DNA of 64,000 nt from a virus: the IMG/VR virus record IMGVR_UViG_3300031414_000008, positions 32,001-96,000 of that record. The stretch is one strand, 5' to 3'. The translations under genes and the position numbers were made by a program. How positions within the stretch are numbered: the first letter of the stretch is position 1; each line of letters opens with the position of its first letter. Of this stretch, positions 1 through 64,000 are shown one piece after another. The notes beneath the pieces are model-generated. The model was not told the DNA's origin, did not search any database, and saw only the letters and a list, made by a program, of their open reading frames with translations.

Positions 1-2342
1 ATCATGATGCGGACTTTCTTACCGTCGGTAGAACAGTCGGTTACCACACCTGGCTCTTCGTGATCCCAGATCTCAGCGGCTGAACGATATGGGTTAACCA
101 GGGTCTTGTGCAGACGGCCCAGAACCATGTCGGTTTCAGTCAGCTGGCGTTGCTCGAGGACCGCGTAGACCGGGTCACCGTAGTGCAGCGTTACGCCTGG
201 CTTAGCGAAGCCGCGAGAGTCGAGCTTATTCAGCTGCTCTGCAGTGAACTTGCCACCGAAGGACGCCTTGTACTTCGACAGGTCAGAGACCGTCTCTTTA
301 CTGACGTTGTACTCTACCTTATAGGCGTGGTTCGAAGTCAGCTTCTCGGTCGCTGAACGAGATACAACGATACCATCTTCATGGTTGAAGCCTTTGAACG
401 GCATGTAGGCCGTCTCGAGGTTCTTACCGATGGCGAAGTCGCCGTGCTTCGTGTAGTTGTTGTCAGACAGAACCTGACCGGCAACGACGTTGTCCCCTGC
501 ATGCAGGTTGTGCGGTTCGTCGTCGTGGAAGCCCTTCATGTTGAACGGGAGGTTCTTCACGAAGTCTACACGGTGTTCTTTACCGTCTTCACCCTTGATG
601 TGCACCGAAGTGGCATCGGCTTTGGTGACGGTACCTGTGACCGGGGCGACCGTCGAAACGATCTGGCCGATCTGCTTCACGAAGGTGTGACCGGCGTCAG
701 TCACAGTCTGCACGAGTGGTGCTTCACGGTGAACGAGCGACAGTGCCTGAGGAATCGCCTTACCGGCCATGGTCAGACGACCTGGGTGGTTGGTGTTCAG
801 GAACGGCACGAGGTTAGTCGTGATCGTGTACATGTCGGTACCGGACGGAATCCAGTACTCCACCTCTGAGCGAGGGATAGATTTGAACTCACCGTTGACC
901 TGAGCCTGGACCTGCGGCTTGCCGTTCTTGCGGCCATCCGGGAAACCAATCTTCTTGGTCATCAGTTCGTTCGCTGACAGATAAACCGTCTTGCCGGTCT
1001 TGGCGTCGATCGCACGGGCGTACATTCCGCCTTCCTTGTCACGGCGGGCAGAAATGGTGAAACGCTGGTCCAGACCGGCAGAGGATGACTCTGGCGTACG
1101 GGACGGGTCGATGATCCCCAGGTTCGATGGGTGCACGTTACGTGACTCCATGGTCGCCTGACGTTCAGAGGACATCCCGCCTTCACCTTGAGCGATCAAC
1201 GTTACCTTACCGACGTTCTCGATGGACTCGATCGGGTTAGTTTCGTCCGGGGTTGATGACAGCTGAGAGCCGATCACGAAATCCGTGTAGATCTTGTTGA
1301 AAGGCTTGGCCGGCAGAACGTCACGCAGCGACGGAGCGTCGTCCTTCAGTTTGCTCAAGTTGAACTTGATGCGGTCGAAGGCTTTGCCTACGGTCTGGTG
1401 CTGCTTGTTCTCTTCGAAGCGACGGCCGATGAAGTCCGGCAGGTTCTGAACACGCTTGAACTGCAGGGAGTCACGGTTGTCTTCAGGACGCTTCTTCGAG
1501 TACACGGCAACGATGTTCTTCATCGCACGCAGCAGGGTTTCCGGCTCGATACCGCCGAAGGATTTACCCAGAGTGACTTCCGTCGTCTGCTTGTCCAGAG
1601 TCATTTCACCCAGACGGTGCTTCAGGGCAGCCCCCATCTCTTCCGGAGAAACAGACTTGGTCTGCTCACGACGGTCAACGAGACGACGGTACAGCTGGCT
1701 CAGCGCCAGGTCTTCTTTCCCTTGAGCAAGCTTCTTGTTCGCCTGCCATACTTCGGCCGGCACGAATTGCTGCACGTCGGCGTCAGACAGGCCAAAGCCC
1801 TTGGTCATCAACGGAGCGATAGGGATGTGCAGGTTCTTCCCGTTGATCTTCGAGAAGTAGATCTCCATCGATTTGGAGTCCAGGCCGAGAGAGAACGTCG
1901 CACCCTTACCGGTGTTGATGTTGGTCTCGAGCTCACCGTTCCCGGTCTTACGGGTATACACGCCCGGACGCAGCTGCATCAGGTTGGCTACGGAGTAGTT
2001 GTTCCCTTTGTACAGCAGCGTGTGCTTGTTGGTTACGTGGAAGGTATCCGCCAGGGCGAAGTTCTGGACACGGTCAAGCAGTTTCCCCGTCGCACGGTCG
2101 TGCAGGAGTAACGTACCCCGGATAGGGTACGTCAGGGAGCGAGACTGCAGGATAGCGTCCTTCTCATCGGCCGTGGTGTATTCCTTCTTGTCGACGTGCG
2201 GGTCCACCACGGTAAGGGTGTACTTGCCCGTCTCAATCGGGAATTGCTTAGTGATCCCTTCCATCATCGCACGATCAGTGGCATCGTTGATGTCACGAGG
2301 CGACGAGAAGATAGGGGTCAGTTCACTGGCTGACTTAGGCAT
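1..2342 (-). CDS. rpoB: Multisubunit RNA polymerase beta subunit (5' part; runs off left edge, absent from ORF track)
   Basis: Manual translation from ATG 2342 (GGAG SD) is open to base 1. Motifs RSLTYPIRGTL (region A), QLRPGVY (B), SQLSSTPDETNP and RNVHPSNLGIIDPSRTPES (D), NLVPFLNTNHPGRLTMAGKAIPQA (E), AYMPFKGFNHEDGIVVS (F). Confidence 0.92.
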   Translation of the reverse strand, partial: MPKSASELTPIFSSPRDINDATDRAMMEGITKQFPIETGKYTLTVVDPHVDKKEYTTADEKDAILQSRSLTYPIRGTLLLHDRATGKLLDRVQNFALADTFHVTNKHTLLYKGNNYSVANLMQLRPGVYTRKTGNGELETNINTGKGATFSLGLDSKSMEIYFSKINGKNLHIPIAPLMTKGFGLSDADVQQFVPAEVWQANKKLAQGKEDLALSQLYRRLVDRREQTKSVSPEEMGAALKHRLGEMTLDKQTTEVTLGKSFGGIEPETLLRAMKNIVAVYSKKRPEDNRDSLQFKRVQNLPDFIGRRFEENKQHQTVGKAFDRIKFNLSKLKDDAPSLRDVLPAKPFNKIYTDFVIGSQLSSTPDETNPIESIENVGKVTLIAQGEGGMSSERQATMESRNVHPSNLGIIDPSRTPESSSAGLDQRFTISARRDKEGGMYARAIDAKTGKTVYLSANELMTKKIGFPDGRKNGKPQVQAQVNGEFKSIPRSEVEYWIPSGTDMYTITTNLVPFLNTNHPGRLTMAGKAIPQALSLVHREAPLVQTVTDAGHTFVKQIGQIVSTVAPVTGTVTKADATSVHIKGEDGKEHRVDFVKNLPFNMKGFHDDEPHNLHAGDNVVAGQVLSDNNYTKHGDFAIGKNLETAYMPFKGFNHEDGIVVSRSATEKLTSNHAYKVEYNVSKETVSDLSKYKASFGGKFTAEQLNKLDSRGFAKPGVTLHYGDPVYAVLEQRQLTETDMVLGRLHKTLVNPYRSAAEIWDHEEPGVVTDCSTDGKKVRIM

Positions 2343-2587
2343 TCAAACGTCTCTCCATATAAATTACCACGCAGGTGTAAACGCCGGTTACGTTCGAGAT
2401 GGTGTCCTTGCGGTCCATCACGATGATTTCCCCTGTATTGCTGCGGGTTAACAGCGATTCCAATGCCAGTGTGTCATCATCACCTTCGGCAGAGGGTGCA
2501 CCGATGGTGAAGTGCCCCACACGGTACACAAACAGTGCGGGGTCGAACTGGACGTCTTCTAACGCCGGGGACATCCCCGGCATTGAA

Positions 2588-4330
2588 TTACCCTTGTTGC
2601 TGGGCTCCAGCGGATTCTGAGCCATTTGCTCCTCCTGGTTGTTCTTGTTCGTTGCTACCCGGGTTCGGCATATCGTTCAGCATACGCATCACTGTCTGAT
2701 ACATCGTCGGGTCGTCGTTCTGAAGTTTGAACAGGATATCACGTTGCTGTTCTGGTGTCTGTGCAGCCAGAACTTTTTTCGCGATATTGTACGCTTCTTT
2801 ACGGGAATCTTCGTATCCGGAAGAGTCCTTCTCGGACTGCAGGCCTTTCGACTTAGCGTGCATTGCACGTTCAAGCTTGAAGTCGATGTCGATTTGCTTC
2901 TCAGCCATGGAGATCTGATCGTCGCCCATCTTATCGAGCTCTTCGTCGTAGTCCATACCGTACGCTTCGAGCAGTGTAGACGCAGAGATGACTTTCTCTT
3001 TCCACATGTCGAGCATTGCGGCTTTCAGGGCTTCGTTATCCGTAAGTTTAAACGGCACGAGGTCCACTTCGGTGATCTCGATCGACAGATACTGTGCGAT
3101 CTTTTCCATGACCCAGTTGATCAATTCACGCAGCTGACCAACATAGTTGTTCATGGTGTTCTCGAGCAGACGCAGGCCCACGGTTGATGACGTCCAGTTC
3201 GTGGTACCGGACAGCAGCTCGCGGGATACGCCCATCGACATCAGCTGTTGCTCTTCCGCGTACTGCAGCTCCTGGTTCACGAGCAGTGAACGGCCCTGGC
3301 CTCCGATCTGCTGGTACCCGATTGGGGTCGGAGCGATCAGGATGTGGTTCGGATCGTTCTTCATGTGACGCATCGTCTTCTTCATGTGCTTCGCGAAGCC
3401 ACGCAGAGACATCTGGGCAATAGGGTCACCGCTTGCAGAGTTCTGCTGAGGGAACAGGACACGCAGTGGCACCATGTGCTCGGCCGCCACGGCTTCGTTC
3501 GCCTTACGTAGCATCTGCTGGTAGAACACCAGACCGTAGTGGGAAATCAGCGGAGGAATGCCCAGACCGTCAACCATGTTACCCATGGAGATAGACTTCA
3601 TGTGGTAGATGTTTGAGGAGTCGAACATGTAGTCCTTGCCGTAACGCACCGCGTCTACCATAGACCACGGCACAGTGGCCAGGAACAGTGGGTCGCCGTC
3701 CATGATCTTCCGCTTCACTTCACCAGGGATCGTGTAGTAGAACTCAGACTCACCGGTCACCGGGTTGTGGTTCATTGAAACGTGCTCAGGCTTCCACTTG
3801 ATCAGGTTGATACGGCTGATGTCACGGGACTTGGTGTCCACAACTTTGTACTGCACAGAGTTCATGCATGCTGGGCACTCGCCCTGGAAGACCCACTTCT
3901 TGAAGACGGCCGCATTCGTACGCATCGCTGAACGCACTTCGAAAGAAGACTTACAGTTCGGGCAGTGCAGGTGACGGTCAATCGGGAAGTAGATTGACGT
4001 GTACACGTTCCCGAGCGTGTAGTAATCGAAGCCGGTATCGGACATACGCTCTTTCAGGCGGATGCTCTTGAAGATACGCTTGTACGTCTCGATGGTTTGC
4101 TCGTTGTTCGACTCGATCGTGAACTCAGTGATCGGGTAAGATGACAGTTTGCGGATCACCTCAGTCGTTGTCGGCGCCTGAGTCGTGATGTAGCGAGACC
4201 ACTTGATGATATCGTGGAAGCTTCGCGGGACAAACTGGTTGGCCTGCGTGAAGAATGGGCTTGGCAGCTGACCGACTTCGTAGCTGTCCGCCATTCCGCT
4301 CGGCGTCGGGTTTAATCCAAACATTGACAT
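2588..4330 (-). CDS. Putative portal protein with CxxC...CxxC insertion
   Basis: 580 aa; GIPPL..LVFYQQMLRKANEAVAAEHMVPLRVLFP resembles T4 gp20-type portal motifs; CPNC/CPAC pair. Confidence 0.65.
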   Translation of the reverse strand: MSMFGLNPTPSGMADSYEVGQLPSPFFTQANQFVPRSFHDIIKWSRYITTQAPTTTEVIRKLSSYPITEFTIESNNEQTIETYKRIFKSIRLKERMSDTGFDYYTLGNVYTSIYFPIDRHLHCPNCKSSFEVRSAMRTNAAVFKKWVFQGECPACMNSVQYKVVDTKSRDISRINLIKWKPEHVSMNHNPVTGESEFYYTIPGEVKRKIMDGDPLFLATVPWSMVDAVRYGKDYMFDSSNIYHMKSISMGNMVDGLGIPPLISHYGLVFYQQMLRKANEAVAAEHMVPLRVLFPQQNSASGDPIAQMSLRGFAKHMKKTMRHMKNDPNHILIAPTPIGYQQIGGQGRSLLVNQELQYAEEQQLMSMGVSRELLSGTTNWTSSTVGLRLLENTMNNYVGQLRELINWVMEKIAQYLSIEITEVDLVPFKLTDNEALKAAMLDMWKEKVISASTLLEAYGMDYDEELDKMGDDQISMAEKQIDIDFKLERAMHAKSKGLQSEKDSSGYEDSRKEAYNIAKKVLAAQTPEQQRDILFKLQNDDPTMYQTVMRMLNDMPNPGSNEQEQPGGANGSESAGAQQQG

Positions 4331-4393
4331 GTGGTTTTCCTCATTAATTAGACTACCCGGATTTTAGCGGATTCAACGATGGAAAGCCAGGAT

Positions 4394-4411
4394 GGTATAA
4401 GGAAGGTGTAA
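4394..4411 (+). promoter_or_regulatory. Phage promoter motif GGTATAAG-N6-GTAA
   Basis: ggtataag gaaggt gtaa upstream of SD and ATG 4429. Confidence 0.7.
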
Positions 4412-4428
4412 CCAAACAGGAGAATTTT

Positions 4429-4608
4429 ATGAAATTACTTAATGGCCTGCAGCAGAGTTCCGTATCGATGACCACCATCCTGGCCGCCGGCGCTACCGTC
4501 ATGGTCGTTGCCTTGGCTATCACCGTCCGTGACCATCAGGACCGCATCGAAGATCTGGAGAAACGCTTGGCACTCGCAGGCGCTCCTGAAGTGGAGAAAG
4601 AAGAATGA
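4429..4608 (+). CDS. 59-aa single-pass membrane peptide (paralog 1; not in ORF track)
   Basis: CAGGAG SD; MKLLNGLQQ..TILAAGATVMVVALAITVRDHQDR; ATGA overlap with next gene. Confidence 0.7.
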   Translation: MKLLNGLQQSSVSMTTILAAGATVMVVALAITVRDHQDRIEDLEKRLALAGAPEVEKEE

Positions 4609-4841
4609 GCATCCTGAACGCCCTGAAACAGAATGAAACCCGAACGCTGGCCACTGTTGCGATCACCGTCGCGGCGGCCGCGGCTGTCGGCTGTACGGTC
4701 ATGGCTGTGCGTCAAGACCGCCTGAACCGTCGCATGAATGATCTCGAGAAGTTGGCGAACCTGAATGCAGACGTAACCCTGAACCTGACGCACGTCGTGG
4801 GAAAGCTCTCAAGCACCACCGCTGAGAATCCAATAACGTAA
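4605..4841 (+). CDS. Small single-pass membrane protein (paralog 2)
   Basis: ILNALKQ followed by Ala/Val helix then RQDR. Confidence 0.75.
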   Translation: MSILNALKQNETRTLATVAITVAAAAAVGCTVMAVRQDRLNRRMNDLEKLANLNADVTLNLTHVVGKLSSTTAENPIT

Positions 4842-4850
4842 CGGCAGACT

Positions 4851-4868
4851 GGTATAAGAGTTGTGTAC
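4851..4868 (+). promoter_or_regulatory. Phage promoter motif
   Basis: ggtataag agttgt gtac. Confidence 0.65.
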
Positions 4869-4887
4869 ACAGAATAAGGAATCGATT

Positions 4888-5019
4888 ATGAATACCTCGA
4901 AGTTCATCCGCTTTGCCCGCACTGCAGCCGCAGTTGCACTGACCGCAGCAGCTATCAACCAGATTGCTCTGGAAGTCAAACGTCGCAGTAAAGAGAAGGT
5001 TGTAACGGAAGTCCAATAA
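4888..5019 (+). CDS. 43-aa membrane peptide (paralog 3; not in ORF track)
   Basis: AAGGA SD; RTAAAVALTAAAINQIALEVKRR. Confidence 0.65.
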   Translation: MNTSKFIRFARTAAAVALTAAAINQIALEVKRRSKEKVVTEVQ

Positions 5020-5033
5020 CAGAAAGGGATTCC

Positions 5034-5051
5034 GGTATAAGCTATGTGTAG
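5034..5051 (+). promoter_or_regulatory. Phage promoter motif
   Basis: ggtataag ctatgt gtag. Confidence 0.65.
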
Positions 5052-5088
5052 TAAGAACAATCAATCCATTCTATCCAAGGATCTAATC

Positions 5089-5544
5089 ATGACCACTAAA
5101 AACGAAACCGCAAAAACCACCATCACTCTGGAAACTCTGGCAGAAATGATGGAGACCATGAAAGCCAACTTCGATCACTCACACGCTGAGATCGTGGCCG
5201 GTCAGGAAAAGACTGCACTGAACCTGCAGAACATCGATGGCCGTATCACTAAGCTGGAAGGCGTACAGCCGAAGTTGGATACCGAAGCGAAACTGGAAGC
5301 CGCTGTTGAAGCTGTTAAACCGGGTCTGCTGGGTGGCCTGAAACAAGCGTCTACCACTAAGAAAGTGGTTGTTGCAACCGTTACTACTGCAGCCGTAGCT
5401 GGCGTCGCATACGGTGGCTACAAAGGTTACCAGTACATGCAAGAGCGTAAAGCTCAGGATCTGCCACTGCTGGCAGTAGAAGCTGTACCGTCGGTATCCC
5501 CGGCCAAGCAAGACGCAATCCGCCAGAGCATCGGCAGCAAGTAA
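5089..5544 (+). CDS. Coiled-coil plus C-terminal TM protein (paralog 4)
   Basis: AAGGA SD; LLGGLKQ..VVVATVTTAAVAGVAYGGYK. Confidence 0.75.
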   Translation: MTTKNETAKTTITLETLAEMMETMKANFDHSHAEIVAGQEKTALNLQNIDGRITKLEGVQPKLDTEAKLEAAVEAVKPGLLGGLKQASTTKKVVVATVTTAAVAGVAYGGYKGYQYMQERKAQDLPLLAVEAVPSVSPAKQDAIRQSIGSK

Positions 5545-5607
5545 TTAACCTGAGGGGTCAATAGCTAAGGCCCCTTAACCTTAAAACGAATTGGTAAGGA
5601 TCGAATC

Positions 5608-5853
5608 ATGGAAAAGCAAGAAGAGAAGAAAGTGAACCTGCTGGGCAAACTGAAGCAGTCTGACCAGGGCGTAAAATTGGCTGTAGCAGTTGGTGTTGGC
5701 GTTGCAGCTGGCGTAACCGCTACTCTGGCTGTACAGGCGTACGGCAAAAAGCGTGAGAACGACGCTCTGCGTCTGCAAGCTCCAACTCCTGTGGAATCCC
5801 AGCCACAACGTAACGTTACTATACTGCGACTGCCAGCAATGGGTCAGCAGTAA
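5608..5853 (+). CDS. Small single-pass membrane protein (paralog 5)
   Basis: LLGKLKQ..LAVAVGVGVAAGVTATLAVQAYGKKR. Confidence 0.75.
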   Translation: MEKQEEKKVNLLGKLKQSDQGVKLAVAVGVGVAAGVTATLAVQAYGKKRENDALRLQAPTPVESQPQRNVTILRLPAMGQQ

Positions 5854-5856
5854 GTG

Positions 5857-5898
5857 AGTCCCCTTCGGGGGACTATCCCAAAGGCTTCGGCCTTTTTT
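5857..5898 (+). terminator. Tandem UUCG hairpins, second with U-tract
   Basis: agtcccc-ttcg-ggggact then aaggc-ttcg-gcctt-tttt. Confidence 0.7.
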
Positions 5899-5913
5899 AC
5901 ATTAGGGTTAAGC

Positions 5914-6195
5914 ATGGATATCAAGACAATCATCAAAGACGCACGCGATCCGAACTCGAAGGACAATACCTTCCGTCTACTCTGGGCGAAGTATCAGCAT
6001 ACGGCGGCTCACATCCGGGACAGAAACATCCTGTGTGTACCGATGAAAACGCTGGAAGCGAACATGAATCTCTTAGCTGCGGGGTTGAAGACACTGCGGG
6101 AATGCTCTCCGACGGAGAGAGAAAGAGCCGCACTCGAAGTGATGGATCTCGTCCAACGCTCCGAGGCGACTATGGATCAGCTACTTAAACTGTGA
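5914..6195 (+). CDS. Hypothetical protein
   Basis: ORF, MDIKTII start. Confidence 0.65.
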   Translation: MDIKTIIKDARDPNSKDNTFRLLWAKYQHTAAHIRDRNILCVPMKTLEANMNLLAAGLKTLRECSPTERERAALEVMDLVQRSEATMDQLLKL

Positions 6196-7117
6196 TGTTT
6201 CCGTAGGTGAAGACGCGAGTCTGCACAACGGTTACCTCTGAGTCGTAGTCCAGCTCCCCACCCAGGATAACTTGATGTAGAGCGGCATCGATCGAGAAGT
6301 TCGTCTGGTGCACACCGGTCACGTACACGTCCAGTGAGTCCTTACCGTAGGACAGGTCGATGTCCGGGAAGCCCGTCAGGTTCACGATCTTCGAGCCCTT
6401 CGGCACGGTCTGTGACGCACGGTACTTACGGAAGCGGGCGTTTTCCAGCTTGGTCTTAGACTGACCGGTAACGAGGTCTGAGATGTTCGACTGGTCAATC
6501 CAGTGGATCGCCGTGATGTCGTTCTTCGTCAGGGACGTCTGTCCGAACTTGATGATGAAGCTGAAGCACGCGGTGTTCCCGGTGTCAGGATACATGATCG
6601 GTTCGGCGTTGGTGCTGGTGTACTCACCGCTCGACTTGATGGAGAAACGAGCCACCTTCGTCAGAGAATCCACGCCCGGGACGATAGACTGAGCCGTCGC
6701 CTCTTCCATGTAAGCCTGAACCAGGTACTTGATGCTCTTCCCTGCAGTGCCCGGCGCCGCCAGGTTGACCAGGTTAGTCGGAGCATCGTGAACCGCCATT
6801 GTCGGCACGCGGAAGTACGGGTTGTCGATGTCAAACGGGATTGTCTGAACGAGGTATCCGAACAGGATATTCAGGTTCAGCCCGCCTGGGAAGTACAGGT
6901 TGCCTACGAAGGCCTGATCGGTAGAGAACTGAATCCCGATTGAAGCCGCCGCCAGCGAACCACGGTTGAATGCACCCTTGGTAATATCTAGCTGATCTGC
7001 TAGAATAGCGATGTTGTCGCTAATGTCCTTTAATGGACGGTTATCGACGTCAACGTAGTAAGGGTCGAGGTTCGTGTAGTAACGGACCTGCTTTAATTTC
7101 GATTGAGTTGTGGCCAT
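6185..7117 (-). CDS. Putative virion structural (baseplate/tail) protein
   Basis: GAGAGGA SD; YY..DPYY..VDNRPL..I..N..IL N-terminus typical of baseplate/fibre-attachment proteins; beta-rich. Confidence 0.5.
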   Translation of the reverse strand: MATTQSKLKQVRYYTNLDPYYVDVDNRPLKDISDNIAILADQLDITKGAFNRGSLAAASIGIQFSTDQAFVGNLYFPGGLNLNILFGYLVQTIPFDIDNPYFRVPTMAVHDAPTNLVNLAAPGTAGKSIKYLVQAYMEEATAQSIVPGVDSLTKVARFSIKSSGEYTSTNAEPIMYPDTGNTACFSFIIKFGQTSLTKNDITAIHWIDQSNISDLVTGQSKTKLENARFRKYRASQTVPKGSKIVNLTGFPDIDLSYGKDSLDVYVTGVHQTNFSIDAALHQVILGGELDYDSEVTVVQTRVFTYGNITV

Positions 7118-7160
7118 GTTGTCCTCTCATAGGTGATACACATAGTTTAATAGGTGGAGC

Positions 7161-9074
7161 ATGCAACTAGCTTTTACTCCGGACAGGAGGAACGTTCTGT
7201 TCGTCCCCGAGACGACGGCTGAGGATACCATCCTTACAGCCTTCCCCGCACTGTATAAGGTACGCGGCGAGCGCTTTGCCCCGGCGTTCCCTAGTATTTT
7301 ACAGAACATCGTCACGCGTTTGAAGAAGAAGATCAAGACGATCACGACCAAAGAGAAGGACATCGTTGATCTCCTGAAGCGGGAGCCGACGCTTCTCCCT
7401 ATCCCGTCAGCCTTTAAGTATTTCACCACTCCGCTCGAGCATCAAGAGCTCGCCCTCCGATTTCTCTATACGCGAGGCGGCGGCGGTCTACTGCTGGACC
7501 CAGGCCTGGGGAAAACGAAGGTCGTCCTCGATTACATCGCACTAATGGGCTTTGAGAAGTCACTGATCGTGTGTCCAGTGGCCCTGCGTGACGTGTGGAT
7601 CGATGAGGTTCAGACGCACCGTCCGGACAAGACGATTCACGTCATGGAGTCCACTAACTGGGACTCGCTCATGGTCTCTGCCAAGCAGCGTGCGAAGAAA
7701 TGGGAAGAGGCTCTTGAGCGTGCAGCCGAGGGTTCTGACGGGTGGAAGAAAGCCCGCTCGAACTTGATGACTGCTGAACGTGAGATCAAGAAGATCCCGG
7801 CGTTGAAGCAGAAAGACTTGGACGCAGCCGCAGCGGCGGACATCATCGTGATTAACTATAACAAGGCCACGATCAATAAGGACCTGGCGTCTCACCAGAT
7901 TGCCACCGGTGTCGACTTCCTGACGAAGCACTTCAAGATCGACTTCGTGGCCCTGGATGAAGCCCTGATCAAGGCTCACGACACGGCCCGTACCCGTGAC
8001 CTCCTGAAGCTTGCGTCGGTGGTGCCGTACCGTGTTATCATGTCCGGAACGCTCATCAACAACACCGCCCTCGATGCCTTCGCCCCGATTCGCTTCCTCC
8101 AGCCGGCGCTGACCGGAATGGCGTACGGGAAGTTCGACCAGCACTACGGCATCAAGATCAAGCCGCGGGGCAAGACCTTCTCGGTGACGATCGGCGTGTC
8201 CAAGGCGAACATGCAGGAGATCCGTGAGATTCTCGAGGCGTGTTCGATCGTCATGCGTAAGGAAGACTGGCTGAAGCTTCCGGATAAGCACTTCCACGAG
8301 GTCCGCTTCGAACTCTCCGAGATTCAGAAAGCCATGTACTCCGGGCTCGTCTCAAACTACGCCTACGCTCTGCCTTCCGGTGAAGTGGTGCAGGTCGACA
8401 ACGGTCTGGGGCTGCTCTCGAAGGTCCAGCAGATCGCCAACGGCTTCCTTTACTATAAGGAACAGTCGCAGGATCCGCTGGATATCCTGTTCGGGGCCGA
8501 AAAAGAGGACTCGCCCCGCCAGACCTTCTTCTTCGAGGAACAACCGAAGCTGAATGCTCTGGGCGACCTGATGGACGGACCGATTAAAGGCCGCAAGTTC
8601 ATCCTCTGGTATAACTGCCAGGCTGAACACGAACTCGTCACCAAGTTCCTTGATAGCCGTAGAATCAAGCACGTCTCTGTCCGCGGCGGTACCAAGAACA
8701 CCGGTGCCATCGTCCGACAGTTCAACACCGACCCGTCGATCTCTGTGATGATCTGCCAAGCCAAGGCGGTGAACTATGGTATCACGGTGCTCGGCCGCGA
8801 CCCGGAGCAGCTTGAAAGCATCGATGAGGTGCTGCCGGAATTCTCCACCCGCGTCTACACACACGTCTTCTACTCACTGAACTACTCGCTCGAGGTCTTC
8901 CTTCAGCAGCAGGACCGTTCTCACCGTATCGGTCAGACCCATGACGTCGACTACTTCATCCTCTTGGGTGAATGTGCGGCCGAAACCCAGGTCTACGAAG
9001 CGATGCAGGCGAAGATGGTCATTCGTGAGTCCGTACTCGTGGACTTTTCGAAAAGGCTCAAACCACTGGTATAA
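7161..9074 (+). CDS. SNF2-family SF2 helicase/ATPase
   Basis: LLLDPGLGKT, LDEA, MSGT, QQQDRSHRIGQ. Confidence 0.9.
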   Translation: MQLAFTPDRRNVLFVPETTAEDTILTAFPALYKVRGERFAPAFPSILQNIVTRLKKKIKTITTKEKDIVDLLKREPTLLPIPSAFKYFTTPLEHQELALRFLYTRGGGGLLLDPGLGKTKVVLDYIALMGFEKSLIVCPVALRDVWIDEVQTHRPDKTIHVMESTNWDSLMVSAKQRAKKWEEALERAAEGSDGWKKARSNLMTAEREIKKIPALKQKDLDAAAAADIIVINYNKATINKDLASHQIATGVDFLTKHFKIDFVALDEALIKAHDTARTRDLLKLASVVPYRVIMSGTLINNTALDAFAPIRFLQPALTGMAYGKFDQHYGIKIKPRGKTFSVTIGVSKANMQEIREILEACSIVMRKEDWLKLPDKHFHEVRFELSEIQKAMYSGLVSNYAYALPSGEVVQVDNGLGLLSKVQQIANGFLYYKEQSQDPLDILFGAEKEDSPRQTFFFEEQPKLNALGDLMDGPIKGRKFILWYNCQAEHELVTKFLDSRRIKHVSVRGGTKNTGAIVRQFNTDPSISVMICQAKAVNYGITVLGRDPEQLESIDEVLPEFSTRVYTHVFYSLNYSLEVFLQQQDRSHRIGQTHDVDYFILLGECAAETQVYEAMQAKMVIRESVLVDFSKRLKPLV

Positions 9075-9075
9075 G
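9068..9075 (+). promoter_or_regulatory. Phage promoter motif core
   Basis: ggtataag overlapping upstream stop, before SD of 9108. Confidence 0.55.
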
Positions 9076-9107
9076 AAAAACGTGTGGATACACAATAGAG
9101 GTTGGTA

Positions 9108-10691
9108 ATGCTTAAGGATTTCTTCCCGTTCCCGACCATCAGAGAAACACAAGACCGAGTCCTGACGGCGATGGATCCTATCATCGCTCGTCATCGGCAC
9201 GTGATCGTGGAGATGCCCGTAGGCTCGGGGAAATCAGGTACAGGATTGGCGTTCGCCCGTCACGGCGGTTCGTCCTTTCTGCTGACTCCCCGGAAAGCTT
9301 TACAGGATCAATACTTTGATGACTTCTCGGAACACGTAGTAACACTCAAAGGCCGCTCGGCCTACCCCTGCGTCGACCCCAGTCGCTGGCATAACGCATT
9401 ACCAGTGCGTCAAATCCATGATGAAGTCCTCGAAGGTAACATATCACCCCGTTTCCTGACCGGAGCGCTGTGTTCTAACGGCCGTTGCACCAACTCAACG
9501 GAAGAAGATGGACGCCGCAACTATCGGGAAATGTGTGAACGCCTCGCTGGCATTCCGTGTCCGTACCAAACGGCGGTGGAAACTGCTCTCGAGGCGGATC
9601 ATGTGGTGTGTAACTTGCACTCCTTCATCTTCCAGACGACGTACGCCGGACGTTTCGAACCGCGTGCCCGTATGGTTGTCGATGAATGTCACGACATGGC
9701 AGGTATCATCCGTGATACGCTCGCCAAGACCGTGTTCTTCAAAGGCATCCAACTGGAAGAGTTACCTGAGATGCGTCGATGGGATATACCAGCGTGGCAG
9801 CGTTACTTCCGCCACCCTGCGAACCAACCCGTTGGCCGGTTTACCCGTGAGTTCAGAGACTATCTGAATGATCTGGAAGACCTAATCGAAGGTTTACCGG
9901 AGGCAATTTACGGAGCGTTTGCAGTCGATATCGAGAACAAAGACACTGGGACTTCCTTCAAGTTCCGTCAACTCGATATCTCCCGACAGGCACGGTCTAT
10001 GATCTTTGATCATGGTGACCGTGTGCTACTTATGTCGGGCACGATCTTCAGTAAGAATCTCTTTTGCTATGAAAATGGTCTGGACCCTGCGGAGACAGCC
10101 TTCCTTCGTGTCAATTCGACATTCCCTGTAGAGAACCGTTTGGTCATCCTCGACCAGCGGCCCGTGAACCTCAGTGCTGCAAACTGGGATAGCAACTTCG
10201 GACACCTGATTGATCGAATCCGGCGTGTCCTTAACCAGCACGACAGTGAAAAGGGGTTAATCCACGCACCGTCCTACGTGAAGGCAGCACAGATTGCCGA
10301 AGCGATTGGTGGGCGTGCGGTAACGCACTCCTCGGAAGATTTCTTGCCTACGCTTAATGGCTTCTTCCGCACCCGTGACAACTCGGTGTTCGTCTCTCCG
10401 ATTTGCCAGCAGGGCACTGACTTCAAGAACGACCGTGCACGTTTCCAGATCGTCACTACCGTCCCGTACTTAAACGTCGGCGACAACGTGGTAGCGAAGA
10501 TGATGGAGAGGAGTCCGGCATGGTACGACTTGAAAACCTTAGTGATATTCGCCCAGATGTTGGGGCGACCAGTTAGATCCGAAACGGACCACGGGGTGAC
10601 TTATCTGATGGATAATCGCTTCCCTGGATTCTTAAACCGTACACGCCAATGGATACCACATTGGTTAATGGACTCCTTTAGGGGATTTTGA
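9108..10691 (+). CDS. DinG/XPD-family helicase
   Basis: EMPVGSGKS, DECH, MSGT, QMLGRPVR; four Cys between motifs I and II (Fe-S candidate). Confidence 0.88.
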   Translation: MLKDFFPFPTIRETQDRVLTAMDPIIARHRHVIVEMPVGSGKSGTGLAFARHGGSSFLLTPRKALQDQYFDDFSEHVVTLKGRSAYPCVDPSRWHNALPVRQIHDEVLEGNISPRFLTGALCSNGRCTNSTEEDGRRNYREMCERLAGIPCPYQTAVETALEADHVVCNLHSFIFQTTYAGRFEPRARMVVDECHDMAGIIRDTLAKTVFFKGIQLEELPEMRRWDIPAWQRYFRHPANQPVGRFTREFRDYLNDLEDLIEGLPEAIYGAFAVDIENKDTGTSFKFRQLDISRQARSMIFDHGDRVLLMSGTIFSKNLFCYENGLDPAETAFLRVNSTFPVENRLVILDQRPVNLSAANWDSNFGHLIDRIRRVLNQHDSEKGLIHAPSYVKAAQIAEAIGGRAVTHSSEDFLPTLNGFFRTRDNSVFVSPICQQGTDFKNDRARFQIVTTVPYLNVGDNVVAKMMERSPAWYDLKTLVIFAQMLGRPVRSETDHGVTYLMDNRFPGFLNRTRQWIPHWLMDSFRGF

Positions 10692-10727
10692 TGAATATTT
10701 GGAATTGGGGTTATTTCCCGAACGGAG

Positions 10728-11006
10728 ATGAAGATGAAGATTCACGTGAGAGAGTGTCAGCTGGAAATCGTTCCGGAGAGCGGGGCCGAGAGAAAGGATA
10801 TCGAGAAGAAAGCGAACCTTGCTATGCGTAAGTTCGACGTTTCTTCCCGTGTAGCCCGCATCCTGGCAGCTGCTGCAATCTGTACTGAGCTTCGCGACGA
10901 CATCTCAGTGGACTTGAAGCACGTCCATTACCAGGATAGGTCGTTCTCGATATACCCCAAAGGGTTGGATGGCGCCTCGTACCCAGAAGTAACCGTCTGC
11001 CCGTAA
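10728..11006 (+). CDS. Hypothetical protein
   Basis: ORF; 3' end overlaps convergent sigma gene. Confidence 0.55.
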   Translation: MKMKIHVRECQLEIVPESGAERKDIEKKANLAMRKFDVSSRVARILAAAAICTELRDDISVDLKHVHYQDRSFSIYPKGLDGASYPEVTVCP

Positions 11007-11788
11007 CCGTCTTCCATCGTATCACGCAGTAATTCTAAGCTCTTACTCAGGGAGCGCTTAACGTACGCCTGATTGTACTTAGGATCGGCCAGTGACTTAA
11101 CGATCTCCGCCGGCTTCATTTCGACCCCGTCGATGATGCCGTAGGCGAGCTTAACGATTTGGTTGTCCGGGTAGGGCAATGCGTCAATAGCCGTAAGAAG
11201 GCTATTATTTTCCAGTTCGTCCACCAACTGATCAATCGGGTGGACAATCGGCATGTCGGTATCCTTCATGTTGTCCAGATAGAAGGTGATGTACTGGGTC
11301 TTACTCAGTTCCCGCAGATCCTTGACGGACGCATTGGGGAACTCTTCACGGAGTTCAGCCAGCGTTGGCACCGAGTCTCGCTCCTCTACGAAGCGTTTGA
11401 TCTTGGTCGCTAATTGTTGTTTCTGAGCCGGCAGCGCCACTAAACGCCAGCGGGACATCTCTTTGAGTTGACGCTGCATTACCCACCATCCGGCGTATGT
11501 CAGTAAGCGTACGCCCGACTGGGGATCGAATTTGTCCAGACCAGCTAGAAGACCCTCGTTGCCAGCAGCGATCAGGTCTTCGAACTGTTCGACGTTGCCG
11601 CGGGAGTATTTCTTGGCACGCTTGAACACATACCGCAGGTTTGAGCAGATGAGAATATCACGAGCCCGTGCTTTAGCCGCCTTCGTTGATGTAGCAGAGA
11701 AGTAGACCTGCAGGTGTGCGTCTTCCTGTTCCTTCGTCAGAATCGGATAGCGCTCGCAGATTTCCTCGTAGTATTTTGTCAATCCCAT
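10928..11788 (-). CDS. Sigma70-family sigma factor
   Basis: GGAGA SD; ILTKEQE (1.2), LICSNLRYVFKRAKKY..EDLIAAGNEGLLAGLDKFDPQSGVRLLTYAGWW (2.1-2.4), LPYPDNQIVKLAYG..AEI (4). Confidence 0.92.
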   Translation of the reverse strand: MGLTKYYEEICERYPILTKEQEDAHLQVYFSATSTKAAKARARDILICSNLRYVFKRAKKYSRGNVEQFEDLIAAGNEGLLAGLDKFDPQSGVRLLTYAGWWVMQRQLKEMSRWRLVALPAQKQQLATKIKRFVEERDSVPTLAELREEFPNASVKDLRELSKTQYITFYLDNMKDTDMPIVHPIDQLVDELENNSLLTAIDALPYPDNQIVKLAYGIIDGVEMKPAEIVKSLADPKYNQAYVKRSLSKSLELLRDTMEDGYGQTVTSGYEAPSNPLGYIENDLSW

Positions 11789-11852
11789 TGTGTTCTCCTG
11801 GTTAGTCGAGGTATAGTACCGTCCGTAGCCCGATAAGTCAATTGAGGACACC

Positions 11853-12044
11853 ATGATCAAGATCGACGTACTGAAGAAATCCAACGGACTGGTCACCCTC
11901 GTGATCCAGACCAACAACCCCACTCAGGACAAAGACAAACTGGACCTGATCGGGGCTGCCATCATGTCTACCGGCCAGAAACGCGGTGGGTTCAAATCCG
12001 AATCTCAGCTCGAAGTATCCGTGCTGGATTCCACAATCGCCTAA
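11853..12044 (+). CDS. Hypothetical protein
   Basis: GAGGA SD, 63 aa. Confidence 0.65.
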   Translation: MIKIDVLKKSNGLVTLVIQTNNPTQDKDKLDLIGAAIMSTGQKRGGFKSESQLEVSVLDSTIA

Positions 12045-12058
12045 CGGAGGGTATAACT

Positions 12059-12220
12059 ATGATGGAGAAATCATCCCACATTTATTTATCCCCAAAGGAC
12101 CTTGCTGAGTACAAAGAAGGTCGAGTGTCTCAACGAATTCAGGACACTTGGGGCTTGACTTACGGTGAGCTTTCAGCGATAATTGAAGCTCACGAATACA
12201 CTTCTACAGAGGAAATCTAA
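12059..12220 (+). CDS. 53-aa hypothetical protein (not in ORF track)
   Basis: GGAGG SD; abuts SSB ATG; GGTATAAC at 12050. Confidence 0.55.
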   Translation: MMEKSSHIYLSPKDLAEYKEGRVSQRIQDTWGLTYGELSAIIEAHEYTSTEEI

Positions 12221-12907
12221 ATGTCAGCACTCGAACAACTCGCAGCTCTTGAACAACGCGTTATTATCGGCCCAGCACGTGGCGAATGGTTCCACCTGGC
12301 AGAGCCAGACACCAAATTCAAAGCAGAAGGTGAGTACAAAGTTACTCTGCGTCCAACCGCTGAGTACATGGCTCCGTTCTTCGACCAGATGAAACGTATT
12401 GCCGAGGCTGCCCTGCCTCTGTATCAGGAAATCGAAGACGAAGAAGCTAAGAAGAAAGGTAAGAAAGCCAAGCAGGTTAAGCTTTCTGACACCCAGCCGT
12501 GGCTGGACTGCGAAATGGAAGACGGTACTGTTACCGTTAAGCTGAAGACCGCAGCGACCTTCCTGAGCAAGAAAACCGGTGCCGTTGAAGAGAAAAACGT
12601 CCCAGTCGTTGACTCCTTCGGTAAGTACCTGGCCAAAGAGCAGATCGTTGCCCTGAAGATCGGTAACGGTACTGAACTGCGTGCGGTAGTGACCATCCGT
12701 CCTTACCACATGGTGACCAGCGGTGTTGGCATCAGCCTGCGTCTGGAGAAAGTCCAGATCGTTAAGCTGGTACAGTACGGCGGTAACGGCATGGACAACG
12801 AGTTCGGTGAGTTTGCAGGCGGCGAGTTCGCTGCTCCTGAAGCTCCAACCGAACAGCGTGACGGTGAGTTCACCGGTCAGTCCGAAGAAACAAACTACAC
12901 CGTATAA
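12221..12907 (+). CDS. ssDNA-binding protein, T7 gp2.5-like
   Basis: HLAEPDTKF..GEYKVTL, GISLRLEKVQIVKLVQYGG, acidic C-terminal tail. Confidence 0.8.
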   Translation: MSALEQLAALEQRVIIGPARGEWFHLAEPDTKFKAEGEYKVTLRPTAEYMAPFFDQMKRIAEAALPLYQEIEDEEAKKKGKKAKQVKLSDTQPWLDCEMEDGTVTVKLKTAATFLSKKTGAVEEKNVPVVDSFGKYLAKEQIVALKIGNGTELRAVVTIRPYHMVTSGVGISLRLEKVQIVKLVQYGGNGMDNEFGEFAGGEFAAPEAPTEQRDGEFTGQSEETNYTV

Positions 12908-12918
12908 GGTGTAGCACG

Positions 12919-12944
12919 AGGGCCCTTCGGGGCCCTTTTCTTTT
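12919..12944 (+). terminator. Intrinsic terminator
   Basis: agggccc-ttcg-gggccct-tttctttt. Confidence 0.85.
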
Positions 12945-12985
12945 AGGCCTGGAAAGGCTACAATGAGGCCTACCCAGGAGAAACC

Positions 12986-13882
12986 ATGACCCAGCAAGAA
13001 GAACTCGAAGCAGCACTCGAACGCGTACCGCTAGTGACCGATCTGTCGACGACAGGTTTCGGCGCTTGGTCAGTCTCGAAGTTGAAGACGCTCGAGAAGT
13101 GCCCGCTCCAATTTTTCCTTCAGTACTGCGTTAAGCTCGGGATCGTCGGGGATGAGAATCCAGACGACGTCCTGAACCGTAACGCCGGTACCGCTCTGCA
13201 CCGAATCCTTGAGCTGATGTTCGAAGGGCACACCTTCGCCGAAGCCGAAGAGATCGGGCGTGCAGAGAACATCGACGCGGTGACCCCTGAGCGTTGGGCC
13301 TTCGTGGAGAAACACTATGACAACGTCAAGGCCTTCCGCCGTCGTATGGGCGTATTTGAAGAGAACCATCCGATCGATTACATCGAGCCGGAGCTTAAGC
13401 TCGCCATCACGCGTGACTACAAGCCCACCGGATTCTTCGCTGACGATGCGTACTTCCGAGGTGTTATTGACCTTCCGATCCAACTTCTCAATGGTGACGC
13501 CGTGGTTATTGACCACAAGCGTGGGGGATCTCCGGCCTACGGCCTGAAGTATCACCAGGCTCAACTCTCAACATATCACCTTCTGTATCACTTCGGACAC
13601 AAACAGGTTCGAGGCATGCAGTCAGGTATTCACTTCATGGAAGCCGGTGCGGTCGTCATGGGGAAATACACCAAGGGTGAGCACATTGAGCGGTTAATGC
13701 CAGCATGGCTTGACGAGAAGATCGAAACTGCGGTGAAAACCGTGACGGACGCTGAAGCGTTCTTCCCAGTGAAGGGCACGGCGTGCACGTACTGTAACTT
13801 CAAACCTCTTTGCCGAGCCGGCAAACGGAACACGTGTGGTGACCTGGAGCCAATCCGCCAGGCAGCCATTAAGCTGTTCTAA
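12986..13882 (+). CDS. Cas4/RecB-like PD-(D/E)xK exonuclease
   Basis: SVSKLKTLEKCP, GTALH, RGVID, VIDHK, QLSTY, CTYCNFKPLC. Confidence 0.88.
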   Translation: MTQQEELEAALERVPLVTDLSTTGFGAWSVSKLKTLEKCPLQFFLQYCVKLGIVGDENPDDVLNRNAGTALHRILELMFEGHTFAEAEEIGRAENIDAVTPERWAFVEKHYDNVKAFRRRMGVFEENHPIDYIEPELKLAITRDYKPTGFFADDAYFRGVIDLPIQLLNGDAVVIDHKRGGSPAYGLKYHQAQLSTYHLLYHFGHKQVRGMQSGIHFMEAGAVVMGKYTKGEHIERLMPAWLDEKIETAVKTVTDAEAFFPVKGTACTYCNFKPLCRAGKRNTCGDLEPIRQAAIKLF

Positions 13883-13915
13883 AAGAAAAACCCCGGTCTC
13901 CCGGGGTTCTTTTTT
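13881..13915. terminator. Bidirectional terminator between convergent genes
   Basis: aaaagaaaaaccccgg-tctc-ccggggttctttttt. Confidence 0.85.
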
Positions 13916-14090
13916 AGCTGGAAGGCGCCTCAAAGGCCGTCTTCGAATTGTACTTCCATCCGATCCACGCTCCGGAATCGCCCAGAGGTTGGAGGGTTTG
14001 GCCCTCCGGTAGATGGAGCTCTGCAGCCCCATCGTAAAGGATCACGTTAATGACCGTACCGTTCTCGATTACTGCATAGTTCTCAACCAT
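13914..14090 (-). CDS. Small tail-fibre-associated protein
   Basis: YAVIENGTVINVILYDG..IGWKY..F.AP; TAATG-coupled to the giant fibre gene. Confidence 0.7.
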   Translation of the reverse strand: MVENYAVIENGTVINVILYDGAAELHLPEGQTLQPLGDSGAWIGWKYNSKTAFEAPSS

Positions 14091-17000
14091 TATGCGTACT
14101 CCCAAATGATGATCACACCTGCACTACCGTTACCTCCTGAGAAGGTCGTGGTGTTACCGTTCTGACCCATCGCCCCGCCACCGCCGGCACCGTACGAGTT
14201 GGTTGAGGCGTTAGTACCACCTCCGGAGTTCGTCGTAGTACCCTTACCGCCTGCACCGAACGGAGACCATGCCCCCATTCCGCCACGAGCGTAAGCCCCG
14301 TACAGAACCCCGTTATTACCGTGTTCGCCATCCAAGCGGGTGAGCATCGTCATGGTTGTCGGAGGTGAAGCGCCCGGTACGACCAGACCACCGTTGATAC
14401 CCGGAGGGGTTTCTGAATAGGCCGTCGTTGTGTTTCCAATGGTAACACTCTGCCCTGCACTACCACCCTGAGCAGTTACGTAACCTGTGATTGCACTGGC
14501 CCCACCTGCACTACCACCAGAGCCTGCCGCTCCGACCACGCAAGTAAGACCTAGCGTTCCCGGTACGTCAATCATGACACGGGCATATGCACCGGCTCCA
14601 CCACCCTGACCTGCCGATACCCCTGAAGCGGAACCGGAAGCAATACCACCTGCACCACCGCCACCGACGACTTCAGCGATGACCTTTTTGGTTAGAGCTA
14701 AGGTAGTTAACGTCGTAGATGCTGTCAGCACTGTCACTCTCAGCAGACCTGATGCCGCCGCTGCCGGAGGTGGGAAGTGCTCTGAGTACAGCTTGTAGTC
14801 AGTTCCGCCAATCTCGACGTACGGATCTTCTGAAGAGTACAGGAACAGACGAGCTGAACCAGAACCCACTTCCATGGCACCGGTTGGCGTCATGTTCAGG
14901 ATATCCTTCCAGCCACCGCCCGGGGTCACTTCCCCACGGATTGCCACGTTGTTCGCCATGACGATAGGGGAATCAACCAGACCCGTTGAGTTCTTCTTGA
15001 TGTAATCCGCCAGATCTGCAGAAACGATCAGCTTGGTCCACGCACCGGTGTTACGACGGTAGTACAGACCACCTTCGGTCGGCATCGCGATCATCGAAGA
15101 GGTGTAGACCGGGTTGTCTGGATCGGTAGCATCAACCTTCGAGATAACGAACACGTCACCCGAGGTCGAGCCCGCCGGAGCATCTGTCACGGCCGTCGCA
15201 GCGCCCTGCTCATCGGTACCCGGTTGGTAACGGAAGAAGCCAGAGCCTACCGCACCTTCAGCCAGAGTTCCCGCATCCACGATCTGAGGGTTCTTCGCGA
15301 TACCGGAAATGTTGTCCACTTCCAGGAACGCAGTCAGCATCTGGTCGATCTCAGCCTTCGAGTAACCGCTGCCGCCAGTGGCGATAGTGATTTCCGTACC
15401 GGTCATTGGCGTGCCGTTGATCTTGAACGTACGCGGAACCAGCGAGGACACATCGATGTCACCCACGCCCAGCGTGATGTTGTTGCTCAGAGGCTTACCG
15501 TTCACGGTACGGGTTACTGGCACACGGTCAGCTACCGCTGCGTCGATCGCCGATTGGTCCAGGGCACCGACGTCCGCTGCCGTCAGAGCGATGTTGTTGT
15601 TCAACGCCTTGCCGTTCACGGTACGGGTTTGCGGAACGAGTCCGGCCACCGCGGTATCGATCGCTGACTGGTCCACTGCACCGACGTCCGCTGCGGAGAT
15701 CGTGATGTTTGAAGACAGTGCCTTACCGTTTACGGTACGGGTGTTCGGCACACGGGCATTCACGAGGTTATCGATCTGGCCAGACGTGTACGTTCCGAGG
15801 TCACCCGGAGACAGGATGATGTCCTTGTCCAGCAGGTATCCGTTGACACGCACAGGGTTGTAACCGCCGGCCACGATCGCAGCAATCTTCGCGTCAATCT
15901 CGGTACGAGAGTACGTGTTCAGATCTGCCGGGGTGAACGTTAAGTCCTTATCCAGCGGTTTGTTGTTGATCGTACGACCTTCCGGAACACGCGTCTCGAG
16001 AAGCTCAGCGGTATCATCAGCGGTATCTTTCGCTGTGTTCGCTGTCTGCTCGACGGCCGTCAGGTCTTCTTTCAGGGTCACGTCCGGGCGGATTACGCCA
16101 CCGGAACCGACTTGCGTTAAGTTGCTCAATGTTCTCTCCAAAATGTCCATTTCTTCGCCTGGGACACCGCGGCGATACATCAGGTAAACCCCGAGACCAC
16201 GCAGGATTTCCCCGGACCAGAAGCCAAAGAACATACTGTTGTTCTTCGTGTTGTTCTCGTTGCCAGTACGAATCGCTGGAGACCAGGAACCGTTCATGAC
16301 GCCGACGTCACCGATGTAGTAGTTGTCGTTCAGCTCTTTGACAGCCTTCTCGATGATCCAATCGAGCTTCGCGATCGGTGAACCACAGAGTGCGGCAAAG
16401 GACAGACCTGCTAACCACAGACCGGTCATGTGTCCGGTGAAGTCATCCGGAACCGGTGTCGGGAGCTCTTCGCTCGGGAAGTCAGTCGGGAACTGACCGT
16501 ACTGCTGTACGTAGCCAATCAGCCACGTTACCCAGTTCTCCACGTACAGAATGAGTTTAGTCGGAACGGTTTTCCCGATCAGGACCATCTCATGCCAAGC
16601 ACGGGCAGCGGACGCGAACGCACGCGGCTGGTAGCCGGCCCACGGGTGACCATCACCCCAGTGGTAGAACGTGAAGGTGTCAGCGGTACCGTACTTAATG
16701 TTGTCCCAACGGTTCCACACGTACGCTGCGGCGCCTGGGCCGAGCACACCGAACTTCTGGAAGTACGCTTGCTGCGAATCATACATGAAGTTAATCATGT
16801 TGTTAAGACGCTCGTCTTCCTTCTCGTGGACGTAGATGAACGGGTGCTGGTAGCCAGGGTACGGCAGACCACGCCATCCGTCGAACTCCACGATCCCTTC
16901 CGTTGCGTTGTTCGAGAACGGGATAACACCCGGGGTGTACGCTAACGGGTTGTAGTTCGGGTTGATCATGTCGCAATCGCCCAGACGCATGGTGAACTCA

Positions 17001-18931
17001 GCCTCACCCTTTACGGTGATGTTGAAAGTGTTCGTCCACGCGTGGTGACCGGCGAAGGTCGGCGGAATGTCGTTCACGCAGTACCAAGAGAAGTCTGCGG
17101 TCGCGTCACCCAGCATGTCCACGACTTCGATGTTCATCTGATCAACGGCAACCAGTTTCGGGTTCAGAGGGCGTTCACGGCCGTTCTCATCCGCTTGGTA
17201 GTCGTTCAGACGCAAGTCCTTCGGATCCAGTACCGCGTGGTCCCAGATACGTGAAGGGGGTAGCGTCCAGTGCCAACGCCAGTTATCGGCATCGGTAACC
17301 ACGATGATCCATTCGTGCTTGTCATCGGTACGGTAGACGATCTCGGAAGGGATCACCGCTTCGGCTTCAGTCAGCCAGAACCCGATGATTACGCCGTCGT
17401 CGTCGGACGTCACGGTCGACGTACACGTCTGAGCCGAGCGGGTGTCGTACACGTTGTCTTCGAACTGGAACTTATGTGTTACATTGCCCCAATCTGACAT
17501 CACGCGATTATCGGCGATAATGAAGTCGCCCTGCGGATTATTCGCCAGGGACATCGACGTCATCGGTATCGTATACGATGCGATAGAGCCGTCTGCCGGG
17601 GTGTCCGGGAGGTTGATCTTCCATCCGGTCGTTTCCGTACCGGTCTTCGAATCCGCCAGTTCCATCATGACGGTGACCGTCAGTGGCTTACCGTTGATGT
17701 CGACACCGCCCACGTTGATGTGGATTTCGGCCGCGTCATCGATCTCATAGGCAACAGACTGCTGTTCCATCGTGTGCTGTGCGGCACGGTCGATGTGAGC
17801 AACGATGTAACCCTGAGCGTCACGGGAGTACGTCACCACACGGGTTGACGGGTAGCCGTAGTCGTAAGAAATACCGTCGGTCCACGGCGTCTGGTCGTAC
17901 GTACTCTGACGGAAGAACTTGTCGTAGGCATCGATGTTCGAGTAATCGAGGCACATCTTCCAGGACGCACGCCAGGCGTTGTAGTAACGCTTCTCTTTGG
18001 TGATGTCCCACAGCTGATACGCTGCGTCACAGAACCACAGTTCGGCGTCGGCGGCGTTACCCAGGTTACCCAACTTCGTGACCGGTACGCGGAGCGGACG
18101 GTTGTGCCACGCTTCGTTACGCCCAATCAGGTACCCGCCGTGCTCTACCGGTTGGCAGTTCGCATAGCAAAGCTTGTGCACGCCGTTAACGGTCGTGTCT
18201 TTCAGCTGAACGGTACCCTTCGGCAGTGTTGCCACCGCTTCGAGGATGTTCCCGTCCCAGTCGACCTTACGGCCCAGGTAGTCAACCACCCAGTCCACGT
18301 CCCACTTGGTTCCCTTAGTGTTCCAATCAGTGGAACCGTCAGGCAGAACCGCACGGACGTCCGCAACGATCGTGTTCCATGCTAAAGCCCCGTCGAAGGC
18401 GAAGGTGGCTTTATCCAGGTATTCACCCCAGTTAGGGGCGCCGGTTGGAATCCGTGTACGACCGTTGGTCCACGTCATCGGTGAGCCCAGGAAGCCGGAG
18501 TGCGTCGGGGAATCGAAGTCGATTGGCCAGTTGGCCAGCATCGGCTCCTTACCGTTGATGATCCAGTTACACAGCCAACGGGAATTCTCAGGGTCGTCCG
18601 GGATCGGTTGGCCCTGATAGAAGTGTGTCACGTAGGCGTCGAACATGGCGATCGCACGGTCTAACCAGTACTGCTCCTTCGTCCCGCGGTACATATAGAG
18701 GTAGCCGAGGATCTGAAGGGACTGGCCTTCCGTGGTGGCGTCACCGTTAGGCTGACCTTCCATCTGGGAGATAGACTTCAGGTGACGGTTGTTCGCCAGG
18801 ACGTTCTGCGGGTTGAAGACGTAGTGGTCTTGCGACGCATCGTTGGTTTGACCGGTGTTCTTTAAAAGGAACCGCTCATGGCCAATCGCCAGGTTTACTA
18901 CGTCCTGTACAGTCGGTAGCAAATTAGGCAT
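14090..18931 (-). CDS. 1613-aa GH8-like glycanase fused to tail-fibre repeats and Gly-rich C-terminus
   Basis: DATTEGQSLQILGY and NAADAELWFCDAAYQLW resemble GH8 catalytic segments; repeated RTVNGKAL..NI.L.AADVGA; Gly-rich terminal domain. Confidence 0.75.
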   Translation of the reverse strand: MPNLLPTVQDVVNLAIGHERFLLKNTGQTNDASQDHYVFNPQNVLANNRHLKSISQMEGQPNGDATTEGQSLQILGYLYMYRGTKEQYWLDRAIAMFDAYVTHFYQGQPIPDDPENSRWLCNWIINGKEPMLANWPIDFDSPTHSGFLGSPMTWTNGRTRIPTGAPNWGEYLDKATFAFDGALAWNTIVADVRAVLPDGSTDWNTKGTKWDVDWVVDYLGRKVDWDGNILEAVATLPKGTVQLKDTTVNGVHKLCYANCQPVEHGGYLIGRNEAWHNRPLRVPVTKLGNLGNAADAELWFCDAAYQLWDITKEKRYYNAWRASWKMCLDYSNIDAYDKFFRQSTYDQTPWTDGISYDYGYPSTRVVTYSRDAQGYIVAHIDRAAQHTMEQQSVAYEIDDAAEIHINVGGVDINGKPLTVTVMMELADSKTGTETTGWKINLPDTPADGSIASYTIPMTSMSLANNPQGDFIIADNRVMSDWGNVTHKFQFEDNVYDTRSAQTCTSTVTSDDDGVIIGFWLTEAEAVIPSEIVYRTDDKHEWIIVVTDADNWRWHWTLPPSRIWDHAVLDPKDLRLNDYQADENGRERPLNPKLVAVDQMNIEVVDMLGDATADFSWYCVNDIPPTFAGHHAWTNTFNITVKGEAEFTMRLGDCDMINPNYNPLAYTPGVIPFSNNATEGIVEFDGWRGLPYPGYQHPFIYVHEKEDERLNNMINFMYDSQQAYFQKFGVLGPGAAAYVWNRWDNIKYGTADTFTFYHWGDGHPWAGYQPRAFASAARAWHEMVLIGKTVPTKLILYVENWVTWLIGYVQQYGQFPTDFPSEELPTPVPDDFTGHMTGLWLAGLSFAALCGSPIAKLDWIIEKAVKELNDNYYIGDVGVMNGSWSPAIRTGNENNTKNNSMFFGFWSGEILRGLGVYLMYRRGVPGEEMDILERTLSNLTQVGSGGVIRPDVTLKEDLTAVEQTANTAKDTADDTAELLETRVPEGRTINNKPLDKDLTFTPADLNTYSRTEIDAKIAAIVAGGYNPVRVNGYLLDKDIILSPGDLGTYTSGQIDNLVNARVPNTRTVNGKALSSNITISAADVGAVDQSAIDTAVAGLVPQTRTVNGKALNNNIALTAADVGALDQSAIDAAVADRVPVTRTVNGKPLSNNITLGVGDIDVSSLVPRTFKINGTPMTGTEITIATGGSGYSKAEIDQMLTAFLEVDNISGIAKNPQIVDAGTLAEGAVGSGFFRYQPGTDEQGAATAVTDAPAGSTSGDVFVISKVDATDPDNPVYTSSMIAMPTEGGLYYRRNTGAWTKLIVSADLADYIKKNSTGLVDSPIVMANNVAIRGEVTPGGGWKDILNMTPTGAMEVGSGSARLFLYSSEDPYVEIGGTDYKLYSEHFPPPAAAASGLLRVTVLTASTTLTTLALTKKVIAEVVGGGGAGGIASGSASGVSAGQGGGAGAYARVMIDVPGTLGLTCVVGAAGSGGSAGGASAITGYVTAQGGSAGQSVTIGNTTTAYSETPPGINGGLVVPGASPPTTMTMLTRLDGEHGNNGVLYGAYARGGMGAWSPFGAGGKGTTTNSGGGTNASTNSYGAGGGGAMGQNGNTTTFSGGNGSAGVIIIWEYA
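15380..16000 (-). repeat. Coding tandem repeats (about 38 aa; VP.TRTVNGK.L..NI.L...DVGA.DQSAID)
   Basis: About 6 degenerate copies; near-identical DNA at 15543 and 15658, about 114 bp apart. Confidence 0.85.
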
Positions 18932-19247
18932 TGAACCACCCCGCTCCGTAAGAGGCAATCCACTTCACGCCATCGAGGGTGAAGAGAGTGATCTCATCGG
19001 CATATCCCACGTCGTAAGCAAGCTTCGGTGTACGGAAGAACGCGAACTGAATGTTCGTCGCCCATTGAACCTTACGACCTTGTGCAGTTTGCTTAAGGAT
19101 CAGGGAGATCTTCGTCCCCGGATCGGAGTTAGCGACAGCGATGGTGGTCAGTGGCTCTGAAAGGGGTAGCACGAAAACATCACCCTGCAGAGGATTCACA
19201 GTGTAGTTGTTTCCGACGCTTGCTTCAGTCTTAATCGTTAATTTCAT
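18924..19247 (-). CDS. Tail-associated beta-sandwich protein
   Basis: GGAG SD; ILKQTAQGRKVQWATNIQF..PKL..DEITLFTLDGVKW. Confidence 0.65.
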   Translation of the reverse strand: MKLTIKTEASVGNNYTVNPLQGDVFVLPLSEPLTTIAVANSDPGTKISLILKQTAQGRKVQWATNIQFAFFRTPKLAYDVGYADEITLFTLDGVKWIASYGAGWFNA

Positions 19248-19288
19248 AGAGCTCCACCGATAGTTGAAGCCCGCCGAAGCGGGCAGTA

Positions 19289-20671
19289 TTACGCGATCCC
19301 GATATCTCTCCAGGCTCCGTTCTGGAAGACCTGGATCGGTCGAGAGTACATCCAACGGAATTCGTCGTTGTTACCTGACTTAGACCAGATGTAGAAGCCG
19401 GTCACCACGTTCACGCCCGGGGCACGGTACACGAAGGTTTCGTGGCCGAGAGCTGAACGCTCGATTGACACTTCTGGGCCGAGACGTAACGAGATCGTCT
19501 GGGCTTGAATTTTAGCATCAATTTCAGCTGCCGTATAGGTCCCGACGGAGTGAGCATCGATGTTGATGTCACCGGTCAAGGTCATCCCGTTCACGCGACG
19601 AGAGGTCGGTACACGGGTGTTGATCAGTGAGTCCACCTGGGCCGTCGTATAGGCACCAACCAGGGCTGCCGTGATGCTGATGTTCGAAGACAGGGCCAGG
19701 CCGTTAACCGTACGGGTTGAAGGCACACGGGTGTTGGCGTTGTCGTTCGCAGACTTCACGGAGTTCGGCGTCGCCGCCGTCGTGGTTGACGTAGAGGACA
19801 CGCTGTCCGTTAACTGCACGATACCCTGCTGAGACGTTGACGCAATCGGCAGGTCGCCCAGTTCGATCTTCTTACGCCATCCCGTGAAGGAACCTGCAGA
19901 AATTGCTGCAGTGTACATACGCCCTTCAGCGGTCACCATGGTCAGCCCACGGTAGTTCGTCGCTTCGTGAGAGGTACAGATGATCTCTGCCCAGGAGAAC
20001 GGTACGTCAGTCGGGATGCCGGTATAGCCGTAACCCGTTGACCCGTCCAGGTGGTAGAAGCCGCACGACTTGTTGTTGAAGTACGACGCCAGGTTCGAGT
20101 TGTTCGGAATACGAATAGAGATCGAGCCGATACCGTACGTATCCAGAAGGTTCTGAGTACGCAGTGAGGTCATCGCTCGGGTGTTCTCCGTCTTCGTGAT
20201 CGCTTCGGCTGCCGTTGCAATTTCAATGAAACCCTTCTGGATCTCTGTCGCGTACGGGTGGTTAATGCTGGCCTCGTGAGCTTCGATCGCCGTATCAATC
20301 CAGTTGTGAACGTCGTCCGGACGGGCAAAGGTGATCCAACCACGGAACACGTCACCGTACACTTCAGCGATCCACAGGTTGTTACCGTGAGAAGATGCAA
20401 CGATCGCACGGTTGCCCGGGATGCCGCCGTTGATCACGGTGTAGTAAACCATGTCCTTGATCGGACCACCGGTTGTGCCGGACAGGGCGGCGTTATCGTA
20501 ATACCACCCACCGGTGCAACGACCGAGGAATTTCTGCAGGTTGACCCCGTTAGGGACCTTTACGGCCTGACCGCCGACACCGTACTGATCGAGAAGGTTC
20601 TGAGCTTCATCGATCGTCAGGATCTCGGGATGTTTCACCCCGCCGCGGTCGACCACTGTTAATTGGTTCAT
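19289..20671 (-). CDS. Tail fibre protein
   Basis: QQGIVQL..TTAATP.SVK, two RTVNG repeats, internal duplicate (QNLLD.YG.G), YSRPIQVFQNGAWRDI tip. Confidence 0.85.
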   Translation of the reverse strand: MNQLTVVDRGGVKHPEILTIDEAQNLLDQYGVGGQAVKVPNGVNLQKFLGRCTGGWYYDNAALSGTTGGPIKDMVYYTVINGGIPGNRAIVASSHGNNLWIAEVYGDVFRGWITFARPDDVHNWIDTAIEAHEASINHPYATEIQKGFIEIATAAEAITKTENTRAMTSLRTQNLLDTYGIGSISIRIPNNSNLASYFNNKSCGFYHLDGSTGYGYTGIPTDVPFSWAEIICTSHEATNYRGLTMVTAEGRMYTAAISAGSFTGWRKKIELGDLPIASTSQQGIVQLTDSVSSTSTTTAATPNSVKSANDNANTRVPSTRTVNGLALSSNISITAALVGAYTTAQVDSLINTRVPTSRRVNGMTLTGDINIDAHSVGTYTAAEIDAKIQAQTISLRLGPEVSIERSALGHETFVYRAPGVNVVTGFYIWSKSGNNDEFRWMYSRPIQVFQNGAWRDIGIA

Positions 20672-20697
20672 GAGTTTCTCCTGTAATAGCCGTTATT

Positions 20698-21297
20698 TTA
20701 CGAGAACGCGACGGTTTGTGCGGTGCCATCTTGAAGGATAGCTTGCAGCGGGGCGAACACACCGAGCCAACCGAGAGTGGCATCGTAGCGGACGTCAACG
20801 AGGACGTTCCCCGAGCCGATTTCTGTGGTACCCATCGGTTTCTCGACAGCCGTGCCTAGCCGCATTGCCACAGTCGGCGTGGCCGGTGTGGAGAACTTAG
20901 CACGGATGGTCGCTGCATCGTAAATGTTAAAGTCCGCCGGGGTGAACGTGATGTTCGCCGTCAGCGGTTTGTTGTTGATCTTCCAGGAAGGGTTCGCTTT
21001 CGTCTGGGCCAAGAGTTTCTTGATGATCCAGATCGACGGTGCACCTTGCTGGGAGCGGGAGTCGGCAAAGGACTCGACGTTAGAGATGCCTGAGATGCCG
21101 GCTGCGGCGTCTACTTGCACGACGTCATCGACGTTCTCCCAGGGCACCTTCTCATCGATACCCATTTTGTTGGCCAGCTGGGCCATGAGCTCGTCCACCT
21201 TCGCGTCCTTAACCGGAATGTCGTAACGCATTTGCTGTACGTCATCAGCGGTCAGGAACTTCGGATCGACGGCACCTTCAGTAACGATAGTAATCAT
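20698..21297 (-). CDS. Short fibre-like paralog
   Basis: KINNKPLTANITFTPADF; APLQAIL..G tip. Confidence 0.7.
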   Translation of the reverse strand: MITIVTEGAVDPKFLTADDVQQMRYDIPVKDAKVDELMAQLANKMGIDEKVPWENVDDVVQVDAAAGISGISNVESFADSRSQQGAPSIWIIKKLLAQTKANPSWKINNKPLTANITFTPADFNIYDAATIRAKFSTPATPTVAMRLGTAVEKPMGTTEIGSGNVLVDVRYDATLGWLGVFAPLQAILQDGTAQTVAFS

Positions 21298-21893
21298 GCT
21301 GTTCTCCGGATGTCAGTCCACACCAGTGTACCATCCTCTTGGCGAATCTGGAACTGCAGCGGACGAGACCAGACTGGCTGGCCTGGGCCACCGAAGGACG
21401 TGATGTAGTTTGAGGACGGTACGGCGTTCAGAGCGGACTGGACCGGCGGGCCGAAACGTACCGCTTTCACCTTCGCACCCTTTGCCGCCATGGCATCCAC
21501 TTCAGCCTTCGTGAAGGTCCACAGATCGTCAGCGACCATCGTGATATCACCCTTCAGGGCAATCCCGTTGATGCAACGTTCCTGCGGCACAAAGCCCCAG
21601 CCATCAGAGTTCGCCGTACGCAGGGACGCGAGCGTCGCACCGCGGGTCTTGTCCGTTGACGGCGTGTTCGAAAGGGTCACGACCCCGGCCTGGGTCAAGG
21701 AGGCAGCGGGTTTACCGATGATGTTACCCCACTTGATGTGACCGCCTTTATCCGAGAGCAGTGGGACGCCAAGCTCCACACCGTTGATCGCCACCTGAAC
21801 GGCATCCAGTCGGGTGTAATACCCACCGATGTCCGCCTTCAGGGCTAGCGGACGTGGGTTCTTCATCCCACCTAAGTCTACGAGAGTTTTCAT
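21294..21893 (-). CDS. Short fibre-like paralog
   Basis: QAGVVTLS..GAT, RCINGIALKGDIT, SRPLQFQI..W tip. Confidence 0.72.
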   Translation of the reverse strand: MKTLVDLGGMKNPRPLALKADIGGYYTRLDAVQVAINGVELGVPLLSDKGGHIKWGNIIGKPAASLTQAGVVTLSNTPSTDKTRGATLASLRTANSDGWGFVPQERCINGIALKGDITMVADDLWTFTKAEVDAMAAKGAKVKAVRFGPPVQSALNAVPSSNYITSFGGPGQPVWSRPLQFQIRQEDGTLVWTDIRRTA

Positions 21894-22531
21894 TGTAATT
21901 TCCACACTCCATCCACGAGGACCTTGAACTGTTTGTACTCAGCCGTGATCGAGGTCTGAGTCAGAGCAGTAATGCGTCCGATTGGTTTAGTCCGCCCGCC
22001 GGCACCGTTAGCGGAGGTCTTGGTCGTCTGAACGTAGGCGTAGTCCGTTCCGGGGAGCTCCTTAGGCAGGCGATGGGCTTCCATCAGAGCGAGAATCTGT
22101 TCGCCGGTCAGCGAGCCTACTTCTTCACCATTGATCCAGATGTCCTTACGGAGATCTTTCCCCTGAATCGTACGCTGGGCCGGGAGCGCTCCGGTGAAAT
22201 ACGCTGCAACCTGACGGACCGCATCCGGCGTCGCCGCAAGAAGGTGATCTGCATCGGTCGCCGCACCGGTCGGCTCTCCGTACTTCAACAGGCCAGGGAT
22301 CGGTTTGGCGCCCCAAGGTTGACCCTTAGCGGGGTTTTGAGCGTAGGGAACGGTCACACCGGCCCACGGCCAAGACGTTTGTTCGTACAGTTTGTTGTTG
22401 TAAGTTTGAAGTAAAAGGCTTACCTTATGCTCCAGATCGGAAATATCAGCATCCATCACCGGAAGTTCGCCCGTCTTGACGAGGCCAGGTGAGATGAACA
22501 TATTCCCGGAGATAACAGTCAAATCACTCAT
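21890..22531 (-). CDS. Short fibre-like paralog
   Basis: GLLK..AATPDAVR, RTIQGKDLRKDI, YKQFKVLVDGVWKLQ tip. Confidence 0.72.
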   Translation of the reverse strand: MSDLTVISGNMFISPGLVKTGELPVMDADISDLEHKVSLLLQTYNNKLYEQTSWPWAGVTVPYAQNPAKGQPWGAKPIPGLLKYGEPTGAATDADHLLAATPDAVRQVAAYFTGALPAQRTIQGKDLRKDIWINGEEVGSLTGEQILALMEAHRLPKELPGTDYAYVQTTKTSANGAGGRTKPIGRITALTQTSITAEYKQFKVLVDGVWKLQ

Positions 22532-22565
22532 TTTGATCTCCTAAATCCACATATCGGTATTTTAA

Positions 22566-22573
22566 GGTATAAG
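22566..22573 (+). promoter_or_regulatory. Phage promoter motif core
   Basis: ggtataag in divergent intergenic region before RNase H. Confidence 0.6.
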
Positions 22574-22606
22574 ATTTTTGAGAACCCGACAACATTTCGA
22601 GGTTAT

Positions 22607-23098
22607 ATGATTAACATTACCGAGCAGCTTAAGTATTTGTCCACCCTCGCTCCGAAGCACTTGGAGCTCTACGCAGACGGCGCCTGTAAGGGCAATCCCG
22701 GCCCCGGTGGCTGGGGCGTTCACTTCCACGAATTTGACTACCCCGGGCTGTGTGCCGGTGAGTTAATGACGACCAACAACATCCAGGAGATGCTGGCCAT
22801 GCTGGCGGCCCTGAAAGTCGTTGAGCACTTGGGGTGTACCGCGAACATCTACACTGACTCCAACCTCGTGTACAAAGGCTTAGGCGAATGGCTGCCCGGC
22901 TGGAAGGCTACGAATTTCAAGACTGTAAAGAAAAACCGCGAACTGTGGCAGCAATTGATCCCGCTTTATGATAAACTGGCTTCTCGAATCAGTATCCATA
23001 AAGTCAAGGGCCACTCGGGCAATCCGGGTAATGAAGCTGCAGACGCATTAGCAAACAAGGGCGTAAAAGAATGTTTAATGAAATCAAAGAACGCGTAA
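22607..23098 (+). CDS. rnhA: Ribonuclease HI
   Basis: YADGACKGNPGPGGWG, TNNIQEM, TDS, KVKGHSGNPGNEAADALA. Confidence 0.95.
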   Translation: MINITEQLKYLSTLAPKHLELYADGACKGNPGPGGWGVHFHEFDYPGLCAGELMTTNNIQEMLAMLAALKVVEHLGCTANIYTDSNLVYKGLGEWLPGWKATNFKTVKKNRELWQQLIPLYDKLASRISIHKVKGHSGNPGNEAADALANKGVKECLMKSKNA

Positions 23099-25974
23099 GC
23101 ATTACCGACGCGTACGAAAAGTATTGCCCGGAGGTACCTCTCCGGGAACGCAGTGCCACCGATTTCGTCCCGGACGATGACCAGTGCCCCTGGCACGGTG
23201 GCAGCGGTTCCTTCCACATTGTTTTTGATGAGAAAAACCCCGCGGCCGGTTTCGCTAAGTGTTTCTCTTCTGCGTGTATCCACGAAGAGAGCCCTGCGGA
23301 CGTCATTGAGTTCGTACGCCGTACGCTGAACTTAGAGTCTGCCAAAGAGGCGGCCCTGCGGATTAACGCAGACTTCAAACTCGGTCTGGCCTTCGAGGTG
23401 AGCGTTCTCCAGAAGATTTACTGGGAAGCCCTTGAGTATTACGTCAACGGGATGCTGACGACCAAGCTCTATGAGATTCTCGGGCGTAAGACACCGCTCG
23501 ATTACCAGAAGCAAGACCGCGGTCACCGTGAAGATGCTCTGATGCACTTCCGCGTGGGTTGGTCTGACGGTAAGCTCCACGAGCACCTGAAGATGAAGGA
23601 CTTCGAGTACGATGACATGATCGCCTCCGGGTTGGTCGTTCAGCGTAACGGGAAGTACTACGATAAACTGCCGGGCGAATCCTTCATTTACCCTGCGTTC
23701 GTCAATGGACGACCTTCTCGTTTTACCTTCAAGACGCTGCATACCGGTAAACCGAAGCCGGGCAAAGAGCCTGAGAAGCTGACGTGGCAGATTAAGAAAG
23801 AGTACTGGCTCAATGACGTCGTCATGATGGGTCAGGATTCCCTTAAGGACGCCGAGGATGTTGCGATCGTCGAGGGCGAGAACGACATGATCTCTCTGTA
23901 CGAGATGGGCTGGGAAGGCGCTATCCTGTGCCTGAACGGACAACCGTCGAAGCTGCAGTACGAGTTCATTGCAGAAGCACTCAAGCATAAACGTGTCCAC
24001 ACGTTCTATGACGCGGATGAAGCCGGGGATAAATACCGTCGGAACACGTGGACATGGGCCAAGGGCGAAATCCACCAGTACAAAGTTCCCGAGCAAGACA
24101 ATGACATTGATCTCTACATTCAGCGACGCCGTAACGATGAGCTTAATCCTATTGAGCGTCTGCTTGATGTCGGTGAGGTTCCTCGTCCTGCACGCGATGA
24201 AGCTACTAATGCGGAGCTTAAAGTTACTGGTTCTGGCGAGGTTATCGAAAAAGACGGATGCTACTTTGGCTTCAAGTCTTTCACGTCTGCTACCGGTGAT
24301 ACGAAAGAGACACTGACCCAGCTGACGAACTTCACGTTGAAGATGCGAATCATCTATCTGCACCGTGGAGAGCGTATCCGTGAGATCGAATTCATCCGTA
24401 ACGACGGGTATCGCTCTGGTCCGGTCTTCCTGAACTCGGCTGCCCGCTCCTCCCTGCGTCAGTTCCGTGAGTTCTGCTCGCGTTCCTGTGACGGTATCTT
24501 CCAAGGTTCCGACACTGACCTGAACAACCTGTGGCTGCACATCGCGGCAACTCAGCGTGAGCGTACGGTGATCATCCCTGAATACTGCGGCTACGTCAGC
24601 GAAGTGAACATGTGGATCTTCCGTAACATCATGATTAACAACGCGACCGGTGCAATCTACGAGCCGGACTCCCGGGGTATCTTCTGGATTCAGCCGAACC
24701 AGGGGATTATGCCGCAGTCCATCTCCTCCGATATCTTGAACGATGGGATCAATCAGGACGACGCTATCAACATCCCGATGCTGCTCGATGACATGAAGTC
24801 TCACGACGAATTCATGGAGTATCAAGGCGATGTGTTGCACCGTCTGGCTCAGATTGTCGGGATTCAGGAAGCGTGCACCCTGTTTGCGTGGGCTCAGGCG
24901 AACGCGTTCTCGAACGTCATCTTCCAGTCCCAGAACTTCTTCCCGATGCTCCAGCTCTGGGGCCGTCACGGGAAAGGCAAGACGACGATCCTCCAGTGGC
25001 TCTTGGCGACGTTCGATATGTACGAACACAACAAGGGTTACATGACCGTCTCTGCTCTGGAGAAGTCCACCGTCGGTTTCCAGCGTAAGGTCGAGTACTA
25101 CTCGTCCCTGCCGGTCATCGTCGATGAGCTTCGTGCTGACTTCAAGACCCGTGAGCATTACCCGATGTGGCGTGGCATGTTCAACCGTGCACCGCGTACG
25201 CTCGGGACACCGCGTCAAGGCGTGGTCAAGGTGCAGAAGGTGCGTGGCAACATCGGCTTCGGCGGCCAGGACTCCTTTGCGGATGCGGCAATGCAATCCC
25301 GCTGTGCGTCCCTGAAGACCTCTTCAATGAAGTCTACCGATGCGTCTCAGCGTGCCTACAACTGGTTGTCCGAAGAAGTGGAATATTTCCCACGCTTTGG
25401 CTATCATTGGGTACTGGAGTCCACCCGGACTAACCGTGCTGAGCTCGAGGCAAACTGGGAAGAAATGAAGGCGGTCATCAACGCCAACCTGCCTAAGGGT
25501 TCCGACGTCGGCTCTCGTACGAAAGAAATCTGGAAGGTGCTGGGGTGGTTCGCGATGCGCTTCATGGAGACGTACTTCCCGGGCGAAGAGTACCTGCCGT
25601 GGATGATGAACCAGATCTCCCAGGACGTGGCGATGCAGGAAGAAGTCGATATCGTTAACGAACTGTGGAACAAGATTGCGACCTGTCAGGTTGACCGTCG
25701 TGAGACGATTACGACCGAGCACGTTTGCACTGACGGCACTCACCTCTTCCTGTGGTGGCCTGGCGTGATGGAATCGATCTTCCGCGATATGACCCACTTG
25801 GGCCACGCGAAGTCAACTATCCGTACCGCCGTCACGGACGAAAAGTATTACGTCAAAGAGACGACACACCGTATGGGGCCGGCGAACCACGTCCGTAAGG
25901 TCTTGGCCTTCGACCTCGCTACCGCACCGGAGATCGTTAAGCAGATCGCTCAGGTAGCCAACGAAAACCTTTAA
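23071..25974 (+). CDS. DNA primase fused to P-loop helicase-like domain
   Basis: CPWH..C..C zinc site, VEGEND and YDADEAG (TOPRIM), GRHGKGKTT and IVDE (Walker A/B). Confidence 0.85.
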   Translation: MFNEIKERVSITDAYEKYCPEVPLRERSATDFVPDDDQCPWHGGSGSFHIVFDEKNPAAGFAKCFSSACIHEESPADVIEFVRRTLNLESAKEAALRINADFKLGLAFEVSVLQKIYWEALEYYVNGMLTTKLYEILGRKTPLDYQKQDRGHREDALMHFRVGWSDGKLHEHLKMKDFEYDDMIASGLVVQRNGKYYDKLPGESFIYPAFVNGRPSRFTFKTLHTGKPKPGKEPEKLTWQIKKEYWLNDVVMMGQDSLKDAEDVAIVEGENDMISLYEMGWEGAILCLNGQPSKLQYEFIAEALKHKRVHTFYDADEAGDKYRRNTWTWAKGEIHQYKVPEQDNDIDLYIQRRRNDELNPIERLLDVGEVPRPARDEATNAELKVTGSGEVIEKDGCYFGFKSFTSATGDTKETLTQLTNFTLKMRIIYLHRGERIREIEFIRNDGYRSGPVFLNSAARSSLRQFREFCSRSCDGIFQGSDTDLNNLWLHIAATQRERTVIIPEYCGYVSEVNMWIFRNIMINNATGAIYEPDSRGIFWIQPNQGIMPQSISSDILNDGINQDDAINIPMLLDDMKSHDEFMEYQGDVLHRLAQIVGIQEACTLFAWAQANAFSNVIFQSQNFFPMLQLWGRHGKGKTTILQWLLATFDMYEHNKGYMTVSALEKSTVGFQRKVEYYSSLPVIVDELRADFKTREHYPMWRGMFNRAPRTLGTPRQGVVKVQKVRGNIGFGGQDSFADAAMQSRCASLKTSSMKSTDASQRAYNWLSEEVEYFPRFGYHWVLESTRTNRAELEANWEEMKAVINANLPKGSDVGSRTKEIWKVLGWFAMRFMETYFPGEEYLPWMMNQISQDVAMQEEVDIVNELWNKIATCQVDRRETITTEHVCTDGTHLFLWWPGVMESIFRDMTHLGHAKSTIRTAVTDEKYYVKETTHRMGPANHVRKVLAFDLATAPEIVKQIAQVANENL

Positions 25975-26008
25975 CTAACCGGGCCCTTCGGGGCCCTACG
26001 AGGACTTG

Positions 26009-26626
26009 ATGAAATACACACCGTACATCCCGAAGAAAGCTGTAATGATCGACGCTGAAACGCTCGACAAAATCCCCTCCTCTGTAGTGCTGTCCTTTGC
26101 GGGACTTATTTTTGAGCCGCTAGGATGTAAGCAGCAGCTGGTCGATGCGAACGACCGCGTGATTGCCCCGAACATCAACATCGTGTTCGAATACAGTCAG
26201 GGCCAGGCTCACCGCTCTAAGTCGCCAAGCACGATCAAGTGGTGGTCTGAACAGTCGGCAGAAGCGAAGGCGGGCGTCTTCAGTGATAAGCTGTTGCGTG
26301 TTGACTACGAGACCGCCGTACGTCGTTTCTACGACTGGCTGGCGTGGGCGAAGTCTGAAGGTGCCGAGGCGATTTACGCGTGCTCCCCTCGCTTTGACGT
26401 CGGTATCCTCGAAGATATGGTCCAGGACGTGTACGGTAAGGACGAGAAAGGTGAGTACTACACGCTGCCGATCCCGTTCTACACCGAGCACGACGTGCGG
26501 TCGATCCGCAACTTCGTTTTCGGTAAGAAAAAGATCGACTGGGGCGTGAAGCACGAAGCGCTGGGTGACTGTGTCCGTCAGTCCCTGGAAATGCAGGAGG
26601 CCTATGCATGGCGGAACTCACTGTAA
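26009..26626 (+). CDS. DEDDh 3'-5' exonuclease (DexA-like)
   Basis: IDAETL, RFDVGIL, HEALGDCVRQ. Confidence 0.85.
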   Translation: MKYTPYIPKKAVMIDAETLDKIPSSVVLSFAGLIFEPLGCKQQLVDANDRVIAPNINIVFEYSQGQAHRSKSPSTIKWWSEQSAEAKAGVFSDKLLRVDYETAVRRFYDWLAWAKSEGAEAIYACSPRFDVGILEDMVQDVYGKDEKGEYYTLPIPFYTEHDVRSIRNFVFGKKKIDWGVKHEALGDCVRQSLEMQEAYAWRNSL

Positions 26627-27030
26627 TTCCTGAGAGAATGCCGGTGCGTTTCGACGATGTCGATACCGACAACTGGGCCGCTGAGGCCCTTTGCATGTTG
26701 CAGAACGCGGATTGGGCAGTCCGTCCGCATTTCTTAGTGGGCCTCGATGAGCACGACATGTGGCGAAGCGTTCTTGCGTTCAACCACGTGATGAAGGTTC
26801 AGGGTGTCCCGATGTTCCTGCCTGCACGGAACACGATCCGCCAGCGTATGTCCCGCTCCGGATTGCTCGCGGAAGGCCTGTCCATCATGGGCGGCAACCA
26901 TCCGGAATCCTTCTTCGATCTCATGGAAGGTTCCTTCGCCATCCCGATGGGTGCAACCATCGATGCAGTGTCCGATGCGTATGATGAAGGTCATGCCATC
27001 TACGTGGTCCAACTGAAATTCAAGGGTTAA
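26608..27030 (+). CDS. Hypothetical protein
   Basis: GGAGG SD; coupled ORF. Confidence 0.7.
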   Translation: MAELTVIPERMPVRFDDVDTDNWAAEALCMLQNADWAVRPHFLVGLDEHDMWRSVLAFNHVMKVQGVPMFLPARNTIRQRMSRSGLLAEGLSIMGGNHPESFFDLMEGSFAIPMGATIDAVSDAYDEGHAIYVVQLKFKG

Positions 27031-27031
27031 T

Positions 27032-27937
27032 ATGTATCAGTATCAAAGCCTTATCCAAGACATCCTCTGTGACGGTATCCGTAAGGAAGATCGTACCGGC
27101 ACAGGGACTGTCAGCATCATCGGCGAGTTGCGTCGCTACCCGTTGCGTCAGAACGAAGCTCCGGTGATGCCGATCGTCACCGTCAAGAAGACGAACATCC
27201 GTTCGATCATCCACGAACTCCTCTGGTTCATCCGCGGGGAGACGAATATCAACACACTCGGTTGCGGAATCTGGAACGAGTGGGCGGACGCTAACGGCGA
27301 GCTGGGCCCGATCTACGGTAAACAGTGGCGCCGTTGGACTGACACCAAGATTTGTGACGCTGAAGGTGAACGTCGTCTCGAACTGGAAGACCGTGGCTAC
27401 GAAGTTGAAGGCATGCTGGATGGCGGACCGGTCCCTCGCGTCGTGATGACCCGAGACATCGACCAGCTGACTCAGGCGATCGAGATGCTTCGTACTAACC
27501 CTGACTCCCGTCGCATCATCGTGTCGGCATGGAACCCTGGTGACATCGACGACATGGCTTTACCGCCGTGCCACTCCTTCTTCCAGTTCTTCTCGGAAGA
27601 GGTCGATGGTCAGCGCTTCCTGACGTGCCTGCTGTACCAGCGTTCAGCTGACGTCTTCCTGGGCGTACCGTTCAACATTGCGTCCTACGCTCTGCTGACA
27701 CACATGGTAGCCTCTGTAACGAACCACACGGCCCTGGAGCTCGTCCACGTCACAGGTGACACTCACCTATACTCGAACCATTTGGACCTCGCAGAGCCGC
27801 TCGTAGAGGCCTCTACGTACCCTCTGGCAGGCATCCGTCTGGCAGACCGGATGGACATCGATGAGTTCACCTTCGATGACATTCAGATCCTGAACTACCA
27901 ATCAGGCCCATTCATTAAAGCACCGGTGGCGATATGA
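27032..27937 (+). CDS. thyA: Thymidylate synthase
   Basis: DRTGTGT, ELLWFIRG, SRRIIVSAWNP, MALPPCH, YQRSADVFLGVPFNIASY. Confidence 0.97.
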   Translation: MYQYQSLIQDILCDGIRKEDRTGTGTVSIIGELRRYPLRQNEAPVMPIVTVKKTNIRSIIHELLWFIRGETNINTLGCGIWNEWADANGELGPIYGKQWRRWTDTKICDAEGERRLELEDRGYEVEGMLDGGPVPRVVMTRDIDQLTQAIEMLRTNPDSRRIIVSAWNPGDIDDMALPPCHSFFQFFSEEVDGQRFLTCLLYQRSADVFLGVPFNIASYALLTHMVASVTNHTALELVHVTGDTHLYSNHLDLAEPLVEASTYPLAGIRLADRMDIDEFTFDDIQILNYQSGPFIKAPVAI

Positions 27938-28116
27938 AATCAGTAATCTCAGCATGTTTATGGTTCTGGGGCGTCCTGTTCGCTTTTGGCAGTGACCTGG
28001 CACGTTATGTACACTGGGAGAAAACCGGTATCGGCCTGGGTGCCGCCTCGGTGGTTATCTTCGGGATCCTGGTTTGGTTCCACTTCTGGGGATGCAAGCG
28101 TGTCAAAGGCGCGTAA
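27934..28116 (+). CDS. Small membrane protein
   Basis: Two hydrophobic segments; ATGA overlap. Confidence 0.6.
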   Translation: MKSVISACLWFWGVLFAFGSDLARYVHWEKTGIGLGAASVVIFGILVWFHFWGCKRVKGA

Positions 28117-28276
28117 TGTCCTCTGGAACGTCGTAAAGTGGGGCGTCATGATCGGAAGCTACGTGGCGATCATCTCGTCCTACTGGATGGTTGACAGCTG
28201 GGGTAAGGAAATCCTGGCGTCGCTGGCGGCGATCGGCTTTGCGGCTACTATCGCGTTTTGGTGGAAAGACAGATAA
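28100..28276 (+). CDS. Small membrane protein
   Basis: GTG start with GGGGA SD; two hydrophobic segments. Confidence 0.5.
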   Translation: MSKARNVLWNVVKWGVMIGSYVAIISSYWMVDSWGKEILASLAAIGFAATIAFWWKDR

Positions 28277-28366
28277 AAAGGACCCCGGTGGCAAGGAGGT
28301 AATCCATCCGGGGTCAAGAGGGGTGTCTGAACACAACAGAGATGGGATGATAGTAGCTCAGTTTCT

Positions 28367-28374
28367 GGTATAAG
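28367..28374 (+). promoter_or_regulatory. Phage promoter motif core
   Basis: tggtataag before ligase SD. Confidence 0.6.
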
Positions 28375-28394
28375 TAAAGCATGGAGGAGAATTT

Positions 28395-29477
28395 ATGAAG
28401 CAATATCTATCAACCCTCTTGAAGACTGATTCCAAAGGGATCACTCAGGAGTGGAAGGTCTGGTATCGTGGCAAAGTCGACGGTACTGCAGAGATCGGCA
28501 CTGAGTACGGTCGACAGGGCGGGAAAATGCAGGAACACTCGGTGATCATCCGTGAAGGGAAGAACATCGGGCGTAAGAACGAGACGACTCCTCTGACGCA
28601 AGCAGCAGCTGAGGCTCAGTCTCAGTGGAACGAGAAGGTCCGTAAGGGCTACTCAGCGGACGGCGTGCAAGACGCGACTCGCGGTGTGATGCTGGCGGTG
28701 GACTATCACGACCTGGCCAAACGCCGGATCGGGGTCAACCTGCCGGACGTCGTCATTGTGGATCCGAAGCTTGATGGGATCCGTGCGAAGTGGCTGGAGC
28801 GTGACTTCCTGTCCCGTGGGCACAAGGCCTTCCGAGCAATCCCTGAGCGTATTCACCATTATATGCGTGGACGAGGTCCGGTGGATGGCGAAATGTACAT
28901 CCATGGTGTGTCGCTGCGTACGCTGAACGGACTGGTGAACAAACCTCACGAAATCCTGACGCCGCGTCTGCAGTACCACCTCTTCGACTTACCGATTCCC
29001 CGTATCCCCGTGGAAGAACGTAAGGCGATGCTCGTGGAGATGTACGACAACGAGGAAGCCCGTGCGAACGGTATCTTCGTCGTCCCGCATTTCCGGATTG
29101 CGTCGGATCGTGTCCGTGAGTACATGGATCGGTTCATCGCTGGCGGCTACGAAGGCATCATGATTCGTCTTCTCGGTTCGCCGTACCTGTTCCAGAACAA
29201 GCGTTCCTACGACCTGATCAAGTGGAAAGATTTCCTTGAGATGGAGTTCCGGGTGAAGGACATTATCCCGGATCGTGAAGGGTATGCTCTGGCGGTCTGT
29301 GAGCACGAGGGTGTGGAGTTCGAGGTCACCTTGAAGGCAACGGACTGGATGAAGGATGACATCATGAAGCACCCGGAGAAACTGGTCGGCTTCCCACTCA
29401 CGACTCGCTTCCAGGGGTGGCTCGACTCGGGTAAACCACAGTTTGCGAGAGGTATCGTTGAGCGTATCTACGAATAA
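28395..29477 (+). CDS. lig: ATP-dependent DNA ligase
   Basis: PKLDGIR (motif I), DGEMY, FDL, EGIMIR, IKWK. Confidence 0.93.
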   Translation: MKQYLSTLLKTDSKGITQEWKVWYRGKVDGTAEIGTEYGRQGGKMQEHSVIIREGKNIGRKNETTPLTQAAAEAQSQWNEKVRKGYSADGVQDATRGVMLAVDYHDLAKRRIGVNLPDVVIVDPKLDGIRAKWLERDFLSRGHKAFRAIPERIHHYMRGRGPVDGEMYIHGVSLRTLNGLVNKPHEILTPRLQYHLFDLPIPRIPVEERKAMLVEMYDNEEARANGIFVVPHFRIASDRVREYMDRFIAGGYEGIMIRLLGSPYLFQNKRSYDLIKWKDFLEMEFRVKDIIPDREGYALAVCEHEGVEFEVTLKATDWMKDDIMKHPEKLVGFPLTTRFQGWLDSGKPQFARGIVERIYE

Positions 29478-29658
29478 GGTCGAACAGGCCGCTAAGCTCT
29501 GTGAGGAAGTCCTTGCAGAGCTGGACAAGACGACGGACGTCGCAGAGCGCTGTATTCTGCTGAACGTCCTTTCTGATCAACTAACGAAATGGAACCTCGA
29601 CATGAAGCTCGAGTTAATCCGGAGAAAGAGCCGTGAGTCTGTTAACACTAATCCGTGA
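29443..29658 (+). CDS. Hypothetical protein
   Basis: Helical ORF; start uncertain. Confidence 0.5.
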   Translation: MREVSLSVSTNKVEQAAKLCEEVLAELDKTTDVAERCILLNVLSDQLTKWNLDMKLELIRRKSRESVNTNP

Positions 29659-29896
29659 ACAATCGATCGCCGCTAACGTTGCCGTTGCCGGGGAAGCTTA
29701 TAAGTACGTCACTGAGCAAATGCTGCTGGATGCCAAGTCTGGTGCCCATAATGCAAAATACTCGGTTGAAGATTACCCGATGATCGAGCGTACTAACACC
29801 GTCTTGGCGCTGCAGATGCAGGGGTTCAACTGTGACTTCCAGGATGAGTCTCGTCGTATCATCTCCATCTACTGGAAGCCGCGTCACCCGCGTTAA
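29633..29896 (+). CDS. Small protein, L..(L/M)G(Y/F).V..I.W family
   Basis: LQMQGFNCDF..ISIYWKP. Confidence 0.65.
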   Translation: MSLLTLIREQSIAANVAVAGEAYKYVTEQMLLDAKSGAHNAKYSVEDYPMIERTNTVLALQMQGFNCDFQDESRRIISIYWKPRHPR

Positions 29897-29914
29897 ATAA
29901 CGGCTGATCCACGT

Positions 29915-29932
29915 GGTATAAGAGAAGTGTAA
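29915..29932 (+). promoter_or_regulatory. Phage promoter motif
   Basis: ggtataag agaagt gtaa. Confidence 0.7.
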
Positions 29933-29952
29933 ACCTAATAGGGGAAAATCTT

Positions 29953-30060
29953 ATGTCACGTGGAAAAGCAATTCTGTTCGCAATCTTCATCTCTACCGCA
30001 TTCATCGTCACTGGCACGATGGACTACAATTCGCAGATAGCAGTACTTTCGAACCGCTAG
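29953..30060 (+). CDS. 35-aa membrane peptide (not in ORF track)
   Basis: AGGGG SD, hydrophobic core, followed by hairpin and U-tract. Confidence 0.55.
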   Translation: MSRGKAILFAIFISTAFIVTGTMDYNSQIAVLSNR

Positions 30061-30110
30061 TCGGTTCACGGGGCCTCACTTCCTTGGACCCCGTTTTTTA
30101 GCCCGGTTCT

Positions 30111-30118
30111 GGTATAAG
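30111..30118 (+). promoter_or_regulatory. Phage promoter motif core
   Basis: tggtataag before AAGGAG SD. Confidence 0.65.
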
Positions 30119-30144
30119 AGAAGTATCAACCAAAGGAGAATTCA

Positions 30145-30420
30145 ATGACCGCCAATGAAGCCCGTGAAGCCAGTCTCGCCGTTGCCAAATCTCTCATGAC
30201 TATGATCTTCACCGACATCCAGAAAGCCTCGAGTGAAGGACGACTCTATATCGACTATGACATGCAGGATGATCTGCACGACCTGTATGATTACTTCGTC
30301 GTCGCAGAGCTTGAGAAGATGGGGTACAGCGTGAACACCACCTCGAGAACGTCTTCGAGTTCCGAGACGGGTGACCGGGTAATCCGTTATATGCGTATCT
30401 GCTGGTATCCAAAGCCGTAA
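30145..30420 (+). CDS. Small protein, L..(L/M)G(Y/F).V..I.W family
   Basis: ANEARE..IQKASSEG..ELEKMGYSV..ICWYPK. Confidence 0.75.
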   Translation: MTANEAREASLAVAKSLMTMIFTDIQKASSEGRLYIDYDMQDDLHDLYDYFVVAELEKMGYSVNTTSRTSSSSETGDRVIRYMRICWYPKP

Positions 30421-30465
30421 GCCTAAACTAAGAGAACACACCGTTCTCTTTTAGTGAGGAAAACA

Positions 30466-31095
30466 ATGAACTGGACAGACATCGATAACTTAGACCTAGA
30501 CCAAGCGGCGCTGGCCGTGTGGGAGAGAAACCATACCCGTACCCGCCTCGAGACCGTTCGCCGCATGCTCGCCGGCCAGGGTGTCGTGGAGGATCACGCT
30601 GGGTACAAACCGGACGGTGACTTCAAGCACCAGATGGTGAACCTCGGGCCGTACGCCGAGAGAGTAGTTGCAAGACTCCTGACAAAAGGTGATAATATCG
30701 CAGTCCGGGCTCCGGATAATAATAACTCACGCGATATCTACATCATCAGCAACGGCCAGGTCCAGCCTCACGGCGCCCAGGTCAAGTTAGGAGATCCTAA
30801 TGAACACATTTTCTACTCGCTCCGTAAGAGATTGGCTAGTGGCAATCGCGATACGATTATCGTCGACGATAGCCTCCTTGAAGACGGAAAGCTGGGTTCA
30901 AACTTCACTCCGTACAAAAGATCTGTGCTCCAATCCGACCTGGACCGAACCGGTGTCCGAGTTGTCGGGGTACCGGGCTTGGTCTCGCGAGCAAGGACTG
31001 AAAGACAGATTCAGGGCGGCGGGCTTTCCGGTCTCTTTGCTCGAGCGAAGAGAATTGCCCAGAACGCAATACATCATAAAGAAATTGAACTCTAA
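30466..31095 (+). CDS. Hypothetical protein
   Basis: GAGGA SD, 209 aa. Confidence 0.7.
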   Translation: MNWTDIDNLDLDQAALAVWERNHTRTRLETVRRMLAGQGVVEDHAGYKPDGDFKHQMVNLGPYAERVVARLLTKGDNIAVRAPDNNNSRDIYIISNGQVQPHGAQVKLGDPNEHIFYSLRKRLASGNRDTIIVDDSLLEDGKLGSNFTPYKRSVLQSDLDRTGVRVVGVPGLVSRARTERQIQGGGLSGLFARAKRIAQNAIHHKEIEL

Positions 31096-31098
31096 CGC

Positions 31099-31127
31099 TT
31101 GACACCCCTGCTCGATATCGTTATAGT
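31099..31127 (+). promoter_or_regulatory. Host sigma70 promoter
   Basis: TTGACA-17-TATAGT. Confidence 0.8.
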
Positions 31128-31159
31128 AGCAACATCTTCCACTACTTAGGTATCGAGCA

Positions 31160-31375
31160 ATGAAAAAGTCCTCAGGAATGCAGTACGAAGTTCGTCCAGT
31201 AATGCCGAAAGGCAAAGACGGTGTGGCCAAGAAAGGTCGTTACGGCAAGAAGCCGGAAAGCCAGATCTACCACGCTCACTCACCGGACGCTGCCCTGAAG
31301 CAGGCGGTGGTCAAGGGATTCATCCCGAGCAACACCGTAATGCAGTACTACGAGGCAGTACCGACTCGTAAGTAA
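31160..31375 (+). CDS. Small basic putative early protein
   Basis: Own sigma70 promoter and terminator. Confidence 0.75.
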   Translation: MKKSSGMQYEVRPVMPKGKDGVAKKGRYGKKPESQIYHAHSPDAALKQAVVKGFIPSNTVMQYYEAVPTRK

Positions 31376-31381
31376 TCCCAG

Positions 31382-31403
31382 AGCCCACTTCGGTGGGCTT
31401 TTT
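31382..31403 (+). terminator. Intrinsic terminator
   Basis: agcccac-ttcg-gtgggct-tttt. Confidence 0.85.
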
Positions 31404-31420
31404 CATACCTGTTTTTCACC

Positions 31421-31634
31421 CCTCCGTTACACCAAAAGTTACACACAAACCCTTACGCCATGCGGCTTTCAGAGCATCCAAACGTTGTAACCTTTCAAAC
31501 GTCACCCTAAGACATCTATAGGTAGAGTCCTACTATATATATTACGAATGTCTTTTTTTAAAAAATAAATAATATATGGACCCTAGGGAGCTATGGGGCT
31601 GTGTTGAGGTGAGTTTGTATGGTTACAACGTTTG
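31421..31634. repeat. Non-coding AT-rich element, copy 1 (candidate origin or cis-site)
   Basis: Collinear with 63123-63336; IR CAAACGTTGTAAC 31479-31491 / GTTACAACGTTTG 31622-31634. Confidence 0.9.
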
Positions 31635-31703
31635 CGGTGACCGTTCTCAGCGTCGTGGTGGGCTTTCGCTCGTACGCCAAGGTCCCGAATCGGGGTAAAT
31701 GCT

Positions 31704-31711
31704 GGTATAAC
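31704..31711 (+). promoter_or_regulatory. Phage promoter motif variant
   Basis: tggtataac upstream of 31762. Confidence 0.5.
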
Positions 31712-31761
31712 AATAGTAACGTACAGAGTCCCTTCTGGGACATTTTCATTTAGGTGATGAC

Positions 31762-32754
31762 ATGGATATACAAGAACTCCGCCACCGTGCGGCCCGCGGG
31801 GAGAATCTCACTTCCGGGGAATTGTTAGAGATTGCTGAACGTTGGGAAGACCTCGAGCGTCGTGAGAAGGGTCTTCTGGAACGGATCGAGAAACAGAACG
31901 CTAAGCTTGAAATCCTGAAGGGAATGACTCACCAGGCCTTCGAGGCCGCCTCTCAGTCTCGTACGATCGATCAGATGCGTGAGCAGAGCAAGCACGTGGC
32001 GGCCTCGGATTCACCCATCTTCAATTCCTTCGAAGTGGCTCAGGTTGTGTACGCCTTTGACATCGCAGAGGCTCGCTATGAGAACCTGCAGAAGCAACAC
32101 CAAAAGCTGGGTGAATGGTGTAACAAGGAGATGACGGTTGCAGAAGTGCTTGCGGATGTCGACTCCGGGAATGTCCACCCGTTCTCCTTCCAGGCCGTCG
32201 CCGCTCTGGTCCAATCCATGCGTGACAAGACTATGCTGGGTCGCCCGATGCGTAACAACGTCCGGGAAGTCTTCCAGCTCCTGAAGGCCCAACCGAATGC
32301 TCTGTTCTACGGCCCCGAGCTGAAGATGGTCCGTGAATGGGGCACTGATCACGACCGTAACCTGAGCATCGTTAAGTCCCGTCTGGGCCGTGCGTTCACC
32401 GATCCGGTGGGCTACATGGACACCCGCTTCGACTTGATGCTATCGAAAGCCACTAAGCGTCAGCTGCTCGACGGCCGTGTACTGACTGCCCAGGCTTACC
32501 AGCATGCAGTCTTCGCCCGTCCGGACTTCCTGCAGATCAAACCGGACTGGAAGTTGCATGATGGTAAGACCCAGTTCCACGCCGGTGAGCACTTCCATAC
32601 CCGGGCGTGTGATGGTATGTGGTGGTGTGGCACCCACTTCAACGATCTCACCGGTTATCAGTTAATGAATATCCTGGAGACGGCACTCGGTGAGTTGCGT
32701 CTCCTCTACATCCACTTCCCTAATGGAGTAACCAATGAAGAACCGGCCAAATAA
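31762..32754 (+). CDS. Hypothetical protein, coiled-coil N-terminus
   Basis: AGGTG SD, 330 aa. Confidence 0.75.
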   Translation: MDIQELRHRAARGENLTSGELLEIAERWEDLERREKGLLERIEKQNAKLEILKGMTHQAFEAASQSRTIDQMREQSKHVAASDSPIFNSFEVAQVVYAFDIAEARYENLQKQHQKLGEWCNKEMTVAEVLADVDSGNVHPFSFQAVAALVQSMRDKTMLGRPMRNNVREVFQLLKAQPNALFYGPELKMVREWGTDHDRNLSIVKSRLGRAFTDPVGYMDTRFDLMLSKATKRQLLDGRVLTAQAYQHAVFARPDFLQIKPDWKLHDGKTQFHAGEHFHTRACDGMWWCGTHFNDLTGYQLMNILETALGELRLLYIHFPNGVTNEEPAK

Positions 32755-33217
32755 AACCCAGCAACGCTTAGAAACCACGATCAATGAGAAGCTGCGTAAG
32801 GGGTGGAACTGCTTTACCCGTGAGGAAATGGAAGCGGTAATCGCTCTTCTGCACCAATCCCGCCGGGCGAAGACCGCTCTGTACCAGCGTATCCACACCT
32901 CTCACGGTGACGCCGTAGGTTGGACCCTGGATGGTGACATCGGGCTGCACGAACGTCGCCCGGCGCCGGAGGGTGCGATCAACCTGTTCCACAAACCGCC
33001 GCGTCTCGACTTCCCGCGTGGCTGGCGTGTACCGGTGGGCGTGAAGGTCCGCGGCTGGAAGGTGACCGAGGATGGTCGTCTCGTTCAGCACCGTAACCGC
33101 ACGCCGCAGTCTCCGAATGACGTTATGCGTCACCTGCACCAGACGCTGAACGATCTCTCCTACGGGTATAAGGTCTATGAGGCTAACCAATGCTCACCAT
33201 CCGAGGAATCAGAGTAA
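32735..33217 (+). CDS. Hypothetical protein
   Basis: GGAG SD, overlap-coupled. Confidence 0.7.
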   Translation: MKNRPNKTQQRLETTINEKLRKGWNCFTREEMEAVIALLHQSRRAKTALYQRIHTSHGDAVGWTLDGDIGLHERRPAPEGAINLFHKPPRLDFPRGWRVPVGVKVRGWKVTEDGRLVQHRNRTPQSPNDVMRHLHQTLNDLSYGYKVYEANQCSPSEESE

Positions 33218-33630
33218 CGCAGCAGGGCGACTGGTTCAGGCTGTATGATGTGTTCCGGGCGTCAGGGCGTCCGGATTACAACACGCCGTCCAGGTGGTTG
33301 AAGTCACGCTCTTTCCACTTCCTGAACAAGCCGAAGAAGGTGAAAGTGGACACGGATTTTGATATCATATGGGTCCGGTTGGAGCTCATCCCAGCCTACG
33401 CCAAATGGATCTCGATCCACTTTCAACGAGAAGTCAAAGAGGCAATTAATGGCTATAAACTCGCCAAAGCTACGGGGTTCTACCCGGACCACCGAAGCAA
33501 AACCCAAGCGTACCAAGATCCAGGACATGGACTTGGATATGCTGTACGATCAACCGAAGATCACGCCTACCGTCAAAAAGGCTATCTTGTCTCAGGAAGA
33601 CTTCAGCAAGATTCAGCCGCGGTACTGTGA
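33190..33630 (+). CDS. KilA-N domain protein
   Basis: I.GIRVTQQGDWFRLYDVFRASG..PSRWL..WV..ELIPAYAKWIS..F..EV. Confidence 0.75.
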   Translation: MLTIRGIRVTQQGDWFRLYDVFRASGRPDYNTPSRWLKSRSFHFLNKPKKVKVDTDFDIIWVRLELIPAYAKWISIHFQREVKEAINGYKLAKATGFYPDHRSKTQAYQDPGHGLGYAVRSTEDHAYRQKGYLVSGRLQQDSAAVL

Positions 33631-34798
33631 GAAAGTCTGTGGGATGCCGTGTGGCCTGAAGAAGCCGTCGATGGCCGACATCAACGGCGATCACGTCGAC
33701 GTCATTATCATCCAGGATCACCGTGCCGGTGCTGACGGGTGGAAGACGGCGGCCCAGGTTAACCAGCTGCACTTGACCCAAATCCGCTCGCTCGCTCGCT
33801 TGGCCTTCGGCCGGGATCTTACCTTTAAGGTGCTCTCCCTGACCAAGTGCTGGGGTGACACGCAGAAGAAGATCACACAGACGCAGATGCTGGGGTGCAC
33901 GCCGTATCTCTGGGAAGAGATTCGCCGGACTAAGCCCAGGGCGATCGTGTCGATGTCGACGGAGGTCACTAAGTCGCTCGGTCTGACGGCGTCGAACTAC
34001 AACAACCGCGGCGAGTTCTACATGCTGAACGCCGATGGCCTGCCGGAAATACCGGTGGTCCTGACGCTGCACGTGCGTGTCCTGAACATGCTCCGCCAGA
34101 ACGCCTCCGGTAAGATGTACGGTGCCGACTTCACGGGTGTCATCCTGAACGACCTGACTAAGATCCGCTGGATCCTCGAAGGGAAGATCCAGGTAGGTGG
34201 GCTGCGGGAGAACGTGGAGAGGATCATCGCTGACCAAGTCTTCGTGTGCTCGAAGCTTGAGCACGTGAAGGATATTGTCGACGTTCTGATGAAGCTGCCG
34301 CCGAACCAAGTCATCTCGTGGGACTTGGAGACGACCGGTCTGGACCCGTGGGCGCCGGATGCCCGCATCCTGACCTGCCAATTCGGGTACCGTCGTCCGG
34401 ACGGGAAGGTACAAGCGTTCGTTGTCCCGCTGTGGCACAAAGATCAGGTATTCTACGATCCGAAAGAGGCTTGGCTTCTCGTGCGGGCCGTGTTACTCTC
34501 ACAGCGTGCTAAAGTCGGACACAACGTGAAGTTTGACGTTCTGTACTGTACTGTCACTACCGGTGATCGTCCTGGCGGTCGTATCTTCGACACCATGCTG
34601 ATGATTCACTCACTGAACTCTGGAATTCAGGGGAACTACGGTCTGAAAGCCGCGATGTGGGACCACGTCCCAGGTCTCGGTCTGGGCGGCTATGAAGGGC
34701 TCCTCGATGAAACGCTCGACGCCGAAGAGATGAAACGTCTCGTGAAGCTCGAGAAAGGTGATAAAGAAGAGGAAGAAGATGAAGAAACTTCAGATTAG
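33449..34798 (+). CDS. polA: DNA polymerase A, N-terminal half: UDG family-4-like domain plus ExoI/ExoII
   Basis: CEKVC..TKC..GCTPYLWEEIRRTKPRAIV (UDG4-like); WDLETTG, GHNVKFD, FDTML. Confidence 0.85.
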   Translation: MAINSPKLRGSTRTTEAKPKRTKIQDMDLDMLYDQPKITPTVKKAILSQEDFSKIQPRYCEKVCGMPCGLKKPSMADINGDHVDVIIIQDHRAGADGWKTAAQVNQLHLTQIRSLARLAFGRDLTFKVLSLTKCWGDTQKKITQTQMLGCTPYLWEEIRRTKPRAIVSMSTEVTKSLGLTASNYNNRGEFYMLNADGLPEIPVVLTLHVRVLNMLRQNASGKMYGADFTGVILNDLTKIRWILEGKIQVGGLRENVERIIADQVFVCSKLEHVKDIVDVLMKLPPNQVISWDLETTGLDPWAPDARILTCQFGYRRPDGKVQAFVVPLWHKDQVFYDPKEAWLLVRAVLLSQRAKVGHNVKFDVLYCTVTTGDRPGGRIFDTMLMIHSLNSGIQGNYGLKAAMWDHVPGLGLGGYEGLLDETLDAEEMKRLVKLEKGDKEEEEDEETSD

Positions 34799-35588
34799 TG
34801 GCAAGGAGTTCATCCGCACGGATGGGCTGTACTACAACCTGACGGACCTGTTCCGTCTGACCACTTTGGGCGGGATCCGCCTGGAGCCGTGGGGATGGGC
34901 TCAGTCTGAGAATCGTACACGCGACATTTCTCGCCGTGGGTGGTTCTTCAAGAAGTCCTGGGCGAAGGCGGCGGTGCTGATCGAGTACGCACACTACCTG
35001 TCCCCGCACCTGTACCGTGACGTGCTGCGTGCCGTGAACATGGACGACACGGATAAGCTGATCGCTGTGTTCGGGGAGTTAAAGGCTGCTCGCCTGGACC
35101 TGCGTGTGCAGGAAGTCATCGACAAGCGTAAGAAGGTGAAAGAAGTATCCTCTACTCTGGCCACCAAGGTAGACCGTCGTGTCGAGCCTCTGCCGGATAC
35201 GAGTAAGCTTCCTCGCTTCAACGCAGACGACCTGCCGAAAGCCCGCCCTCAGCCGGCGAGCCGTCCGGAAGTGATGCTGCGTGACAGAAAGTCAGGCCGC
35301 CTGTCCACACCTTCCCGTTCGATGTCACACTCCCGCTCCATGGGTTCGTCCGTGACACACCACCGCTCTGAGCCAGACTACCTGACCCAGGCTATGGTAA
35401 CGCAATCGCTGATGAACAACTGGGATGACTCTTCTCATCGCAGTAGTCACCACTCTCGTAATGACGACGTGTGCTCCACTCCGAGCTATTCGTCCCATTC
35501 AAGCCACGATTCTCACCACTCCAGCTCTTCCTGGTCCGGGGATTCCGGTGGCAGCTACGACAGTGGCGGTGGCGGATGCGGCGACTGA
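34779..35588 (+). CDS. KilA-N-like protein with Ser/His/Gly low-complexity tail
   Basis: IRTDGLYYNLTDLFR..LIEYAHYLSP..Y; tail SSHSSHDSHHSSSSWSGDSGGSYDSGGGGCGD. Confidence 0.7.
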   Translation: MKKLQISGKEFIRTDGLYYNLTDLFRLTTLGGIRLEPWGWAQSENRTRDISRRGWFFKKSWAKAAVLIEYAHYLSPHLYRDVLRAVNMDDTDKLIAVFGELKAARLDLRVQEVIDKRKKVKEVSSTLATKVDRRVEPLPDTSKLPRFNADDLPKARPQPASRPEVMLRDRKSGRLSTPSRSMSHSRSMGSSVTHHRSEPDYLTQAMVTQSLMNNWDDSSHRSSHHSRNDDVCSTPSYSSHSSHDSHHSSSSWSGDSGGSYDSGGGGCGD

Positions 35589-35911
35589 TCAGACTGTACG
35601 AACAGTACATCGATTGGTATCACCGTAAGTTCCCCCTTCCGGTGGAGGCCGAGTGCCTCCGCTGGAACTTCATCGTGAAGGAGACTGTTCACCACATCTT
35701 CGTGTCGATCAACGGCACTAAGCTGTTGGTGATGGTCTCTCTCGACGTGGCAGGTCACCCGGTGACCGTCTGCCATGCTCGAAGGATGGCGGGGGCGCTT
35801 CGAATCGATGGCTTCTATCACGGTGGGCGGCTCTACCCCGCTCGTTTCTTCAATCTCTACCTCAAGGCAGGATTAAATGCCGTTCAGTCAGAACCTGGCA
35901 GATCTCTATAA
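35576..35911 (+). CDS. Hypothetical protein
   Basis: Overlap-coupled ORF MRRLIRL. Confidence 0.55.
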   Translation: MRRLIRLYEQYIDWYHRKFPLPVEAECLRWNFIVKETVHHIFVSINGTKLLVMVSLDVAGHPVTVCHARRMAGALRIDGFYHGGRLYPARFFNLYLKAGLNAVQSEPGRSL

Positions 35912-36212
35912 GAAGATCGACCAGTTGTCCTTCAGCGACTTCAAAGAGTTCACCTCTGAGGAAATGCATCGCTTTCGCGAGACTCTCGCCTTCGCAGACC
36001 CGGATGATTATCCGGAGGATGAGTTCGATCTCGTCCGTGCATACAATTGGCATAAGCTTCACCAGTTAGATCAGCAGCGCTTCGTCCTTCGACATAAGTT
36101 GACGGATCAGTACCTGCGGATTACCATTAATCGTACTATGGACGGCGAGATTCAAAAGAACGACGTCCGTCAGGTACAGAAACGTTACGAAATACAAGCT
36201 GTCTACGACTAG
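35877..36212 (+). CDS. Hypothetical protein
   Basis: Acidic 111-aa ORF. Confidence 0.7.
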   Translation: MPFSQNLADLYKKIDQLSFSDFKEFTSEEMHRFRETLAFADPDDYPEDEFDLVRAYNWHKLHQLDQQRFVLRHKLTDQYLRITINRTMDGEIQKNDVRQVQKRYEIQAVYD

Positions 36213-36221
36213 GAGAAGACG

Positions 36222-36587
36222 ATGCACGCGTTATTTGAAATGGTAAATAAAGACCCAGAGACCTGGACCCCGATTGAGAAACTCGGCCCGGTCATGCAGT
36301 TGATCGGCGAACCCCAGGTGGGAGACTTTATGGCAGAGCAGGACGGTAGAACGACCTTCCTCTGCACAGAGGTAACGCGTGTACGTGTCTCCCGGGCGGA
36401 TACGGACGGTATTCACTTCGAAGCCGGCCGCGGCATCCCGAATTGGTTTCAGCACGCCCAGAGTGCCTTTCAGGCTACGCCGAACGGTGTGCTCTTCGGC
36501 GGTGTGAAGCTCGACGCGGGGGATTACCTGGTCGTGGACGGCATGCAGATCCGAGTGGAGAAAGCCTGTGAAGCTGCTGCGAGTTAA
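36222..36587 (+). CDS. Hypothetical protein
   Basis: AGGAG SD. Confidence 0.7.
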   Translation: MHALFEMVNKDPETWTPIEKLGPVMQLIGEPQVGDFMAEQDGRTTFLCTEVTRVRVSRADTDGIHFEAGRGIPNWFQHAQSAFQATPNGVLFGGVKLDAGDYLVVDGMQIRVEKACEAAAS

Positions 36588-36783
36588 AGCTGTTCTCATC
36601 CCCGAGAACGACTACGAGGAGGTGGCGTTCCTGCCACCTCGAGCTAAACCCGTCACTGGCCCGCTGAAGGTCGGTGACTTCGTGGAGATGTCCCCGCATG
36701 GATACATCCGAGAGAAGTACCGCCTCCCAGTTGATGATCATGGGGTTCGACGCACTGGATTACGTCCGGACCTGTTCAGCTGA
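36568..36783 (+). CDS. Hypothetical protein
   Basis: GGAG SD, GTG start. Confidence 0.55.
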   Translation: MKLLRVKAVLIPENDYEEVAFLPPRAKPVTGPLKVGDFVEMSPHGYIREKYRLPVDDHGVRRTGLRPDLFS

Positions 36784-37324
36784 CCCCGGCCGCCTAGCGG
36801 CCATTTTCAAAAGCGATTCCTCCTTTAACGACGAAGACAACTCGATTACCATCCCGCCGATCCATGAGCTCTTCGTTGGAGAGAATCATGATGAGAACGC
36901 CGATGAGTTTGTCGAGCGGCTTCGTCGCTTAGGTTTCAAGGTGTTCTGCTCCTTCGACTCGACCCACATTCAGTGGCGTTCGACCACGACCTTTCCGAAT
37001 GCCCGCCAAGCGGCGGACCTCACGGCTGATGCCCTCCAGCCTTTAGTCGACAAATGCATCCGGGAAACGAAAGGCGAGCTCGAGGTGGCCATTGAGATGC
37101 ACCGTTTCGAGACTGGCATCCGGAAAATCATGGAGTATGAGGCCGGTGTCCAGACCGAAGTCATCATTTTCCTGAAAAATTCCGGGTATGAAGTGAAGAA
37201 GGAGTATACCGCTTACGGTCTGGACGGAGACTATCTGCACTCCGGCTACACCGTCTCATGGTATCCCCGTAAAGTCGTACGCGATATTGAAGTAATCCCA
37301 TGGTGGAAATTTTGGAGAAAGTAA
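36734..37324 (+). CDS. Two-domain member of L..(L/M)G(Y/F).V..I.W family
   Basis: LRRLGFKV..IQW and LKNSGYEV..VSWYPRK. Confidence 0.7.
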   Translation: MIMGFDALDYVRTCSADPGRLAAIFKSDSSFNDEDNSITIPPIHELFVGENHDENADEFVERLRRLGFKVFCSFDSTHIQWRSTTTFPNARQAADLTADALQPLVDKCIRETKGELEVAIEMHRFETGIRKIMEYEAGVQTEVIIFLKNSGYEVKKEYTAYGLDGDYLHSGYTVSWYPRKVVRDIEVIPWWKFWRK

Positions 37325-37572
37325 TGACCAAACTGCAAGCTGCCGACGCAATGGCTCTCGTGCGTCAATCCCAAGACGACGTTGTGAATAACGCCATCGA
37401 TAATATCCTTGATTTTATCGAATACGCGGCCCGTCAGGCCTTAACGTTCACCGTCGACGATATGCACTCCAACCCGGACGTGCAAGAGAGTGTCACTAAG
37501 AAGCTCGAAGCCTTGGGTTACAAGGTTGAAATCATCGAGAACAACAAAATCAAGATCTCATGGAGAAAGTAA
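37324..37572 (+). CDS. Small protein, same family
   Basis: AADA..IEYAARQ..KLEALGYKV..IKISWRK. Confidence 0.75.
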   Translation: MTKLQAADAMALVRQSQDDVVNNAIDNILDFIEYAARQALTFTVDDMHSNPDVQESVTKKLEALGYKVEIIENNKIKISWRK

Positions 37573-37850
37573 TGGACGCCAGTCAAGCTCGCCAACAAAC
37601 ACAAGACACGATAGCTCACCAGTTCTCGGAACTCGAAGACATGGTCATGGGCAAGATCTCCGACGCCGTGAAACGTGGGGATTATTCCGTGATGGTCTCC
37701 GTGAACGGTAAGAGTGCGGGTGCCAAGTCGGCCCTGCTCGAAATGTTGCGTGCTGCCGGCTATACGCTGCAGGAACCAACCAGCGGTGATCAACGGGATT
37801 ATGGCTACGTGACCATTTCGTGGTTGACACCACCTGAAGTAACAGAGTAA
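37572..37850 (+). CDS. Small protein, same family
   Basis: ASQARQ..ISDAVKRG..LRAAGYTL..VTISW. Confidence 0.75.
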   Translation: MDASQARQQTQDTIAHQFSELEDMVMGKISDAVKRGDYSVMVSVNGKSAGAKSALLEMLRAAGYTLQEPTSGDQRDYGYVTISWLTPPEVTE

Positions 37851-37911
37851 ACTTTCCTTGGGTGATCGGAGGACCGACACCCACTTCACCCTCGTTTTGG
37901 AGAACCATACG

Positions 37912-39153
37912 ATGAAGCAATACAAATTAGCTGTAGTTATCGGCCGCATGCAATTCCTGCACAATGGCCATATTCACCTGTTCAATGAAGCTGCCAAGAA
38001 GGCAGAACAGATTCTCGTCCTCGTCGGCTCGTCCGATAAGGCACCGTCCCCAAGCAATCCTTTTAACTACCAACAGCGTGAGAAGATCGTCTACGGCGCC
38101 CTGAAGGAAGCCGGGATCACTGACGCTCTGAATTCCCGCGTCGGCGTCCTGCCACTTCCGGATGACTATCTGGAAGACCAGTGGATTGCCAACGTGATCA
38201 ACGCCGTCCAGACCTACGCGGAGAACCAGATCGGCGAAACCGGTCAGTTGATCCGTGACGAAGACATTGTTCTGGTTGGCCATGAGAAAGATGCCTCCTC
38301 ATACTACCTGCAGATGTTCCCGCAGTGGGCCTTCTACAATGCCCCGAACGACCGCGGCCTGAATGCCACCGACTTCCGTAAAGAGCTCTTCGATCGCCTG
38401 CCGGCCCGGGACCCTCAGTTTATTGCCAAGCTGCTTAAGCTGACGCAACCCCTGTCCCCGTTTGAATCTGCAGCGTTCTGCCAGGATGTCGCTAGCATTC
38501 TGGAAGAACATTATCCAGAACTGAACCAGCACCTGGGCACTAAACCTTCTGGCGATCTGCGTGCCTTGGACATGACCCACCTGAAGCTGAACTCGCCGAA
38601 AGCCATGCATCCATTCCTGGAAGAGTACATCCGCTCGGAAGAGTACATGAACATGGTGGCGGAGAACGGTCAGTACGCCGATGAGAAGCTGTCCTGGGGT
38701 ATGGCACCGTATCCGGTGACCTTCGTGACCACCGACGCCGTCGTCACTCACCGTTCCTCGATCCTGATGATTCGCCGTAAGAACCATCCGGGTAAAGGCC
38801 TGTGGGCACTCCCAGGCGGATTCCTGGGCGCTAAAGAATGGATCCGTGACTCAATCATCCGTGAACTGCGTGAAGAGACACGTATCGCCGTGGCGAACGA
38901 AGATCTCCTGCGTATCATGCAGCCAATCAAAGTGTTCGATAACCCAGGCCGTTCACTGCGTGGCCGTGTCATTACACACGCCGCTCGTTTTAACCTGGAT
39001 CACCTGGGCTTAACGAAGCGTCCGAAGGTGCGTGCCGATGATGATGCTGAAGCGGTCCGCTGGTTCTCGTTCGGTGAAATCCTGAAGGCCGACAAGTCGC
39101 TCTTCGAAGATCACGCTGAAATCATCCGCCGTCTCGTTTTCTCACGAGGTTGA
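37912..39153 (+). CDS. nadM: Bifunctional NMN adenylyltransferase / Nudix hydrolase (NadM-Nudix)
   Basis: GRMQFLHNGH, SNPFNY..R, VGHEKDASSYYL..FP.W; WALPGGF..E..IRELREET. Confidence 0.92.
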   Translation: MKQYKLAVVIGRMQFLHNGHIHLFNEAAKKAEQILVLVGSSDKAPSPSNPFNYQQREKIVYGALKEAGITDALNSRVGVLPLPDDYLEDQWIANVINAVQTYAENQIGETGQLIRDEDIVLVGHEKDASSYYLQMFPQWAFYNAPNDRGLNATDFRKELFDRLPARDPQFIAKLLKLTQPLSPFESAAFCQDVASILEEHYPELNQHLGTKPSGDLRALDMTHLKLNSPKAMHPFLEEYIRSEEYMNMVAENGQYADEKLSWGMAPYPVTFVTTDAVVTHRSSILMIRRKNHPGKGLWALPGGFLGAKEWIRDSIIRELREETRIAVANEDLLRIMQPIKVFDNPGRSLRGRVITHAARFNLDHLGLTKRPKVRADDDAEAVRWFSFGEILKADKSLFEDHAEIIRRLVFSRG

Positions 39154-39154
39154 T

Positions 39155-39907
39155 ATGATCGGTGAAATTGGTGAAGACGTCATCCTGGTCCGTGAGATCA
39201 TGCGGGAGGGTGAAAAACAAGTGGACGCTGGCTCTGTAGGTCGACTCGTGGAAATACAAGGCGACCTGACGGCCTCGGTATTCTTCGACGGCAAGGGTCG
39301 CTATAAGGTGTCACAGGACGCGATCCGTGGTAAGGCCTTCAAGACCGGAGATGAAGTGCAGCTTAACGCAACTGTCCACGGTGTATTCCAGGTCTACCTC
39401 GTGGGTGAACGCGGGGTTATTCGAAACGTCGTCGCTCAGGGTAATAGCTATCACTACAATGTTTTGATTGGCGACCAGTGCGTCCTCGTTCGTTCTCACT
39501 TACTTCGTAAAGCTGAAGGAAATCCAATGGTTATCTCTGAACTCGCTAAACACATGATCAACGTCGGTAGTGGCGTCAATCACCGTGAGGTACCGGAATG
39601 GTTCCAATCCGTCGTTAATGCTCTTCGTGCCATGCCGGAACTTTCTAAGATGGGGCAGGCTCAGTTGGAATTCGTTATCAAGACACACATGCAGTACCGT
39701 CGTGTCGATAACCGTTCAGACTTGGTCTCCAATGTGCTCTTCGGTATTCCGGCTTGCACTGGCCATCAACAGCTTCGTACCTTGGAAGTCTCTCTGTATG
39801 ACTACAAGGAGAAGCTTGACGCTGAGTGGAAGAAACTGAACAAGGTCATTCCGATCGAGTTCCAGTACGCTGCACTTCGGGCTTACTCGGAGTTGAAGAA
39901 TGACTGA
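39155..39907 (+). CDS. Hypothetical protein with SH3-like N-terminal repeats
   Basis: GEDV.LV..G.VG and GDEVQL..GERG. Confidence 0.65.
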   Translation: MIGEIGEDVILVREIMREGEKQVDAGSVGRLVEIQGDLTASVFFDGKGRYKVSQDAIRGKAFKTGDEVQLNATVHGVFQVYLVGERGVIRNVVAQGNSYHYNVLIGDQCVLVRSHLLRKAEGNPMVISELAKHMINVGSGVNHREVPEWFQSVVNALRAMPELSKMGQAQLEFVIKTHMQYRRVDNRSDLVSNVLFGIPACTGHQQLRTLEVSLYDYKEKLDAEWKKLNKVIPIEFQYAALRAYSELKND

Positions 39908-40310
39908 CTTGATCCCCGTAGGAACGGTAGCCCGTGCTGCCCGGAACATCGGAGACCCACGTCTGACGCTTCCTTATATCTATGCAGGTGAGGAAGTGAC
40001 GGTCATGAGTCATCCGCGTGTCCAGGGAGAAGAGCTACCGTGGGAACCTAACGGCTACATCGTTCGTAACCGTGAGGGTCTCCAGGTGGTTGCCACCCGA
40101 GCGGACATCACGCTTGAACCGGTGCCGCCAGCGAAAACGCTTGAAGAGCACATCGCTGCAGCTTTCCGTGAAGGCTACTCTCAGGGCCACTCCCGTGGCC
40201 TGACCTGCGGAAAGCTGTATGGTGGTGACGACCAGTATATCGTCATCATCCAGGTCGCTACCCGGGATTACGTCCGGGAACTCAGAGGTGAAGATGAATC
40301 CGATTGTTAA
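39900..40310 (+). CDS. Hypothetical protein
   Basis: Overlap-coupled ORF. Confidence 0.65.
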   Translation: MTDLIPVGTVARAARNIGDPRLTLPYIYAGEEVTVMSHPRVQGEELPWEPNGYIVRNREGLQVVATRADITLEPVPPAKTLEEHIAAAFREGYSQGHSRGLTCGKLYGGDDQYIVIIQVATRDYVRELRGEDESDC

Positions 40311-40791
40311 GTACCTGATAGCGATTGGTTTGTTCGGTGCGTACACTTACGGGGTCTACTCTTTCGGCGTCTCTCATCAGGACACGAAGGACCAACTATC
40401 GAACGCCGGGGCGACCATCACACAAACGCAACAAGCCCGCTCGACCGAACAGACTCTGGCGACAGACGCCTGGAAGATCGATGCGGCGTACCAAAAAGGA
40501 GTCCTGGAGGGCCAACAACGTGCACAAACTCTCACTAATTCTCTTCTTAACGGTTCTGTCGGGATGTACGTCCCGATACGTCCCACCACCGCCGTGCCCG
40601 GTCATCCCGCCGCCGTCGCCAAGTCTGTTGCAGAAACACAATGCAGACTTCCTGGACAGACTGCAGCAGATCTTGCCGACCTTGCCCGTCGAGCCGATGC
40701 CATCGTCGAGCAGTCAAACTCCCTCGTCGACTACTATGAACGTGTCCTTACTAAAGTCGGGCACCCCGAGCTGATTCTGGAGCGTAAATGA
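40294..40791 (+). CDS. Rz: i-spanin (Rz-like)
   Basis: GAGGTG SD; N-terminal TM, coiled coil, CRL..LA..AD..V.Q...L..Y. Confidence 0.8.
   Translation: MNPIVKYLIAIGLFGAYTYGVYSFGVSHQDTKDQLSNAGATITQTQQARSTEQTLATDAWKIDAAYQKGVLEGQQRAQTLTNSLLNGSVGMYVPIRPTTAVPGHPAAVAKSVAETQCRLPGQTAADLADLARRADAIVEQSNSLVDYYERVLTKVGHPELILERK
40520..40774 (+). CDS. Rz1: o-spanin lipoprotein embedded in Rz (+1 frame)
   Basis: GGAGG SD 9 nt before GTG; LSLILFLTVLSG-C lipobox; Pro-rich TSRYVPPPPCPVIPPPSP. Confidence 0.82.
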   Translation: MHKLSLILFLTVLSGCTSRYVPPPPCPVIPPPSPSLLQKHNADFLDRLQQILPTLPVEPMPSSSSQTPSSTTMNVSLLKSGTPS

Positions 40792-40834
40792 TCTGGTTCT
40801 GGGTACTCTTTATTCTGCTGATTCTGGGGGTTTT

Positions 40835-41005
40835 ATGACTCACGGTGAACTCTTCTGGTTCGCTCTCTTTATCTGGCTAGCGATCCCTCGCTCGGATTCT
40901 CTGAGCAGCCTTATCGGAAAGACAGGCCTGTTCGTCATGGCCTGCTATAACTTCGTGCTGTGGATCATTGATACCTCGCACCCAACCTTAATTCACTTAG
41001 GATAA
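40835..41005 (+). CDS. 56-aa two-TM membrane protein (holin candidate, weak; not in ORF track)
   Basis: GGGGG SD; two hydrophobic segments; follows spanins. Confidence 0.45.
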   Translation: MTHGELFWFALFIWLAIPRSDSLSSLIGKTGLFVMACYNFVLWIIDTSHPTLIHLG

Positions 41006-41010
41006 CGACT

Positions 41011-42522
41011 ATGTTAGACATGAAGAAAGTTTTAGATGTCCGCCACCAGGCGAAAATGATGATCGAACTCCACGGCCAGCCGACTTCGTTCAACCGTATC
41101 TTCAACGAAATCAACTTCAACCCGCTGACCTGGATGGACGGTTACAAGTTCTCCCAGTTCCTGCAGTATCCGCTGAAGACGAACCACCTGCTCTCCTACA
41201 TCGAAGCCCGCTTCGGTGCCAAGCACGTTGACATTCCGTTCTACATCCAGCCGTTCCTGAAGGAGTTCATGACGCGTCCGCTGACCCAGCGTCACATCGA
41301 CGATCAGGCCGCGGCGAACGCTAAGTACGGTGCTCCGTTCAACAAAGCCGGCTACGAGCGTATCGTGAACGAGTTCGGTGGCCGCTGGCCGGTAGAGATC
41401 AAAGCGCTTCCGGAAGGCTGTATCGTGCCGCCTGGCGTGCCGATGACTTACATCGAAGAGACCCACCCGGACTTCGCGTGGATCGTGTCCCCGTTCGAGA
41501 CCGCGATGCTGCGTGGCGTGTGGTACATGACGACCGTTGGTGCCGTTTCTCTGGCCGTTCAGAAGACCATCCGCAAGTACCTGCTGGAATCCTCTGACCT
41601 GACACCGGTGGAAATCGAAGAGACGATGTCTCTGATGTTGAACGACTTCGGTGCCCGCGGTGCGACTGGCCATGAAGGTGCGATGCTGGGCGGTATGGCC
41701 CACCTGTTGACCGGTCAGCTCGGTACCGACACGATGGAAGCGGTAGACGGCCTGCGGATCTACTACCACCAGGAACGCGGCACCGGCGGCATGACGATCC
41801 CTGCCTCTGAGCACTCCACGGCCACGTCCTTTGGTCTGGAGCCGGAAGAAGAGATCGCGTTCAACAACCACATGATCGAGATGTTCGGTGACGGCTTCAT
41901 CTTCGCGTCGGTCATTGACTCTGCGGATGCTCACCGTAACGTACGCGATCACTGGGGTACGGCGAACCTTGATCGTGTCCTGGCGATGAAGGCCCGTCTG
42001 GTTCTGCGTCCGGATTCTGGCGTGCCGGAAGAAGAGTCGGTCAAAGTCCTCGAGCTGATGTGGGAACGCTTCGGCGGTACGACCAACTCCAAAGGCAAGC
42101 GTGTCCTGAATCCTAAGGTCCGCATGATCTACGGTGACGGCATCAACGAAGAGAGCATCGAGCGTATCTGTGCGGCCGTCGTCGGCACCGGCTTCTCCCT
42201 GGAGAACATGTGCTTCGGGATGGGCGGTGCACTCCTGCAGGACGTCGTTCGCGACACTGAACGCTATGCCATGAAGGCGTGCGAAATCGGTGATGACAAA
42301 GGTCGTCGTCCAATCGGCAAGAAGCCGAAGACTGACCCGACCAAGTCCTCGAAGTTCGGTCCACGCTACCTGTACCTGAACAACTTCGGTGAGATCATCC
42401 AGTACGCCGAGCCGGTGGTCGGTTGCGAAGAGCTGATGTCTGTGCGTTACCGCAACGGTCTGCTCCTCGAAGACTACACCTGTGACATGGTGCGTGACCT
42501 GATCGCTCATCAGCGTCACTAA
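41011..42522 (+). CDS. nadV: Nicotinamide phosphoribosyltransferase
   Basis: DGYKFSQ..QYP, YIEARFG, LNDFGARG, GTDT, PASEHS, VIDS, VLRPDSG, FGMGGALLQ..RDT..YAMKA. Confidence 0.95.
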   Translation: MLDMKKVLDVRHQAKMMIELHGQPTSFNRIFNEINFNPLTWMDGYKFSQFLQYPLKTNHLLSYIEARFGAKHVDIPFYIQPFLKEFMTRPLTQRHIDDQAAANAKYGAPFNKAGYERIVNEFGGRWPVEIKALPEGCIVPPGVPMTYIEETHPDFAWIVSPFETAMLRGVWYMTTVGAVSLAVQKTIRKYLLESSDLTPVEIEETMSLMLNDFGARGATGHEGAMLGGMAHLLTGQLGTDTMEAVDGLRIYYHQERGTGGMTIPASEHSTATSFGLEPEEEIAFNNHMIEMFGDGFIFASVIDSADAHRNVRDHWGTANLDRVLAMKARLVLRPDSGVPEEESVKVLELMWERFGGTTNSKGKRVLNPKVRMIYGDGINEESIERICAAVVGTGFSLENMCFGMGGALLQDVVRDTERYAMKACEIGDDKGRRPIGKKPKTDPTKSSKFGPRYLYLNNFGEIIQYAEPVVGCEELMSVRYRNGLLLEDYTCDMVRDLIAHQRH

Positions 42523-42659
42523 TCAATCGGAGGGCCAAGGATGGCCCAATGAGTAATATACTGCTCATTAATGGCCAAAAGTGCTATTATTGTGTAGTAT
42601 ATTGCTCATTATCTTTTTAGGTCTATAAGCACCGCTAATCATTAAAAAGGGGTCCTTTG

Positions 42660-42677
42660 GGTATAAGTAAGGTGTAA
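42660..42677 (+). promoter_or_regulatory. Phage promoter motif
   Basis: ggtataag taaggt gtaa. Confidence 0.7.
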
Positions 42678-42698
42678 ACCACACAAGGACTTTTGATC

Positions 42699-43562
42699 AT
42701 GATTCTTCAATACCTCAAAGCTATCGACCGCGAACAGTACAACAAATACGTGGACTTCAACATGGGCTACCTGTCCGACCTGAAGCTCAATCTCTTCACC
42801 CCAATGCCTGACGACTACGCGATTAAGAACATCCTCGCGAAGGACGAAATGGACCCGTTTGCCATGTCTCCGAACTCCGCCCCAAGGAAACTCCATGAGG
42901 CGCTGGGCAAACTGATTGAACGTCTGTACTTCTTCAACGAGGAAGAGAAGGCGGCAATCAACGGGGTTATGACGTACCTGGATATCTCGATGAGCCCGGA
43001 CCTGGGTCATATCGAACGCACGCTGGCCCCACTCGAAGGGATCCATGAGGAACTCATCGAGGTAGAGACCGGTGCGGACGGCGTGATCGTGTACGCGAAG
43101 ATGCTCTACAACCGTTCTCGTATCATGGCCCTGCAGTCACGCGGTCTGAATGACCTGGAACGTGAGCTGCGTACGGACCTGGACAAGCAGATCCCCGCGG
43201 ATGAGTTTGCTGCACTCCTGTGTCGCATGAACTCCATTCACCACGCTCTGAAGTCTATTCGGACCTCGGTCATTCCGAGCATGAAAGACAAAGAGATCTG
43301 TGCTATGATTGTCGACATCAGTGAAGCGATGATTACGTACCGTCGCTCCCTGATTGCCCCAGAGAAAGCCGGTCTCGGTGAATTCGATCTGGCAGCGTCC
43401 GAGCAGTTGCTCCTCAAGAAGCAACCGACTCAGGCAGCCGGCGACAACCTCAAGACCATCATCGATTCGTACTCTGCAAAGAACTTAGCGTTCACCCCTG
43501 CGGACTTCCTTCTGTCACTGAACGAAGGTGTTCGCCTGTCAGGTATCAACCTGATGGTGTAA
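42699..43562 (+). CDS. Hypothetical helical protein
   Basis: AAGGA SD, 287 aa. Confidence 0.75.
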   Translation: MILQYLKAIDREQYNKYVDFNMGYLSDLKLNLFTPMPDDYAIKNILAKDEMDPFAMSPNSAPRKLHEALGKLIERLYFFNEEEKAAINGVMTYLDISMSPDLGHIERTLAPLEGIHEELIEVETGADGVIVYAKMLYNRSRIMALQSRGLNDLERELRTDLDKQIPADEFAALLCRMNSIHHALKSIRTSVIPSMKDKEICAMIVDISEAMITYRRSLIAPEKAGLGEFDLAASEQLLLKKQPTQAAGDNLKTIIDSYSAKNLAFTPADFLLSLNEGVRLSGINLMV

Positions 43563-43567
43563 TCACA

Positions 43568-43587
43568 AAGCCCTTCGGGGCTTTTTT
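43568..43587 (+). terminator. Intrinsic terminator
   Basis: aagccc-ttcg-gggctt-tttt. Confidence 0.8.
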
Positions 43588-43597
43588 AGGAGAAAAT

Positions 43598-43813
43598 ATG
43601 CACGTAGAAATTACTGCGATTCCCAAACAGGTCCGTTGCATCGGCCTGAACAACCTGCAAGTTGGCGATTCCTTCGAGCTCTACCGGGAGACCGGTGCTG
43701 AGTCGGACAACCACTGGTTCAATTACGGCAGCATGAAGCAATTCGAGAACAACCTCGATGACCTGATCGTTAACGGGATCGAATTCAAGGTGACCAATGA
43801 AAAAGCCGAGTAA
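43598..43813 (+). CDS. Small hypothetical protein
   Basis: AGGAG SD. Confidence 0.7.
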   Translation: MHVEITAIPKQVRCIGLNNLQVGDSFELYRETGAESDNHWFNYGSMKQFENNLDDLIVNGIEFKVTNEKAE

Positions 43814-45353
43814 CTTCACATACGAATGGTACGACTATGACGCTCTGAACGCGTACGCCGGCCTCGACTGTGTTGCGACTCTGGAACTCATGGCGTCCTT
43901 GATGCCTAAGCTCCTGGATAAACCCCGCTACACCTGGTATCAACAGGGTGTTCGGACGGTATCGACGGCGCCCTCTGTTTTTTCCGAGCAAATTGACATC
44001 AAGACCAAGGCCTTGGAGTTCATTTGCGACATGGAAATCGTGGGGATGCAGTACGATATCGAAGGCAACCGAGCGATGGACAAACGGATGGTGGAGGACT
44101 TGGCAGCGACCGAGGACCAGATCTTTACTGCCATCGGCAAACGCATTGACCTCTCCTCCGCGGTCGTCCTGAAGGACTTCCTGTACCGCGAGATGGGCTT
44201 CGAGGCGCCTATTCAGACCAAACACGGTGACGACTCCACCTCCGGAGATGCCTTGATTGCTCTGAACAAGATCCACAAACTCCCGTGGCTCGAGGCGATC
44301 AAGAAGCGTAACGACGTCATGGCGATGCACGGCAACTTCATCAAGACGTACGTTGAGGACTGGGTCAAGCACGACGGCCGTGTGCATCCGAGCTACAACC
44401 TGCACGGTACGAGTTCTCACCGTATCTCCTCGTCGGAACCGAACCTCTTGAACCTGCCGCGAGGCTACTACGGCTACAACATCCGTCAGCTGTACACCTC
44501 AAAGCCCGGGTACATTTTCTTAGCCTTCGACTTCTCCTCCTGTGAGGTTAAGATTCTGGCCGCCCTGTCGGGTGACGAGACGATGATCGAGGCTTGCGTA
44601 TCCGGCAAGGACTTCCACTCGTACACAGCATCGATGATCTACCACATCGACTACGACGAGTTCGTAGCCATCGTTAAGGATCACCATCACCCAGACCACA
44701 AGAAGTTCAAGAACTACCGTCAGGGCGCCAAGTCTGTGACCTTCGGCCTGCTGTACGGTGCGACCGTTAACTCCATCGCCCGTGACTTAGGCATCGAACT
44801 GCCGGAAGCTCAGGAGATCGTTGACGCTTACTTCAACATCTACCCTCGAGTGAAAGCGTTCATCGCCGACTGCCACGCTATGGCCGGTGATAACCAGTTC
44901 GTCGTGACCCCGTTCGGTCAACGCAAAATGGAATATGGCACGCTGCCTATGTTCCAGGGCTCTGCGGCGTTCAATGCGGCGAAACGTAACGCTCAAAACG
45001 TGATGATTCAGTCTCCGGCGTCGACGCTGGGTCTCGTGGTGTTCACCGAACTGAACCGTCGCATGAAGGAAATCGGCGGCCAGTGCATCTGTACGGTGTA
45101 CGACTCCATTGAAATCGAAGTGCCGCTGGCCCGGGCGGAAGAAGCCGTGAAGCTTGGCTACTACGTCATGAACGATTGGCCTCAGGAAGTGTTCGATTGG
45201 TTGAACTTCCCGATCGGTGCCGATGGTGAAATCGGTTGGAACTGGGGTGACGTGGAGCCCGTCTACGCGACTTCAACCCAGGCAGAAATCATGTCAATGC
45301 TCGCCGCGGCGAACAGCGACAAATTCCAGGAAGCAGTGAGGATGGCAGCATGA
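43797..45353 (+). CDS. polA: DNA polymerase A, C-terminal half: ExoIII plus polymerase domain
   Basis: YAGLDC (ExoIII), RISSSEPNLLNLP, DFSSCE (A), RQGAKSVTFGLLYG (B), TVYDSI (C). Confidence 0.95.
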   Translation: MKKPSNFTYEWYDYDALNAYAGLDCVATLELMASLMPKLLDKPRYTWYQQGVRTVSTAPSVFSEQIDIKTKALEFICDMEIVGMQYDIEGNRAMDKRMVEDLAATEDQIFTAIGKRIDLSSAVVLKDFLYREMGFEAPIQTKHGDDSTSGDALIALNKIHKLPWLEAIKKRNDVMAMHGNFIKTYVEDWVKHDGRVHPSYNLHGTSSHRISSSEPNLLNLPRGYYGYNIRQLYTSKPGYIFLAFDFSSCEVKILAALSGDETMIEACVSGKDFHSYTASMIYHIDYDEFVAIVKDHHHPDHKKFKNYRQGAKSVTFGLLYGATVNSIARDLGIELPEAQEIVDAYFNIYPRVKAFIADCHAMAGDNQFVVTPFGQRKMEYGTLPMFQGSAAFNAAKRNAQNVMIQSPASTLGLVVFTELNRRMKEIGGQCICTVYDSIEIEVPLARAEEAVKLGYYVMNDWPQEVFDWLNFPIGADGEIGWNWGDVEPVYATSTQAEIMSMLAAANSDKFQEAVRMAA

Positions 45354-45685
45354 GTGCATTTGAAAAAGGCAGTAAACATTTACTCTTCCGCATCATGCGG
45401 ATGGTGACCGAGCAGCAGACCGAGCACGGGGCGTTCCGCTTCGTGTATCACCGCACGCTGAACGAGATCAAGGACAAGCTCCTGGAAACGACCGAGGGTG
45501 ACATGAAGTACGTCATTGTTTTCGCCACGATGTTCGGTGATACAGCCTCCCCGGCGACCTCCATGAAGCTCTTCGCCGGCGCCGTCGACGCTCTGATTCA
45601 GGAACCGGGAGCCGAGCTCTCGATTCTGTGCCAGCCGCGGGACTACACGGAGCTGCCGGAGGTCGTAAACATCATCGTGAAGTGA
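45350..45685 (+). CDS. Hypothetical protein
   Basis: ATGA overlap. Confidence 0.7.
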   Translation: MSAFEKGSKHLLFRIMRMVTEQQTEHGAFRFVYHRTLNEIKDKLLETTEGDMKYVIVFATMFGDTASPATSMKLFAGAVDALIQEPGAELSILCQPRDYTELPEVVNIIVK

Positions 45686-45686
45686 G

Positions 45687-45704
45687 GGTATAAGAATAAC
45701 GTAA
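45687..45704 (+). promoter_or_regulatory. Phage promoter motif
   Basis: ggtataag aataac gtaa. Confidence 0.7.
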
Positions 45705-45743
45705 CGGGGAGCTAGACTCCCCTCTTTCAATCAAGGAGTTTGT

Positions 45744-46181
45744 ATGGACATCTTTCGCACGACGACTAAACAGCTGCGATTCAATCTTCAGGCCCGGTTA
45801 CTCAGTGAGATGACTGACGGTCGCCCGCCGCTCGAGCGCTGCATGCTGGGCAACATCATGGTGCTTCGCAATGATATGGCGAACCGTGAACTGAATGAGT
45901 ACATCCGTGAACAGACTTCGGTTCGCGGCGAAGATCACTCCTTCCTGTTCCGTGAGCTGTTCGGCGAAGAGAATCTGACCACTGAGTGGAAGACCTCTGA
46001 ACTTCTCAATGAAGCGGCTAACTGGATGATCGATAACGACATTCATGGCGCCTTCAAGATCGAGACAATCACTTGGCGCTATCGCGATACACCATGGCAC
46101 CTTCCTCTCATCACCGGTTTCTCCGTCCGCGGTACCGGCGTAATGAAAAACACCATCAAAGGCTTCGGGAAATCATCATGA
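45744..46181 (+). CDS. Hypothetical protein
   Basis: AAGGAG SD. Confidence 0.75.
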   Translation: MDIFRTTTKQLRFNLQARLLSEMTDGRPPLERCMLGNIMVLRNDMANRELNEYIREQTSVRGEDHSFLFRELFGEENLTTEWKTSELLNEAANWMIDNDIHGAFKIETITWRYRDTPWHLPLITGFSVRGTGVMKNTIKGFGKSS

Positions 46182-46480
46182 GAAAAGAAGAGATCTTCCA
46201 CCGTCAGTTAATCAACTCGTACGTCAAACACGTCGCGACGACGCCAACAGAGGAGTTCCTGGTTCGCTCAGAGCTGATCCGTCGCACCCGCGAGTTCACC
46301 GGTAACATGGGCCCGGACGGTCCGCAGTACGCTCGTGCCTCTACCGCGATCTTCTTCCGTGGCGACAAGATGGCCTACGAAGAGCACCTCGTCATGGCAC
46401 TGATCGAAGAGCCTGCGTATGTGTACGAAATCGAAACGTTCCCTTACGGGGACACCACTTTGAAATCTGTGAGTATCTAA
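46178..46480 (+). CDS. Hypothetical protein
   Basis: ATGA overlap. Confidence 0.7.
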   Translation: MRKEEIFHRQLINSYVKHVATTPTEEFLVRSELIRRTREFTGNMGPDGPQYARASTAIFFRGDKMAYEEHLVMALIEEPAYVYEIETFPYGDTTLKSVSI

Positions 46481-46843
46481 ATGTCAGCTTCTCAACGACT
46501 GTTCTTGAAGATTCACCGAGCGATCGCTGAGCAAGCTGGGAGCGACCTGGTAGGCTATTCAGTCTTCCGGGCGCTCCGCATCGATGCTATGCAGATCTCA
46601 TCTTTGATGAAAACCCCTCACGACCCACAAGCGGAAACTTTCGCTCGCATGCATGCCGAACCCAAAACCATCGCGGCGACCCGAACTATGTTCCTCAAAG
46701 CTTTAGCTCACAGAGAGAACCTCCGGGACGACTACTACGTTGGTGTGACGCTTAAGACCCGTGGTGTGACCGAACCGCCAGTGGTGACGGAGATCACCAT
46801 GTGGGATGAGGACATCCAGAAGAAAACGAGGTTCAAGCTATGA
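46481..46843 (+). CDS. Hypothetical protein
   Basis: Abutting ORF. Confidence 0.7.
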   Translation: MSASQRLFLKIHRAIAEQAGSDLVGYSVFRALRIDAMQISSLMKTPHDPQAETFARMHAEPKTIAATRTMFLKALAHRENLRDDYYVGVTLKTRGVTEPPVVTEITMWDEDIQKKTRFKL

Positions 46844-47037
46844 AGAAAATGGGCTATGCCCTACTGGCGTTGGTTACGGCTAATCTGGGCTCGGTCGTCG
46901 CCAACGCAGAAACCATGGGCCCGGATGCCGAAGCGGCGCCAGACAGCGCCCCTTGGAAGGTCCGCCTGTACGGTGCTAACAAAGACCGTCGGGCATCCCG
47001 TAAGAAACGTGCTAAGAAACTAGGGAGAAGACGATGA
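46840..47037 (+). CDS. Small protein, hydrophobic N-terminus and basic C-terminal tail
   Basis: ANKDRRASRKKRAKK. Confidence 0.65.
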   Translation: MKKMGYALLALVTANLGSVVANAETMGPDAEAAPDSAPWKVRLYGANKDRRASRKKRAKKLGRRR

Positions 47038-47372
47038 AGGTACGCTTTAGTCATGAAGACGGATGGTCTGGCGGCCAGTGGCAGTTCGATGGTGTAACGC
47101 TCGCGAAGTTCAAAGCGGCTTTCGGCATTGATCCGTTCCCGCGGCGTGGGATGAAAGCAGAGCTCGTCGGTCCGAGCGGCCTTCACTCAGCCATCACTTC
47201 CGAGCAACGCCTGACGGTCACCGGTGTGGACCACGATCACGGACATCGCTACGACTGGCGCTATGAAGAGCCAATGTTCTTAGTCGGAAATTGCCCGTTC
47301 CCGATTCCGGCTAACCAGATCTGGAAGGACGGCTACACAATCCTCCTGGAGGTACCGGATGGATCCAACTAA
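47034..47372 (+). CDS. Hypothetical protein
   Basis: ATGA overlap, GGGAG SD. Confidence 0.7.
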   Translation: MKVRFSHEDGWSGGQWQFDGVTLAKFKAAFGIDPFPRRGMKAELVGPSGLHSAITSEQRLTVTGVDHDHGHRYDWRYEEPMFLVGNCPFPIPANQIWKDGYTILLEVPDGSN

Positions 47373-47601
47373 GATTGTCGTCCTGGGGGCCGGCCCGGAC
47401 CCGATCCGTGGCATTATCGATGAGTTAACGAAGGACGGTCAAGTCCTTGAGATCAAGACTCGTGGTGATTTCCTCGGAGACGTTCAAGTGCTGCCAAGAC
47501 GTGTTCCAGAGGAGCACAGCTGGGCGGATCGCCGTGGTAAGAGTGGAGCTGCGAGGATTAAACGCAATGCGAAACAGAGACGGAATCGTAAAGGTAAATA
47601 G
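47359..47601 (+). CDS. Small protein with basic C-terminal tail
   Basis: GGAGG SD; RRGKSGAARIKRNAKQRRNRK. Confidence 0.7.
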   Translation: MDPTKIVVLGAGPDPIRGIIDELTKDGQVLEIKTRGDFLGDVQVLPRRVPEEHSWADRRGKSGAARIKRNAKQRRNRKGK

Positions 47602-47785
47602 AGACGTCGGTATCAACGCTGTCATCAACGAAGGTGATTGGTATCACGAGATCCGCTTTCGTATGCACATGGGGTGTGTCTCGATTTGCGGACCTCTCTG
47701 CAATACCTCTCACACGAATGGGGAGTACCTGCTTCAGGAACTCCGTGAACTCAAAGCATTACTGAACGCAATACCGGAGATTTAA
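47567..47785 (+). CDS. Hypothetical protein
   Basis: GAGGA SD; start inferred. Confidence 0.5.
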   Translation: MRNRDGIVKVNRDVGINAVINEGDWYHEIRFRMHMGCVSICGPLCNTSHTNGEYLLQELRELKALLNAIPEI

Positions 47786-48241
47786 ATGGGAAAGGGTTAC
47801 GCTAAGTTACTGGTTGATCCAGTCGACGCGAAGAAGATCGAGAAAGCAGTCAAACCGTTCGGCGTGAAGTTGATGCCGCTTGAGAAACTGCACTTGACCC
47901 TAATGTACGACAAGTCGAATCCCGAGATCGACCCTGGCGTGAAGAAAGACACGCGGTATATTGCTACCGTGACGGGCGTCGAGCGGATGGGGGAGCCAGG
48001 CTCTAAGTGGGAAGCCGTAGCGCTGCAGCTGGAGTGCCCCGAACTGAAAGCCCGTCACTTGGCGCTGCGTGCCCGCGGGTTCAAGCACTCGTACGATGAA
48101 GTGAAGCTGCACGTCTCGCTGGCCTACGGTACCGAGAACGTCAAACTCATCCCGGTCATCGAGAAGCTCATCGCTGACGGCAAAATCCCTAACAAACTCC
48201 ACCTCGATCGCGAGACGTGGGAAGAACTGAAGGACGACTGA
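47786..48241 (+). CDS. acb1: Anti-CBASS 2H phosphodiesterase (Acb1-like)
   Basis: PLEKLHLTLMY and ARH..RARGFKHSYDEVKLHVSLAY match the two HxT/S motifs of T4 gp57B; LDRE near C-terminus. Confidence 0.85.
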   Translation: MGKGYAKLLVDPVDAKKIEKAVKPFGVKLMPLEKLHLTLMYDKSNPEIDPGVKKDTRYIATVTGVERMGEPGSKWEAVALQLECPELKARHLALRARGFKHSYDEVKLHVSLAYGTENVKLIPVIEKLIADGKIPNKLHLDRETWEELKDD

Positions 48242-48567
48242 TGAACGATTCCCAGCAGTTAGCCTCCTTGGCCGGCATTCCGATGGATCAGATCAGAGAG
48301 TTTGTCCGTCAGTATATCGAACTGGCGATGAGCACGAACACGATTGTCCTGTGGGTGTGTGGCATCGTCCTCCCGTTGAGCATCTTTGGGTTTATTTCGG
48401 CGTTCTTCACTCGCGGTCAGTACGCTGCAGAGAGTCGGGCTAAATTCTGCTTCGCGGCAGCCGTCATTTCTATCATCATCTTGGCCAGTGCATCGTGGGA
48501 TCGTTACAAGATGACTCACTATCCCGTCCTCTACGTCATTCAAGACCTGCGGAGTTCTAACAAATGA
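48241..48567 (+). CDS. Two-TM membrane protein (tandem paralog A)
   Basis: Ends Y..THYPVLYVIQDLRS. Confidence 0.7.
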   Translation: MNDSQQLASLAGIPMDQIREFVRQYIELAMSTNTIVLWVCGIVLPLSIFGFISAFFTRGQYAAESRAKFCFAAAVISIIILASASWDRYKMTHYPVLYVIQDLRSSNK

Positions 48568-48950
48568 ATGAACAGCTTCAAGCAGCACTGTCCCGTTTAA
48601 TCGACACGCTCATTAAGTCGATCGACGGGGTTACCGGTCAAGTACCGGATCTTGTACGCCAACTCATAGAGTACAACGCCTTCCGTTCGGTGCTATGGAT
48701 GTATTGGTACGTCGCTCTGATCGTCGTCTGTGTCCTTTATTGGGTGTGGTACGGGTATAAGATCTGTAGAGGAGCACTTGATCGTTGGACCGAGTGTCAA
48801 AACGGATGGGGTGCAGGCATGGCCGTCATCGTCTTAGTTCTCGGTATAGCAGGAATCATAAATCTAATCAGTGAGTGGATCACCTACACTCAACTTACAC
48901 AGTACCCGAACGTTTGGGTTCTGGACTATCTCCGTTCGATGATTAAATAA
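48564..48950 (+). CDS. Two-TM membrane protein (tandem paralog B)
   Basis: Ends Y..LTQYPNVWVLDYLRS. Confidence 0.7.
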   Translation: MNEQLQAALSRLIDTLIKSIDGVTGQVPDLVRQLIEYNAFRSVLWMYWYVALIVVCVLYWVWYGYKICRGALDRWTECQNGWGAGMAVIVLVLGIAGIINLISEWITYTQLTQYPNVWVLDYLRSMIK

Positions 48951-48960
48951 GGAAAGTACG

Positions 48961-51024
48961 ATGTTTAACTTCAAGCCGTTTGCTGCAGCTTTCGCTAAGC
49001 AGTGGGACTCCATGTCCGCCAATGAGATGTACCGTGTGGACGTGGGCGGTGACGCACTCTGGGACTACTACCTGGCATCCTTCCCGGAAGGCACCAACCC
49101 GATCTTCCGTCAGCGTACAGAACACGATGGATCCTATGATAAGAGCGTCGTCCGTCGTATTGGTAACGTCGTCACCATCAAGAATGGCGAGCTGACCACC
49201 GTTTGGGATCTGCCGGGTCTGGAATATCCGTATGACGTGGTCGCCGCTGCCATGGCTAAGCGTGTCAAAGCTGGCACCGTGAACTCCCTGTTCCGCATCA
49301 ACGAAGTCAAACTGGGTCACATTGAGACGTACGAAACGCTGGAAAGCGGTGAGGTCCTGACGTGGAATCACTTCCATGCGGCGATCGCTAAGCGTCACTT
49401 CTCGGTGAACGTTGAGCAGACCATCGGTGAGCCGAACACCACGGCACAGATGTTCAAACGCGGTCTGGAAACCCTGAAGCCGGAAGCGTTCGAGCTGGCC
49501 CTGGATCTGATCGACTCTAAGGCCGTGTACCGTGGCGAAGAGTTCCGTAAGAACATCGCGGAATTCGCAAAGGTGCAGGCAGCGTACCTGGAGATGGACG
49601 AACGTGCTCGTAACATCTACATCTGGAACAACATCGCGTTCCCGTATGCCCGCCTGCGTAACACCGCCATCGGTACACTGATCATCGATCTGTCCGAAGG
49701 TGAGAAGAGCCTGGAAGATGCGTGCCACGCGTACGGTCACAAGATGGATGGCTACAAGCGCCCAACTGCCGTGATCACGCAGGGTATGGTCAAGCAGGCG
49801 ATGGCAACGATCAACGAGCTGGGCCTCGAGCCGTCTCTGGAACGCCGCCACGCGAAGCTCTCTGACGTGAACGTGAACGACGTGCTGTGGGTATCTAACG
49901 AAGCTCAGTCGAAGATGAAGGGTGGTCTGGAATCCCTGCTGGCTGGCGAAGTGGCCCGTCCGAAGGTGAACGAAGACGCTGCCGAAGACATCTCTATCGC
50001 TGACTTCATGGGTCAGATTCTGCCTCACGCCCGCACGCTGGACGTTCTGTTCAAGAACGGTCTGCAGAAGAACCTGGCCAGCATCACGGCTCCGGTTCAC
50101 GCTGACGTCCCACCGCTGTTCAAGTGGGATAACGGCTTCGCCTGGTCCTATAAGGGGAACATCGCTGACTCCTCTATGCGTGAAGCGGTCGTGTCCCGTG
50201 GCGGTTCAGTTACCGGTGCCTTCCGCTTCACTCATCAGTGGAACTACGGCAAGCGTAACGCCTCACTGATGGACCTGCACGTGTTCATGCCAGGCTGGAA
50301 CGGTCACGGTACTGAGAAGTGCCACGACAACTACGGCAACCAGCAGCGTGTTGGCTGGAACCATCGTAATCACCACGGCTCCGGTGGCGTTCAGGACGTT
50401 GACTACGTTAACCCCGCTGAGCCAGGCTACGTACCGGTTGAGAACATCACGTTCCCAACGCTGAGCCGTATGCCAGATGGCGACTACGAGTGCAAGATCC
50501 ACAACTGGCAGCTGCGTTCTCCTACCGAAGGCGGTTTCCGTGCTGAGATCGAGTTCGCTGGTCAGATCTTCCAGTACGAAGTGGATCGTCCACTGAAATC
50601 CAAAGAGTGGGTGCACGTGGCGACGGTGACTAAACGTGGTGATACCTTCACTATCAAGCATCACCTGCCGTGCGGCCAAGCGCCTCAGGATGTGTGGGGC
50701 GTGAAAACTGAAGGCTTCGTACCGGTGTCCACTGTGATGCTCTCTCCGAACTACTGGGGTGAGTCCGCAACCGGTAACAAGCACTGGTTCTTCCTGCTGG
50801 ACGGCTGCCGTAACGATGAGCCAACCCGCGGCATCTATAACGAGTTCCTTCGTAACGAACTGTCGAACCTCGGCAAAGTCTTCGAAGTGCTCGGCAACAA
50901 AACCAAGTGTGAGCCTACCGATGAGCAGCTGTCCGGCCTCGGTTTCTCCTCCACTAAATCCGACTCTGTTATCGTCCGTGTGGGCGGCCAGAAATTCAAC
51001 AAACTGTTCAACATTAAATTCTAA
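48961..51024 (+). CDS. 687-aa protein with DUF2135/YfaP-like segment
   Basis: QWN..MDLHVFMP..QDVDY..VENITF..DGDYECKIHNW. Confidence 0.6.
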   Translation: MFNFKPFAAAFAKQWDSMSANEMYRVDVGGDALWDYYLASFPEGTNPIFRQRTEHDGSYDKSVVRRIGNVVTIKNGELTTVWDLPGLEYPYDVVAAAMAKRVKAGTVNSLFRINEVKLGHIETYETLESGEVLTWNHFHAAIAKRHFSVNVEQTIGEPNTTAQMFKRGLETLKPEAFELALDLIDSKAVYRGEEFRKNIAEFAKVQAAYLEMDERARNIYIWNNIAFPYARLRNTAIGTLIIDLSEGEKSLEDACHAYGHKMDGYKRPTAVITQGMVKQAMATINELGLEPSLERRHAKLSDVNVNDVLWVSNEAQSKMKGGLESLLAGEVARPKVNEDAAEDISIADFMGQILPHARTLDVLFKNGLQKNLASITAPVHADVPPLFKWDNGFAWSYKGNIADSSMREAVVSRGGSVTGAFRFTHQWNYGKRNASLMDLHVFMPGWNGHGTEKCHDNYGNQQRVGWNHRNHHGSGGVQDVDYVNPAEPGYVPVENITFPTLSRMPDGDYECKIHNWQLRSPTEGGFRAEIEFAGQIFQYEVDRPLKSKEWVHVATVTKRGDTFTIKHHLPCGQAPQDVWGVKTEGFVPVSTVMLSPNYWGESATGNKHWFFLLDGCRNDEPTRGIYNEFLRNELSNLGKVFEVLGNKTKCEPTDEQLSGLGFSSTKSDSVIVRVGGQKFNKLFNIKF

Positions 51025-51033
51025 GGAATGATC

Positions 51034-51438
51034 ATGAATCTGTTCGAAATCGCAACTCGTAAAGCAATCCGTTTCCCTTCTATCAAGGGCGAACTGTCCA
51101 CCGAGCAGCTTTGGCAGCTCCCGCTGACCTCTAAGGTTGGCGTTGACCTGGATACCCTGGCCAAGGGCATCAACAAAGAGCTGAAGAGCACCGAAGAAGA
51201 GTCCTTCGTGGCTACCAACTCTAACCCTCGTCGTAACGACCTGCAGGTCAAGCTGGACATCCTGAAACACATCATCGGTGTGAAACAGGAAGAGATTGCG
51301 GCGGCAACCAAACGTCAGGCGAACGCCGTGGAGCGTCAGAAACTCCAGGAACTGCTGGCCCGTAAGAACGATCAGGCCCTGGAAGCACTGACCCCAGAAC
51401 AGATCGCTGCGAAACTGGCTGCTCTCGACGCAGAGTAA
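51034..51438 (+). CDS. Coiled-coil partner protein of upstream gene
   Basis: AAGGA SD; NLFE.A.R..RF.S.KG.L..EQLW.LPL. Confidence 0.75.
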   Translation: MNLFEIATRKAIRFPSIKGELSTEQLWQLPLTSKVGVDLDTLAKGINKELKSTEEESFVATNSNPRRNDLQVKLDILKHIIGVKQEEIAAATKRQANAVERQKLQELLARKNDQALEALTPEQIAAKLAALDAE

Positions 51439-51445
51439 GTTACCC

Positions 51446-51468
51446 GGCCCTCTTCGGAGGGCCTTTCT
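51446..51468 (+). terminator. Intrinsic terminator
   Basis: ggccctc-ttcg-gagggcc-tttct. Confidence 0.7.
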
Positions 51469-51481
51469 CCAAGGAATCCCC

Positions 51482-51952
51482 ATGCTGTTAAAACAAACTG
51501 ATAATAAAGACATTCTCACCGCTGCTGCTGAACTCGCTCGTGAAGAAAAGCCCTACCGTATGAACGCGTCGCTCTCCGTGATTCACTGCCAGGACACTGG
51601 TCGTGTGCTCGTGACGCACCGTGCGAAGGATGGCCAGCTGGGTCTGCCGTGTGGCAAGGCCGATGCCGGTGAAATGACTCTCGAAACGGCCTACCGTGAA
51701 CTGGAAGAAGAAACCGGTGTGCGGAAGGTCGATCTGATTGACGGTCTCGGTTACATGCAGGACATCAACATGTCAGGCTGTATCGTCTCCGTCTATGTTG
51801 GCGTCGTACCGATCGAGCTCAAAGTGGGCCCTGAAGCTGGCTTTGAGAACGAAGGCCCGGCCTCATGGATGAAACCGGAGGATATTGCTAAGACACCGTC
51901 CCGTTTCCAGAACTTCAATACGGTGGTGCTCTTCAACGCCGGACTGATCTAA
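51482..51952 (+). CDS. Nudix hydrolase
   Basis: GKADAGEMTLETAYRELEEETG. Confidence 0.9.
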   Translation: MLLKQTDNKDILTAAAELAREEKPYRMNASLSVIHCQDTGRVLVTHRAKDGQLGLPCGKADAGEMTLETAYRELEEETGVRKVDLIDGLGYMQDINMSGCIVSVYVGVVPIELKVGPEAGFENEGPASWMKPEDIAKTPSRFQNFNTVVLFNAGLI

Positions 51953-52089
51953 TGCAATTCTTCATTACCATGGTTGTCTGTGCTCTCCTCCTGTTCATTC
52001 CGGGTGGAGATTACCTTATCTTTCCTGCCATTATGGTGAGCATCTATATCGGCCACCTAAGGAACAAACGTGAGCGTAATAAATCATGA
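51952..52089 (+). CDS. 45-aa membrane peptide (not in ORF track)
   Basis: TAATG coupling, hydrophobic. Confidence 0.55.
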   Translation: MQFFITMVVCALLLFIPGGDYLIFPAIMVSIYIGHLRNKRERNKS

Positions 52090-52244
52090 TTTTCTCTCAG
52101 TTGGCTGATGGCGCCCGCTTCTGGATCGGCTCTCAGATCTACATCAAGACGCTCGAGGACGGCGGTAATCACAATGCAGTGAACGTGAACAACTCCCGTC
52201 AGACGATCTTCGTACCGGACTTCTTCATGGTCCAAACTGCGTAA
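52086..52244 (+). CDS. 52-aa hypothetical protein (not in ORF track)
   Basis: ATGA overlap; FSQLADGARF..YIK..NAV. Confidence 0.6.
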   Translation: MIFSQLADGARFWIGSQIYIKTLEDGGNHNAVNVNNSRQTIFVPDFFMVQTA

Positions 52245-52263
52245 AGCCCTTCGGGGCTTTTTT
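52244..52263 (+). terminator. Intrinsic terminator (same sequence as 43568)
   Basis: aagccc-ttcg-gggctt-tttt. Confidence 0.8.
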
Positions 52264-52273
52264 AGGAGCAAAT

Positions 52274-52621
52274 ATGTATAAAGGATGGGGCGTGGGACGT
52301 GAAGTGCCTGCCAAGTATGTCTCCCAGGTCGTCGTTGAGTTGAAGTTCGATCACGGTGATGCAGACGGTACCACTCACGAAGAGCTCAAAGTCGCTCACG
52401 AGGATGTCGTCGAGTGTGCAAACTTCCTGGACCTGTGTGACAATACCGTTCCGGAGTCCGAAGGCGGCCCTGGGTACACGAAGCTGCCGGGCTACGAGAA
52501 GTTTGGGGAGGGCCTCTTCCCACCGGACTTGCACTATTCAGGCATGGCCTCCTTGGCGAGCTACCAATTCTATTACTATAATGGGCACGGCATGAAAAGC
52601 CTTGTCTATCTGGAGAGTTAA
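52274..52621 (+). CDS. Hypothetical protein
   Basis: AGGAG SD. Confidence 0.7.
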   Translation: MYKGWGVGREVPAKYVSQVVVELKFDHGDADGTTHEELKVAHEDVVECANFLDLCDNTVPESEGGPGYTKLPGYEKFGEGLFPPDLHYSGMASLASYQFYYYNGHGMKSLVYLES

Positions 52622-52622
52622 T

Positions 52623-53549
52623 ATGTGGAAAGAACAAGAAGTCCTGACGGGCAGTAACCCGAACGTAATGAAGTTCATCTTTCGTAACGACGACGCCATC
52701 GCGGAGAGCGTGCTGTACCAGTACCCGACGTTCAAAGACCGTACGGTGATGTGTGTGTCAACCCAGACCGGCTGCCCGATGGGCTGCTCCTTCTGCGGTA
52801 CCGGGAAGTTCTTCGGCCGTAATCTACGTGCCGATGAGATCGTGAACCAGGTGCAGTACATGCTGGACATGTTTGACGTCCCGCTGAACGACGTGATCCG
52901 TTCGCAAATCATGTTCATGTCGATGGGTGAACCCCTGCTGAACATGGACGAAATGGTCGGTGCCCTGCTGTTCCTGGCGGATAACTACCCTCGTACCGCC
53001 CTGTTGATCTCGACCTCCGGACCGAAGACGTCGGGATGGATCGACTTCATGGACATCGCCGAGCGTCTGCCGCAGATTGGCCTGCAGTTCTCCGTCCACG
53101 AGTCGACTGACGAAGCCCGCGACCGTCTGATCCCGATGAAGGCCAAGCTGAACCTTGAAGAGATCGCGGCTAAGGGCCTGGAGTTCTACCTCCGGACCAA
53201 GCGTCGTCCGTTCTTCAACTACTGCGTGCACCCAGGGAATGCCTCCGATGCTGACATCGAACGGTTAGAAGCCCTGTTCGATCCAGACGTTTGGTGTGCC
53301 ACCCTCTCGGTCATCTGTGAGAAAGACGAGACGAATGCCGACGCCGTCGCTCGCCACTTAGACCTCGTTCAGGACTTCTCCGGACGTCTGGTCGCTAAAG
53401 GCTACGACACCCGCGTGTTCAACCCGGCTGGCCAGGACGACATCGGCGGCGGTTGCGGGCAACTCTGGCAAGTCCAGAAGTTCGCGGCGGAGCATCCGGA
53501 AATCATGAAGCAATCACCAGGAGATAAGATCCGTGTCCGTGTACAGTGA
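52623..53549 (+). CDS. rlmN: RlmN/Cfr-family (class A) radical SAM RNA methyltransferase
   Basis: ESV, MCVSTQTGCPMGCSFCGTG, FMSMGEPL, IST, SVH, DIGGGCGQL. Confidence 0.88.
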   Translation: MWKEQEVLTGSNPNVMKFIFRNDDAIAESVLYQYPTFKDRTVMCVSTQTGCPMGCSFCGTGKFFGRNLRADEIVNQVQYMLDMFDVPLNDVIRSQIMFMSMGEPLLNMDEMVGALLFLADNYPRTALLISTSGPKTSGWIDFMDIAERLPQIGLQFSVHESTDEARDRLIPMKAKLNLEEIAAKGLEFYLRTKRRPFFNYCVHPGNASDADIERLEALFDPDVWCATLSVICEKDETNADAVARHLDLVQDFSGRLVAKGYDTRVFNPAGQDDIGGGCGQLWQVQKFAAEHPEIMKQSPGDKIRVRVQ

Positions 53550-53850
53550 AATCGTTCTCGGCGAGCCGTGTATTCGCCCCATCCACTTCAATAAGTATGA
53601 GTTCTTCGTCCAGTTCGCCACCGGTGAGTGTGACATCGTGGTGGTCAACCCGGCGCTAGGCCTCTCTACGGCGAACCTGCTGGAACAAGCAAAAGCGCTC
53701 AGCGGAGAGGATGCGTACGAACTCCTGAAGGGGCAGTTATCGTTGGATTGGCCGGTGAATTTGGGCTCGGGTGATTGGGCTGACCTTTCATCTTTTGACA
53801 TGTTCTACTACAACTTCAAGGGTGTGAAGCAGAACGTTATTCTTAAGTAA
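53533..53850 (+). CDS. Hypothetical protein
   Basis: GGAG SD, GTG start. Confidence 0.6.
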   Translation: MSVYSEIVLGEPCIRPIHFNKYEFFVQFATGECDIVVVNPALGLSTANLLEQAKALSGEDAYELLKGQLSLDWPVNLGSGDWADLSSFDMFYYNFKGVKQNVILK

Positions 53851-53958
53851 TTGTTACAAAGGCCCTTTCGGACCATTCCGGAAGGGTTTCCCTAACTAAA
53901 ATTATAAAATCCTTAGAGGATCCGACGTTCTTAACAAATTAACAACAGGAGACACCTT

Positions 53959-54555
53959 ATGTACGCCAACGACATCGTAGTCTCGACCAAAAAGTTGCAG
54001 CATTTCGGCTTCCGGTCAAAGATCTACGCTTATTTCTTCCTCTGTGCCTCGACCATGTCCCTCGTTCTTTGGGCGATACTGGATGGAGCACAATCCATTA
54101 ACACTATCCTCACGGGTGTGTGCATGCTGCTGATCCCGACCGCCGTCTACCTCTCCGGAGCGATGGTTGAACGGATGACTGACAAAATCCTCAAGTGTCA
54201 GGTCTCTTCGGCTGACGAGTTCGACACATCCTTCCGAGGCCCCTTCTCGGGAATCTCCTGGGTGATCTTCTCGTTAACGTTCTTTTTAGCCTCAGCGGAA
54301 GTGCTCTTCGACTTCTACTTCGAACGTGCTTTCGGCATGTATTCGCTCTTCTTAGTGACGTTCACGCTGATCTGGCTAGGCCGCTTCTACGCTTACTTCC
54401 GTTTCCTCAAGCGTTCCGTCATGGAGCTGCGTGAGCACACGGACAGTCTGTGTCTCTCGACCGTACCGCGGAACAAACGGGCGATCGTAGAGGAAGTGCA
54501 ACGGGGGAATACCGAGACCCTGGTGGATAAACGAGACGATTTGTCGTCCCTATAA
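53959..54555 (+). CDS. Four-TM membrane protein
   Basis: CAGGAG SD; four hydrophobic segments. Confidence 0.75.
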   Translation: MYANDIVVSTKKLQHFGFRSKIYAYFFLCASTMSLVLWAILDGAQSINTILTGVCMLLIPTAVYLSGAMVERMTDKILKCQVSSADEFDTSFRGPFSGISWVIFSLTFFLASAEVLFDFYFERAFGMYSLFLVTFTLIWLGRFYAYFRFLKRSVMELREHTDSLCLSTVPRNKRAIVEEVQRGNTETLVDKRDDLSSL

Positions 54556-54567
54556 ACCCCAAAAATT

Positions 54568-54585
54568 GGTATAAGTAACACGTAA
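54568..54585 (+). promoter_or_regulatory. Phage promoter motif
   Basis: ggtataag taacac gtaa. Confidence 0.7.
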
Positions 54586-54597
54586 TGGAGGAGTATT

Positions 54598-55260
54598 ATG
54601 AAAATTACGTGTGACTACGGCGAGTTCGAATTGTTCACTTACCGTGAGCCGGGCTCAAAACGCATTAACCGAGCGGTATCAGTGGATTCACTGGTGCACT
54701 CCCTGAAACTCTCCCTGAAGCGTCTACCGAATGGACCTGATGTCCGCTATGTAGACCTTGAGGGTAGAGTACTTGTCCCGATCCAGAATCTCAACACGTG
54801 GTTAGCGGTCGTCAAGGCAGATCCGGTGGTTATCAACCAACTGAGTCTGCACCTGTCAGACCGGATCAGCCGCGACGTCGGATTCCTCTCCTACGCCCAT
54901 ATCCATCTGCAAGAAGCGTTGACCGCCCTCGGTGGGTATTACACTGAGACGGGGCTCGACGCAGAGTATCCTGTGGACGAAGTGGAAGACTCGCTCTATG
55001 AGATCTTCTGCGAGTTCCTGCAGACGGGTGAATACGATCCGCTTCTCATGAAGATGGACGGACGGGAAATGAGTGAAGCAGAAGCGTGGGGACTCTCCAT
55101 CATGGAGACCACCGCAGGTCGGCTCATTCACCAGTTCATCAACGAGAAGATGGATCCGGAGTACATCCTGCTCTTCCTGCAGATTCAGCTGAAAGAGAAG
55201 GTGTTTATGATCGGCGAACAGGTACGGGAGATGGCTCAAACCTTCACGGCGCCTGAATGA
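54598..55260 (+). CDS. Divergent P22 antirepressor N-terminal-domain paralog
   Basis: AVSVDSLVHSL.L..VLVPIQNLNTWL; shared C-terminal helix. Confidence 0.55.
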   Translation: MKITCDYGEFELFTYREPGSKRINRAVSVDSLVHSLKLSLKRLPNGPDVRYVDLEGRVLVPIQNLNTWLAVVKADPVVINQLSLHLSDRISRDVGFLSYAHIHLQEALTALGGYYTETGLDAEYPVDEVEDSLYEIFCEFLQTGEYDPLLMKMDGREMSEAEAWGLSIMETTAGRLIHQFINEKMDPEYILLFLQIQLKEKVFMIGEQVREMAQTFTAPE

Positions 55261-55889
55261 AGATTATCGCGAAGATGTGGCATTCGCTCCTGGACACTGA
55301 TGGCCAGAAGTGGGTGCTCGCAGAGCATTTACCGGAACTAAAGGACCCAGCGATTCAGTCTGGGATTATCAACCTGGAAGACCTCCCAGCTCTACTCGAG
55401 AGACACGGGCTAGAAGGGGTCTACAACGCGTTCTACGAGGAGATCTACCGTGACTGGCACGTGTGGTTCGACTCGAGATCAAAAGTCCCTGAGGGCCCTT
55501 CTAGAGGCTCTAATAGGGAGGCATTGCAAGTACTTGATAAAGCGCTAGTAATTTACGAACGCTATTATGCCATTCAATCGGGAAAGGATTGCCCGATCAC
55601 GATGGACTATCTCTACACACACTTCATGCAAATCATGGGTCTTGAACGTAATGTTGAGTGGGACGATCTGTCCCAATGGGAGCTTAACTTACTGACGACG
55701 ATCGAGATGAGCTTTGCTGGGCTGTTACTGTCGTACCTAAGCGGGCCTATGGAAATCGAGCCTGACGATCTGGTGCCGATGGTATTGGCTAAATTGCAGC
55801 AACTCTTCTCTGGTGTCGCCGTCGCCATGACGTATGCGGTGGAAACCATTGCCGATAACTTTAATGAATTTAACGAGGAATACCACTAA
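55257..55889 (+). CDS. Hypothetical protein; C-terminus similar to antirepressor paralogs
   Basis: LSQWELNLLTTIEMSFAGLL..EPDDL. Confidence 0.6.
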   Translation: MKIIAKMWHSLLDTDGQKWVLAEHLPELKDPAIQSGIINLEDLPALLERHGLEGVYNAFYEEIYRDWHVWFDSRSKVPEGPSRGSNREALQVLDKALVIYERYYAIQSGKDCPITMDYLYTHFMQIMGLERNVEWDDLSQWELNLLTTIEMSFAGLLLSYLSGPMEIEPDDLVPMVLAKLQQLFSGVAVAMTYAVETIADNFNEFNEEYH

Positions 55890-56479
55890 TGTACGATATC
55901 TATACGAAGGCACTAGCCGTTCTGGAGGTCCTTGAATGGGCCGAACGTAACCTCCACCGCAACCGCCCGGTTCGCATCGTTCATCGCCTGAAACGTGAAG
56001 GTCTCCTGAAAGAAGGGACCGTGGCGTATCTGGTCGACGCACTGCGTCCGAATGAGGCCCTGCGTTTCCGTAACGCAATGGCCACCATCGAAACCCACAT
56101 GGCACGTCTCAACCCGGTCGATCGTGATTTCGTCCGTATTGAAGGTCCGGCGACGACAGGCTTCTACATGGCCTACTTAGAAGATCACCACAAGATCATC
56201 TACCTGGCGCGTCGTATCTTCATCGGTGAGCGTCGCTTCCCAGGGATTGCCCCGGAACTTGTTGAAGTAGCGTCATCTCTGGTAACATCTGCGGTATGGG
56301 TCGCTAAGGTGCTGTTGCCTGAAGTGGACCCCCTGCTGCGGGGACCAATCACTAGCCGACTCTCAGCACTCCTGTACGCTGCCGAAGTTCGGTTGGAAGG
56401 TACGCCGGCCCCGACAGAGTATCTACACCAGATTCAACGGCTGAATCTAGACATGCAGTCCTCACGGGCAGCGATGTAA
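55889..56479 (+). CDS. Hypothetical protein
   Basis: TAATG coupling. Confidence 0.7.
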   Translation: MYDIYTKALAVLEVLEWAERNLHRNRPVRIVHRLKREGLLKEGTVAYLVDALRPNEALRFRNAMATIETHMARLNPVDRDFVRIEGPATTGFYMAYLEDHHKIIYLARRIFIGERRFPGIAPELVEVASSLVTSAVWVAKVLLPEVDPLLRGPITSRLSALLYAAEVRLEGTPAPTEYLHQIQRLNLDMQSSRAAM

Positions 56480-56483
56480 CACC

Positions 56484-56506
56484 AAGCGGGGATCTCCCCG
56501 CTTTTT
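56484..56506 (+). terminator. Intrinsic terminator
   Basis: aagcgggga-tc-tccccgctt-ttt. Confidence 0.7.
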
Positions 56507-56515
56507 ACGGAGAAA

Positions 56516-57394
56516 ATGATGGAACTCACCCTTAAGAAACCTGAACTTCGCGTCTTCTATTGCTCTGATCTGCACTCTGACTTCTGGAAATACAGCGTCG
56601 CCCCGTTCTTCGACCGTGTGTCTGCGGAGGACTACGACCTCTTCATTTTCGCCGGCGACGTCGGGGAGTGGGTGGATGATAACTGCCGGGAAATCTACGA
56701 GTGCATCCTTGCCCACGGTAAACCAATCCTGATGGTGCCCGGGAACCACGAGTTCTACCGCGGGGAGTACCACAAAGTGATGGACGAACTGGGCAAGTTC
56801 GCTGAAGACAACCCGCTCTTTTACCTCCTTGAGGACAACTTCGTCGACCTGACCGAGCAGAAGATTCGCGTGTGGGGCTCGACGTTCTGGACTGACTTCC
56901 AGGGTGACCCGCTGGCGATCTCCGTGGCGAAGCGTCGCATGAACGATTACCGTCAGATCTACTTCCAGCGTCCGTCAGGTGGTGTGCTGCTCGAGCCGGA
57001 GGATACGGTCGTGATGAATGACCGGGCCCGCACCTCCCTCGTGGAACAGTCTAAGGACCTGCCGGAGGGTTGGCGTCTCGTGGTCGTGACCCATCACGCT
57101 CCGTTCCGAGAGTCGACACCGAAGCAATACCGGATGCCGGAATACATGGAAGGCGCCAAGATGAACAAGGCGTACTCCAACGACCTCTACGACTGGTGTG
57201 AACGCAAGGGTGTCTACCCGGAGCTCTGGATTCACGGGCACATCCATGATCGGGCGAACTATACCGTCGAATGGGATAACGGGAAGGCGTGCACCGTGCA
57301 GTCCAACCCGTTCGGGTATCCGGGCGAACAGAACCATGATGCGATCAAAAAGCACTTCCTGACGTTCTCAAAGAATGGCGTAACGGTGGTATAA
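56516..57394 (+). CDS. Calcineurin-like metallophosphoesterase
   Basis: SDLH, AGD, PGNHE, THHAP, HGHIH. Confidence 0.92.
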   Translation: MMELTLKKPELRVFYCSDLHSDFWKYSVAPFFDRVSAEDYDLFIFAGDVGEWVDDNCREIYECILAHGKPILMVPGNHEFYRGEYHKVMDELGKFAEDNPLFYLLEDNFVDLTEQKIRVWGSTFWTDFQGDPLAISVAKRRMNDYRQIYFQRPSGGVLLEPEDTVVMNDRARTSLVEQSKDLPEGWRLVVVTHHAPFRESTPKQYRMPEYMEGAKMNKAYSNDLYDWCERKGVYPELWIHGHIHDRANYTVEWDNGKACTVQSNPFGYPGEQNHDAIKKHFLTFSKNGVTVV

Positions 57395-57405
57395 GTAAGT
57401 TGTAA
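57388..57405 (+). promoter_or_regulatory. Phage promoter motif
   Basis: ggtataag taagtt gtaa. Confidence 0.7.
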
Positions 57406-57422
57406 ACCACAGGAGAAACATC

Positions 57423-57794
57423 ATGATTACTGCACTAGTATTTACTATCGTGCTGAACGGCGCCGAGGCTAAATTCGGCTATGATTATCCGAATGAAATG
57501 GCCTGCAACTCAGCAATCTCTCGTGTCGCCTTCTCGGGCACCGGGAATCAAAATGTCGAACTGGAGTGTCAACCGACCGTACCGGGTGCACCGGGCGTGA
57601 AGCCGACCTCTGATTGGCAAGCTATTGGCGTCGCTCTGCATGCGAATACTGTGCAGTTCGCCGAACGTCCGATGAACGTCGGTACCTATCCTGACGGTGC
57701 GTCCTGCGAGGAGTTACTCAAACGGGCTACCGTCAAGAAGGCCGGGCTTGGCGGATACGATATTCTCACCATTTGTGTACCTAAGGCTGGATAA
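57423..57794 (+). CDS. Putative exported protein with duplicated Y..C..C.P module
   Basis: Hydrophobic N-terminus; YPNEMAC..CQP and YPDGASC..CVP. Confidence 0.7.
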   Translation: MITALVFTIVLNGAEAKFGYDYPNEMACNSAISRVAFSGTGNQNVELECQPTVPGAPGVKPTSDWQAIGVALHANTVQFAERPMNVGTYPDGASCEELLKRATVKKAGLGGYDILTICVPKAG

Positions 57795-58486
57795 TGAAAT
57801 CGCAAACCTTCCGCCGCGGCGAGCACGTCAGCATTGACGGCGGACCCGGCGTCGTGACCTTCCTGGACGAAACAGGAAGTACGGTCTTCGTTGACATGCG
57901 TAGTCTGATCGAACAGATTGGCCTACCGCTCATCGAAGAGAGTGACCGGTTGCAGAACGACGGGCCTCTTATCGAGGCTCTTCACTTAACGTTCGACTTC
58001 ACGTATCTGAACGGATACAAACAGAAGTCGCTCTTCTGCCCGCTCGATCTCGTCAACGACTACCTTTACTCAGTACCGATCAACAAACTCCGTCCGGATG
58101 CCGCCGGCAACCTGCAGTTCTATCGCCAGCGCTTCGCTATCGAGGCAGACCGTCACTGGTCTCGCCTTGAGAAGTCGGAGGCGGTCAGCAATCCTTTAGA
58201 CTGGGGCCGATTGATCATCGGACAGCGTCGCTATCAGGTAACCCAGGCGGTTAAACCCCTGGACGGTGACGCGGGCGCTGTGTTCGACCTGTGTATCCGA
58301 GCGGTGGCCGATCGGCCGAAGCCAACGGATGCCCTGGATTCCCGGGAGCTCGACCTCTTGGCATTAGCACTCTCACTGTCCCTGGACGTCCTCCGCTTCT
58401 GTATCGAGAACGGTCAAGACTTCGGGACTGCCCTTCAAAACATTCAGGATGGCCTGGAAGAACACATCCGGCCTTGGAATTTCTAA
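57794..58486 (+). CDS. P22 antirepressor N-terminal-domain protein
   Basis: VFVDMRSLIEQIGL..CPLDLVNDYLYSV..LQFYRQ. Confidence 0.7.
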   Translation: MKSQTFRRGEHVSIDGGPGVVTFLDETGSTVFVDMRSLIEQIGLPLIEESDRLQNDGPLIEALHLTFDFTYLNGYKQKSLFCPLDLVNDYLYSVPINKLRPDAAGNLQFYRQRFAIEADRHWSRLEKSEAVSNPLDWGRLIIGQRRYQVTQAVKPLDGDAGAVFDLCIRAVADRPKPTDALDSRELDLLALALSLSLDVLRFCIENGQDFGTALQNIQDGLEEHIRPWNF

Positions 58487-58752
58487 TGGATATGCATTCT
58501 TTCGTTCAACACAAACCGGTATCGGAGGGTCCGGTTCGTCTGGACTCTCTGAAGGAGTATGACTTCTTCCGCAAGAGCCATGATGGCCCGATCTACCGAC
58601 GCCTCTTCAAGCACGGCGATATGATGGCAACCCTGAATACTCGTAACTTGAAGACAATCATGATGGAATTCCACGAACCTGTTTTTGAGGTCATCGTCAA
58701 CGCCATCGAACTGAAAATTCAAATTGTGGATTTCCCATGCAAATCGAAGTGA
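58486..58752 (+). CDS. Hypothetical protein
   Basis: TAATG coupling. Confidence 0.6.
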   Translation: MDMHSFVQHKPVSEGPVRLDSLKEYDFFRKSHDGPIYRRLFKHGDMMATLNTRNLKTIMMEFHEPVFEVIVNAIELKIQIVDFPCKSK

Positions 58753-58804
58753 ATATCAAACCTGCAGAGGTCAAATCTCTCAAACTCGAACTGGAGCTCG
58801 AATA

Positions 58805-59050
58805 ATGCTGCCCCGCTCATTCTGGATTGTCTTCGTCATCTTCTTGTGCCTCTTAGCGTGGGACGCTTGGGCTGACGATAAGAACACGCACTATTGTATT
58901 CAAATGGATAACGGCAGCAAGACGGTGACGCAGTGCCAGAACAGTACGGTTACCATCGTGGACAGTTTCAGCGATAAGGTTGTCGTCTGTTCGACCAACC
59001 CTTCTGAAACCCCTCGTTGCCAGACTTTGGCATTTAAGGAGAAGAAATGA
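58805..59050 (+). CDS. Putative exported Cys-containing protein
   Basis: Signal-like AWA-D; four mature-region Cys. Confidence 0.65.
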   Translation: MLPRSFWIVFVIFLCLLAWDAWADDKNTHYCIQMDNGSKTVTQCQNSTVTIVDSFSDKVVVCSTNPSETPRCQTLAFKEKK

Positions 59051-59289
59051 CGCAGGTTAACACGGACTACGTGAATCTCGGTCCCGAGGTAAAGGCCCTC
59101 ACCGCACTGAAAGTCAACGAGTTTTTCCAGTTCCCGGAGGACGGATGCGTGTACCGCGTGATTCATAAAGGTACCGAGGACGCCCTGTGCCTCGATCTTA
59201 CCGATCTCCGGGCGAGCATCTTCAAGTTGGACATGGACGTTGAACCTCGCGAAGTCAACAAGATCGACATCAAGGTGGAGCTCCTATGA
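59047..59289 (+). CDS. Small hypothetical protein
   Basis: ATGA overlap, AAGGAG SD. Confidence 0.7.
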   Translation: MTQVNTDYVNLGPEVKALTALKVNEFFQFPEDGCVYRVIHKGTEDALCLDLTDLRASIFKLDMDVEPREVNKIDIKVELL

Positions 59290-59888
59290 ACTACGAGATC
59301 CACCTCACGGTACCGGTCGATCCAGAGAAGCCTGAACAGCTCGAGAAGTTCAAGAGCGTGTGTGTGGACCTCGGCGTCAAGGCGATCATCATCGATGCGA
59401 ACCCACTGACTGACGTCATGACCTCCTTCAAGATGCAGACGGACGATCAGAATGCCGTGTTCACGGAGATGGCCCGTCAGATGCTAGTCTTGGGCACCTT
59501 TGGGTTCCGAGCCATCCGGACGAAGGTCGAGACTGACCTGACGCACCCGTCTGCTATGACACCGCTGCCGAATCAGTATTTCGAGTCCCATCTCCAGGTC
59601 TGGGTTCGGGATGATCAGCTTGAGGACTTGAAGGACTTGGCCCATGGCCTGGACTTCTACGTCTCACGCAATGCGTTCAAGGCACCGGTCGACGGGCGTC
59701 ACATTCGCATGATCACCGTACGTCAGTACCACACGACGCCGGATCGCTTCACTACTCGCATCACCGCTCTTCGCAAAGTTCTGCCTGGACAAGGCTATGA
59801 CTTCGCTAAGGATATGGAAATCGAGTTCGCCCTGTTCGATTCAAACTCTTCGCACGACACCCCTTGGATTGAATCTCGGGGGTGGTAA
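59286..59888 (+). CDS. Hypothetical protein with duplicated (Y/F)ExH motif
   Basis: YEIHLTV and FESHLQV. Confidence 0.7.
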   Translation: MNYEIHLTVPVDPEKPEQLEKFKSVCVDLGVKAIIIDANPLTDVMTSFKMQTDDQNAVFTEMARQMLVLGTFGFRAIRTKVETDLTHPSAMTPLPNQYFESHLQVWVRDDQLEDLKDLAHGLDFYVSRNAFKAPVDGRHIRMITVRQYHTTPDRFTTRITALRKVLPGQGYDFAKDMEIEFALFDSNSSHDTPWIESRGW

Positions 59889-59894
59889 ACGCAG

Positions 59895-59914
59895 GGAAGC
59901 TTCGGCTTCCTTTT
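59895..59914 (+). terminator. Intrinsic terminator
   Basis: ggaagc-ttcg-gcttcc-tttt. Confidence 0.8.
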
Positions 59915-59924
59915 AGGAGGAATT

Positions 59925-60125
59925 ATGAGTGTTCACTTAGAGATTTACCTTCGCTTGCGTCAACTGGAGCTCGCCCTGGCAGTACCCGGAGCGCTCGAAA
60001 ACTTACGGGACGTGAACGGTAACGCTCTCGGGTTCACGATCAGGATATCCGAGGCGATTGACAACTACGAGCTGGCCTACCCGTACCTAAAACAACCCTC
60101 CCCTCGGGATAAGCAGTCAATCTGA
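59925..60125 (+). CDS. Hypothetical protein
   Basis: AGGAGG SD. Confidence 0.7.
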   Translation: MSVHLEIYLRLRQLELALAVPGALENLRDVNGNALGFTIRISEAIDNYELAYPYLKQPSPRDKQSI

Positions 60126-60137
60126 CGGACCGACGAT

Positions 60138-60145
60138 GGTATAAG
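60138..60145 (+). promoter_or_regulatory. Phage promoter motif core
   Basis: tggtataag before GGAGG SD. Confidence 0.6.
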
Positions 60146-60161
60146 TATCTTGGAGGTACTT

Positions 60162-61010
60162 ATGATTCCCTATCAACCTGAAGATCTACGAGCGGTCAAT
60201 TTCCATGGCCGTCTCATCTATGTATTGAAGTACCCCGACTGGGAAGAAGAGGCTGTGGTCATCAACCACATCATTGACCAGCTCGGGCTTGGCCACCAGA
60301 AAGAAGACTTACTGTATCAAACCATCTACGACACAAAGTTCCTGACTCAGGTCGTGCACGTGGAAGATCAGGGTACCACCCATGAGCTCGTCGTCGTGCC
60401 GATCACGAAGCTCAACGCGTGGCTGTTCTCACTAAGACTCCAGAAGGATGTCCAACAGATGTGGTTCACCCAAGAGGTGATCACGGAAGATGGCGAGATT
60501 CAGGAGGACCGTGTGAACGTCCTGGAGAACCTGAAACGTTATCAATCTGAGTGTTGTGCCGTGCTGTATTCATATTGGCACAACGGCATGGCGATTAACC
60601 CTAATGCCGGGCAACCGTTCGCGGGGCTCACGAGTCTGTGGCGGGCGGCACGGGTTAACCGGGAGAAAGTGCTGGCGGTATTCTCAGAGTACGCAGAGCA
60701 ACAGGGCGAGGATTACTCGATCAAAACCCTGCGATACGGCGTTAATAACCTGCTCTGTGAGTTCTTCCCACAGTCGCTCGTGATCAAACCTGAGGATTCT
60801 CAGGATGGCTTCGCACTGTATCGTCTGGCTCTGGCCGAAGACTATATCGCACGGTATCTCAACCAAGCGATAGAAGACCAGCTGTCTCCGACGCAGGTTA
60901 TCAGCACGCTGGACACCGATATGATCGCAGCCTTCCACAAGATCGCCGCCGGCTTACTCGAGGCAGTGAACGAGTGGAGCCTGTCAATACCTGGCCAAAA
61001 GCCGGTATAA
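60162..61010 (+). CDS. P22 antirepressor N-terminal-domain protein
   Basis: VNFHG..IIDQLGL..VPITKLNAWLFS..RYQSECCAVLYSYW..G.AINP. Confidence 0.8.
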   Translation: MIPYQPEDLRAVNFHGRLIYVLKYPDWEEEAVVINHIIDQLGLGHQKEDLLYQTIYDTKFLTQVVHVEDQGTTHELVVVPITKLNAWLFSLRLQKDVQQMWFTQEVITEDGEIQEDRVNVLENLKRYQSECCAVLYSYWHNGMAINPNAGQPFAGLTSLWRAARVNREKVLAVFSEYAEQQGEDYSIKTLRYGVNNLLCEFFPQSLVIKPEDSQDGFALYRLALAEDYIARYLNQAIEDQLSPTQVISTLDTDMIAAFHKIAAGLLEAVNEWSLSIPGQKPV

Positions 61011-61021
61011 GAGTTATGTAA
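61004..61021 (+). promoter_or_regulatory. Phage promoter motif
   Basis: ggtataag agttat gtaa. Confidence 0.7.
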
Positions 61022-61064
61022 GGGGACACTGTCGTCCCCTAATTTTTTCAACCAAGGAGACATC

Positions 61065-61841
61065 ATGTCTGTTCATTTCCTTCTGCAACAAATCCACAAA
61101 GTAAACGTTCTGGGCACCACTGTAGCTGTTCTGGTCGACGACAAGGGTAACCCGACGGTAGCCCTGCAGACTATCGTTGACGCGATTGGCCTGCCGTTCG
61201 GTCCTGAATTCGATCGCCTGAAAGCGGACCGTCGCTTCGGTGCTCAGCGCCTGACCGTACGTACCAACCAGGGCGAAACCATCGATGAAGTGGTGCTGCC
61301 GCTGACCAAACTGCACGCCTTCCTGTTCACCGTTGACTCCTCTCAGATCGACGCCGTGGCCGCCGCCCGTCTGGAACTCTTCCAGTTGGAGTGCGTGGAC
61401 GTGCTGAACGACTACTGGAACAAAGGCGTGGCGCTGAACCTGCGTCAGGAGATGGGTAACACTGAAGCGGTTAACTACCGTGACGCCCGTAAGCTGTCCC
61501 GTCCGGCTCTGGTCGAAGCAGTGAAACGTCTGTGCTCCTACGCGACAGCGTCCGGCGTGACTCTGGACGAAGACGATGCGTATCACTCTCTGATCTGCTT
61601 CTGCTGGGACCGTCTGGGTCGTGGCCCGATGAAGGCGGAAACCGAAGAAGTCGACACCAAGTTCTACGGTTACGACTCTTACCTGCTGGCCGCTATGGAG
61701 CGCTCTGCGGTGCGTCTGATCGACCTGGTTATCCAGGAAGAGCAGCCGGTTGGCGAAGTTCTGCAGTATCTGCACGAGCAGATCGAGAATGACCTGGCTA
61801 AGATCGGTGAGCGTGCGTTCGAAGTGCTGGAAGCGAAATAA
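61065..61841 (+). CDS. P22 antirepressor N-terminal-domain protein
   Basis: VALQTIVDAIGL..LPLTKLHAFLFTV..FQLECVDVLNDYWNKG. Confidence 0.82.
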   Translation: MSVHFLLQQIHKVNVLGTTVAVLVDDKGNPTVALQTIVDAIGLPFGPEFDRLKADRRFGAQRLTVRTNQGETIDEVVLPLTKLHAFLFTVDSSQIDAVAAARLELFQLECVDVLNDYWNKGVALNLRQEMGNTEAVNYRDARKLSRPALVEAVKRLCSYATASGVTLDEDDAYHSLICFCWDRLGRGPMKAETEEVDTKFYGYDSYLLAAMERSAVRLIDLVIQEEQPVGEVLQYLHEQIENDLAKIGERAFEVLEAK

Positions 61842-61847
61842 TACACT

Positions 61848-61873
61848 GGGAGCGGCCTTCGGGTCGCTCCCTT
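61848..61873 (+). terminator. UUCG hairpin / terminator
   Basis: gggagcggcc-ttcg-ggtcgctccc-tt. Confidence 0.6.
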
Positions 61874-61904
61874 CCGAAACATGAGTTTTACATTTGGAGT
61901 TTGT

Positions 61905-62690
61905 ATGAAGCAGATCGATTTCTACGGTGATAAATTGGATGTAGTGGACATGGAGGATGGTAAGCCTGGTGTCGCTATGCGTCGCCTTGTCGAAAATCTC
62001 GGACTGGACTGGAAAACACAGCACCGCAAGCTTGAAGACCCGATATATTCGTGTGGTCATATGACCACGCACGACAGTAGTGGCAGAGAGCAGGAAATGT
62101 TAGTGATGCCGGTTAAGTCCATCCCTGCATACCTCTTCTCTATCAATCCGAAAAAGGTTCGTGAAGATCTGCAAGAGAAGCTGGCCTTATATCGTTTGGA
62201 GTGTGTGGACGTTCTGTATAACTACTGGGCTAAAGGATATGCGGTCAACCCTCGTGTCTCTATCGAAGACAACATGATGAGCTTCTACCACACGTCAGGT
62301 GAGTTGGCGGCAGACTTTATGCAGAACATGCTGGATCATACTGCAGAGACGCCTGCTCAGAACGAAATCATCGGCCGCATCATCGGGCATATCCTGACGG
62401 AAGCTTTACGAGCAGAAGATCTCGACTTGCAGAAAAACATCCTGACTCGTGAAGGCAAGACTCGCTATCTGACTCGTACAGAGATGGCTGTAATCTCGGT
62501 TCTGGAGCTTGAGATCGGTGCATGGATCGGCCGAAACCGTAAGCTTCCTCAGAGTGAAATGGAAGTGATGGGGATGGTGAAGGATGTAAGTCTGTTGGCA
62601 GATAACTTAGTGTCAGATGCCCGCTTCATTCTGCGTAGCTACACTGAACGTTTTGATAAGCCACTGAGCTGTTTCTTGGCGAAAGTGTAA
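61905..62690 (+). CDS. P22 antirepressor N-terminal-domain protein
   Basis: IDFYGD..VAMRRLVENLGLDW.TQ.RKL..YLFSINP.KV..YRLECVDVLYNYW.KG.AVNPR. Confidence 0.88.
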   Translation: MKQIDFYGDKLDVVDMEDGKPGVAMRRLVENLGLDWKTQHRKLEDPIYSCGHMTTHDSSGREQEMLVMPVKSIPAYLFSINPKKVREDLQEKLALYRLECVDVLYNYWAKGYAVNPRVSIEDNMMSFYHTSGELAADFMQNMLDHTAETPAQNEIIGRIIGHILTEALRAEDLDLQKNILTREGKTRYLTRTEMAVISVLELEIGAWIGRNRKLPQSEMEVMGMVKDVSLLADNLVSDARFILRSYTERFDKPLSCFLAKV

Positions 62691-62693
62691 AAG

Positions 62694-62718
62694 AAAAGGG
62701 ACCCGAAGGTCCCTTTTT
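62694..62718. terminator. Bidirectional terminator
   Basis: aaaagggacc-cgaa-ggtcccttttt between convergent genes. Confidence 0.85.
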
Positions 62719-62732
62719 AGTAAGCATCGCGA

Positions 62733-63008
62733 TTAAGCGTTGACTGCAGACTTGAAGCCGCGGCCGCTACGGAAGTGCGGAGCCTTACGAGCTTCGATCA
62801 CCAGTGCGTCGCCGGTCTGCGGGTTGCGACCATTACGCTCTGCACGATCACGGCTGGAGAAGGTACCAAAACCGGTGATGCCAACAGTTTCACCTGCAGC
62901 AACCTGACCGACGATACCGTCGAACAGAGCGTTCGCTACCTGAGCAACGCGGGTTTTTGGCAGTTCCAGTTCTTCAGCTACTTTTGCAATCAGTTCGGAC
63001 TTATTCAT
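62733..63008 (-). CDS. hup: HU-family DNA-binding protein
   Basis: MNKSELI..GFGTF..RAERNGRNPQTG..I..P.FR.G..FK. Confidence 0.95.
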   Translation of the reverse strand: MNKSELIAKVAEELELPKTRVAQVANALFDGIVGQVAAGETVGITGFGTFSSRDRAERNGRNPQTGDALVIEARKAPHFRSGRGFKSAVNA

Positions 63009-63043
63009 GAGTTGTCTCCTGTGTATGTTAACTCGATGCAGGG

Positions 63044-63072
63044 ATCATATCGAAAGAAAAGGCTCAGTGCAA
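63044..63072 (-). promoter_or_regulatory. Host sigma70 promoter for HU
   Basis: TTGCAC-17-TATGAT on - strand. Confidence 0.75.
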
Positions 63073-63122
63073 GCCCTTTTTGAAAAAAGTTTACGGGACG
63101 GCATAAATACGCCATTTTTTAG

Positions 63123-63336
63123 CCTCCGTTACACCAAAAGTTACAGAAAAACCCTTGTGTATCAAGGCTTTGAGGCGATTCAAACGTTGTAACTTTTGAA
63201 ACGTCACCCTAAGACATCTATAGGTAGAGTCCTACTATATATATTACGAATGTCTTTTTTAACAAATAAATAATATAGGGAGTCTATAGGGGCTATAGGG
63301 CTGTCTTGAGGTGGGTTTGAACGGTTACAACGTTTG
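63123..63336. repeat. Non-coding AT-rich element, copy 2
   Basis: Offset 31702 from copy 1; IR at 63181-63193 / 63324-63336. Confidence 0.9.
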
Positions 63337-63560
63337 AGCTCCTGACTCTTCGCAACCGGCCGCGGTAAACGTCCAAACGCTTGACGTACGGTGCCCGCAG
63401 TAGTACAGTATCCGGGAAGGAACGCATTCATGGGAGATTGGCTCCGACGCTCACTTCGTGTAAAATAAGGTAGTCAATCATGAATGTTGTTCTCCTTGTT
63501 AAAAACCCCTGCGGGGGTTCTTAGGCCCTCCGGGGCCTTAGTTTTTACTGGAGACTCAAC

Positions 63561-63935
63561 ATGTATCTACTGCTCGCCTTACTCTTCATCAAGCACTTCG
63601 CGTGTGACTACCCGCTTCAATCTCAATGGATGCTTCAGAAAGCTGCTAAGAAAGGCTGGGCCTTCCCGCTCACCGCCCACGCAGCCCTGCACGGTTGGTT
63701 CACCTATATGATCGTCCTCTTCATGACCGTCGCCGCCGATCCCGGGTTCGCTCTCCTCATGGGCTTGATCGATTTCGGTGCTCACTGGGCCATCGACTAC
63801 TGGAAAGCTCAACGAACATCCGCCGAGTTCGGATCCCGGAAGTTCTGGAACTACCTGGGGCTCGACCAGCTACTGCACAATTTGACTTACCTGGCAATCA
63901 TTTTCTGCTATTCCCTTTACATGGCGGGAATTTAA
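63561..63935 (+). CDS. DUF3307-like membrane protein
   Basis: KHF.CDYPLQ..M..K..HA.LH..HW.ID..K..GLDQLLH. Confidence 0.8.
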   Translation: MYLLLALLFIKHFACDYPLQSQWMLQKAAKKGWAFPLTAHAALHGWFTYMIVLFMTVAADPGFALLMGLIDFGAHWAIDYWKAQRTSAEFGSRKFWNYLGLDQLLHNLTYLAIIFCYSLYMAGI

Positions 63936-64000
63936 GCATATACTTGTGGCAACAAGAGGAGAATCTTACATGTTGCCACAAACTTTTCACATCCCTGGAC

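What the first reader, a model, noticed from the sequence alone, without database searches (positions are those of the whole stretch)
31421..31634. Duplicated 214-bp non-coding element with fixed geometry: candidate multiple replication origins or genome-handling sites (copy 1; copy 2 at 63123-63336)
Seen: two direct-orientation copies 31,702 bp apart. Each has an identical 23-mer with two GTTACA motifs (CCTCCGTTACACCAAAAGTTACA) and a perfect 13-bp inverted pair CAAACGTTGTAAC...GTTACAACGTTTG spanning exactly 156 bp, with compensating 1-bp indels inside. Each also has a 62-bp identical core (31497-31558 = 63199-63260) containing AAGACAT/ATGTCTT arms, a GTAG-AGTC-CTAC hairpin and a TATATATATTA run, followed by an A/T tract. 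Flanks diverge, so this is selection on structure rather than an assembly duplicate. Inference: iteron + IR + unwinding-element layout of an origin; alternatives are resolution, packaging or injection-stop sites.
Basis: partly seen in the sequence, partly recalled or inferred. Interest (0 to 1): 0.85.

Follow-up and report, generated by a model that had tools for sequence, protein, structure and literature searches.

The report
Regularly spaced origin-like phage repeats
A 214-bp non-coding DNA module sits five times, about every 36.5 kb and on one strand, around this 182-kb phage genome (2-5 times in its relatives); it pairs protein-site arrays with the genome's most easily melted DNA, so it most likely marks several replication start sites, a layout I found no description of for phages.

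Summary
The window lies in a 182.6-kb Arash-like myovirus genome that carries five same-strand copies, with gaps of 31.7-40.4 kb (P about 3e-4 for such evenness).

Three close relatives (Salmonella phage Arash, G004, G005) keep five copies at the same gene positions. Seven more distant relatives (portal 43-61% identical, including Vibrio phage D69) carry 2-5 homologous or analogous copies, always spread out.

The architecture is the same in every lineage. Inverted arrays of a short, lineage-specific motif (GTTACA here) and a GC hairpin flank an AT-rich core. That core is the least stable duplex of the whole genome in most lineages.

Copies are homogenised within each genome. One copy always lies inside the replication-gene module. 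The element is absent from about 185,000 prokaryote genomes, has no Rfam match and no conserved internal RNA fold.

Best reading (about 0.5): multiple replication origins, analogous to baculovirus hrs and HSV oriS/oriL. Function is untested: no initiator was identified and there is no skew signal.

This scan had already noted the same element in G004, and analogous evenly spaced repeats in other viruses.

The parts
31383..31403 (+). Upstream intrinsic-terminator-like hairpin plus T5 that ends the preceding + strand gene, just before copy 1
   Evidence: Read directly from the sequence. Comparable hairpin + T-run flanks precede 3 of the 5 copies.
31421..31634 (+). Element copy 1 (genome 63421-63634): whole 214-bp module
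31426..31443 (+). Direct pair of GTTACA motifs, 12-bp period (31426-31431 and 31438-31443)
   Evidence: The pair is conserved in Arash, G004, Vibrio phage D69 and G018.
31447..31469 (.). GC hairpin / small palindrome (AAACCC, variable loop, GGCTTT). It is deeply conserved across lineages. On the minus strand it reads as a weak terminator.
   Evidence: The minus-strand terminator call was made for copy 2.
31479..31523 (+). Left arm. It starts with the 13-bp terminal inverted repeat and holds further half-sites.
   Evidence: 34-36 of 45 positions identical to the reverse complement of the right arm.
31517..31576 (.). AT-rich core, among the five least stable 60-bp duplex windows of the whole genome (z 5.6)
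31532..31561 (-). Sigma-70-like promoter match on the minus strand inside the core (9 of 12, -10 box TATAGT). Speculative start of a short leftward RNA.
   Evidence: the same match occurs in copy 2. The direction test across lineages was inconclusive.
31590..31634 (+). Right arm, ending with the 13-bp terminal inverted repeat (31622-31634)
31704..31710 (+). Regular phage promoter core GGTATAA, 70 bp downstream of copy 1. It serves the next gene and is not part of the element.
63123..63336 (+). Element copy 2 (genome 95123-95336): whole module
63128..63145 (+). GTTACA direct pair of copy 2
63149..63171 (.). GC hairpin of copy 2. The scan calls it a minus-strand terminator at 63167-63153 plus a T-rich tail.
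63181..63225 (+). Left arm of copy 2
63218..63277 (.). AT-rich core of copy 2 (rank 5 least stable window in the genome, z 5.3)
63292..63336 (+). Right arm of copy 2
62733..63008 (-). Phage HU-like gene transcribed away from copy 2. Context only: a possible accessory DNA-bending factor.
   Evidence: Pfam Bac_DNA_binding, E 9.5e-29.

Best explanation
The element is one of five copies of a cis-acting DNA site that most likely serves as a replication origin.

Proposed mechanism:
1. A phage-encoded sequence-specific protein, not yet identified, binds the GTTACA direct pair and the inverted half-site arrays in the two arms. In this lineage its specificity is GTTACA/TGTAAC.
2. Binding, possibly helped by the phage HU, stresses the 55-60-bp AT-rich core between the arms. 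That core is the most easily melted DNA in the genome.
3. The bubble is primed either directly by the phage Toprim primase, or by a short RNA started in the core and trimmed by the phage RNase HI, as at T4 oriF.
4. Five such sites divide the 182-kb genome into roughly equal 36.5-kb replicons.
5. Recombination among the copies keeps them identical within a genome.

Shown: existence, copy number, spacing, architecture, duplex instability, conservation, synteny and concerted evolution.

Inferred: protein binding, melting, priming, and origin activity itself.
For: - **Architecture:** the layout is that of an iteron origin. Repeated short motifs in direct and inverted sets flank an AT-rich core.
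- **Duplex stability:** the five cores are exactly ranks 1-5 of least stable 60-bp windows in G000, Arash and G005. The copies are also the top 5, 4 and 3 in G010, G013 and G014.
- **Co-evolving motif:** the motif changes between lineages in both arms at once (GTTACA, GATACG, TGTGTC, TGTCCA, TGCTACA) while the layout stays. This is what one expects of a co-evolving phage-encoded binder.
- **Replication-module copy:** one copy lies between the primase-ligase block and the DNA polymerase gene in every lineage examined.
- **Spacing:** the copies are regularly spread in all 11 genomes (min/mean gap 0.60-0.93), although copies were gained and lost (slot F).
- **Insulation:** the element sits between an upstream terminator and a downstream regular promoter, so it is shielded from read-through.
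- **Not RNA, coding or mobile:** there is no Rfam hit, no conserved internal fold and no copy in prokaryote genomes.
- **Accessory genes:** the phage encodes RNase HI, a Toprim primase and HU.
- **Precedents:** dispersed homologous AT-rich palindromic regions act as origins in baculoviruses (PMC4535591), and T4 uses at least five origins built from a promoter plus an AT-rich unwinding element (PMC3016281).
Against: - No origin activity has been measured and no sequencing or transcript data could be used.
- No initiator-like protein (DnaA, Rep, O-like, SF3) was recognised near the copies or in the replication block.
- There are no DnaA boxes.
- Cumulative GC skew shows no inflection at the copies. 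A GC3-skew test of bidirectional forks over 10 genomes is null (P 0.80; AT3 marginal at 0.046).
- AT-rich cores flanked by binding-site arrays also occur at packaging sites and at some promoters or enhancers.
- The one-strand polarity of the Arash-like clade is not needed by a bidirectional origin.
Confidence: 0.5

Rival explanations
1. The elements are DNA-level cis sites with a function other than replication. A phage protein would use them as docking sites to organise, anchor, package, resolve or eject the genome (loop anchors, multiple pac-like sites, injection pause sites or site-specific nick sites), and the spacing itself would be the functional trait.
For: - Regular spacing in all 11 genomes, kept through gain and loss of copies.
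- Strict one-strand polarity in the Arash-like clade, whatever the orientation of local genes.
- Binding-site arrays and a neighbouring HU gene.
- No skew signal for origins.
Against: - Polarity is not kept in the more palindromic lineages.
- No copy is consistently next to the terminase gene. In G000 the terminase lies at 160.8-162.4 kb and the nearest copy at 169.8 kb.
- Extreme duplex instability has no obvious role in anchoring.
- The one universal copy sits in the replication module.
Confidence: 0.2
2. The elements are transcription cassettes. Outward-facing promoters in the AT core would give short RNAs ending at the flanking hairpins (regulatory sRNAs), or the element would act as an enhancer or entry site for the phage RNA polymerase.
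For: - A minus-strand sigma-70-like promoter is found in both window copies, and the -10 box TATAGT recurs in G000, G005 and D69.
- The hairpin reads as a minus-strand terminator in copy 2.
- Baculovirus hrs are also enhancers.
- A melted AT core would suit an RNA polymerase.
Against: - No Rfam family matches.
- No conserved RNA fold exists beyond the terminal repeats, and single changes there are not compensated.
- The spacing between the -35-like and -10-like parts is not conserved, and the direction test is inconclusive.
- The phage's regular promoter motif (41 copies on the + strand) is absent from the element.
- Regular genome-wide spacing is not expected for sRNA genes.
Confidence: 0.15
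3. The element is a selfish non-autonomous mobile element (MITE-like, or associated with homing endonucleases) with no function for the phage.
For: - Terminal inverted repeats, an AT-rich interior, no coding capacity and a variable copy number (2-5).
- Copies are identical within a genome.
- HNH/homing endonuclease genes abut two of the three D69 copies.
Against: - The five positions are syntenic in four genomes whose cores differ, so the identity comes from gene conversion, not recent jumps.
- Spacing is regular, not random.
- All copies are on one strand in the Arash-like clade.
- No target-site duplication is visible at the borders (alignment).
- Conservation extends 58 bp beyond the left inverted repeat.
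- The composite pattern has no copy in about 185,000 prokaryote genomes.
Confidence: 0.08

Closest known systems
Baculovirus homologous regions (hrs), e.g. SpltNPV-II Sphr1-7 (PMC4535591)
   Same: Several dispersed, mutually homologous, AT-rich non-coding regions built on imperfect palindromes in a large dsDNA virus genome. In baculoviruses they are shown to act as origins in plasmid assays. That hrs are more alike within a genome than between viruses is from my own knowledge; for the phage elements it is shown.
   Different: There is no sequence homology. Hrs are tandem arrays of 3-8 repeat units, whereas each copy here is a single unit. Hrs are also enhancers bound by IE-1; no binder or enhancer role is known here. 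The host is bacterial and the virus is a tailed phage.
Herpes simplex virus oriS/oriL
   Same: A palindromic origin with an AT-rich centre flanked by inverted binding sites for a virus-encoded origin-binding protein, present in more than one copy per genome and often between divergent genes.
   Different: There is no homology. No UL9-like SF2 origin-binding helicase was identified here. The present elements also carry an extra direct motif pair and a GC hairpin.
Bacteriophage T4 origins oriA, C, E, F, G (PMC3016281)
   Same: A roughly 170-kb myovirus using at least five origins. oriF and oriG are about 100 bp, made of a promoter plus an AT-rich unwinding element, with an R-loop RNA as primer. 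Here there is an AT-rich core, a possible internal promoter, and a phage RNase HI.
   Different: T4 origins share no sequence motif with each other, whereas these are homologous copies kept identical. No MotA-type promoter or regular phage promoter lies inside the element. Regular spacing is not a T4 feature.
Iteron-type origins (phage lambda ori, plasmid R6K/P1/F origins; T4 oriE iterons)
   Same: Arrays of short repeats next to an AT-rich unwinding region, with repeat specificity that co-varies with an element-encoded initiator.
   Different: Those origins are single-copy, usually lie in or beside the initiator gene, and often carry DnaA boxes. Here there are 2-5 copies, no recognisable initiator gene and no DnaA boxes.
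ori/rep elements of yeast mitochondrial DNA
   Same: Seven or eight dispersed homologous elements of about 280 bp, with GC clusters forming a hairpin around AT stretches and an adjacent promoter. They are linked to both replication initiation and recombination.
   Different: An organelle genome, no homology, and copies in both orientations without regular spacing.

Membership tests
Replication origin (iteron + DNA-unwinding-element type) | AT-rich, easily melted unwinding element | tested here: met
   The cores are ranks 1-5 of least stable 60-bp windows in G000, Arash and G005, and the top ranks in G010, G013 and G014.
Replication origin (iteron + DNA-unwinding-element type) | Repeated initiator-binding motifs next to the unwinding element | tested here: inconclusive
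   Motif arrays flank the core and co-vary by lineage. Binding by any protein was not tested.
Replication origin (iteron + DNA-unwinding-element type) | A cognate initiator protein | tested here: inconclusive
   No DnaA, Rep, O-like or SF3 family was found among the flanking or replication-block proteins. Only KilA-N, P22_AR_N and HU DNA-binding domains were seen. The divergence screen was not decisive.
Replication origin (iteron + DNA-unwinding-element type) | Initiation of DNA synthesis at the site | not testable with these tools
   Public sequencing runs could not be queried.
Replication origin (iteron + DNA-unwinding-element type) | Strand compositional asymmetry switching at the site | tested here: not met
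   There is no inflection in cumulative GC skew. The GC3 test is null, P 0.80. This feature is weak or absent in many phages, so it is not decisive.
T4-type R-loop origin | A promoter reading into the unwinding element | tested here: inconclusive
   Only a 9-of-12 sigma-70-like match on the minus strand, reading out of the core. The regular phage promoter is absent from the element.
Baculovirus-hr-like dispersed homologous regions (analogy, not homology) | Several dispersed homologous AT-rich palindromic regions, homogenised within a genome | tested here: met
Structured non-coding RNA gene | A conserved secondary structure with compensatory changes, or a known family match | tested here: not met
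   No Rfam match. RNAalifold finds only the terminal repeat pairing, and within-lineage changes there are uncompensated.
MITE / non-autonomous transposon | Target-site duplications and non-syntenic, random insertions | tested here: not met
   Positions are syntenic, spacing is regular, no duplication is seen at the borders, and there are no copies in prokaryote genomes.
pac/cos packaging site | A single site close to the terminase genes that defines the virion DNA ends | tested here: not met
   There are 2-5 copies, and in G000 the nearest copy is 7.4 kb from the terminase gene. Virion ends could not be mapped.

The most novel reading that the evidence does not exclude
The elements are genome-architecture sites. 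A co-evolving phage protein would clamp them to divide the chromosome into 2-5 equal domains, and the spacing itself would be the selected trait through gains and losses of copies. Replication initiation would be only one output of that organisation, or none. This would be a chromosome-partitioning principle not described for tailed phages.
Probability: 0.15. Interest if true: 0.9.

Novelty: new variant of a known kind. Interest (0 to 1): 0.75.

Why it matters
Replication origins are unknown for most large phages. Even in T4, the multiple origins share no recognisable sequence.

Here a whole group of 150-190-kb phages carries an easily recognised, homologous and regularly spaced set of candidate origins. 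The group includes the cultured Salmonella phage Arash and Vibrio phages D69, D148 and D181. The binding motif differs by lineage.

That makes several questions directly testable in a tractable phage-host pair:
- how a large phage genome is divided into replicons;
- whether origin spacing is under selection;
- how dispersed cis elements and their binding protein co-evolve and are homogenised.

It also gives a bacterial-virus counterpart to baculovirus hrs. The uniform test used here (a self-similar dispersed repeat that is also the least stable duplex) could be applied to other uncultured phages.

Tried and rejected
- **Short-motif scans:** scanning the viral collection with 14-15-nt motifs gave mostly chance hits. 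Only the composite pattern was specific.
- **phiKZ-type early promoter:** I recalled TATATTAC as a phiKZ-type early promoter but could not confirm it. Here the motif occurs only 3 times outside the elements. The 41-copy GGTATAA motif fits the early-promoter description instead.
- **Wrong-strand alignment:** the first Arash alignment used the wrong strand and was redone.
- **Late promoter:** a late-promoter motif could not be derived from my crude ORF map.
- **Promoter direction:** the sigma-70-like promoter direction test was inconclusive.
- **Binder screen:** the screen for a protein conserved between G000 and Arash but diverged in G005 gave too many small candidates.
- **Primase-helicase:** Pfam and PDB sequence searches showed only a Toprim domain.
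- **Skew:** the GC and GC3 skew tests were null.
- **Host factors:** DnaA-box and IHF-site searches found nothing consistent.

Full report
**1. Observation**

Both copies are exactly as described.
- The 23-mer carrying two GTTACA motifs is identical in the two copies.
- The 13-bp inverted pair spans 156 bp in each copy, with two compensating 1-bp indels inside.
- The run 31497-31558 equals 63199-63260 and is the longest identical run.
- The sub-motifs occur nowhere else in the genome. The 13-mer is found 10 times, all inside elements, against about 0 expected.

**2. Genome context**

The window is bases 32001-96000 of a 182,632-bp virus record. Its "terminal repeat" is only a 127-bp overlap, which looks like a circular assembly closure.

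The whole genome holds five copies, all on the + strand, at 26.2, 63.4, 95.1, 135.6 and 169.8 kb. On the circle the gaps are 37.2, 31.7, 40.4, 34.2 and 39.0 kb. Five random points are this even with P about 3e-4. The value is the same when placement is restricted to the 39 intergenic gaps of at least 150 bp.

The only deposited close relative is Salmonella phage Arash. It is an "orphan" myovirus with a virion-packaged multisubunit RNA polymerase. Its paper does not mention these repeats.

**3. Close relatives: synteny and concerted evolution**

Arash has five copies on one strand, with gaps of 33.8-39.7 kb. G004 (182.6 kb) also has five.

G005 (172 kb, primase 74% identical) gives no blastn match to our element. 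Its own self-comparison nevertheless finds five same-strand copies, with gaps of 31.1-37.7 kb. Their architecture is the same, but the terminal inverted repeat has a different sequence in both arms.

Flanking sequences and orthologous neighbours show that the five positions are the same in all four genomes.

The core is identical among the copies within each genome but differs between genomes, even between G000 and G004. That is concerted evolution, not recent transposition.

**4. Anatomy (copy 1)**

In order along the + strand:
- a terminator of the upstream gene;
- a direct GTTACA pair;
- a GC hairpin with a variable loop;
- a left arm of about 45 bp;
- an AT-rich core;
- a right arm that is the imperfect inverse of the left (34-36 of 45 positions);
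- after 68-90 bp, in 3 of the 5 copies, a regular phage promoter.

The regular promoter motif (GGTATAA with an upstream CCAATAA box) occurs 42 times, 41 of them on the + strand. It is absent from the element. [quoted passage not shown]

RNAalifold on 21 copies supports only the pairing of the terminal repeats. It finds 13 pairs, 7 of them with changes on both sides, and all those changes come from the G005 lineage. Single changes within a lineage are not compensated. The G005 arms are degenerate half-sites rather than a strict palindrome. This fits symmetric protein-binding sites better than a selected RNA or cruciform stem. As single-stranded DNA the unit would still fold strongly (z -6.4).

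There is no Rfam match.

**5. Duplex stability**

I used nearest-neighbour energies in 60-bp windows. The five elements are exactly ranks 1-5 of least stable DNA in G000 (z 5.3-5.8; the next site has z 4.4). The same holds in Arash and in the sequence-diverged G005.

**6. The wider phage group**

The portal protein has many relatives at 41-61% identity on contigs of 145-190 kb, including Vibrio phages D69, D148 and D181.

D69 carries three copies of a palindromic element of about 340-390 bp, with gaps of 57.8, 60.2 and 68.8 kb. It is recognisably homologous to ours. It has the same GTTACAC pair, a GC hairpin, similar arm motifs, and a core sharing blocks with the Arash core.

One uniform pipeline (self-BLAST families plus stability ranks) gave these results:

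| Genome | Copies | Rank among least stable sites |
|---|---|---|
| G010 | 5 | top 5 |
| G013 | 4 | top 4 |
| G014 | 3 | top 3 |
| G011 | 3 | ranks 1, 2, 4 |
| G018 | 4 | two copies at ranks 1 and 3 |
| G012 | 2 | two extreme sites |

Every lineage has the same layout but its own short motif.

The minimum-to-mean gap ratio is 0.60-0.93 in all 11 genomes. Per-genome P values run from 2e-5 to 0.09. Fisher's combination over 8 lineages gives 3e-8, but this assumes independence and so overstates significance. Some contigs are classed as linear, so their wrap-around gaps are approximate.

**7. Slots**

Orthologue mapping shows one slot occupied in every lineage examined. It lies between the primase-ligase block and the DNA polymerase gene, and in G000 it holds copy 1. 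The mapping was run on nine relatives plus G000. G004 is included because its flank matches G000's.

The other four Arash-type slots are present in only some lineages. A sixth slot is occupied in D69, G011 and G018 but empty in the Arash-like clade.

Copies have therefore been gained and lost while the set stayed spread out. That suggests spacing is under selection.

The best-match orientation is mixed in the more palindromic lineages. Strict one-strand polarity is thus a feature of the Arash-like clade only.

**8. Tests of rival readings**

- **Mobile element:** the composite pattern has no copy in about 185,000 prokaryote genomes, positions are syntenic, and no target duplication is visible.
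- **RNA gene:** see section 4. A minus-strand sigma-70-like promoter in the core and a minus-strand terminator reading of the hairpin allow a short leftward RNA. Promoter geometry is not conserved, and the direction test is inconclusive.
- **Host-factor origin:** there are no DnaA boxes and no consistent IHF sites.
- **Skew:** there is no signal. This neither supports nor excludes origins in a phage likely to use recombination-dependent replication.
- **Initiator:** none was recognised. Neighbouring genes encode HU, three P22_AR_N paralogs, a KilA-N protein and DUF3307. The replication block has a Toprim primase, RNase HI, a 3'-5' exoribonuclease, a ligase and a split family-A polymerase.

**9. 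Interpretation**

The elements combine six properties:
- arrays of a co-evolving short motif in inverted sets;
- the least stable duplex of the genome between them;
- transcriptional insulation;
- a universal copy within the replication genes;
- regular spacing;
- homogenisation among copies.

This combination is best explained by multiple replication origins recognised by a phage-encoded protein (confidence about 0.5).

The closest analogues are baculovirus hrs (PMC4535591), HSV oriS/oriL, and T4's multiple promoter-plus-unwinding-element origins (PMC3016281). None is homologous.

Other DNA-level roles (about 0.2), transcription cassettes (about 0.15) and a selfish element (about 0.08) remain possible.

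I found no phage literature describing such elements.

Earlier notes of this scan flagged the same element in this genome and in G004. They also flagged analogous evenly spaced repeats in other viruses. I treated them as leads only.

Noticed in passing
whole genome; e.g. window 29914-29938, 30110-30134, 31704-31710, 42659-42683, 57387-57411: The regular phage promoter motif GGTATAA(G), with a CCAATAA box about 13 bp upstream and a GTGTAAAC-like box downstream, occurs 42 times, 41 of them on the + strand. It is probably the early promoter of the phage-encoded RNA polymerase. The three copies just downstream of elements form a GGTATAAC subclass.
   Followed up: partly
window 60150-62690 (+): Three tandem paralogous genes with a P22_AR_N (Ant/Bro-N-like DNA-binding) domain lie next to the HU gene and element copy 2. 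They are possible sequence-specific DNA binders.
   Followed up: partly
the five element copies (window 31421-31634, 63123-63336 and three outside the window): None of the five elements contains GATC, although the genome average would give about 1.6 per 214 bp (about 8 in total).
   Followed up: no
window 22607-26626 (+): A true RNase HI (PF00075), a 967-aa Toprim primase whose C-terminal 600 residues match no family, and an Rv2179c-like 3'-5' exoribonuclease lie together. This looks like an RNA-primer handling block.
   Followed up: partly
L286 and L288 (Vibrio phage D69, 65922-67355 and 185661-186284): HNH/homing endonuclease genes directly abut two of the three D69 element copies. In G000 and Arash an endonuclease gene lies about 1.1 kb from the RNR-adjacent copy.
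   Followed up: no
genome ends (G000 and G005): The "direct terminal repeat" is exactly 127 bp in both records, which looks like an assembler overlap. The G005 contig starts right at an element copy, so these repeats may break assemblies.
   Followed up: partly
window 15451-15678: A tandem duplication of a 114-nt unit (71% identity) lies inside a minus-strand region. It was not examined.
   Followed up: no
genome 98001-98480 (outside the window): The homologue of Arash gp109c ("DNA binding protein") evolves faster than the genome average: 67% identity to Arash, and the Arash protein is only 50% identical to its G005 homologue. It lies about 2.7 kb downstream of the HU-adjacent element copy.
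   Followed up: partly

Follow-up and report, generated by a model that had tools for sequence, protein, structure and literature searches.

The 64,000-nucleotide stretch of viral DNA analysed here (the window) encodes a family-A DNA polymerase in two separate open reading frames (ORFs) of 449 and 518 amino acids, the N-half and the C-half, with 8,998 bp between the stop of the former and the start of the latter (Table 1). The cut lies inside the 3'-5' exonuclease domain, with motifs ExoI and ExoII on the N-half and ExoIII on the C-half. The DnaQ-like exonuclease motif set (ExoI DxE, ExoII Nx2-3[F/Y]D, ExoIII Yx3D) is complete, but over two polypeptides. This is very probably a true gene split of a SPO1-type family-A polymerase that works as a non-covalent two-subunit enzyme with a composite proofreading site. 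An earlier note on this DNA had described both ORFs, their motif content and the break in the proofreading domain, and the ORFs, their translations and Pfam bear it out; its distance of 9 kb is also correct, whereas its count of about 16 intervening genes becomes 15 plausible same-strand ORFs. The 182.6-kb phage genome contains one PF00476 match and one PF01612 match, and no PolB was found in it. As the sole DNA polymerase found in the genome, the split enzyme is therefore presumably the replicase.

Table 1 Features of the split polymerase locus (window coordinates)
Feature	Position	Strand	Basis or remark
N-half gene, 449 aa	33449-34798	+	ORF, translation; PF01612; phrog_17
UDG-family-4-like domain, about residues 56-250	33614-34198	+	weak likeness to true UDGs
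ExoI motif, D292-L-E294	34322-34330	+	invariant in 27 N-halves
ExoII motif, H358-N-V-K-F-D363	34520-34537	+	H358, D363 invariant in 27 N-halves
Acidic C-terminal tail after conserved GGYE	34697-34795	+	33 aa, 15 D/E, net charge -10
Inserted block, about 14 same-strand genes	34779-43562	+	Pfam, PHROGs
NMNAT-Nudix gene	37858-39153	+	inserted block between halves
Rz-like spanin gene	40219-40791	+	inserted block between halves
NAMPT gene	41011-42522	+	inserted block between halves
Long hairpin then U-run, terminator-like, after NAMPT gene	42548-42620	+	fold of 42523-42660
Terminator-like hairpin AAAGCCC-TTCG-GGGCTTT plus T-run	43567-43587	+	sequence, fold
71-aa ORF	43598-43813	+	overlaps C-half start by 17 nt
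C-half gene, 518 aa	43797-45353	+	translation; PF00476; Taq/Bst matches; phrog_17
ExoIII motif, Y20-A-G-L-D24	43854-43868	+	Y20, D24 invariant in 48 C-halves
Polymerase motifs A, B, C	44529-45104	+	invariant in C-half alignment; aligned to Taq polymerase
Empty intron site after F316 of motif B	44744-44745	+	group I intron here in relatives, not in window

The N-half comprises a basic N terminus, a domain resembling family-4 UDGs, the first two-thirds of the exonuclease domain and an acidic tail. Its PF01612 match (residues 274-385) spans only profile positions 11-108 of 173, and contains the ExoI residues D292/E294 and the ExoII residues N359/D363. The likeness to UDGs is weak: a phmmer search of the PDB returns type-4 UDG and 'SPO1 DNA polymerase-related protein' matches only at E about 0.15, and a Pfam search of the window N-half detects no UDG domain, although relatives give a weak PF03167 match. 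In tblastn searches residues 113-406 align to the N-terminal part of fused Herelleviridae polymerases. Four near-invariant cysteines of the UDG-like domain (C60, C64, C134 and C150) stand at what we take to be the positions of the Fe-S ligands in family-4 UDGs. The protein ends ...GLGGYEGLL followed by the acidic tail, a new C terminus made by the split. Such tails occur in 26 of 27 N-half family members (median length 23 aa, median net charge -7), and the dN/dS of the tail is 0-0.2.

The C-half begins MKKPSNFTYEW and consists of a short basic head, the ExoIII helix, the remainder of the exonuclease domain and a complete polymerase domain. It matches PF00476 in full (positions 5-381 of 381, E 1.7e-64; 218.6 bits against a cut-off of 34.3), and Taq and Bst polymerases match it at E 1e-49 to 1e-34. 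Motif A (D245, E250), motif B (R308, K312, F316, Y320) and D436 of motif C (Y435-D436-S437) are invariant in 48 relatives. Motif C reads YDS and not the usual HDE, with the serine that replaces glutamate (Ser437) also invariant; full polymerase activity of the split enzyme is therefore an assumption.

The two halves cover adjoining parts of the phrog_17 profile in a PHROGs search (positions 543-780 and 795-1257). A fused ortholog, P0026 (858 aa, on three contigs from two sources), is 38-42% identical to both halves. Its alignment reaches N-half residue 416 and resumes at C-half residue 2, and 10 linker residues lie in between. Because this ortholog aligns with both halves abutting, no sequence has been lost at the cut, and the earlier statement that the break falls in one loop with nothing missing agrees with both the profile coverage and the fused protein. 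In the AF2 model of P0026 (pLDDT 94.6, pTM 0.91) the cut maps to a 9-residue coil (P0026 residues 375-383) before the ExoIII helix. The best PDB match of this model is the Klenow fragment of E. coli DNA polymerase I (1d8y/1kfs, E 7e-33, TM 0.84-0.86), which has the same order of ExoI-III and polymerase A/B/C motifs as the window halves but is a single chain, lacks the UDG-like domain and has HDE rather than YDS in motif C. Herelleviridae have fused SPO1-type polymerases, for example in Lysinibacillus phage LysYB1 (891 aa) and Bacillus phage 278BB001 (985 aa). They share the putative domain order, their polymerase parts align to the C-half, and the combined length of the halves matches theirs and that of P0026. 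These proteins are single polypeptides, whereas the window chain is cut in the ExoII-ExoIII coil and has gained the acidic tail and basic head. Fused orthologs, which the earlier note had suggested looking for, are thus found both in the same clade and in Herelleviridae.

The same cut site is present in Salmonella phage Arash, in Vibrio phages D69, D181 and D148, and in many uncultured phages. At 50% identity and E below 1e-30 the N-halves form 37 clusters, almost all of them 390-500 aa long and with their ends shortly after GGYE; stand-alone C-halves of 500-600 aa form more than 120 clusters at 90% identity. On these comparisons the split appears to be old and widespread in a large group of mostly uncultured phages; the base of the tree is compatible with one ancient split and re-fusion or with several splits, which cannot be told apart. 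The distance from N-half stop to C-half start ranges across relatives from -11 nt to 9.0 kb: the genes may overlap by 11 nt, be separated by one small ORF, or lie 5-9 kb apart, the window having the widest gap among the relatives examined. The split would have occurred early in a large phage clade, with many genomes of about 150-200 kb, in which overlapping or near-adjacent genes are probably the ordinary arrangement. In the Arash-like lineage, which includes the window, the gap would then have taken up 7-9 kb of accessory genes (NAD salvage, spanin and others); a spacing of 9 kb is a derived trait found in one sub-lineage.

The block inserted between the halves shows synteny with Arash and the IMG/VR relatives L004, L005, L006 and L007, and is absent from D69 and other lineages. 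It contains the NAD-salvage (NMNAT-Nudix, NAMPT) and spanin (Rz-like) genes reported previously. Two terminator-like hairpins lie between the halves. For the first, the fold of 42523-42660 has an energy of -51.3 kcal/mol (z -5.6; none of 200 shuffles is equally stable). The second hairpin has an AGGAG ribosome-binding site directly 3' of it, and this combination also stands upstream of the C-half unit in L001, L004, L005 and L007, with the loop changed; its 12-nt core occurs in four copies in the window. The 71-aa ORF that follows is 65% identical to Arash gp155c and 62% to its L007 homologue, has no match in Pfam and PHROG searches, and is absent in L005 and L004, where the hairpin directly precedes the C-half. 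No promoter was found, a sigma-70 scan staying at chance level. The placement of the halves in different transcription units proposed earlier is not established.

Several lines of evidence argue that the halves act together. The ExoI and ExoII residues are invariant in N-halves and the ExoIII tyrosine and aspartate in C-halves, a pattern difficult to account for if the composite site were not in use. All parts of both halves have dN/dS values of 0.06-0.2, pointing to purifying selection on each. Complex prediction of the N-half with the C-half scores 0.86 against 0.00 for the best control; of 80 solved complexes 58 attain this mark, and of 110 mismatched pairs 2 do so. The pass may stem from a resemblance to polymerases solved as single chains (Klenow, Bst), and speaks for a fit of the halves rather than for binding. 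Contacts agree between runs to at least 94%, and the partner pLDDT is at least 80. With about 220 contacts between C-half residues 7-35 and 61-81 and N-half residues 256-415, the predicted interface is very large and resembles that of an obligate complex. Taken with the fused orthologs, the invariant motifs, dN/dS values and complex model lead us to infer a heterodimeric PolA with an exonuclease site formed in trans, as the earlier note had proposed.

We suggest the following model. The ancestral SPO1-type layout of UDG-like domain, 3'-5' exonuclease and polymerase would have been cut in a surface coil between ExoII and ExoIII, and each gene would be translated into its own protein. The N-terminal part of the C-half, roughly 80 residues with the ExoIII helix and adjoining elements, would dock on the incomplete exonuclease fold of the N-half, rebuilding a Klenow-like enzyme without a covalent join. 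D292, E294 and D363 from the N-half and Y20 and D24 from the C-half would then form the proofreading site. More speculatively, the new termini, acidic on the N-half and basic on the C-half, may aid assembly.

The earlier observation that intein and intron signatures are lacking holds. Rfam searches detect no intron in window positions 32000-47000 (E up to 1), nor at the N/C junction of Arash or D69, and Pfam detects no Hint, intein or homing-endonuclease domain in either half or the intervening ORFs. We reject a group I/II intron-interrupted gene on the lack of an intron RNA core in this region. A homing-endonuclease-split gene of the Aeh1 nrdA/mobE type is rejected likewise: it would call for a free-standing endonuclease gene of the HNH, GIY-YIG or a similar kind in the gap, and none of the 15 ORFs there matches an endonuclease family in Pfam or PHROGs. 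In D69, L018 and L019 one ORF separates the halves; it matches nothing in Pfam or PHROGs and gives a poor, all-helical model (pLDDT 53.7).

That the halves are joined at the RNA level by intron splicing in cis or trans, or at the protein level by a split intein, is on this evidence very unlikely. Mobile group I introns do occur in this polymerase lineage, at the motif B site, where tblastn alignments break at residue 316/317 in Arash, D69 and L004 and Rfam gives RF00028 58.9 bits for Arash and 45.3 for D69; and metagenomes are known to contain 'fractured genes' that carry split inteins (PMC2677866). At the break between the halves, however, the homologous core leaves out only 33 residues of the tail and 7 of the head. 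These stretches vary in both length and sequence, are acidic and basic respectively, and show no intein-like junction residues; with no intein domain present we reject a split-intein fractured gene. Contigs from an RNA-Seq library, which may derive from carried-over DNA and drop rare spliced forms, stay collinear at the two break points, and no contig connects the end of the N-half with the start of the C-half. The Arash N-half ortholog, Gp168, was moreover detected by mass spectrometry as its own protein, with 98.66% coverage and 513 spectra (PMC10585845); the C-half does not appear in that table, which is uninformative either way. With nothing present to splice the halves, the enzyme is most likely a non-covalent pair. 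An assembly or annotation artefact, in which a mis-assembled or rearranged contig separates parts of one gene, deserves thought for a metagenome-derived virus record, but can practically be dismissed: Arash, a cultured phage with a complete genome sequence, has the same order and spacing, as do four independent IMG/VR genomes and contig X2 of another sequencing run, and both halves have a start, a stop and a ribosome-binding-site context of their own.

Two further readings concern what the separate halves do, and we consider both improbable, the second slightly more so. Proofreading might be regulated, with the halves in separate expression units, the N:C ratio varied and the lone C-half acting as an exonuclease-deficient, error-prone polymerase that tunes the mutation rate; this would add to the two-subunit model rather than exclude it. 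Unequal transcript levels are conceivable given the two terminator-like hairpins between the halves in the Arash-like lineage, the second conserved directly upstream of the C-half unit, but there is no room for a promoter between that hairpin and the ribosome-binding site. The split also long predates the 9-kb spacing, the 11-nt overlap or single small ORF between the halves in many lineages implies coupled expression, and fused orthologs exist in the same clade. An unpartnered C-half would, in addition, expose a half-domain, its first ~80 residues being integral to the exonuclease fold through the predicted contacts. Tuning of the mutation rate by subunit ratio, as the earlier note envisaged, is unsupported, and these points speak against it as the cause of the split. 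Alternatively, the halves could be functionally independent: the N-half would be a free-standing factor, UDG-like or binding DNA, whose half-nuclease is dead, and the C-half a polymerase that works alone and lacks an exonuclease. The 9 kb between the genes, the GenBank annotation of the Arash N-half simply as 'uracil DNA glycosylase', and the somewhat faster evolution of the N-half (85% identity to Arash gp168c, against 94% for the C-half and its Arash ortholog) would fit. Set against this are the family-wide invariance of the exonuclease motifs on their respective halves, a dN/dS of 0.08-0.17 for the N-half exonuclease segment, the conserved N-terminal 80 residues of the C-half, which would have no role if unpartnered, and the complex model, which puts the halves together.

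Split phage polymerases are already known (PhiKZ PolB, LUZ24 PolA), but we found no description in the literature of a cut inside the exonuclease domain. PhiKZ gp82 (DNAP-N) and gp50 (DNAP-C) are the products of separate genes and assemble into a stable 1:1 split PolB that has both polymerase and exonuclease activity (PMC13648687). Like the window polymerase, this is an intein-free phage replicative polymerase made from two genes with the break inside a domain; it differs in belonging to family B and in being cut in a palm-domain insertion, with the exonuclease domain intact on one subunit, and its complex is demonstrated where ours is predicted. Split-intein fractured genes (Dassa et al. 2009) and the cyanobacterial split DnaE likewise encode an essential replication gene in two separate pieces, but carry ligating split-intein halves that the window lacks. 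In LUZ24-like Pseudomonas phages a family-A polymerase is also found in separate genes, set apart by 8 small unrelated genes over about 2.3 kb (against 9 kb in the window) and comprising gp25, a 'DNA polymerase exonuclease subunit', and gp34/gp36, 'DNA polymerase part II', the polymerase part being further interrupted by an endonuclease gene. LUZ24 lacks the UDG-like domain, and its gp25 (169 aa) carries ExoI, ExoII and ExoIII together, placing the cut at the exonuclease/polymerase domain border. With ExoIII on the polymerase-bearing half, the window does not contain a LUZ24-type split PolA; its cut inside the exonuclease domain would instead leave the active site shared between the chains.

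The family-A DNA polymerase of this virus is encoded by two ORFs on the same strand, separated by 8,998 bp and 15 plausible ORFs. The upstream product (N-half) contains only the first part of an exonuclease domain (PF01612 at residues 274–385, profile positions 11–108 of 173; Pfam) and terminates in ...GLGGYEGLL followed by 30 strongly acidic residues. Upstream of the exonuclease it has weak similarity to family-4 uracil-DNA glycosylases (UDGs; 'SPO1 DNA polymerase-related' fold, E about 0.15). The downstream product (C-half) supplies ExoIII and a complete polymerase domain (PF00476, positions 5–381 of 381, E 1.7e-64; Pfam) whose motifs A, B and C align to Taq polymerase. The source virus record, of which the window is bases 32001–96000, is complete (182,632 bp with direct terminal repeats) and contains one PF00476 match, one PF01612 match and, in a Pfam-family search, no family-B polymerase, so that the split enzyme is the only DNA polymerase found in the genome. 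Both ORFs, the motif split and the spacing were recovered as the earlier note had described them.

Features of the split polymerase locus and its relatives (window positions unless a relative is named; spacing is N-half stop to C-half start)
Feature	Position or carrier	Strand	Remarks
N-half gene	33449-34798	+	ORF, 449 aa
ExoI D292/E294, ExoII N359/D363	N-half residues	+	positions read from sequence
NMNAT-Nudix fusion	37858-39153	+	between halves
Rz-like spanin	40219-40791	+	between halves; PHROG E 1.4e-12
NAMPT	41011-42522	+	between halves
Terminator-like hairpin	43567-43587	+	AAAGCCC-TTCG-GGGCTTT and T-run, then directly AGGAG and start codon
C-half gene	43797-45353	+	ORF, 518 aa; start MKKPSNFTYEW
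ExoIII Y20, D24	C-half residues	+	read from sequence
Spacing: fused	P0026; P0033 up to its intron
Spacing: overlap of 11-23 nt, other frame	L020, L024, L025, L029
Spacing: one small ORF	L017 (80 aa); L019, L018, D69 (163-181 aa)
Spacing: 0.8-1.3 kb	L026, L028
Spacing: 5.1 kb	L014		11 small ORFs between
Spacing: 7.3-9.0 kb	L005, Arash, L004, L007, window		Arash-like lineage
Conserved intervening ORF	L002 (D69) 13463-14008; L018 9463-10008; L019 3411-3902
Group I intron	L001 (Arash) 14937-15208; L002 (D69) 14920-15438; L004 about 20395-21072

The break has removed nothing from the enzyme, as had been proposed from the sequence: on one PHROG polymerase profile the N-half occupies positions 543–780 and the C-half 795–1257. 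An exhaustive HMMER search with the N-half, following the suggestion that fused orthologues be sought, identified P0026, an 858-aa in-clade protein present on 3 contigs from 2 sources. P0033 is likewise fused, up to its intron. P0026 aligns to the N-half as far as GGYE, its match to the C-half begins at residue 2, and only about 10 linker residues (...GGYEDELGKLPAGKTYEDF...) separate the two parts. The best PDB match to the AlphaFold model of P0026 (pLDDT 94.6, pTM 0.91) is the Klenow fragment (E 7e-33, TM 0.84–0.86), and the cut maps to a coil at 375–383 of the model, immediately ahead of the long ExoIII helix.

Also borne out is the absence of intein and intron signatures: Rfam detects no intron in 32000–47000, and Pfam no domain of the intein, Hint or homing-endonuclease type in either half or any intervening ORF. 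Contigs from a plant-metagenome RNA-Seq library are collinear with the window across the N-half end (33000–36730) and the C-half start (42346–43897) and none joins N-half to C-half, which is weak evidence because these are only contigs and may stem from DNA. Nothing but short, low-depth pieces came from runs X10 and X12 (probably DNA). That the N-half is made as a protein follows from the proteome of Salmonella phage Arash, in which the 85%-identical orthologue Gp168 was detected with 98.66% coverage and 513 spectra (PMC10585845).

Sequence conservation indicates that both halves are in use. The ExoI and ExoII residues are invariant in 27 of 27 N-halves; in 48 of 48 C-halves the same holds for the ExoIII Y and D and for every catalytic residue of the polymerase. 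Pairwise dN/dS against five relatives is 0.06–0.2 for the UDG-like part, exonuclease part, tail and C-half. The new termini also keep their character: the N-half tail typically runs to 23 aa with a net charge of −7 (medians; negative in 26 of 27), and the C-half head is a short basic stretch (median net +2), in some lineages long and Lys-rich.

Complex prediction, a check proposed in the earlier note, was run on the C-half with N-half residues 245–449 (three runs, three controls). The score was 0.86 (runs 0.86–0.87) against 0.00 for the best control. Solved complexes attain the mark of 0.86 in 58 of 80 cases, mismatched pairs in 2 of 110. Contact agreement between runs is at least 94% and partner pLDDT at least 80, with C-half residues 7–35 and 61–81 placed against the N-half exonuclease sheet and helices (256–415). 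The halves therefore still fit, but this fold has been solved many times as a single chain and the score may reflect that likeness, showing fit and not binding.

The best reading, which we consider likely, is that the halves would constitute an obligate non-covalent two-subunit polymerase with a proofreading site common to, and divided over, both chains. The break passes through the proofreading active site; a working exonuclease would arise only once the two chains have assembled. Anatomy, conservation and the absence of splicing elements support the heterodimer with an exonuclease site formed in trans that was originally suggested, with the binding and activity of the two halves inferred. 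An experimental precedent is the family-B polymerase of PhiKZ (gp82 and gp50), which is cut in its palm domain and purifies as a stable 1:1 complex (PMC13648687).

The further suggestion that mutation rate is tuned by subunit ratio is without support: the two genes are closely coupled in most relatives, fused forms are present within the clade, and the N-terminus of the C-half belongs integrally to the exonuclease fold. A version confined to the Arash-like lineage would have the halves separately controlled, with the C-half exceeding or preceding the N-half at some stage of infection and copying without proofreading; such a dosage-set, built-in switch between accurate and error-prone replication seems very improbable. 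It could draw on the terminator-like hairpin conserved directly upstream of the C-half unit and on a structured hairpin with a U-run 3′ of NAMPT (42548–42620). The RNA 3′ of NAMPT (42523–42660; −51.3 kcal/mol, z −5.6) forms its long hairpin ahead of CUUUUU; this region also gives a weak, chance-level Rfam match to the plastid psbA 3′UTR model. The hairpin upstream of the C-half unit is kept in all five relatives examined, four of them with differing loops (GCAA, TCCG, TGC), and its 12-nt core GCCCTTCGGGGC has four copies in the window, the others being at 12922, 25983 and 52246. It may act as a terminator, as an attenuator or to stabilize RNA. The stretch between this hairpin and the ribosome-binding site is too short for a promoter, so expression of the C-half must depend on read-through or RNA processing. 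A sigma-70 promoter and terminator scan of 31000–47000 did no better than chance, failing to detect the 43567 hairpin, and is uninformative on transcription units. RNA polymerase subunits are reported to be encoded by Arash itself (PMC10585845).

The distribution of homologues shows an ancient split that is widespread and mostly compact. In the phage collection, this polymerase occurs in four cultured phages only: Arash (85% identity to the window in the N-half, 94% in the C-half) and Vibrio phages D69, D181 and D148 (44% and 52%). Metagenomic N-half matches (E < 1e-30) form 37 clusters at 50% identity, nearly all 390–500 aa long and ending soon after the same GGYE motif, and stand-alone C-halves of 500–600 aa form more than 120 clusters at 90% identity, on contigs of up to about 200 kb. 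The spacing series makes the layout in the window the derived extreme of an old split that did not arise separately here. When an N-half tree is rooted on fused SPO1-like polymerases, the in-group forms a single clade (support 100), and both fused forms group with overlapping split forms in one sub-clade (support 99). The in-group base is a polytomy, so the tree does not separate an ancient split with later re-fusion from repeated splitting. In contig L020 (2031–2074) the halves overlap in different frames right after a AAAAGGGGGG run, where a one-base slip would join them; a sequencing error, a recent frameshift or programmed frameshifting could each account for this. Immediately downstream, the L020 polymerase is followed by an IS605-type OrfB/TnpB gene.

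In LUZ24-like Pseudomonas phages, too, PolA is divided over genes that stand apart, with eight small ones intervening, but LUZ24 gp25 carries ExoI, ExoII and ExoIII and the cut therefore falls at a domain border. Fused SPO1-type polymerases have the domain order of the window's halves joined. Split-intein 'fractured genes' (PMC2677866) and endonuclease-split genes differ, as their defining parts are absent from the window. The 'split DNA polymerase' of an OM43 phage is cut inside the polymerase domain, possibly by an intron, and was rejected as an equivalent; that of a cyanophage, whose cut position is not given in the text consulted, was set aside too. No description of a cut between ExoII and ExoIII was found in the Arash paper or in the literature, of which coverage was incomplete.

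With this enzyme the known split phage polymerases gain a family-A member, cut through the proofreading site and not between domains. The family is large, with Arash in culture, and its fused, overlapping and widely separated forms are all natural, providing a ready-made series in which to study the evolution of new termini (acidic tail, basic head) in a split enzyme and the way a gap turns into a landing site for accessory genes such as those of NAD salvage. The finding also sets right database entries in which the Arash N-half is a 'uracil DNA glycosylase' and the C-half exons (in GenBank) are 'DNA polymerase nu' and 'DNA polymerase theta'.

Polymerase motif C (45099–45107) reads Y-D-S, the usual form being H-D-E, and Ser437 is invariant in 48 relatives. 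In the N-half family, four cysteines of the UDG-like domain (C60, C64, C134 and C150; 33626–33898) reach at least 90% conservation, and their positions resemble those of the Fe–S ligands in family-4 UDGs. As its direct similarity to UDGs is weak, this domain may be a non-catalytic Fe–S DNA-binding module.

The gap (34779–43562) behaves as an insertion hotspot whose content varies by lineage: Arash-like phages carry NAD-salvage genes and a spanin there, and L014 has 11 uncharacterized small ORFs. Within the Arash group, window ORFs 39155–39907 and 39900–40310 have homologues in relatives L006 and L007; Arash has only a 20-residue C-terminal trace, of the latter ORF. The intervening ORFs of D69, L018 and L019, from three distant lineages, are mutually homologous and overlap both halves. 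They have no Pfam or PHROGs match, a word-based homology search returned the query alone, the ESM Atlas gave no usable match, and an all-helical AF2 model (pLDDT 53.7) was too poor for fold search. This ORF could encode a third polymerase-associated protein or be a leftover of whatever caused the split. The 289-aa (42693–43562) and 71-aa ORFs of the window were rejected as its homologues (no BLAST match; hhalign probability 0.4%).

Some C-half genes are themselves interrupted. A group I intron lies exactly after F316, in motif B, in Arash, D69 and L004 (RF00028, 58.9 bits in Arash and 45.3 bits in D69; Rfam). The same site is empty in the window (between 44744 and 44745), in L005 and, as far as its sequence extends, in L007, indicating a mobile intron with presence/absence polymorphism. 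The C-half gene of L029 has an insertion of about 660 bp at residue 217–220 (2340–3000) and that of L030 one of about 1.25 kb close to motif B (12440–13696); both are probably further introns or endonuclease genes.

Follow-up and report, generated by a model that had tools for sequence, protein, structure and literature searches.

A short, mostly viral sister group of RlmN and Cfr: predicted radical SAM methyl synthases that appear to have lost the RNA grip and probably use a non-canonical substrate

RlmN and Cfr serve as textbook examples of radical methyl synthases. RlmN is an enzyme of dual specificity, responsible for m2A2503 in 23S rRNA and m2A37 in tRNA, and Cfr, a clinically important resistance enzyme, produces m8A2503 in 23S rRNA and confers PhLOPSA resistance. 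Genes like the one described here are easily labelled as 'rRNA methyltransferase N' or as Cfr-like, and such labels are already found on a gene of Stenotrophomonas phage ANB28 and in JGI names. A full-text search of the literature returned no paper on phage RlmN-like enzymes.

The manner in which these enzymes hold their RNA has been described by cryo-EM of an 87-nt rRNA joined to Cfr by cross-linking. The H90/91/92 junction, the counterpart of the acceptor and D arms of tRNA in its complex with RlmN, is anchored by HhH2, and the radical SAM domain holds the H90 stem, which corresponds to the anticodon stem (bioRxiv 10.64898/2026.02.27.707579).

The gene under study lies in the window, by which the whole 64,000-nucleotide stretch of viral DNA analysed is meant. 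The source phage record, 182,632 bp long, has terminal repeats and carries 25 genes for tRNAs. Among isolates, Salmonella phage Arash comes closest; its gp133, annotated as 'hypothetical protein' and not discussed in the Arash paper, is 92.8% identical to the protein encoded here (P0001). The gene sits inside a long string of same-strand genes; a scan for sigma-70 promoters and terminators gave counts not above those of shuffled sequence and no convincing terminator. The TAA of the preceding ORF (52619-52621) abuts the ATG, which suggests translational coupling of both genes. The features of the gene are as follows:

52274..52621, + strand, ORF of 115 aa preceding the gene (PHROG match to phrog_8562), homologue of Arash gp134
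52612..52617, + strand, GGAGAG Shine-Dalgarno read from the sequence, 5 nt 5' of the P0001 ATG
52623..53549, + strand, RlmN/Cfr-like radical SAM gene (P0001) from ORF and translation, 308 aa, ATG at 52623, stop ending at 53549
52752..52754, + strand, codon of Cys44, the resolving Cys, aligned with RlmN C118 and Cfr C105
52773..52796, + strand, C51-x3-C55-x2-C58, the [4Fe-4S] cluster motif, invariant in alignments of 104 and of 84 sequences
52917..52934, + strand, MSMGEP (residues 99-104), typical of the clade, the equivalent being MGMGE(P/A) in RlmN and Cfr
53445..53465, + strand, GGGCGQL loop with Cys278, the methyl-carrier Cys, aligned with RlmN C355 and Cfr C338

Several lines of evidence place P0001 among the relatives of RlmN and Cfr. 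In sequence searches it matches TIGR00048 (E=1.6e-35), the chains of solved RlmN structures, including 6fz6 and 3rf9 (E=1.8e-23 to 5.5e-21), and the sequence of Cfr 9p0p (E=5.4e-18), while its match to PF04055 exceeds the Pfam cut-off. The AlphaFold (AF2) model, built from 84 relatives, has a pLDDT of 93.3, and when it was used in Foldseek, structures of RlmN and Cfr took the first 11 places (E 8e-20 to 3e-14), a different fold appearing only at E 3e-06. With RlmN (3RFA, 5HR7, 6FZ6) the protein has a common fold (Foldseek E 8e-20 to 5e-17, TM 0.66-0.73) at some 27-29% identity, and with Cfr (9P0P) it shares fold and catalytic residues at 28-29% identity. Thus, the motif set reflects true homology and no chance resemblance of motifs. 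P0001 has the partial TIM-barrel with beta-extension, the CxxxCxxC motif and the two extra cysteines that characterise class-A radical SAM methyl synthases, and the TIGR00048, PDB and Foldseek matches all agree with the RlmN/Cfr type given in the initial annotation.

The motifs on which that annotation was based (MCVS, CxxxCxxC, MSMGEP and GGCGQL) are all found in this ORF, and the two mechanistic cysteines claimed in it were recovered as C44 and C278 when P0001 was aligned with E. coli RlmN and three Cfr variants. Within the clade, the resolving position is Cys in 78 of 84 members and the methyl-carrier position in 77 of 84. The loop before GGGCGQL is one residue longer in P0001 than in RlmN and Cfr. 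On the other hand, the view that GEP is an RlmN-like trait has to be abandoned, since MGMGEP is also present in Cfr(C) and Cfr(D) and is therefore not diagnostic.

An identity as RlmN or Cfr proper is not borne out either. P0001 reaches 122.7 bits with the RlmN equivalog TIGR00048, against a cut-off of 290 bits, and 82.0 and 87.4 bits with the Cfr profiles TIGR04432 and NF000424, the cut-offs of which are 550 and 530. In a maximum likelihood tree of 112 sequences, it falls in a separate clade of 51 rows, 46 of them short forms, set apart by a branch of length 0.64 with SH-aLRT support of 99; E. coli RlmN, Cfr, Cfr(C), Cfr(D) and all the canonical long forms are located on the opposite side of the split, where Cfr, Cfr(C) and Cfr(D) form a clade of their own (SH-aLRT 99). 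The full-library search gave a similar picture, with short relatives (270-320 aa, cluster at residue ~45-60) graded from E 1e-122 to 1e-30, and canonical RlmN/Cfr of 340-380 aa appearing only near E 1e-25. P0001, with 308 aa, its cluster at C51-C58 and its place within the sister clade, fits the short form.

As regards distribution, members of the clade are carried by Vibrio phages of 129-139 kb, the T4-like Aeromonas phage Ahp1, a 462-kb uncultured phage, and Xanthomonas and Stenotrophomonas phages of 106-109 kb. Short RlmN-like genes are present on at least 340 IMG/VR contigs, and further members, 42-58% identical, come from many bacterial phyla and some archaeal ones, where they lie in prophage-like regions or on binned contigs; the Atlas clusters nearest to P0001 are 67-84% viral. 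The short RlmN-like clade is a large, mostly viral sister group of RlmN/Cfr.

The most evident difference from both relatives lies at the N-terminus, where the loss of a domain had already been noticed. The alignment agrees with this, as residue ~11 of P0001 pairs with residue ~75-90 of RlmN, and PF21016 (RlmN_N, HhH2) has no match in P0001 or in the whole 182.6-kb phage genome, even at E<=1. Since the P0001 model opens with the beta-sheet extension, it is the helical HhH2 domain alone that is absent. The 115-aa upstream ORF was considered as a split-off N-domain and was ruled out: it has no Pfam match, there is no PF21016 genome-wide, it does not resemble the N-terminal extensions that longer relatives have, and it is not kept beside the gene in other phages.

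The loss extends beyond this domain. The list of RNA contacts of Cfr (bioRxiv 10.64898/2026.02.27.707579) was mapped onto the phage clade, with the following outcome:

Cfr N-domain contacts (including Y24/R25/Q28), which anchor the RNA junction: absent in the phage clade
Cfr S182/R184/R185 (RlmN S204/R206/R207), by which the H90 stem is held: replaced by P/T(A)/A in the phage clade
Cfr S103/S151/S153/S187, which bind the phosphate of the 3'-neighbour (U2504): V42/Q95/M97/L128, all strongly conserved in the clade
Cfr R327, which contacts the target ribose: F266 in P0001
Cfr R249/K250, which hold the H90 stem: kept as R194/R195

Thus, compared with Cfr, P0001 is without both the N-domain contacts and the S182/R184/R185 contacts of the radical SAM domain. 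Compared with RlmN, it is without HhH2, has S204/R206/R207 replaced, is acidic, belongs to its own clade and is encoded by a gene of a family tied to NAD salvage. The loop bearing P/T(A)/A is four residues shorter in the phage clade than in RlmN/Cfr. P0001 has a pI of 4.9 and a net charge of -11; the median pI of the core is 6.0 in the phage clade versus 8.5 on the RlmN/Cfr side, and no more than nine basic positions are conserved across the clade. The large RNA-binding surface is therefore not retained. The earlier suggestion that the lost domain points to a new substrate agrees with these observations, as docking domain and stem and phosphate contacts are lost and the protein is acidic.

The catalytic part, by contrast with RlmN's docking elements, is kept: P0001 has the beta-sheet extension, CxxxCxxC, both mechanistic cysteines, E28 (equivalent to RlmN E105) and the base-binding DDI..CGQL C-terminal loop. 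Because base loop, E28 and cysteines are kept, the chemistry would be retained, and probably an adenine-type base too. We infer the chemistry from these conserved residues and from the established ping-pong mechanism of RlmN/Cfr. A first SAM would methylate Cys278; a second SAM would be cleaved by the reduced [4Fe-4S] cluster on C51/C55/C58 to give a 5'-deoxyadenosyl radical, which would take a hydrogen from methyl-Cys278; the methylene radical so formed would attack the bound base at an sp2 carbon, most probably C2 or C8 of an adenine, and the covalent adduct would be resolved by Cys44, leaving a C-methyl group.

With regard to the substrate, the gene neighbourhood provides the main clue. Two NAD+-reconstitution pathways have been described in phages, NARP1 (Adps + Namat) and NARP2 (NAMPT + NMNAT-Nudix) (bioRxiv 10.1101/2024.02.11.579819), and their genes are the commonest and tightest neighbours of the RlmN-like family. 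The NARP1, NARP2 and NARP3 papers mention no radical SAM or RlmN-like component, and a full-text literature search found nothing linking a radical SAM enzyme to NARP pathways. For the census, the ORFs of the window, of four isolate phages and of 80 viral and 66 genome loci were called and clustered. Dereplication of the loci, at 80% identity between their RlmN-like proteins, left 93 groups that are not phylogenetically independent. A core NAD-salvage gene was found in the flanks of 33 of these 93, while the two thirds of dereplicated loci that make up the rest have no NAD gene within 6-10 kb. By family, the neighbours were NAPRTase/NAMPT (31/93 groups), NMNAT/NUDIX (25/93), nicotinamidase-like isochorismatase of the PncA type (11/93), PRPP-synthase-like Adps (9/93) and NMNAT (7/93). 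In 18 groups, fewer than 300 bp separate the gene from the nearest NAD gene, where uniform placement within the flanks would give 1.4 such groups (binomial p ~8e-17). The nearest NAD gene is on the upstream side in 20 cases and on the downstream side in the other 13, and since both sides are seen, the linkage survives rearrangement.

On a larger scale, PF04095 is present on 21 of the 31 large viral contigs with the gene and missing from ten; the distance is at most 4 kb in 11 of the 21 and 22-105 kb in the remaining 10. Furthermore, four of the five complete phage genomes checked encode it, the exception being ANB28. In Vibrio phage 495E54-1 the RlmN-like gene is located directly 3' of an Adps-like/Namat-like pair of NARP1 type. 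Fusions have also been found: P0125 joins the RlmN-like protein to NUDIX, with NAPRTase and NMNAT genes directly after it, P0250 carries an isochorismatase domain of the nicotinamidase family, and P0270 a histidine phosphatase.

Each of these three fusions represents one rare cluster. Other genes recur at lower frequency, namely a metallophosphoesterase of the PF00149 family (7 viral groups), RtcB and a CCA-adding enzyme (5 groups each), and NADAR, which is rarer than the NAD-salvage genes. A universal partner gene was sought and none emerged, no family beyond NAD salvage being present in more than about 10% of groups. For the divergent members P0129, P0163, P0166, P0170 and P0176, the context consists only of contigs of 1.4-3.6 kb.

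In the window itself, the following genes surround P0001:

37858..39153, + strand, bifunctional NMNAT-NUDIX gene, half of a NARP2-type pair (PF01467 + PF00293)
41011..42522, + strand, NAMPT of the NAPRTase family, the other half of the pair (PF04095 E=2.7e-32, PF18127)
47786..48241, + strand, Acb1-like anti-CBASS 2H phosphodiesterase (PF23474 E=1.3e-16, 61 bits vs cut-off 27)
51482..51952, + strand, stand-alone NUDIX hydrolase (PF00293 E=1.4e-15), ending ~670 bp upstream of P0001
56516..57394, + strand, calcineurin-like metallophosphoesterase (PF00149 E=5.6e-15)

The block, marked by Acb1, looks like a counter-defence and auxiliary region. The same-strand NARP2-type pair lies 10-14 kb upstream of P0001, and the only close gene of NAD type is the NUDIX (~0.7 kb), which the NMNAT/NUDIX profile also matches at -650 bp. 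For the family, the link with the NARP pathways is a purely genomic one, and in about two thirds of loci it is absent. RtcB was not found in the window, the corresponding segment being replaced; in the close relative L014 it is encoded 7 kb downstream of the RlmN-like gene.

As family genes are often beside genes that rebuild NAD+, the target is probably not the ribosomal or tRNA site of RlmN/Cfr. The substrate that we tentatively favour, at a confidence that falls short of calling it probable, belongs to the adenine nucleotides of the NAD+/ADP-ribose pool, as NAD+, ADPR or a molecule derived from ADPR; it would be C-methylated for counter-defence, the enzyme acting beside the phage NAD+-reconstitution genes. 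This choice is made because the RNA grip is lost, the surface is acidic and the subsite beside the base pocket is remodelled and conserved, and because linkage with NAD/ADPR enzymes is tight, independent of order and accompanied by fusions. In more general terms, it is conceivable, though with greater reserve, that a phage-spread branch of RlmN/Cfr has exchanged its RNA target for a small nucleotide of this pool, of adenine (or pyridine) type, yielding a C-methylated NAD-type molecule. Several points count against an NAD-type substrate. To our knowledge, all characterised RlmN/Cfr members act on RNA, and we know of no class-A radical SAM methylase using a small nucleotide or molecule. An enzyme consuming two SAM per turnover is poorly suited to bulk conversion of a metabolite. 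Moreover, gene linkage in phages can mirror anti-defence islands rather than one pathway, and the detection of neighbours favours long conserved enzymes over small fast-evolving proteins.

A serious rival, which we regard as less likely, is a minimal adenine C-methylase of tRNA or small RNA recognising only an anticodon-type stem-loop, without the domain that docks the L-shape; it would place m2A37 or m8A on tRNAs of the host or of the phage, tuning decoding or blocking anticodon nucleases, for example. It agrees with the RNA adenine targets of the characterised relatives, and the retained R194/R195, beta-extension and DDI..CGQL loop may be compatible with a short RNA loop as target, but the docking domain, both stem-binding arginines and the serines for the neighbouring phosphate are gone, and the protein is acidic. 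Among the 25 phage tRNAs, Asp-GUC, Gln-UUG, His-GUG and Glu-UUC have A37, and these isotypes carry m2A37 in E. coli (PMC10838301); however, hosts already have RlmN for m2A37. The genomic evidence is similarly divided. The ANB28 gene, located inside a tRNA array in a phage without NAPRTase, is the clearest counter-example to the NAD linkage, RtcB and CCA-adding enzyme genes recur nearby, and of 56 viral groups, 21 have tRNA genes at a distance of up to 10 kb and six at up to 2 kb. Nonetheless, this linkage is far looser than that of NAD genes, the tRNA genes of the window are 14-30 kb from P0001, and the carrier Vibrio phage 495E54-1 has one tRNA gene only. An enzyme serving the phage's own tRNA set was also considered and is weakened by carrier tRNA counts of 25, 26, 5 and 1. 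Shielding of tRNA from anticodon nucleases by P0001 is possible.

The chance of a true RlmN/Cfr analogue acting at C2 or C8 of A2503 in 23S rRNA, with ribosomes or drug sensitivity being retuned, is considered slight, homology and an intact catalytic kit notwithstanding: both curated cut-offs are missed, the protein is outside both clades, and Cfr and RlmN take naked L-shaped 23S rRNA, gripped by the N-domain and arginines that are missing here. Little fresh rRNA would be expected during lytic infection, and ribosome retuning at A2503 by P0001 is accordingly unlikely. Slighter still is the chance of a new kind of phage DNA modification, in which the enzyme would methylate adenine either in DNA itself or in one of its deoxynucleotide precursors. 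Such a role would suit the fusion of an HD dGTPase-type domain to P0254, a relative of short form that falls outside the clade, the ability of NUDIX enzymes to remove canonical dNTPs, and the scatter of the family over unrelated large phages; yet no other DNA-modification genes are linked, the carriers are unrelated lineages with different replication machinery, and the slow turnover to be expected would be too low for bulk modification of a genome.

Taken together, chemistry and fold are known, the clade is separate and the substrate is probably non-canonical. What is easily labelled as RlmN or Cfr belongs to a separate clade with hundreds of members, in which the chemistry is apparently kept and the RNA grip lost. 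If the anticodon loop is the target, P0001 would be a minimal tRNA-modifying counter-defence enzyme. If the link with NAD is functional, it would point to an unknown reaction in NAD+-centred phage counter-defence and to a new substrate class for the enzyme family; and if the substrate does belong to the NAD pool, it would be the first small-molecule substrate of the class and would reveal an undescribed step in the conflict over NAD+ between phages and bacteria.

The gene for the short, 308-aa RlmN/Cfr-type protein is flanked on each side by a small ORF:

52274-52621, small ORF upstream of the RlmN-like gene, matching phrog_8562
53533-53850, small ORF on the other flank, with the same C-terminal motif as 52274-52621

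The motif common to both (..F/Y-YYN-x-G-x-K..) was recovered by pairwise BLASTP (E=5e-05), and the two ORFs may be diverged paralogues. The homologue of the upstream ORF in Arash, the Salmonella phage that is the closest isolate, is gp134, which mass spectrometry lists among the virion proteins.

Counter-defence and NAD+ genes are also found in the window, including both halves of a NARP2-type NAD+ reconstitution pair:

37858-39153, same strand as the RlmN-like gene, NMNAT-NUDIX half of the pair
41011-42522, same strand as the RlmN-like gene, NAMPT half of the pair
47786-48241, Acb1-type anti-CBASS phosphodiesterase (PF23474, 61 bits)

The apparent counterpart of the Acb1-type ORF in Arash, matched by position only, is gp143, annotated as 'RNA ligase'. 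In L014, a near-identical relative (IMG/VR contig, 182,612 bp), the RlmN-like gene is followed, 7 kb downstream, by a gene for an RtcB RNA ligase; comparison of L014:16446-19106 with window 58753-59962 showed that unrelated DNA replaces the RtcB segment in the window, no RtcB being detectable there.

Of the 25 tRNA genes that the phage carries, one is of the amber suppressor type, its anticodon being CUA:

genome 112315-112389, beyond the window, which spans genome 32001-96000, tRNA gene with CUA anticodon, labelled Pyl by ARAGORN

The phage tRNA-Arg(ACG) has G37, the E. coli counterpart A37.

Among homologues of the short protein, P0271, P0276 and P0277 (~640 aa) are interrupted by inteins, marked by the Pfam domains Intein_splicing and LAGLIDADG. 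In P0254 (759 aa), a short-form relative placed outside the mostly viral sister clade of RlmN/Cfr, an HD-domain dGTP triphosphohydrolase is fused to the RlmN-like domain. Close relatives (P0022, P0036, P0040 and P0044, and a second set, P0025, P0027 and P0030) bear N-terminal extensions unrelated to HhH2, the RNA-docking domain of RlmN. Two types occur, one of ~85 aa, conserved, and another of ~55 aa with a CxxC pair; the ORF upstream of the window gene resembles neither. In these relatives, the extensions are possibly alternative docking domains.
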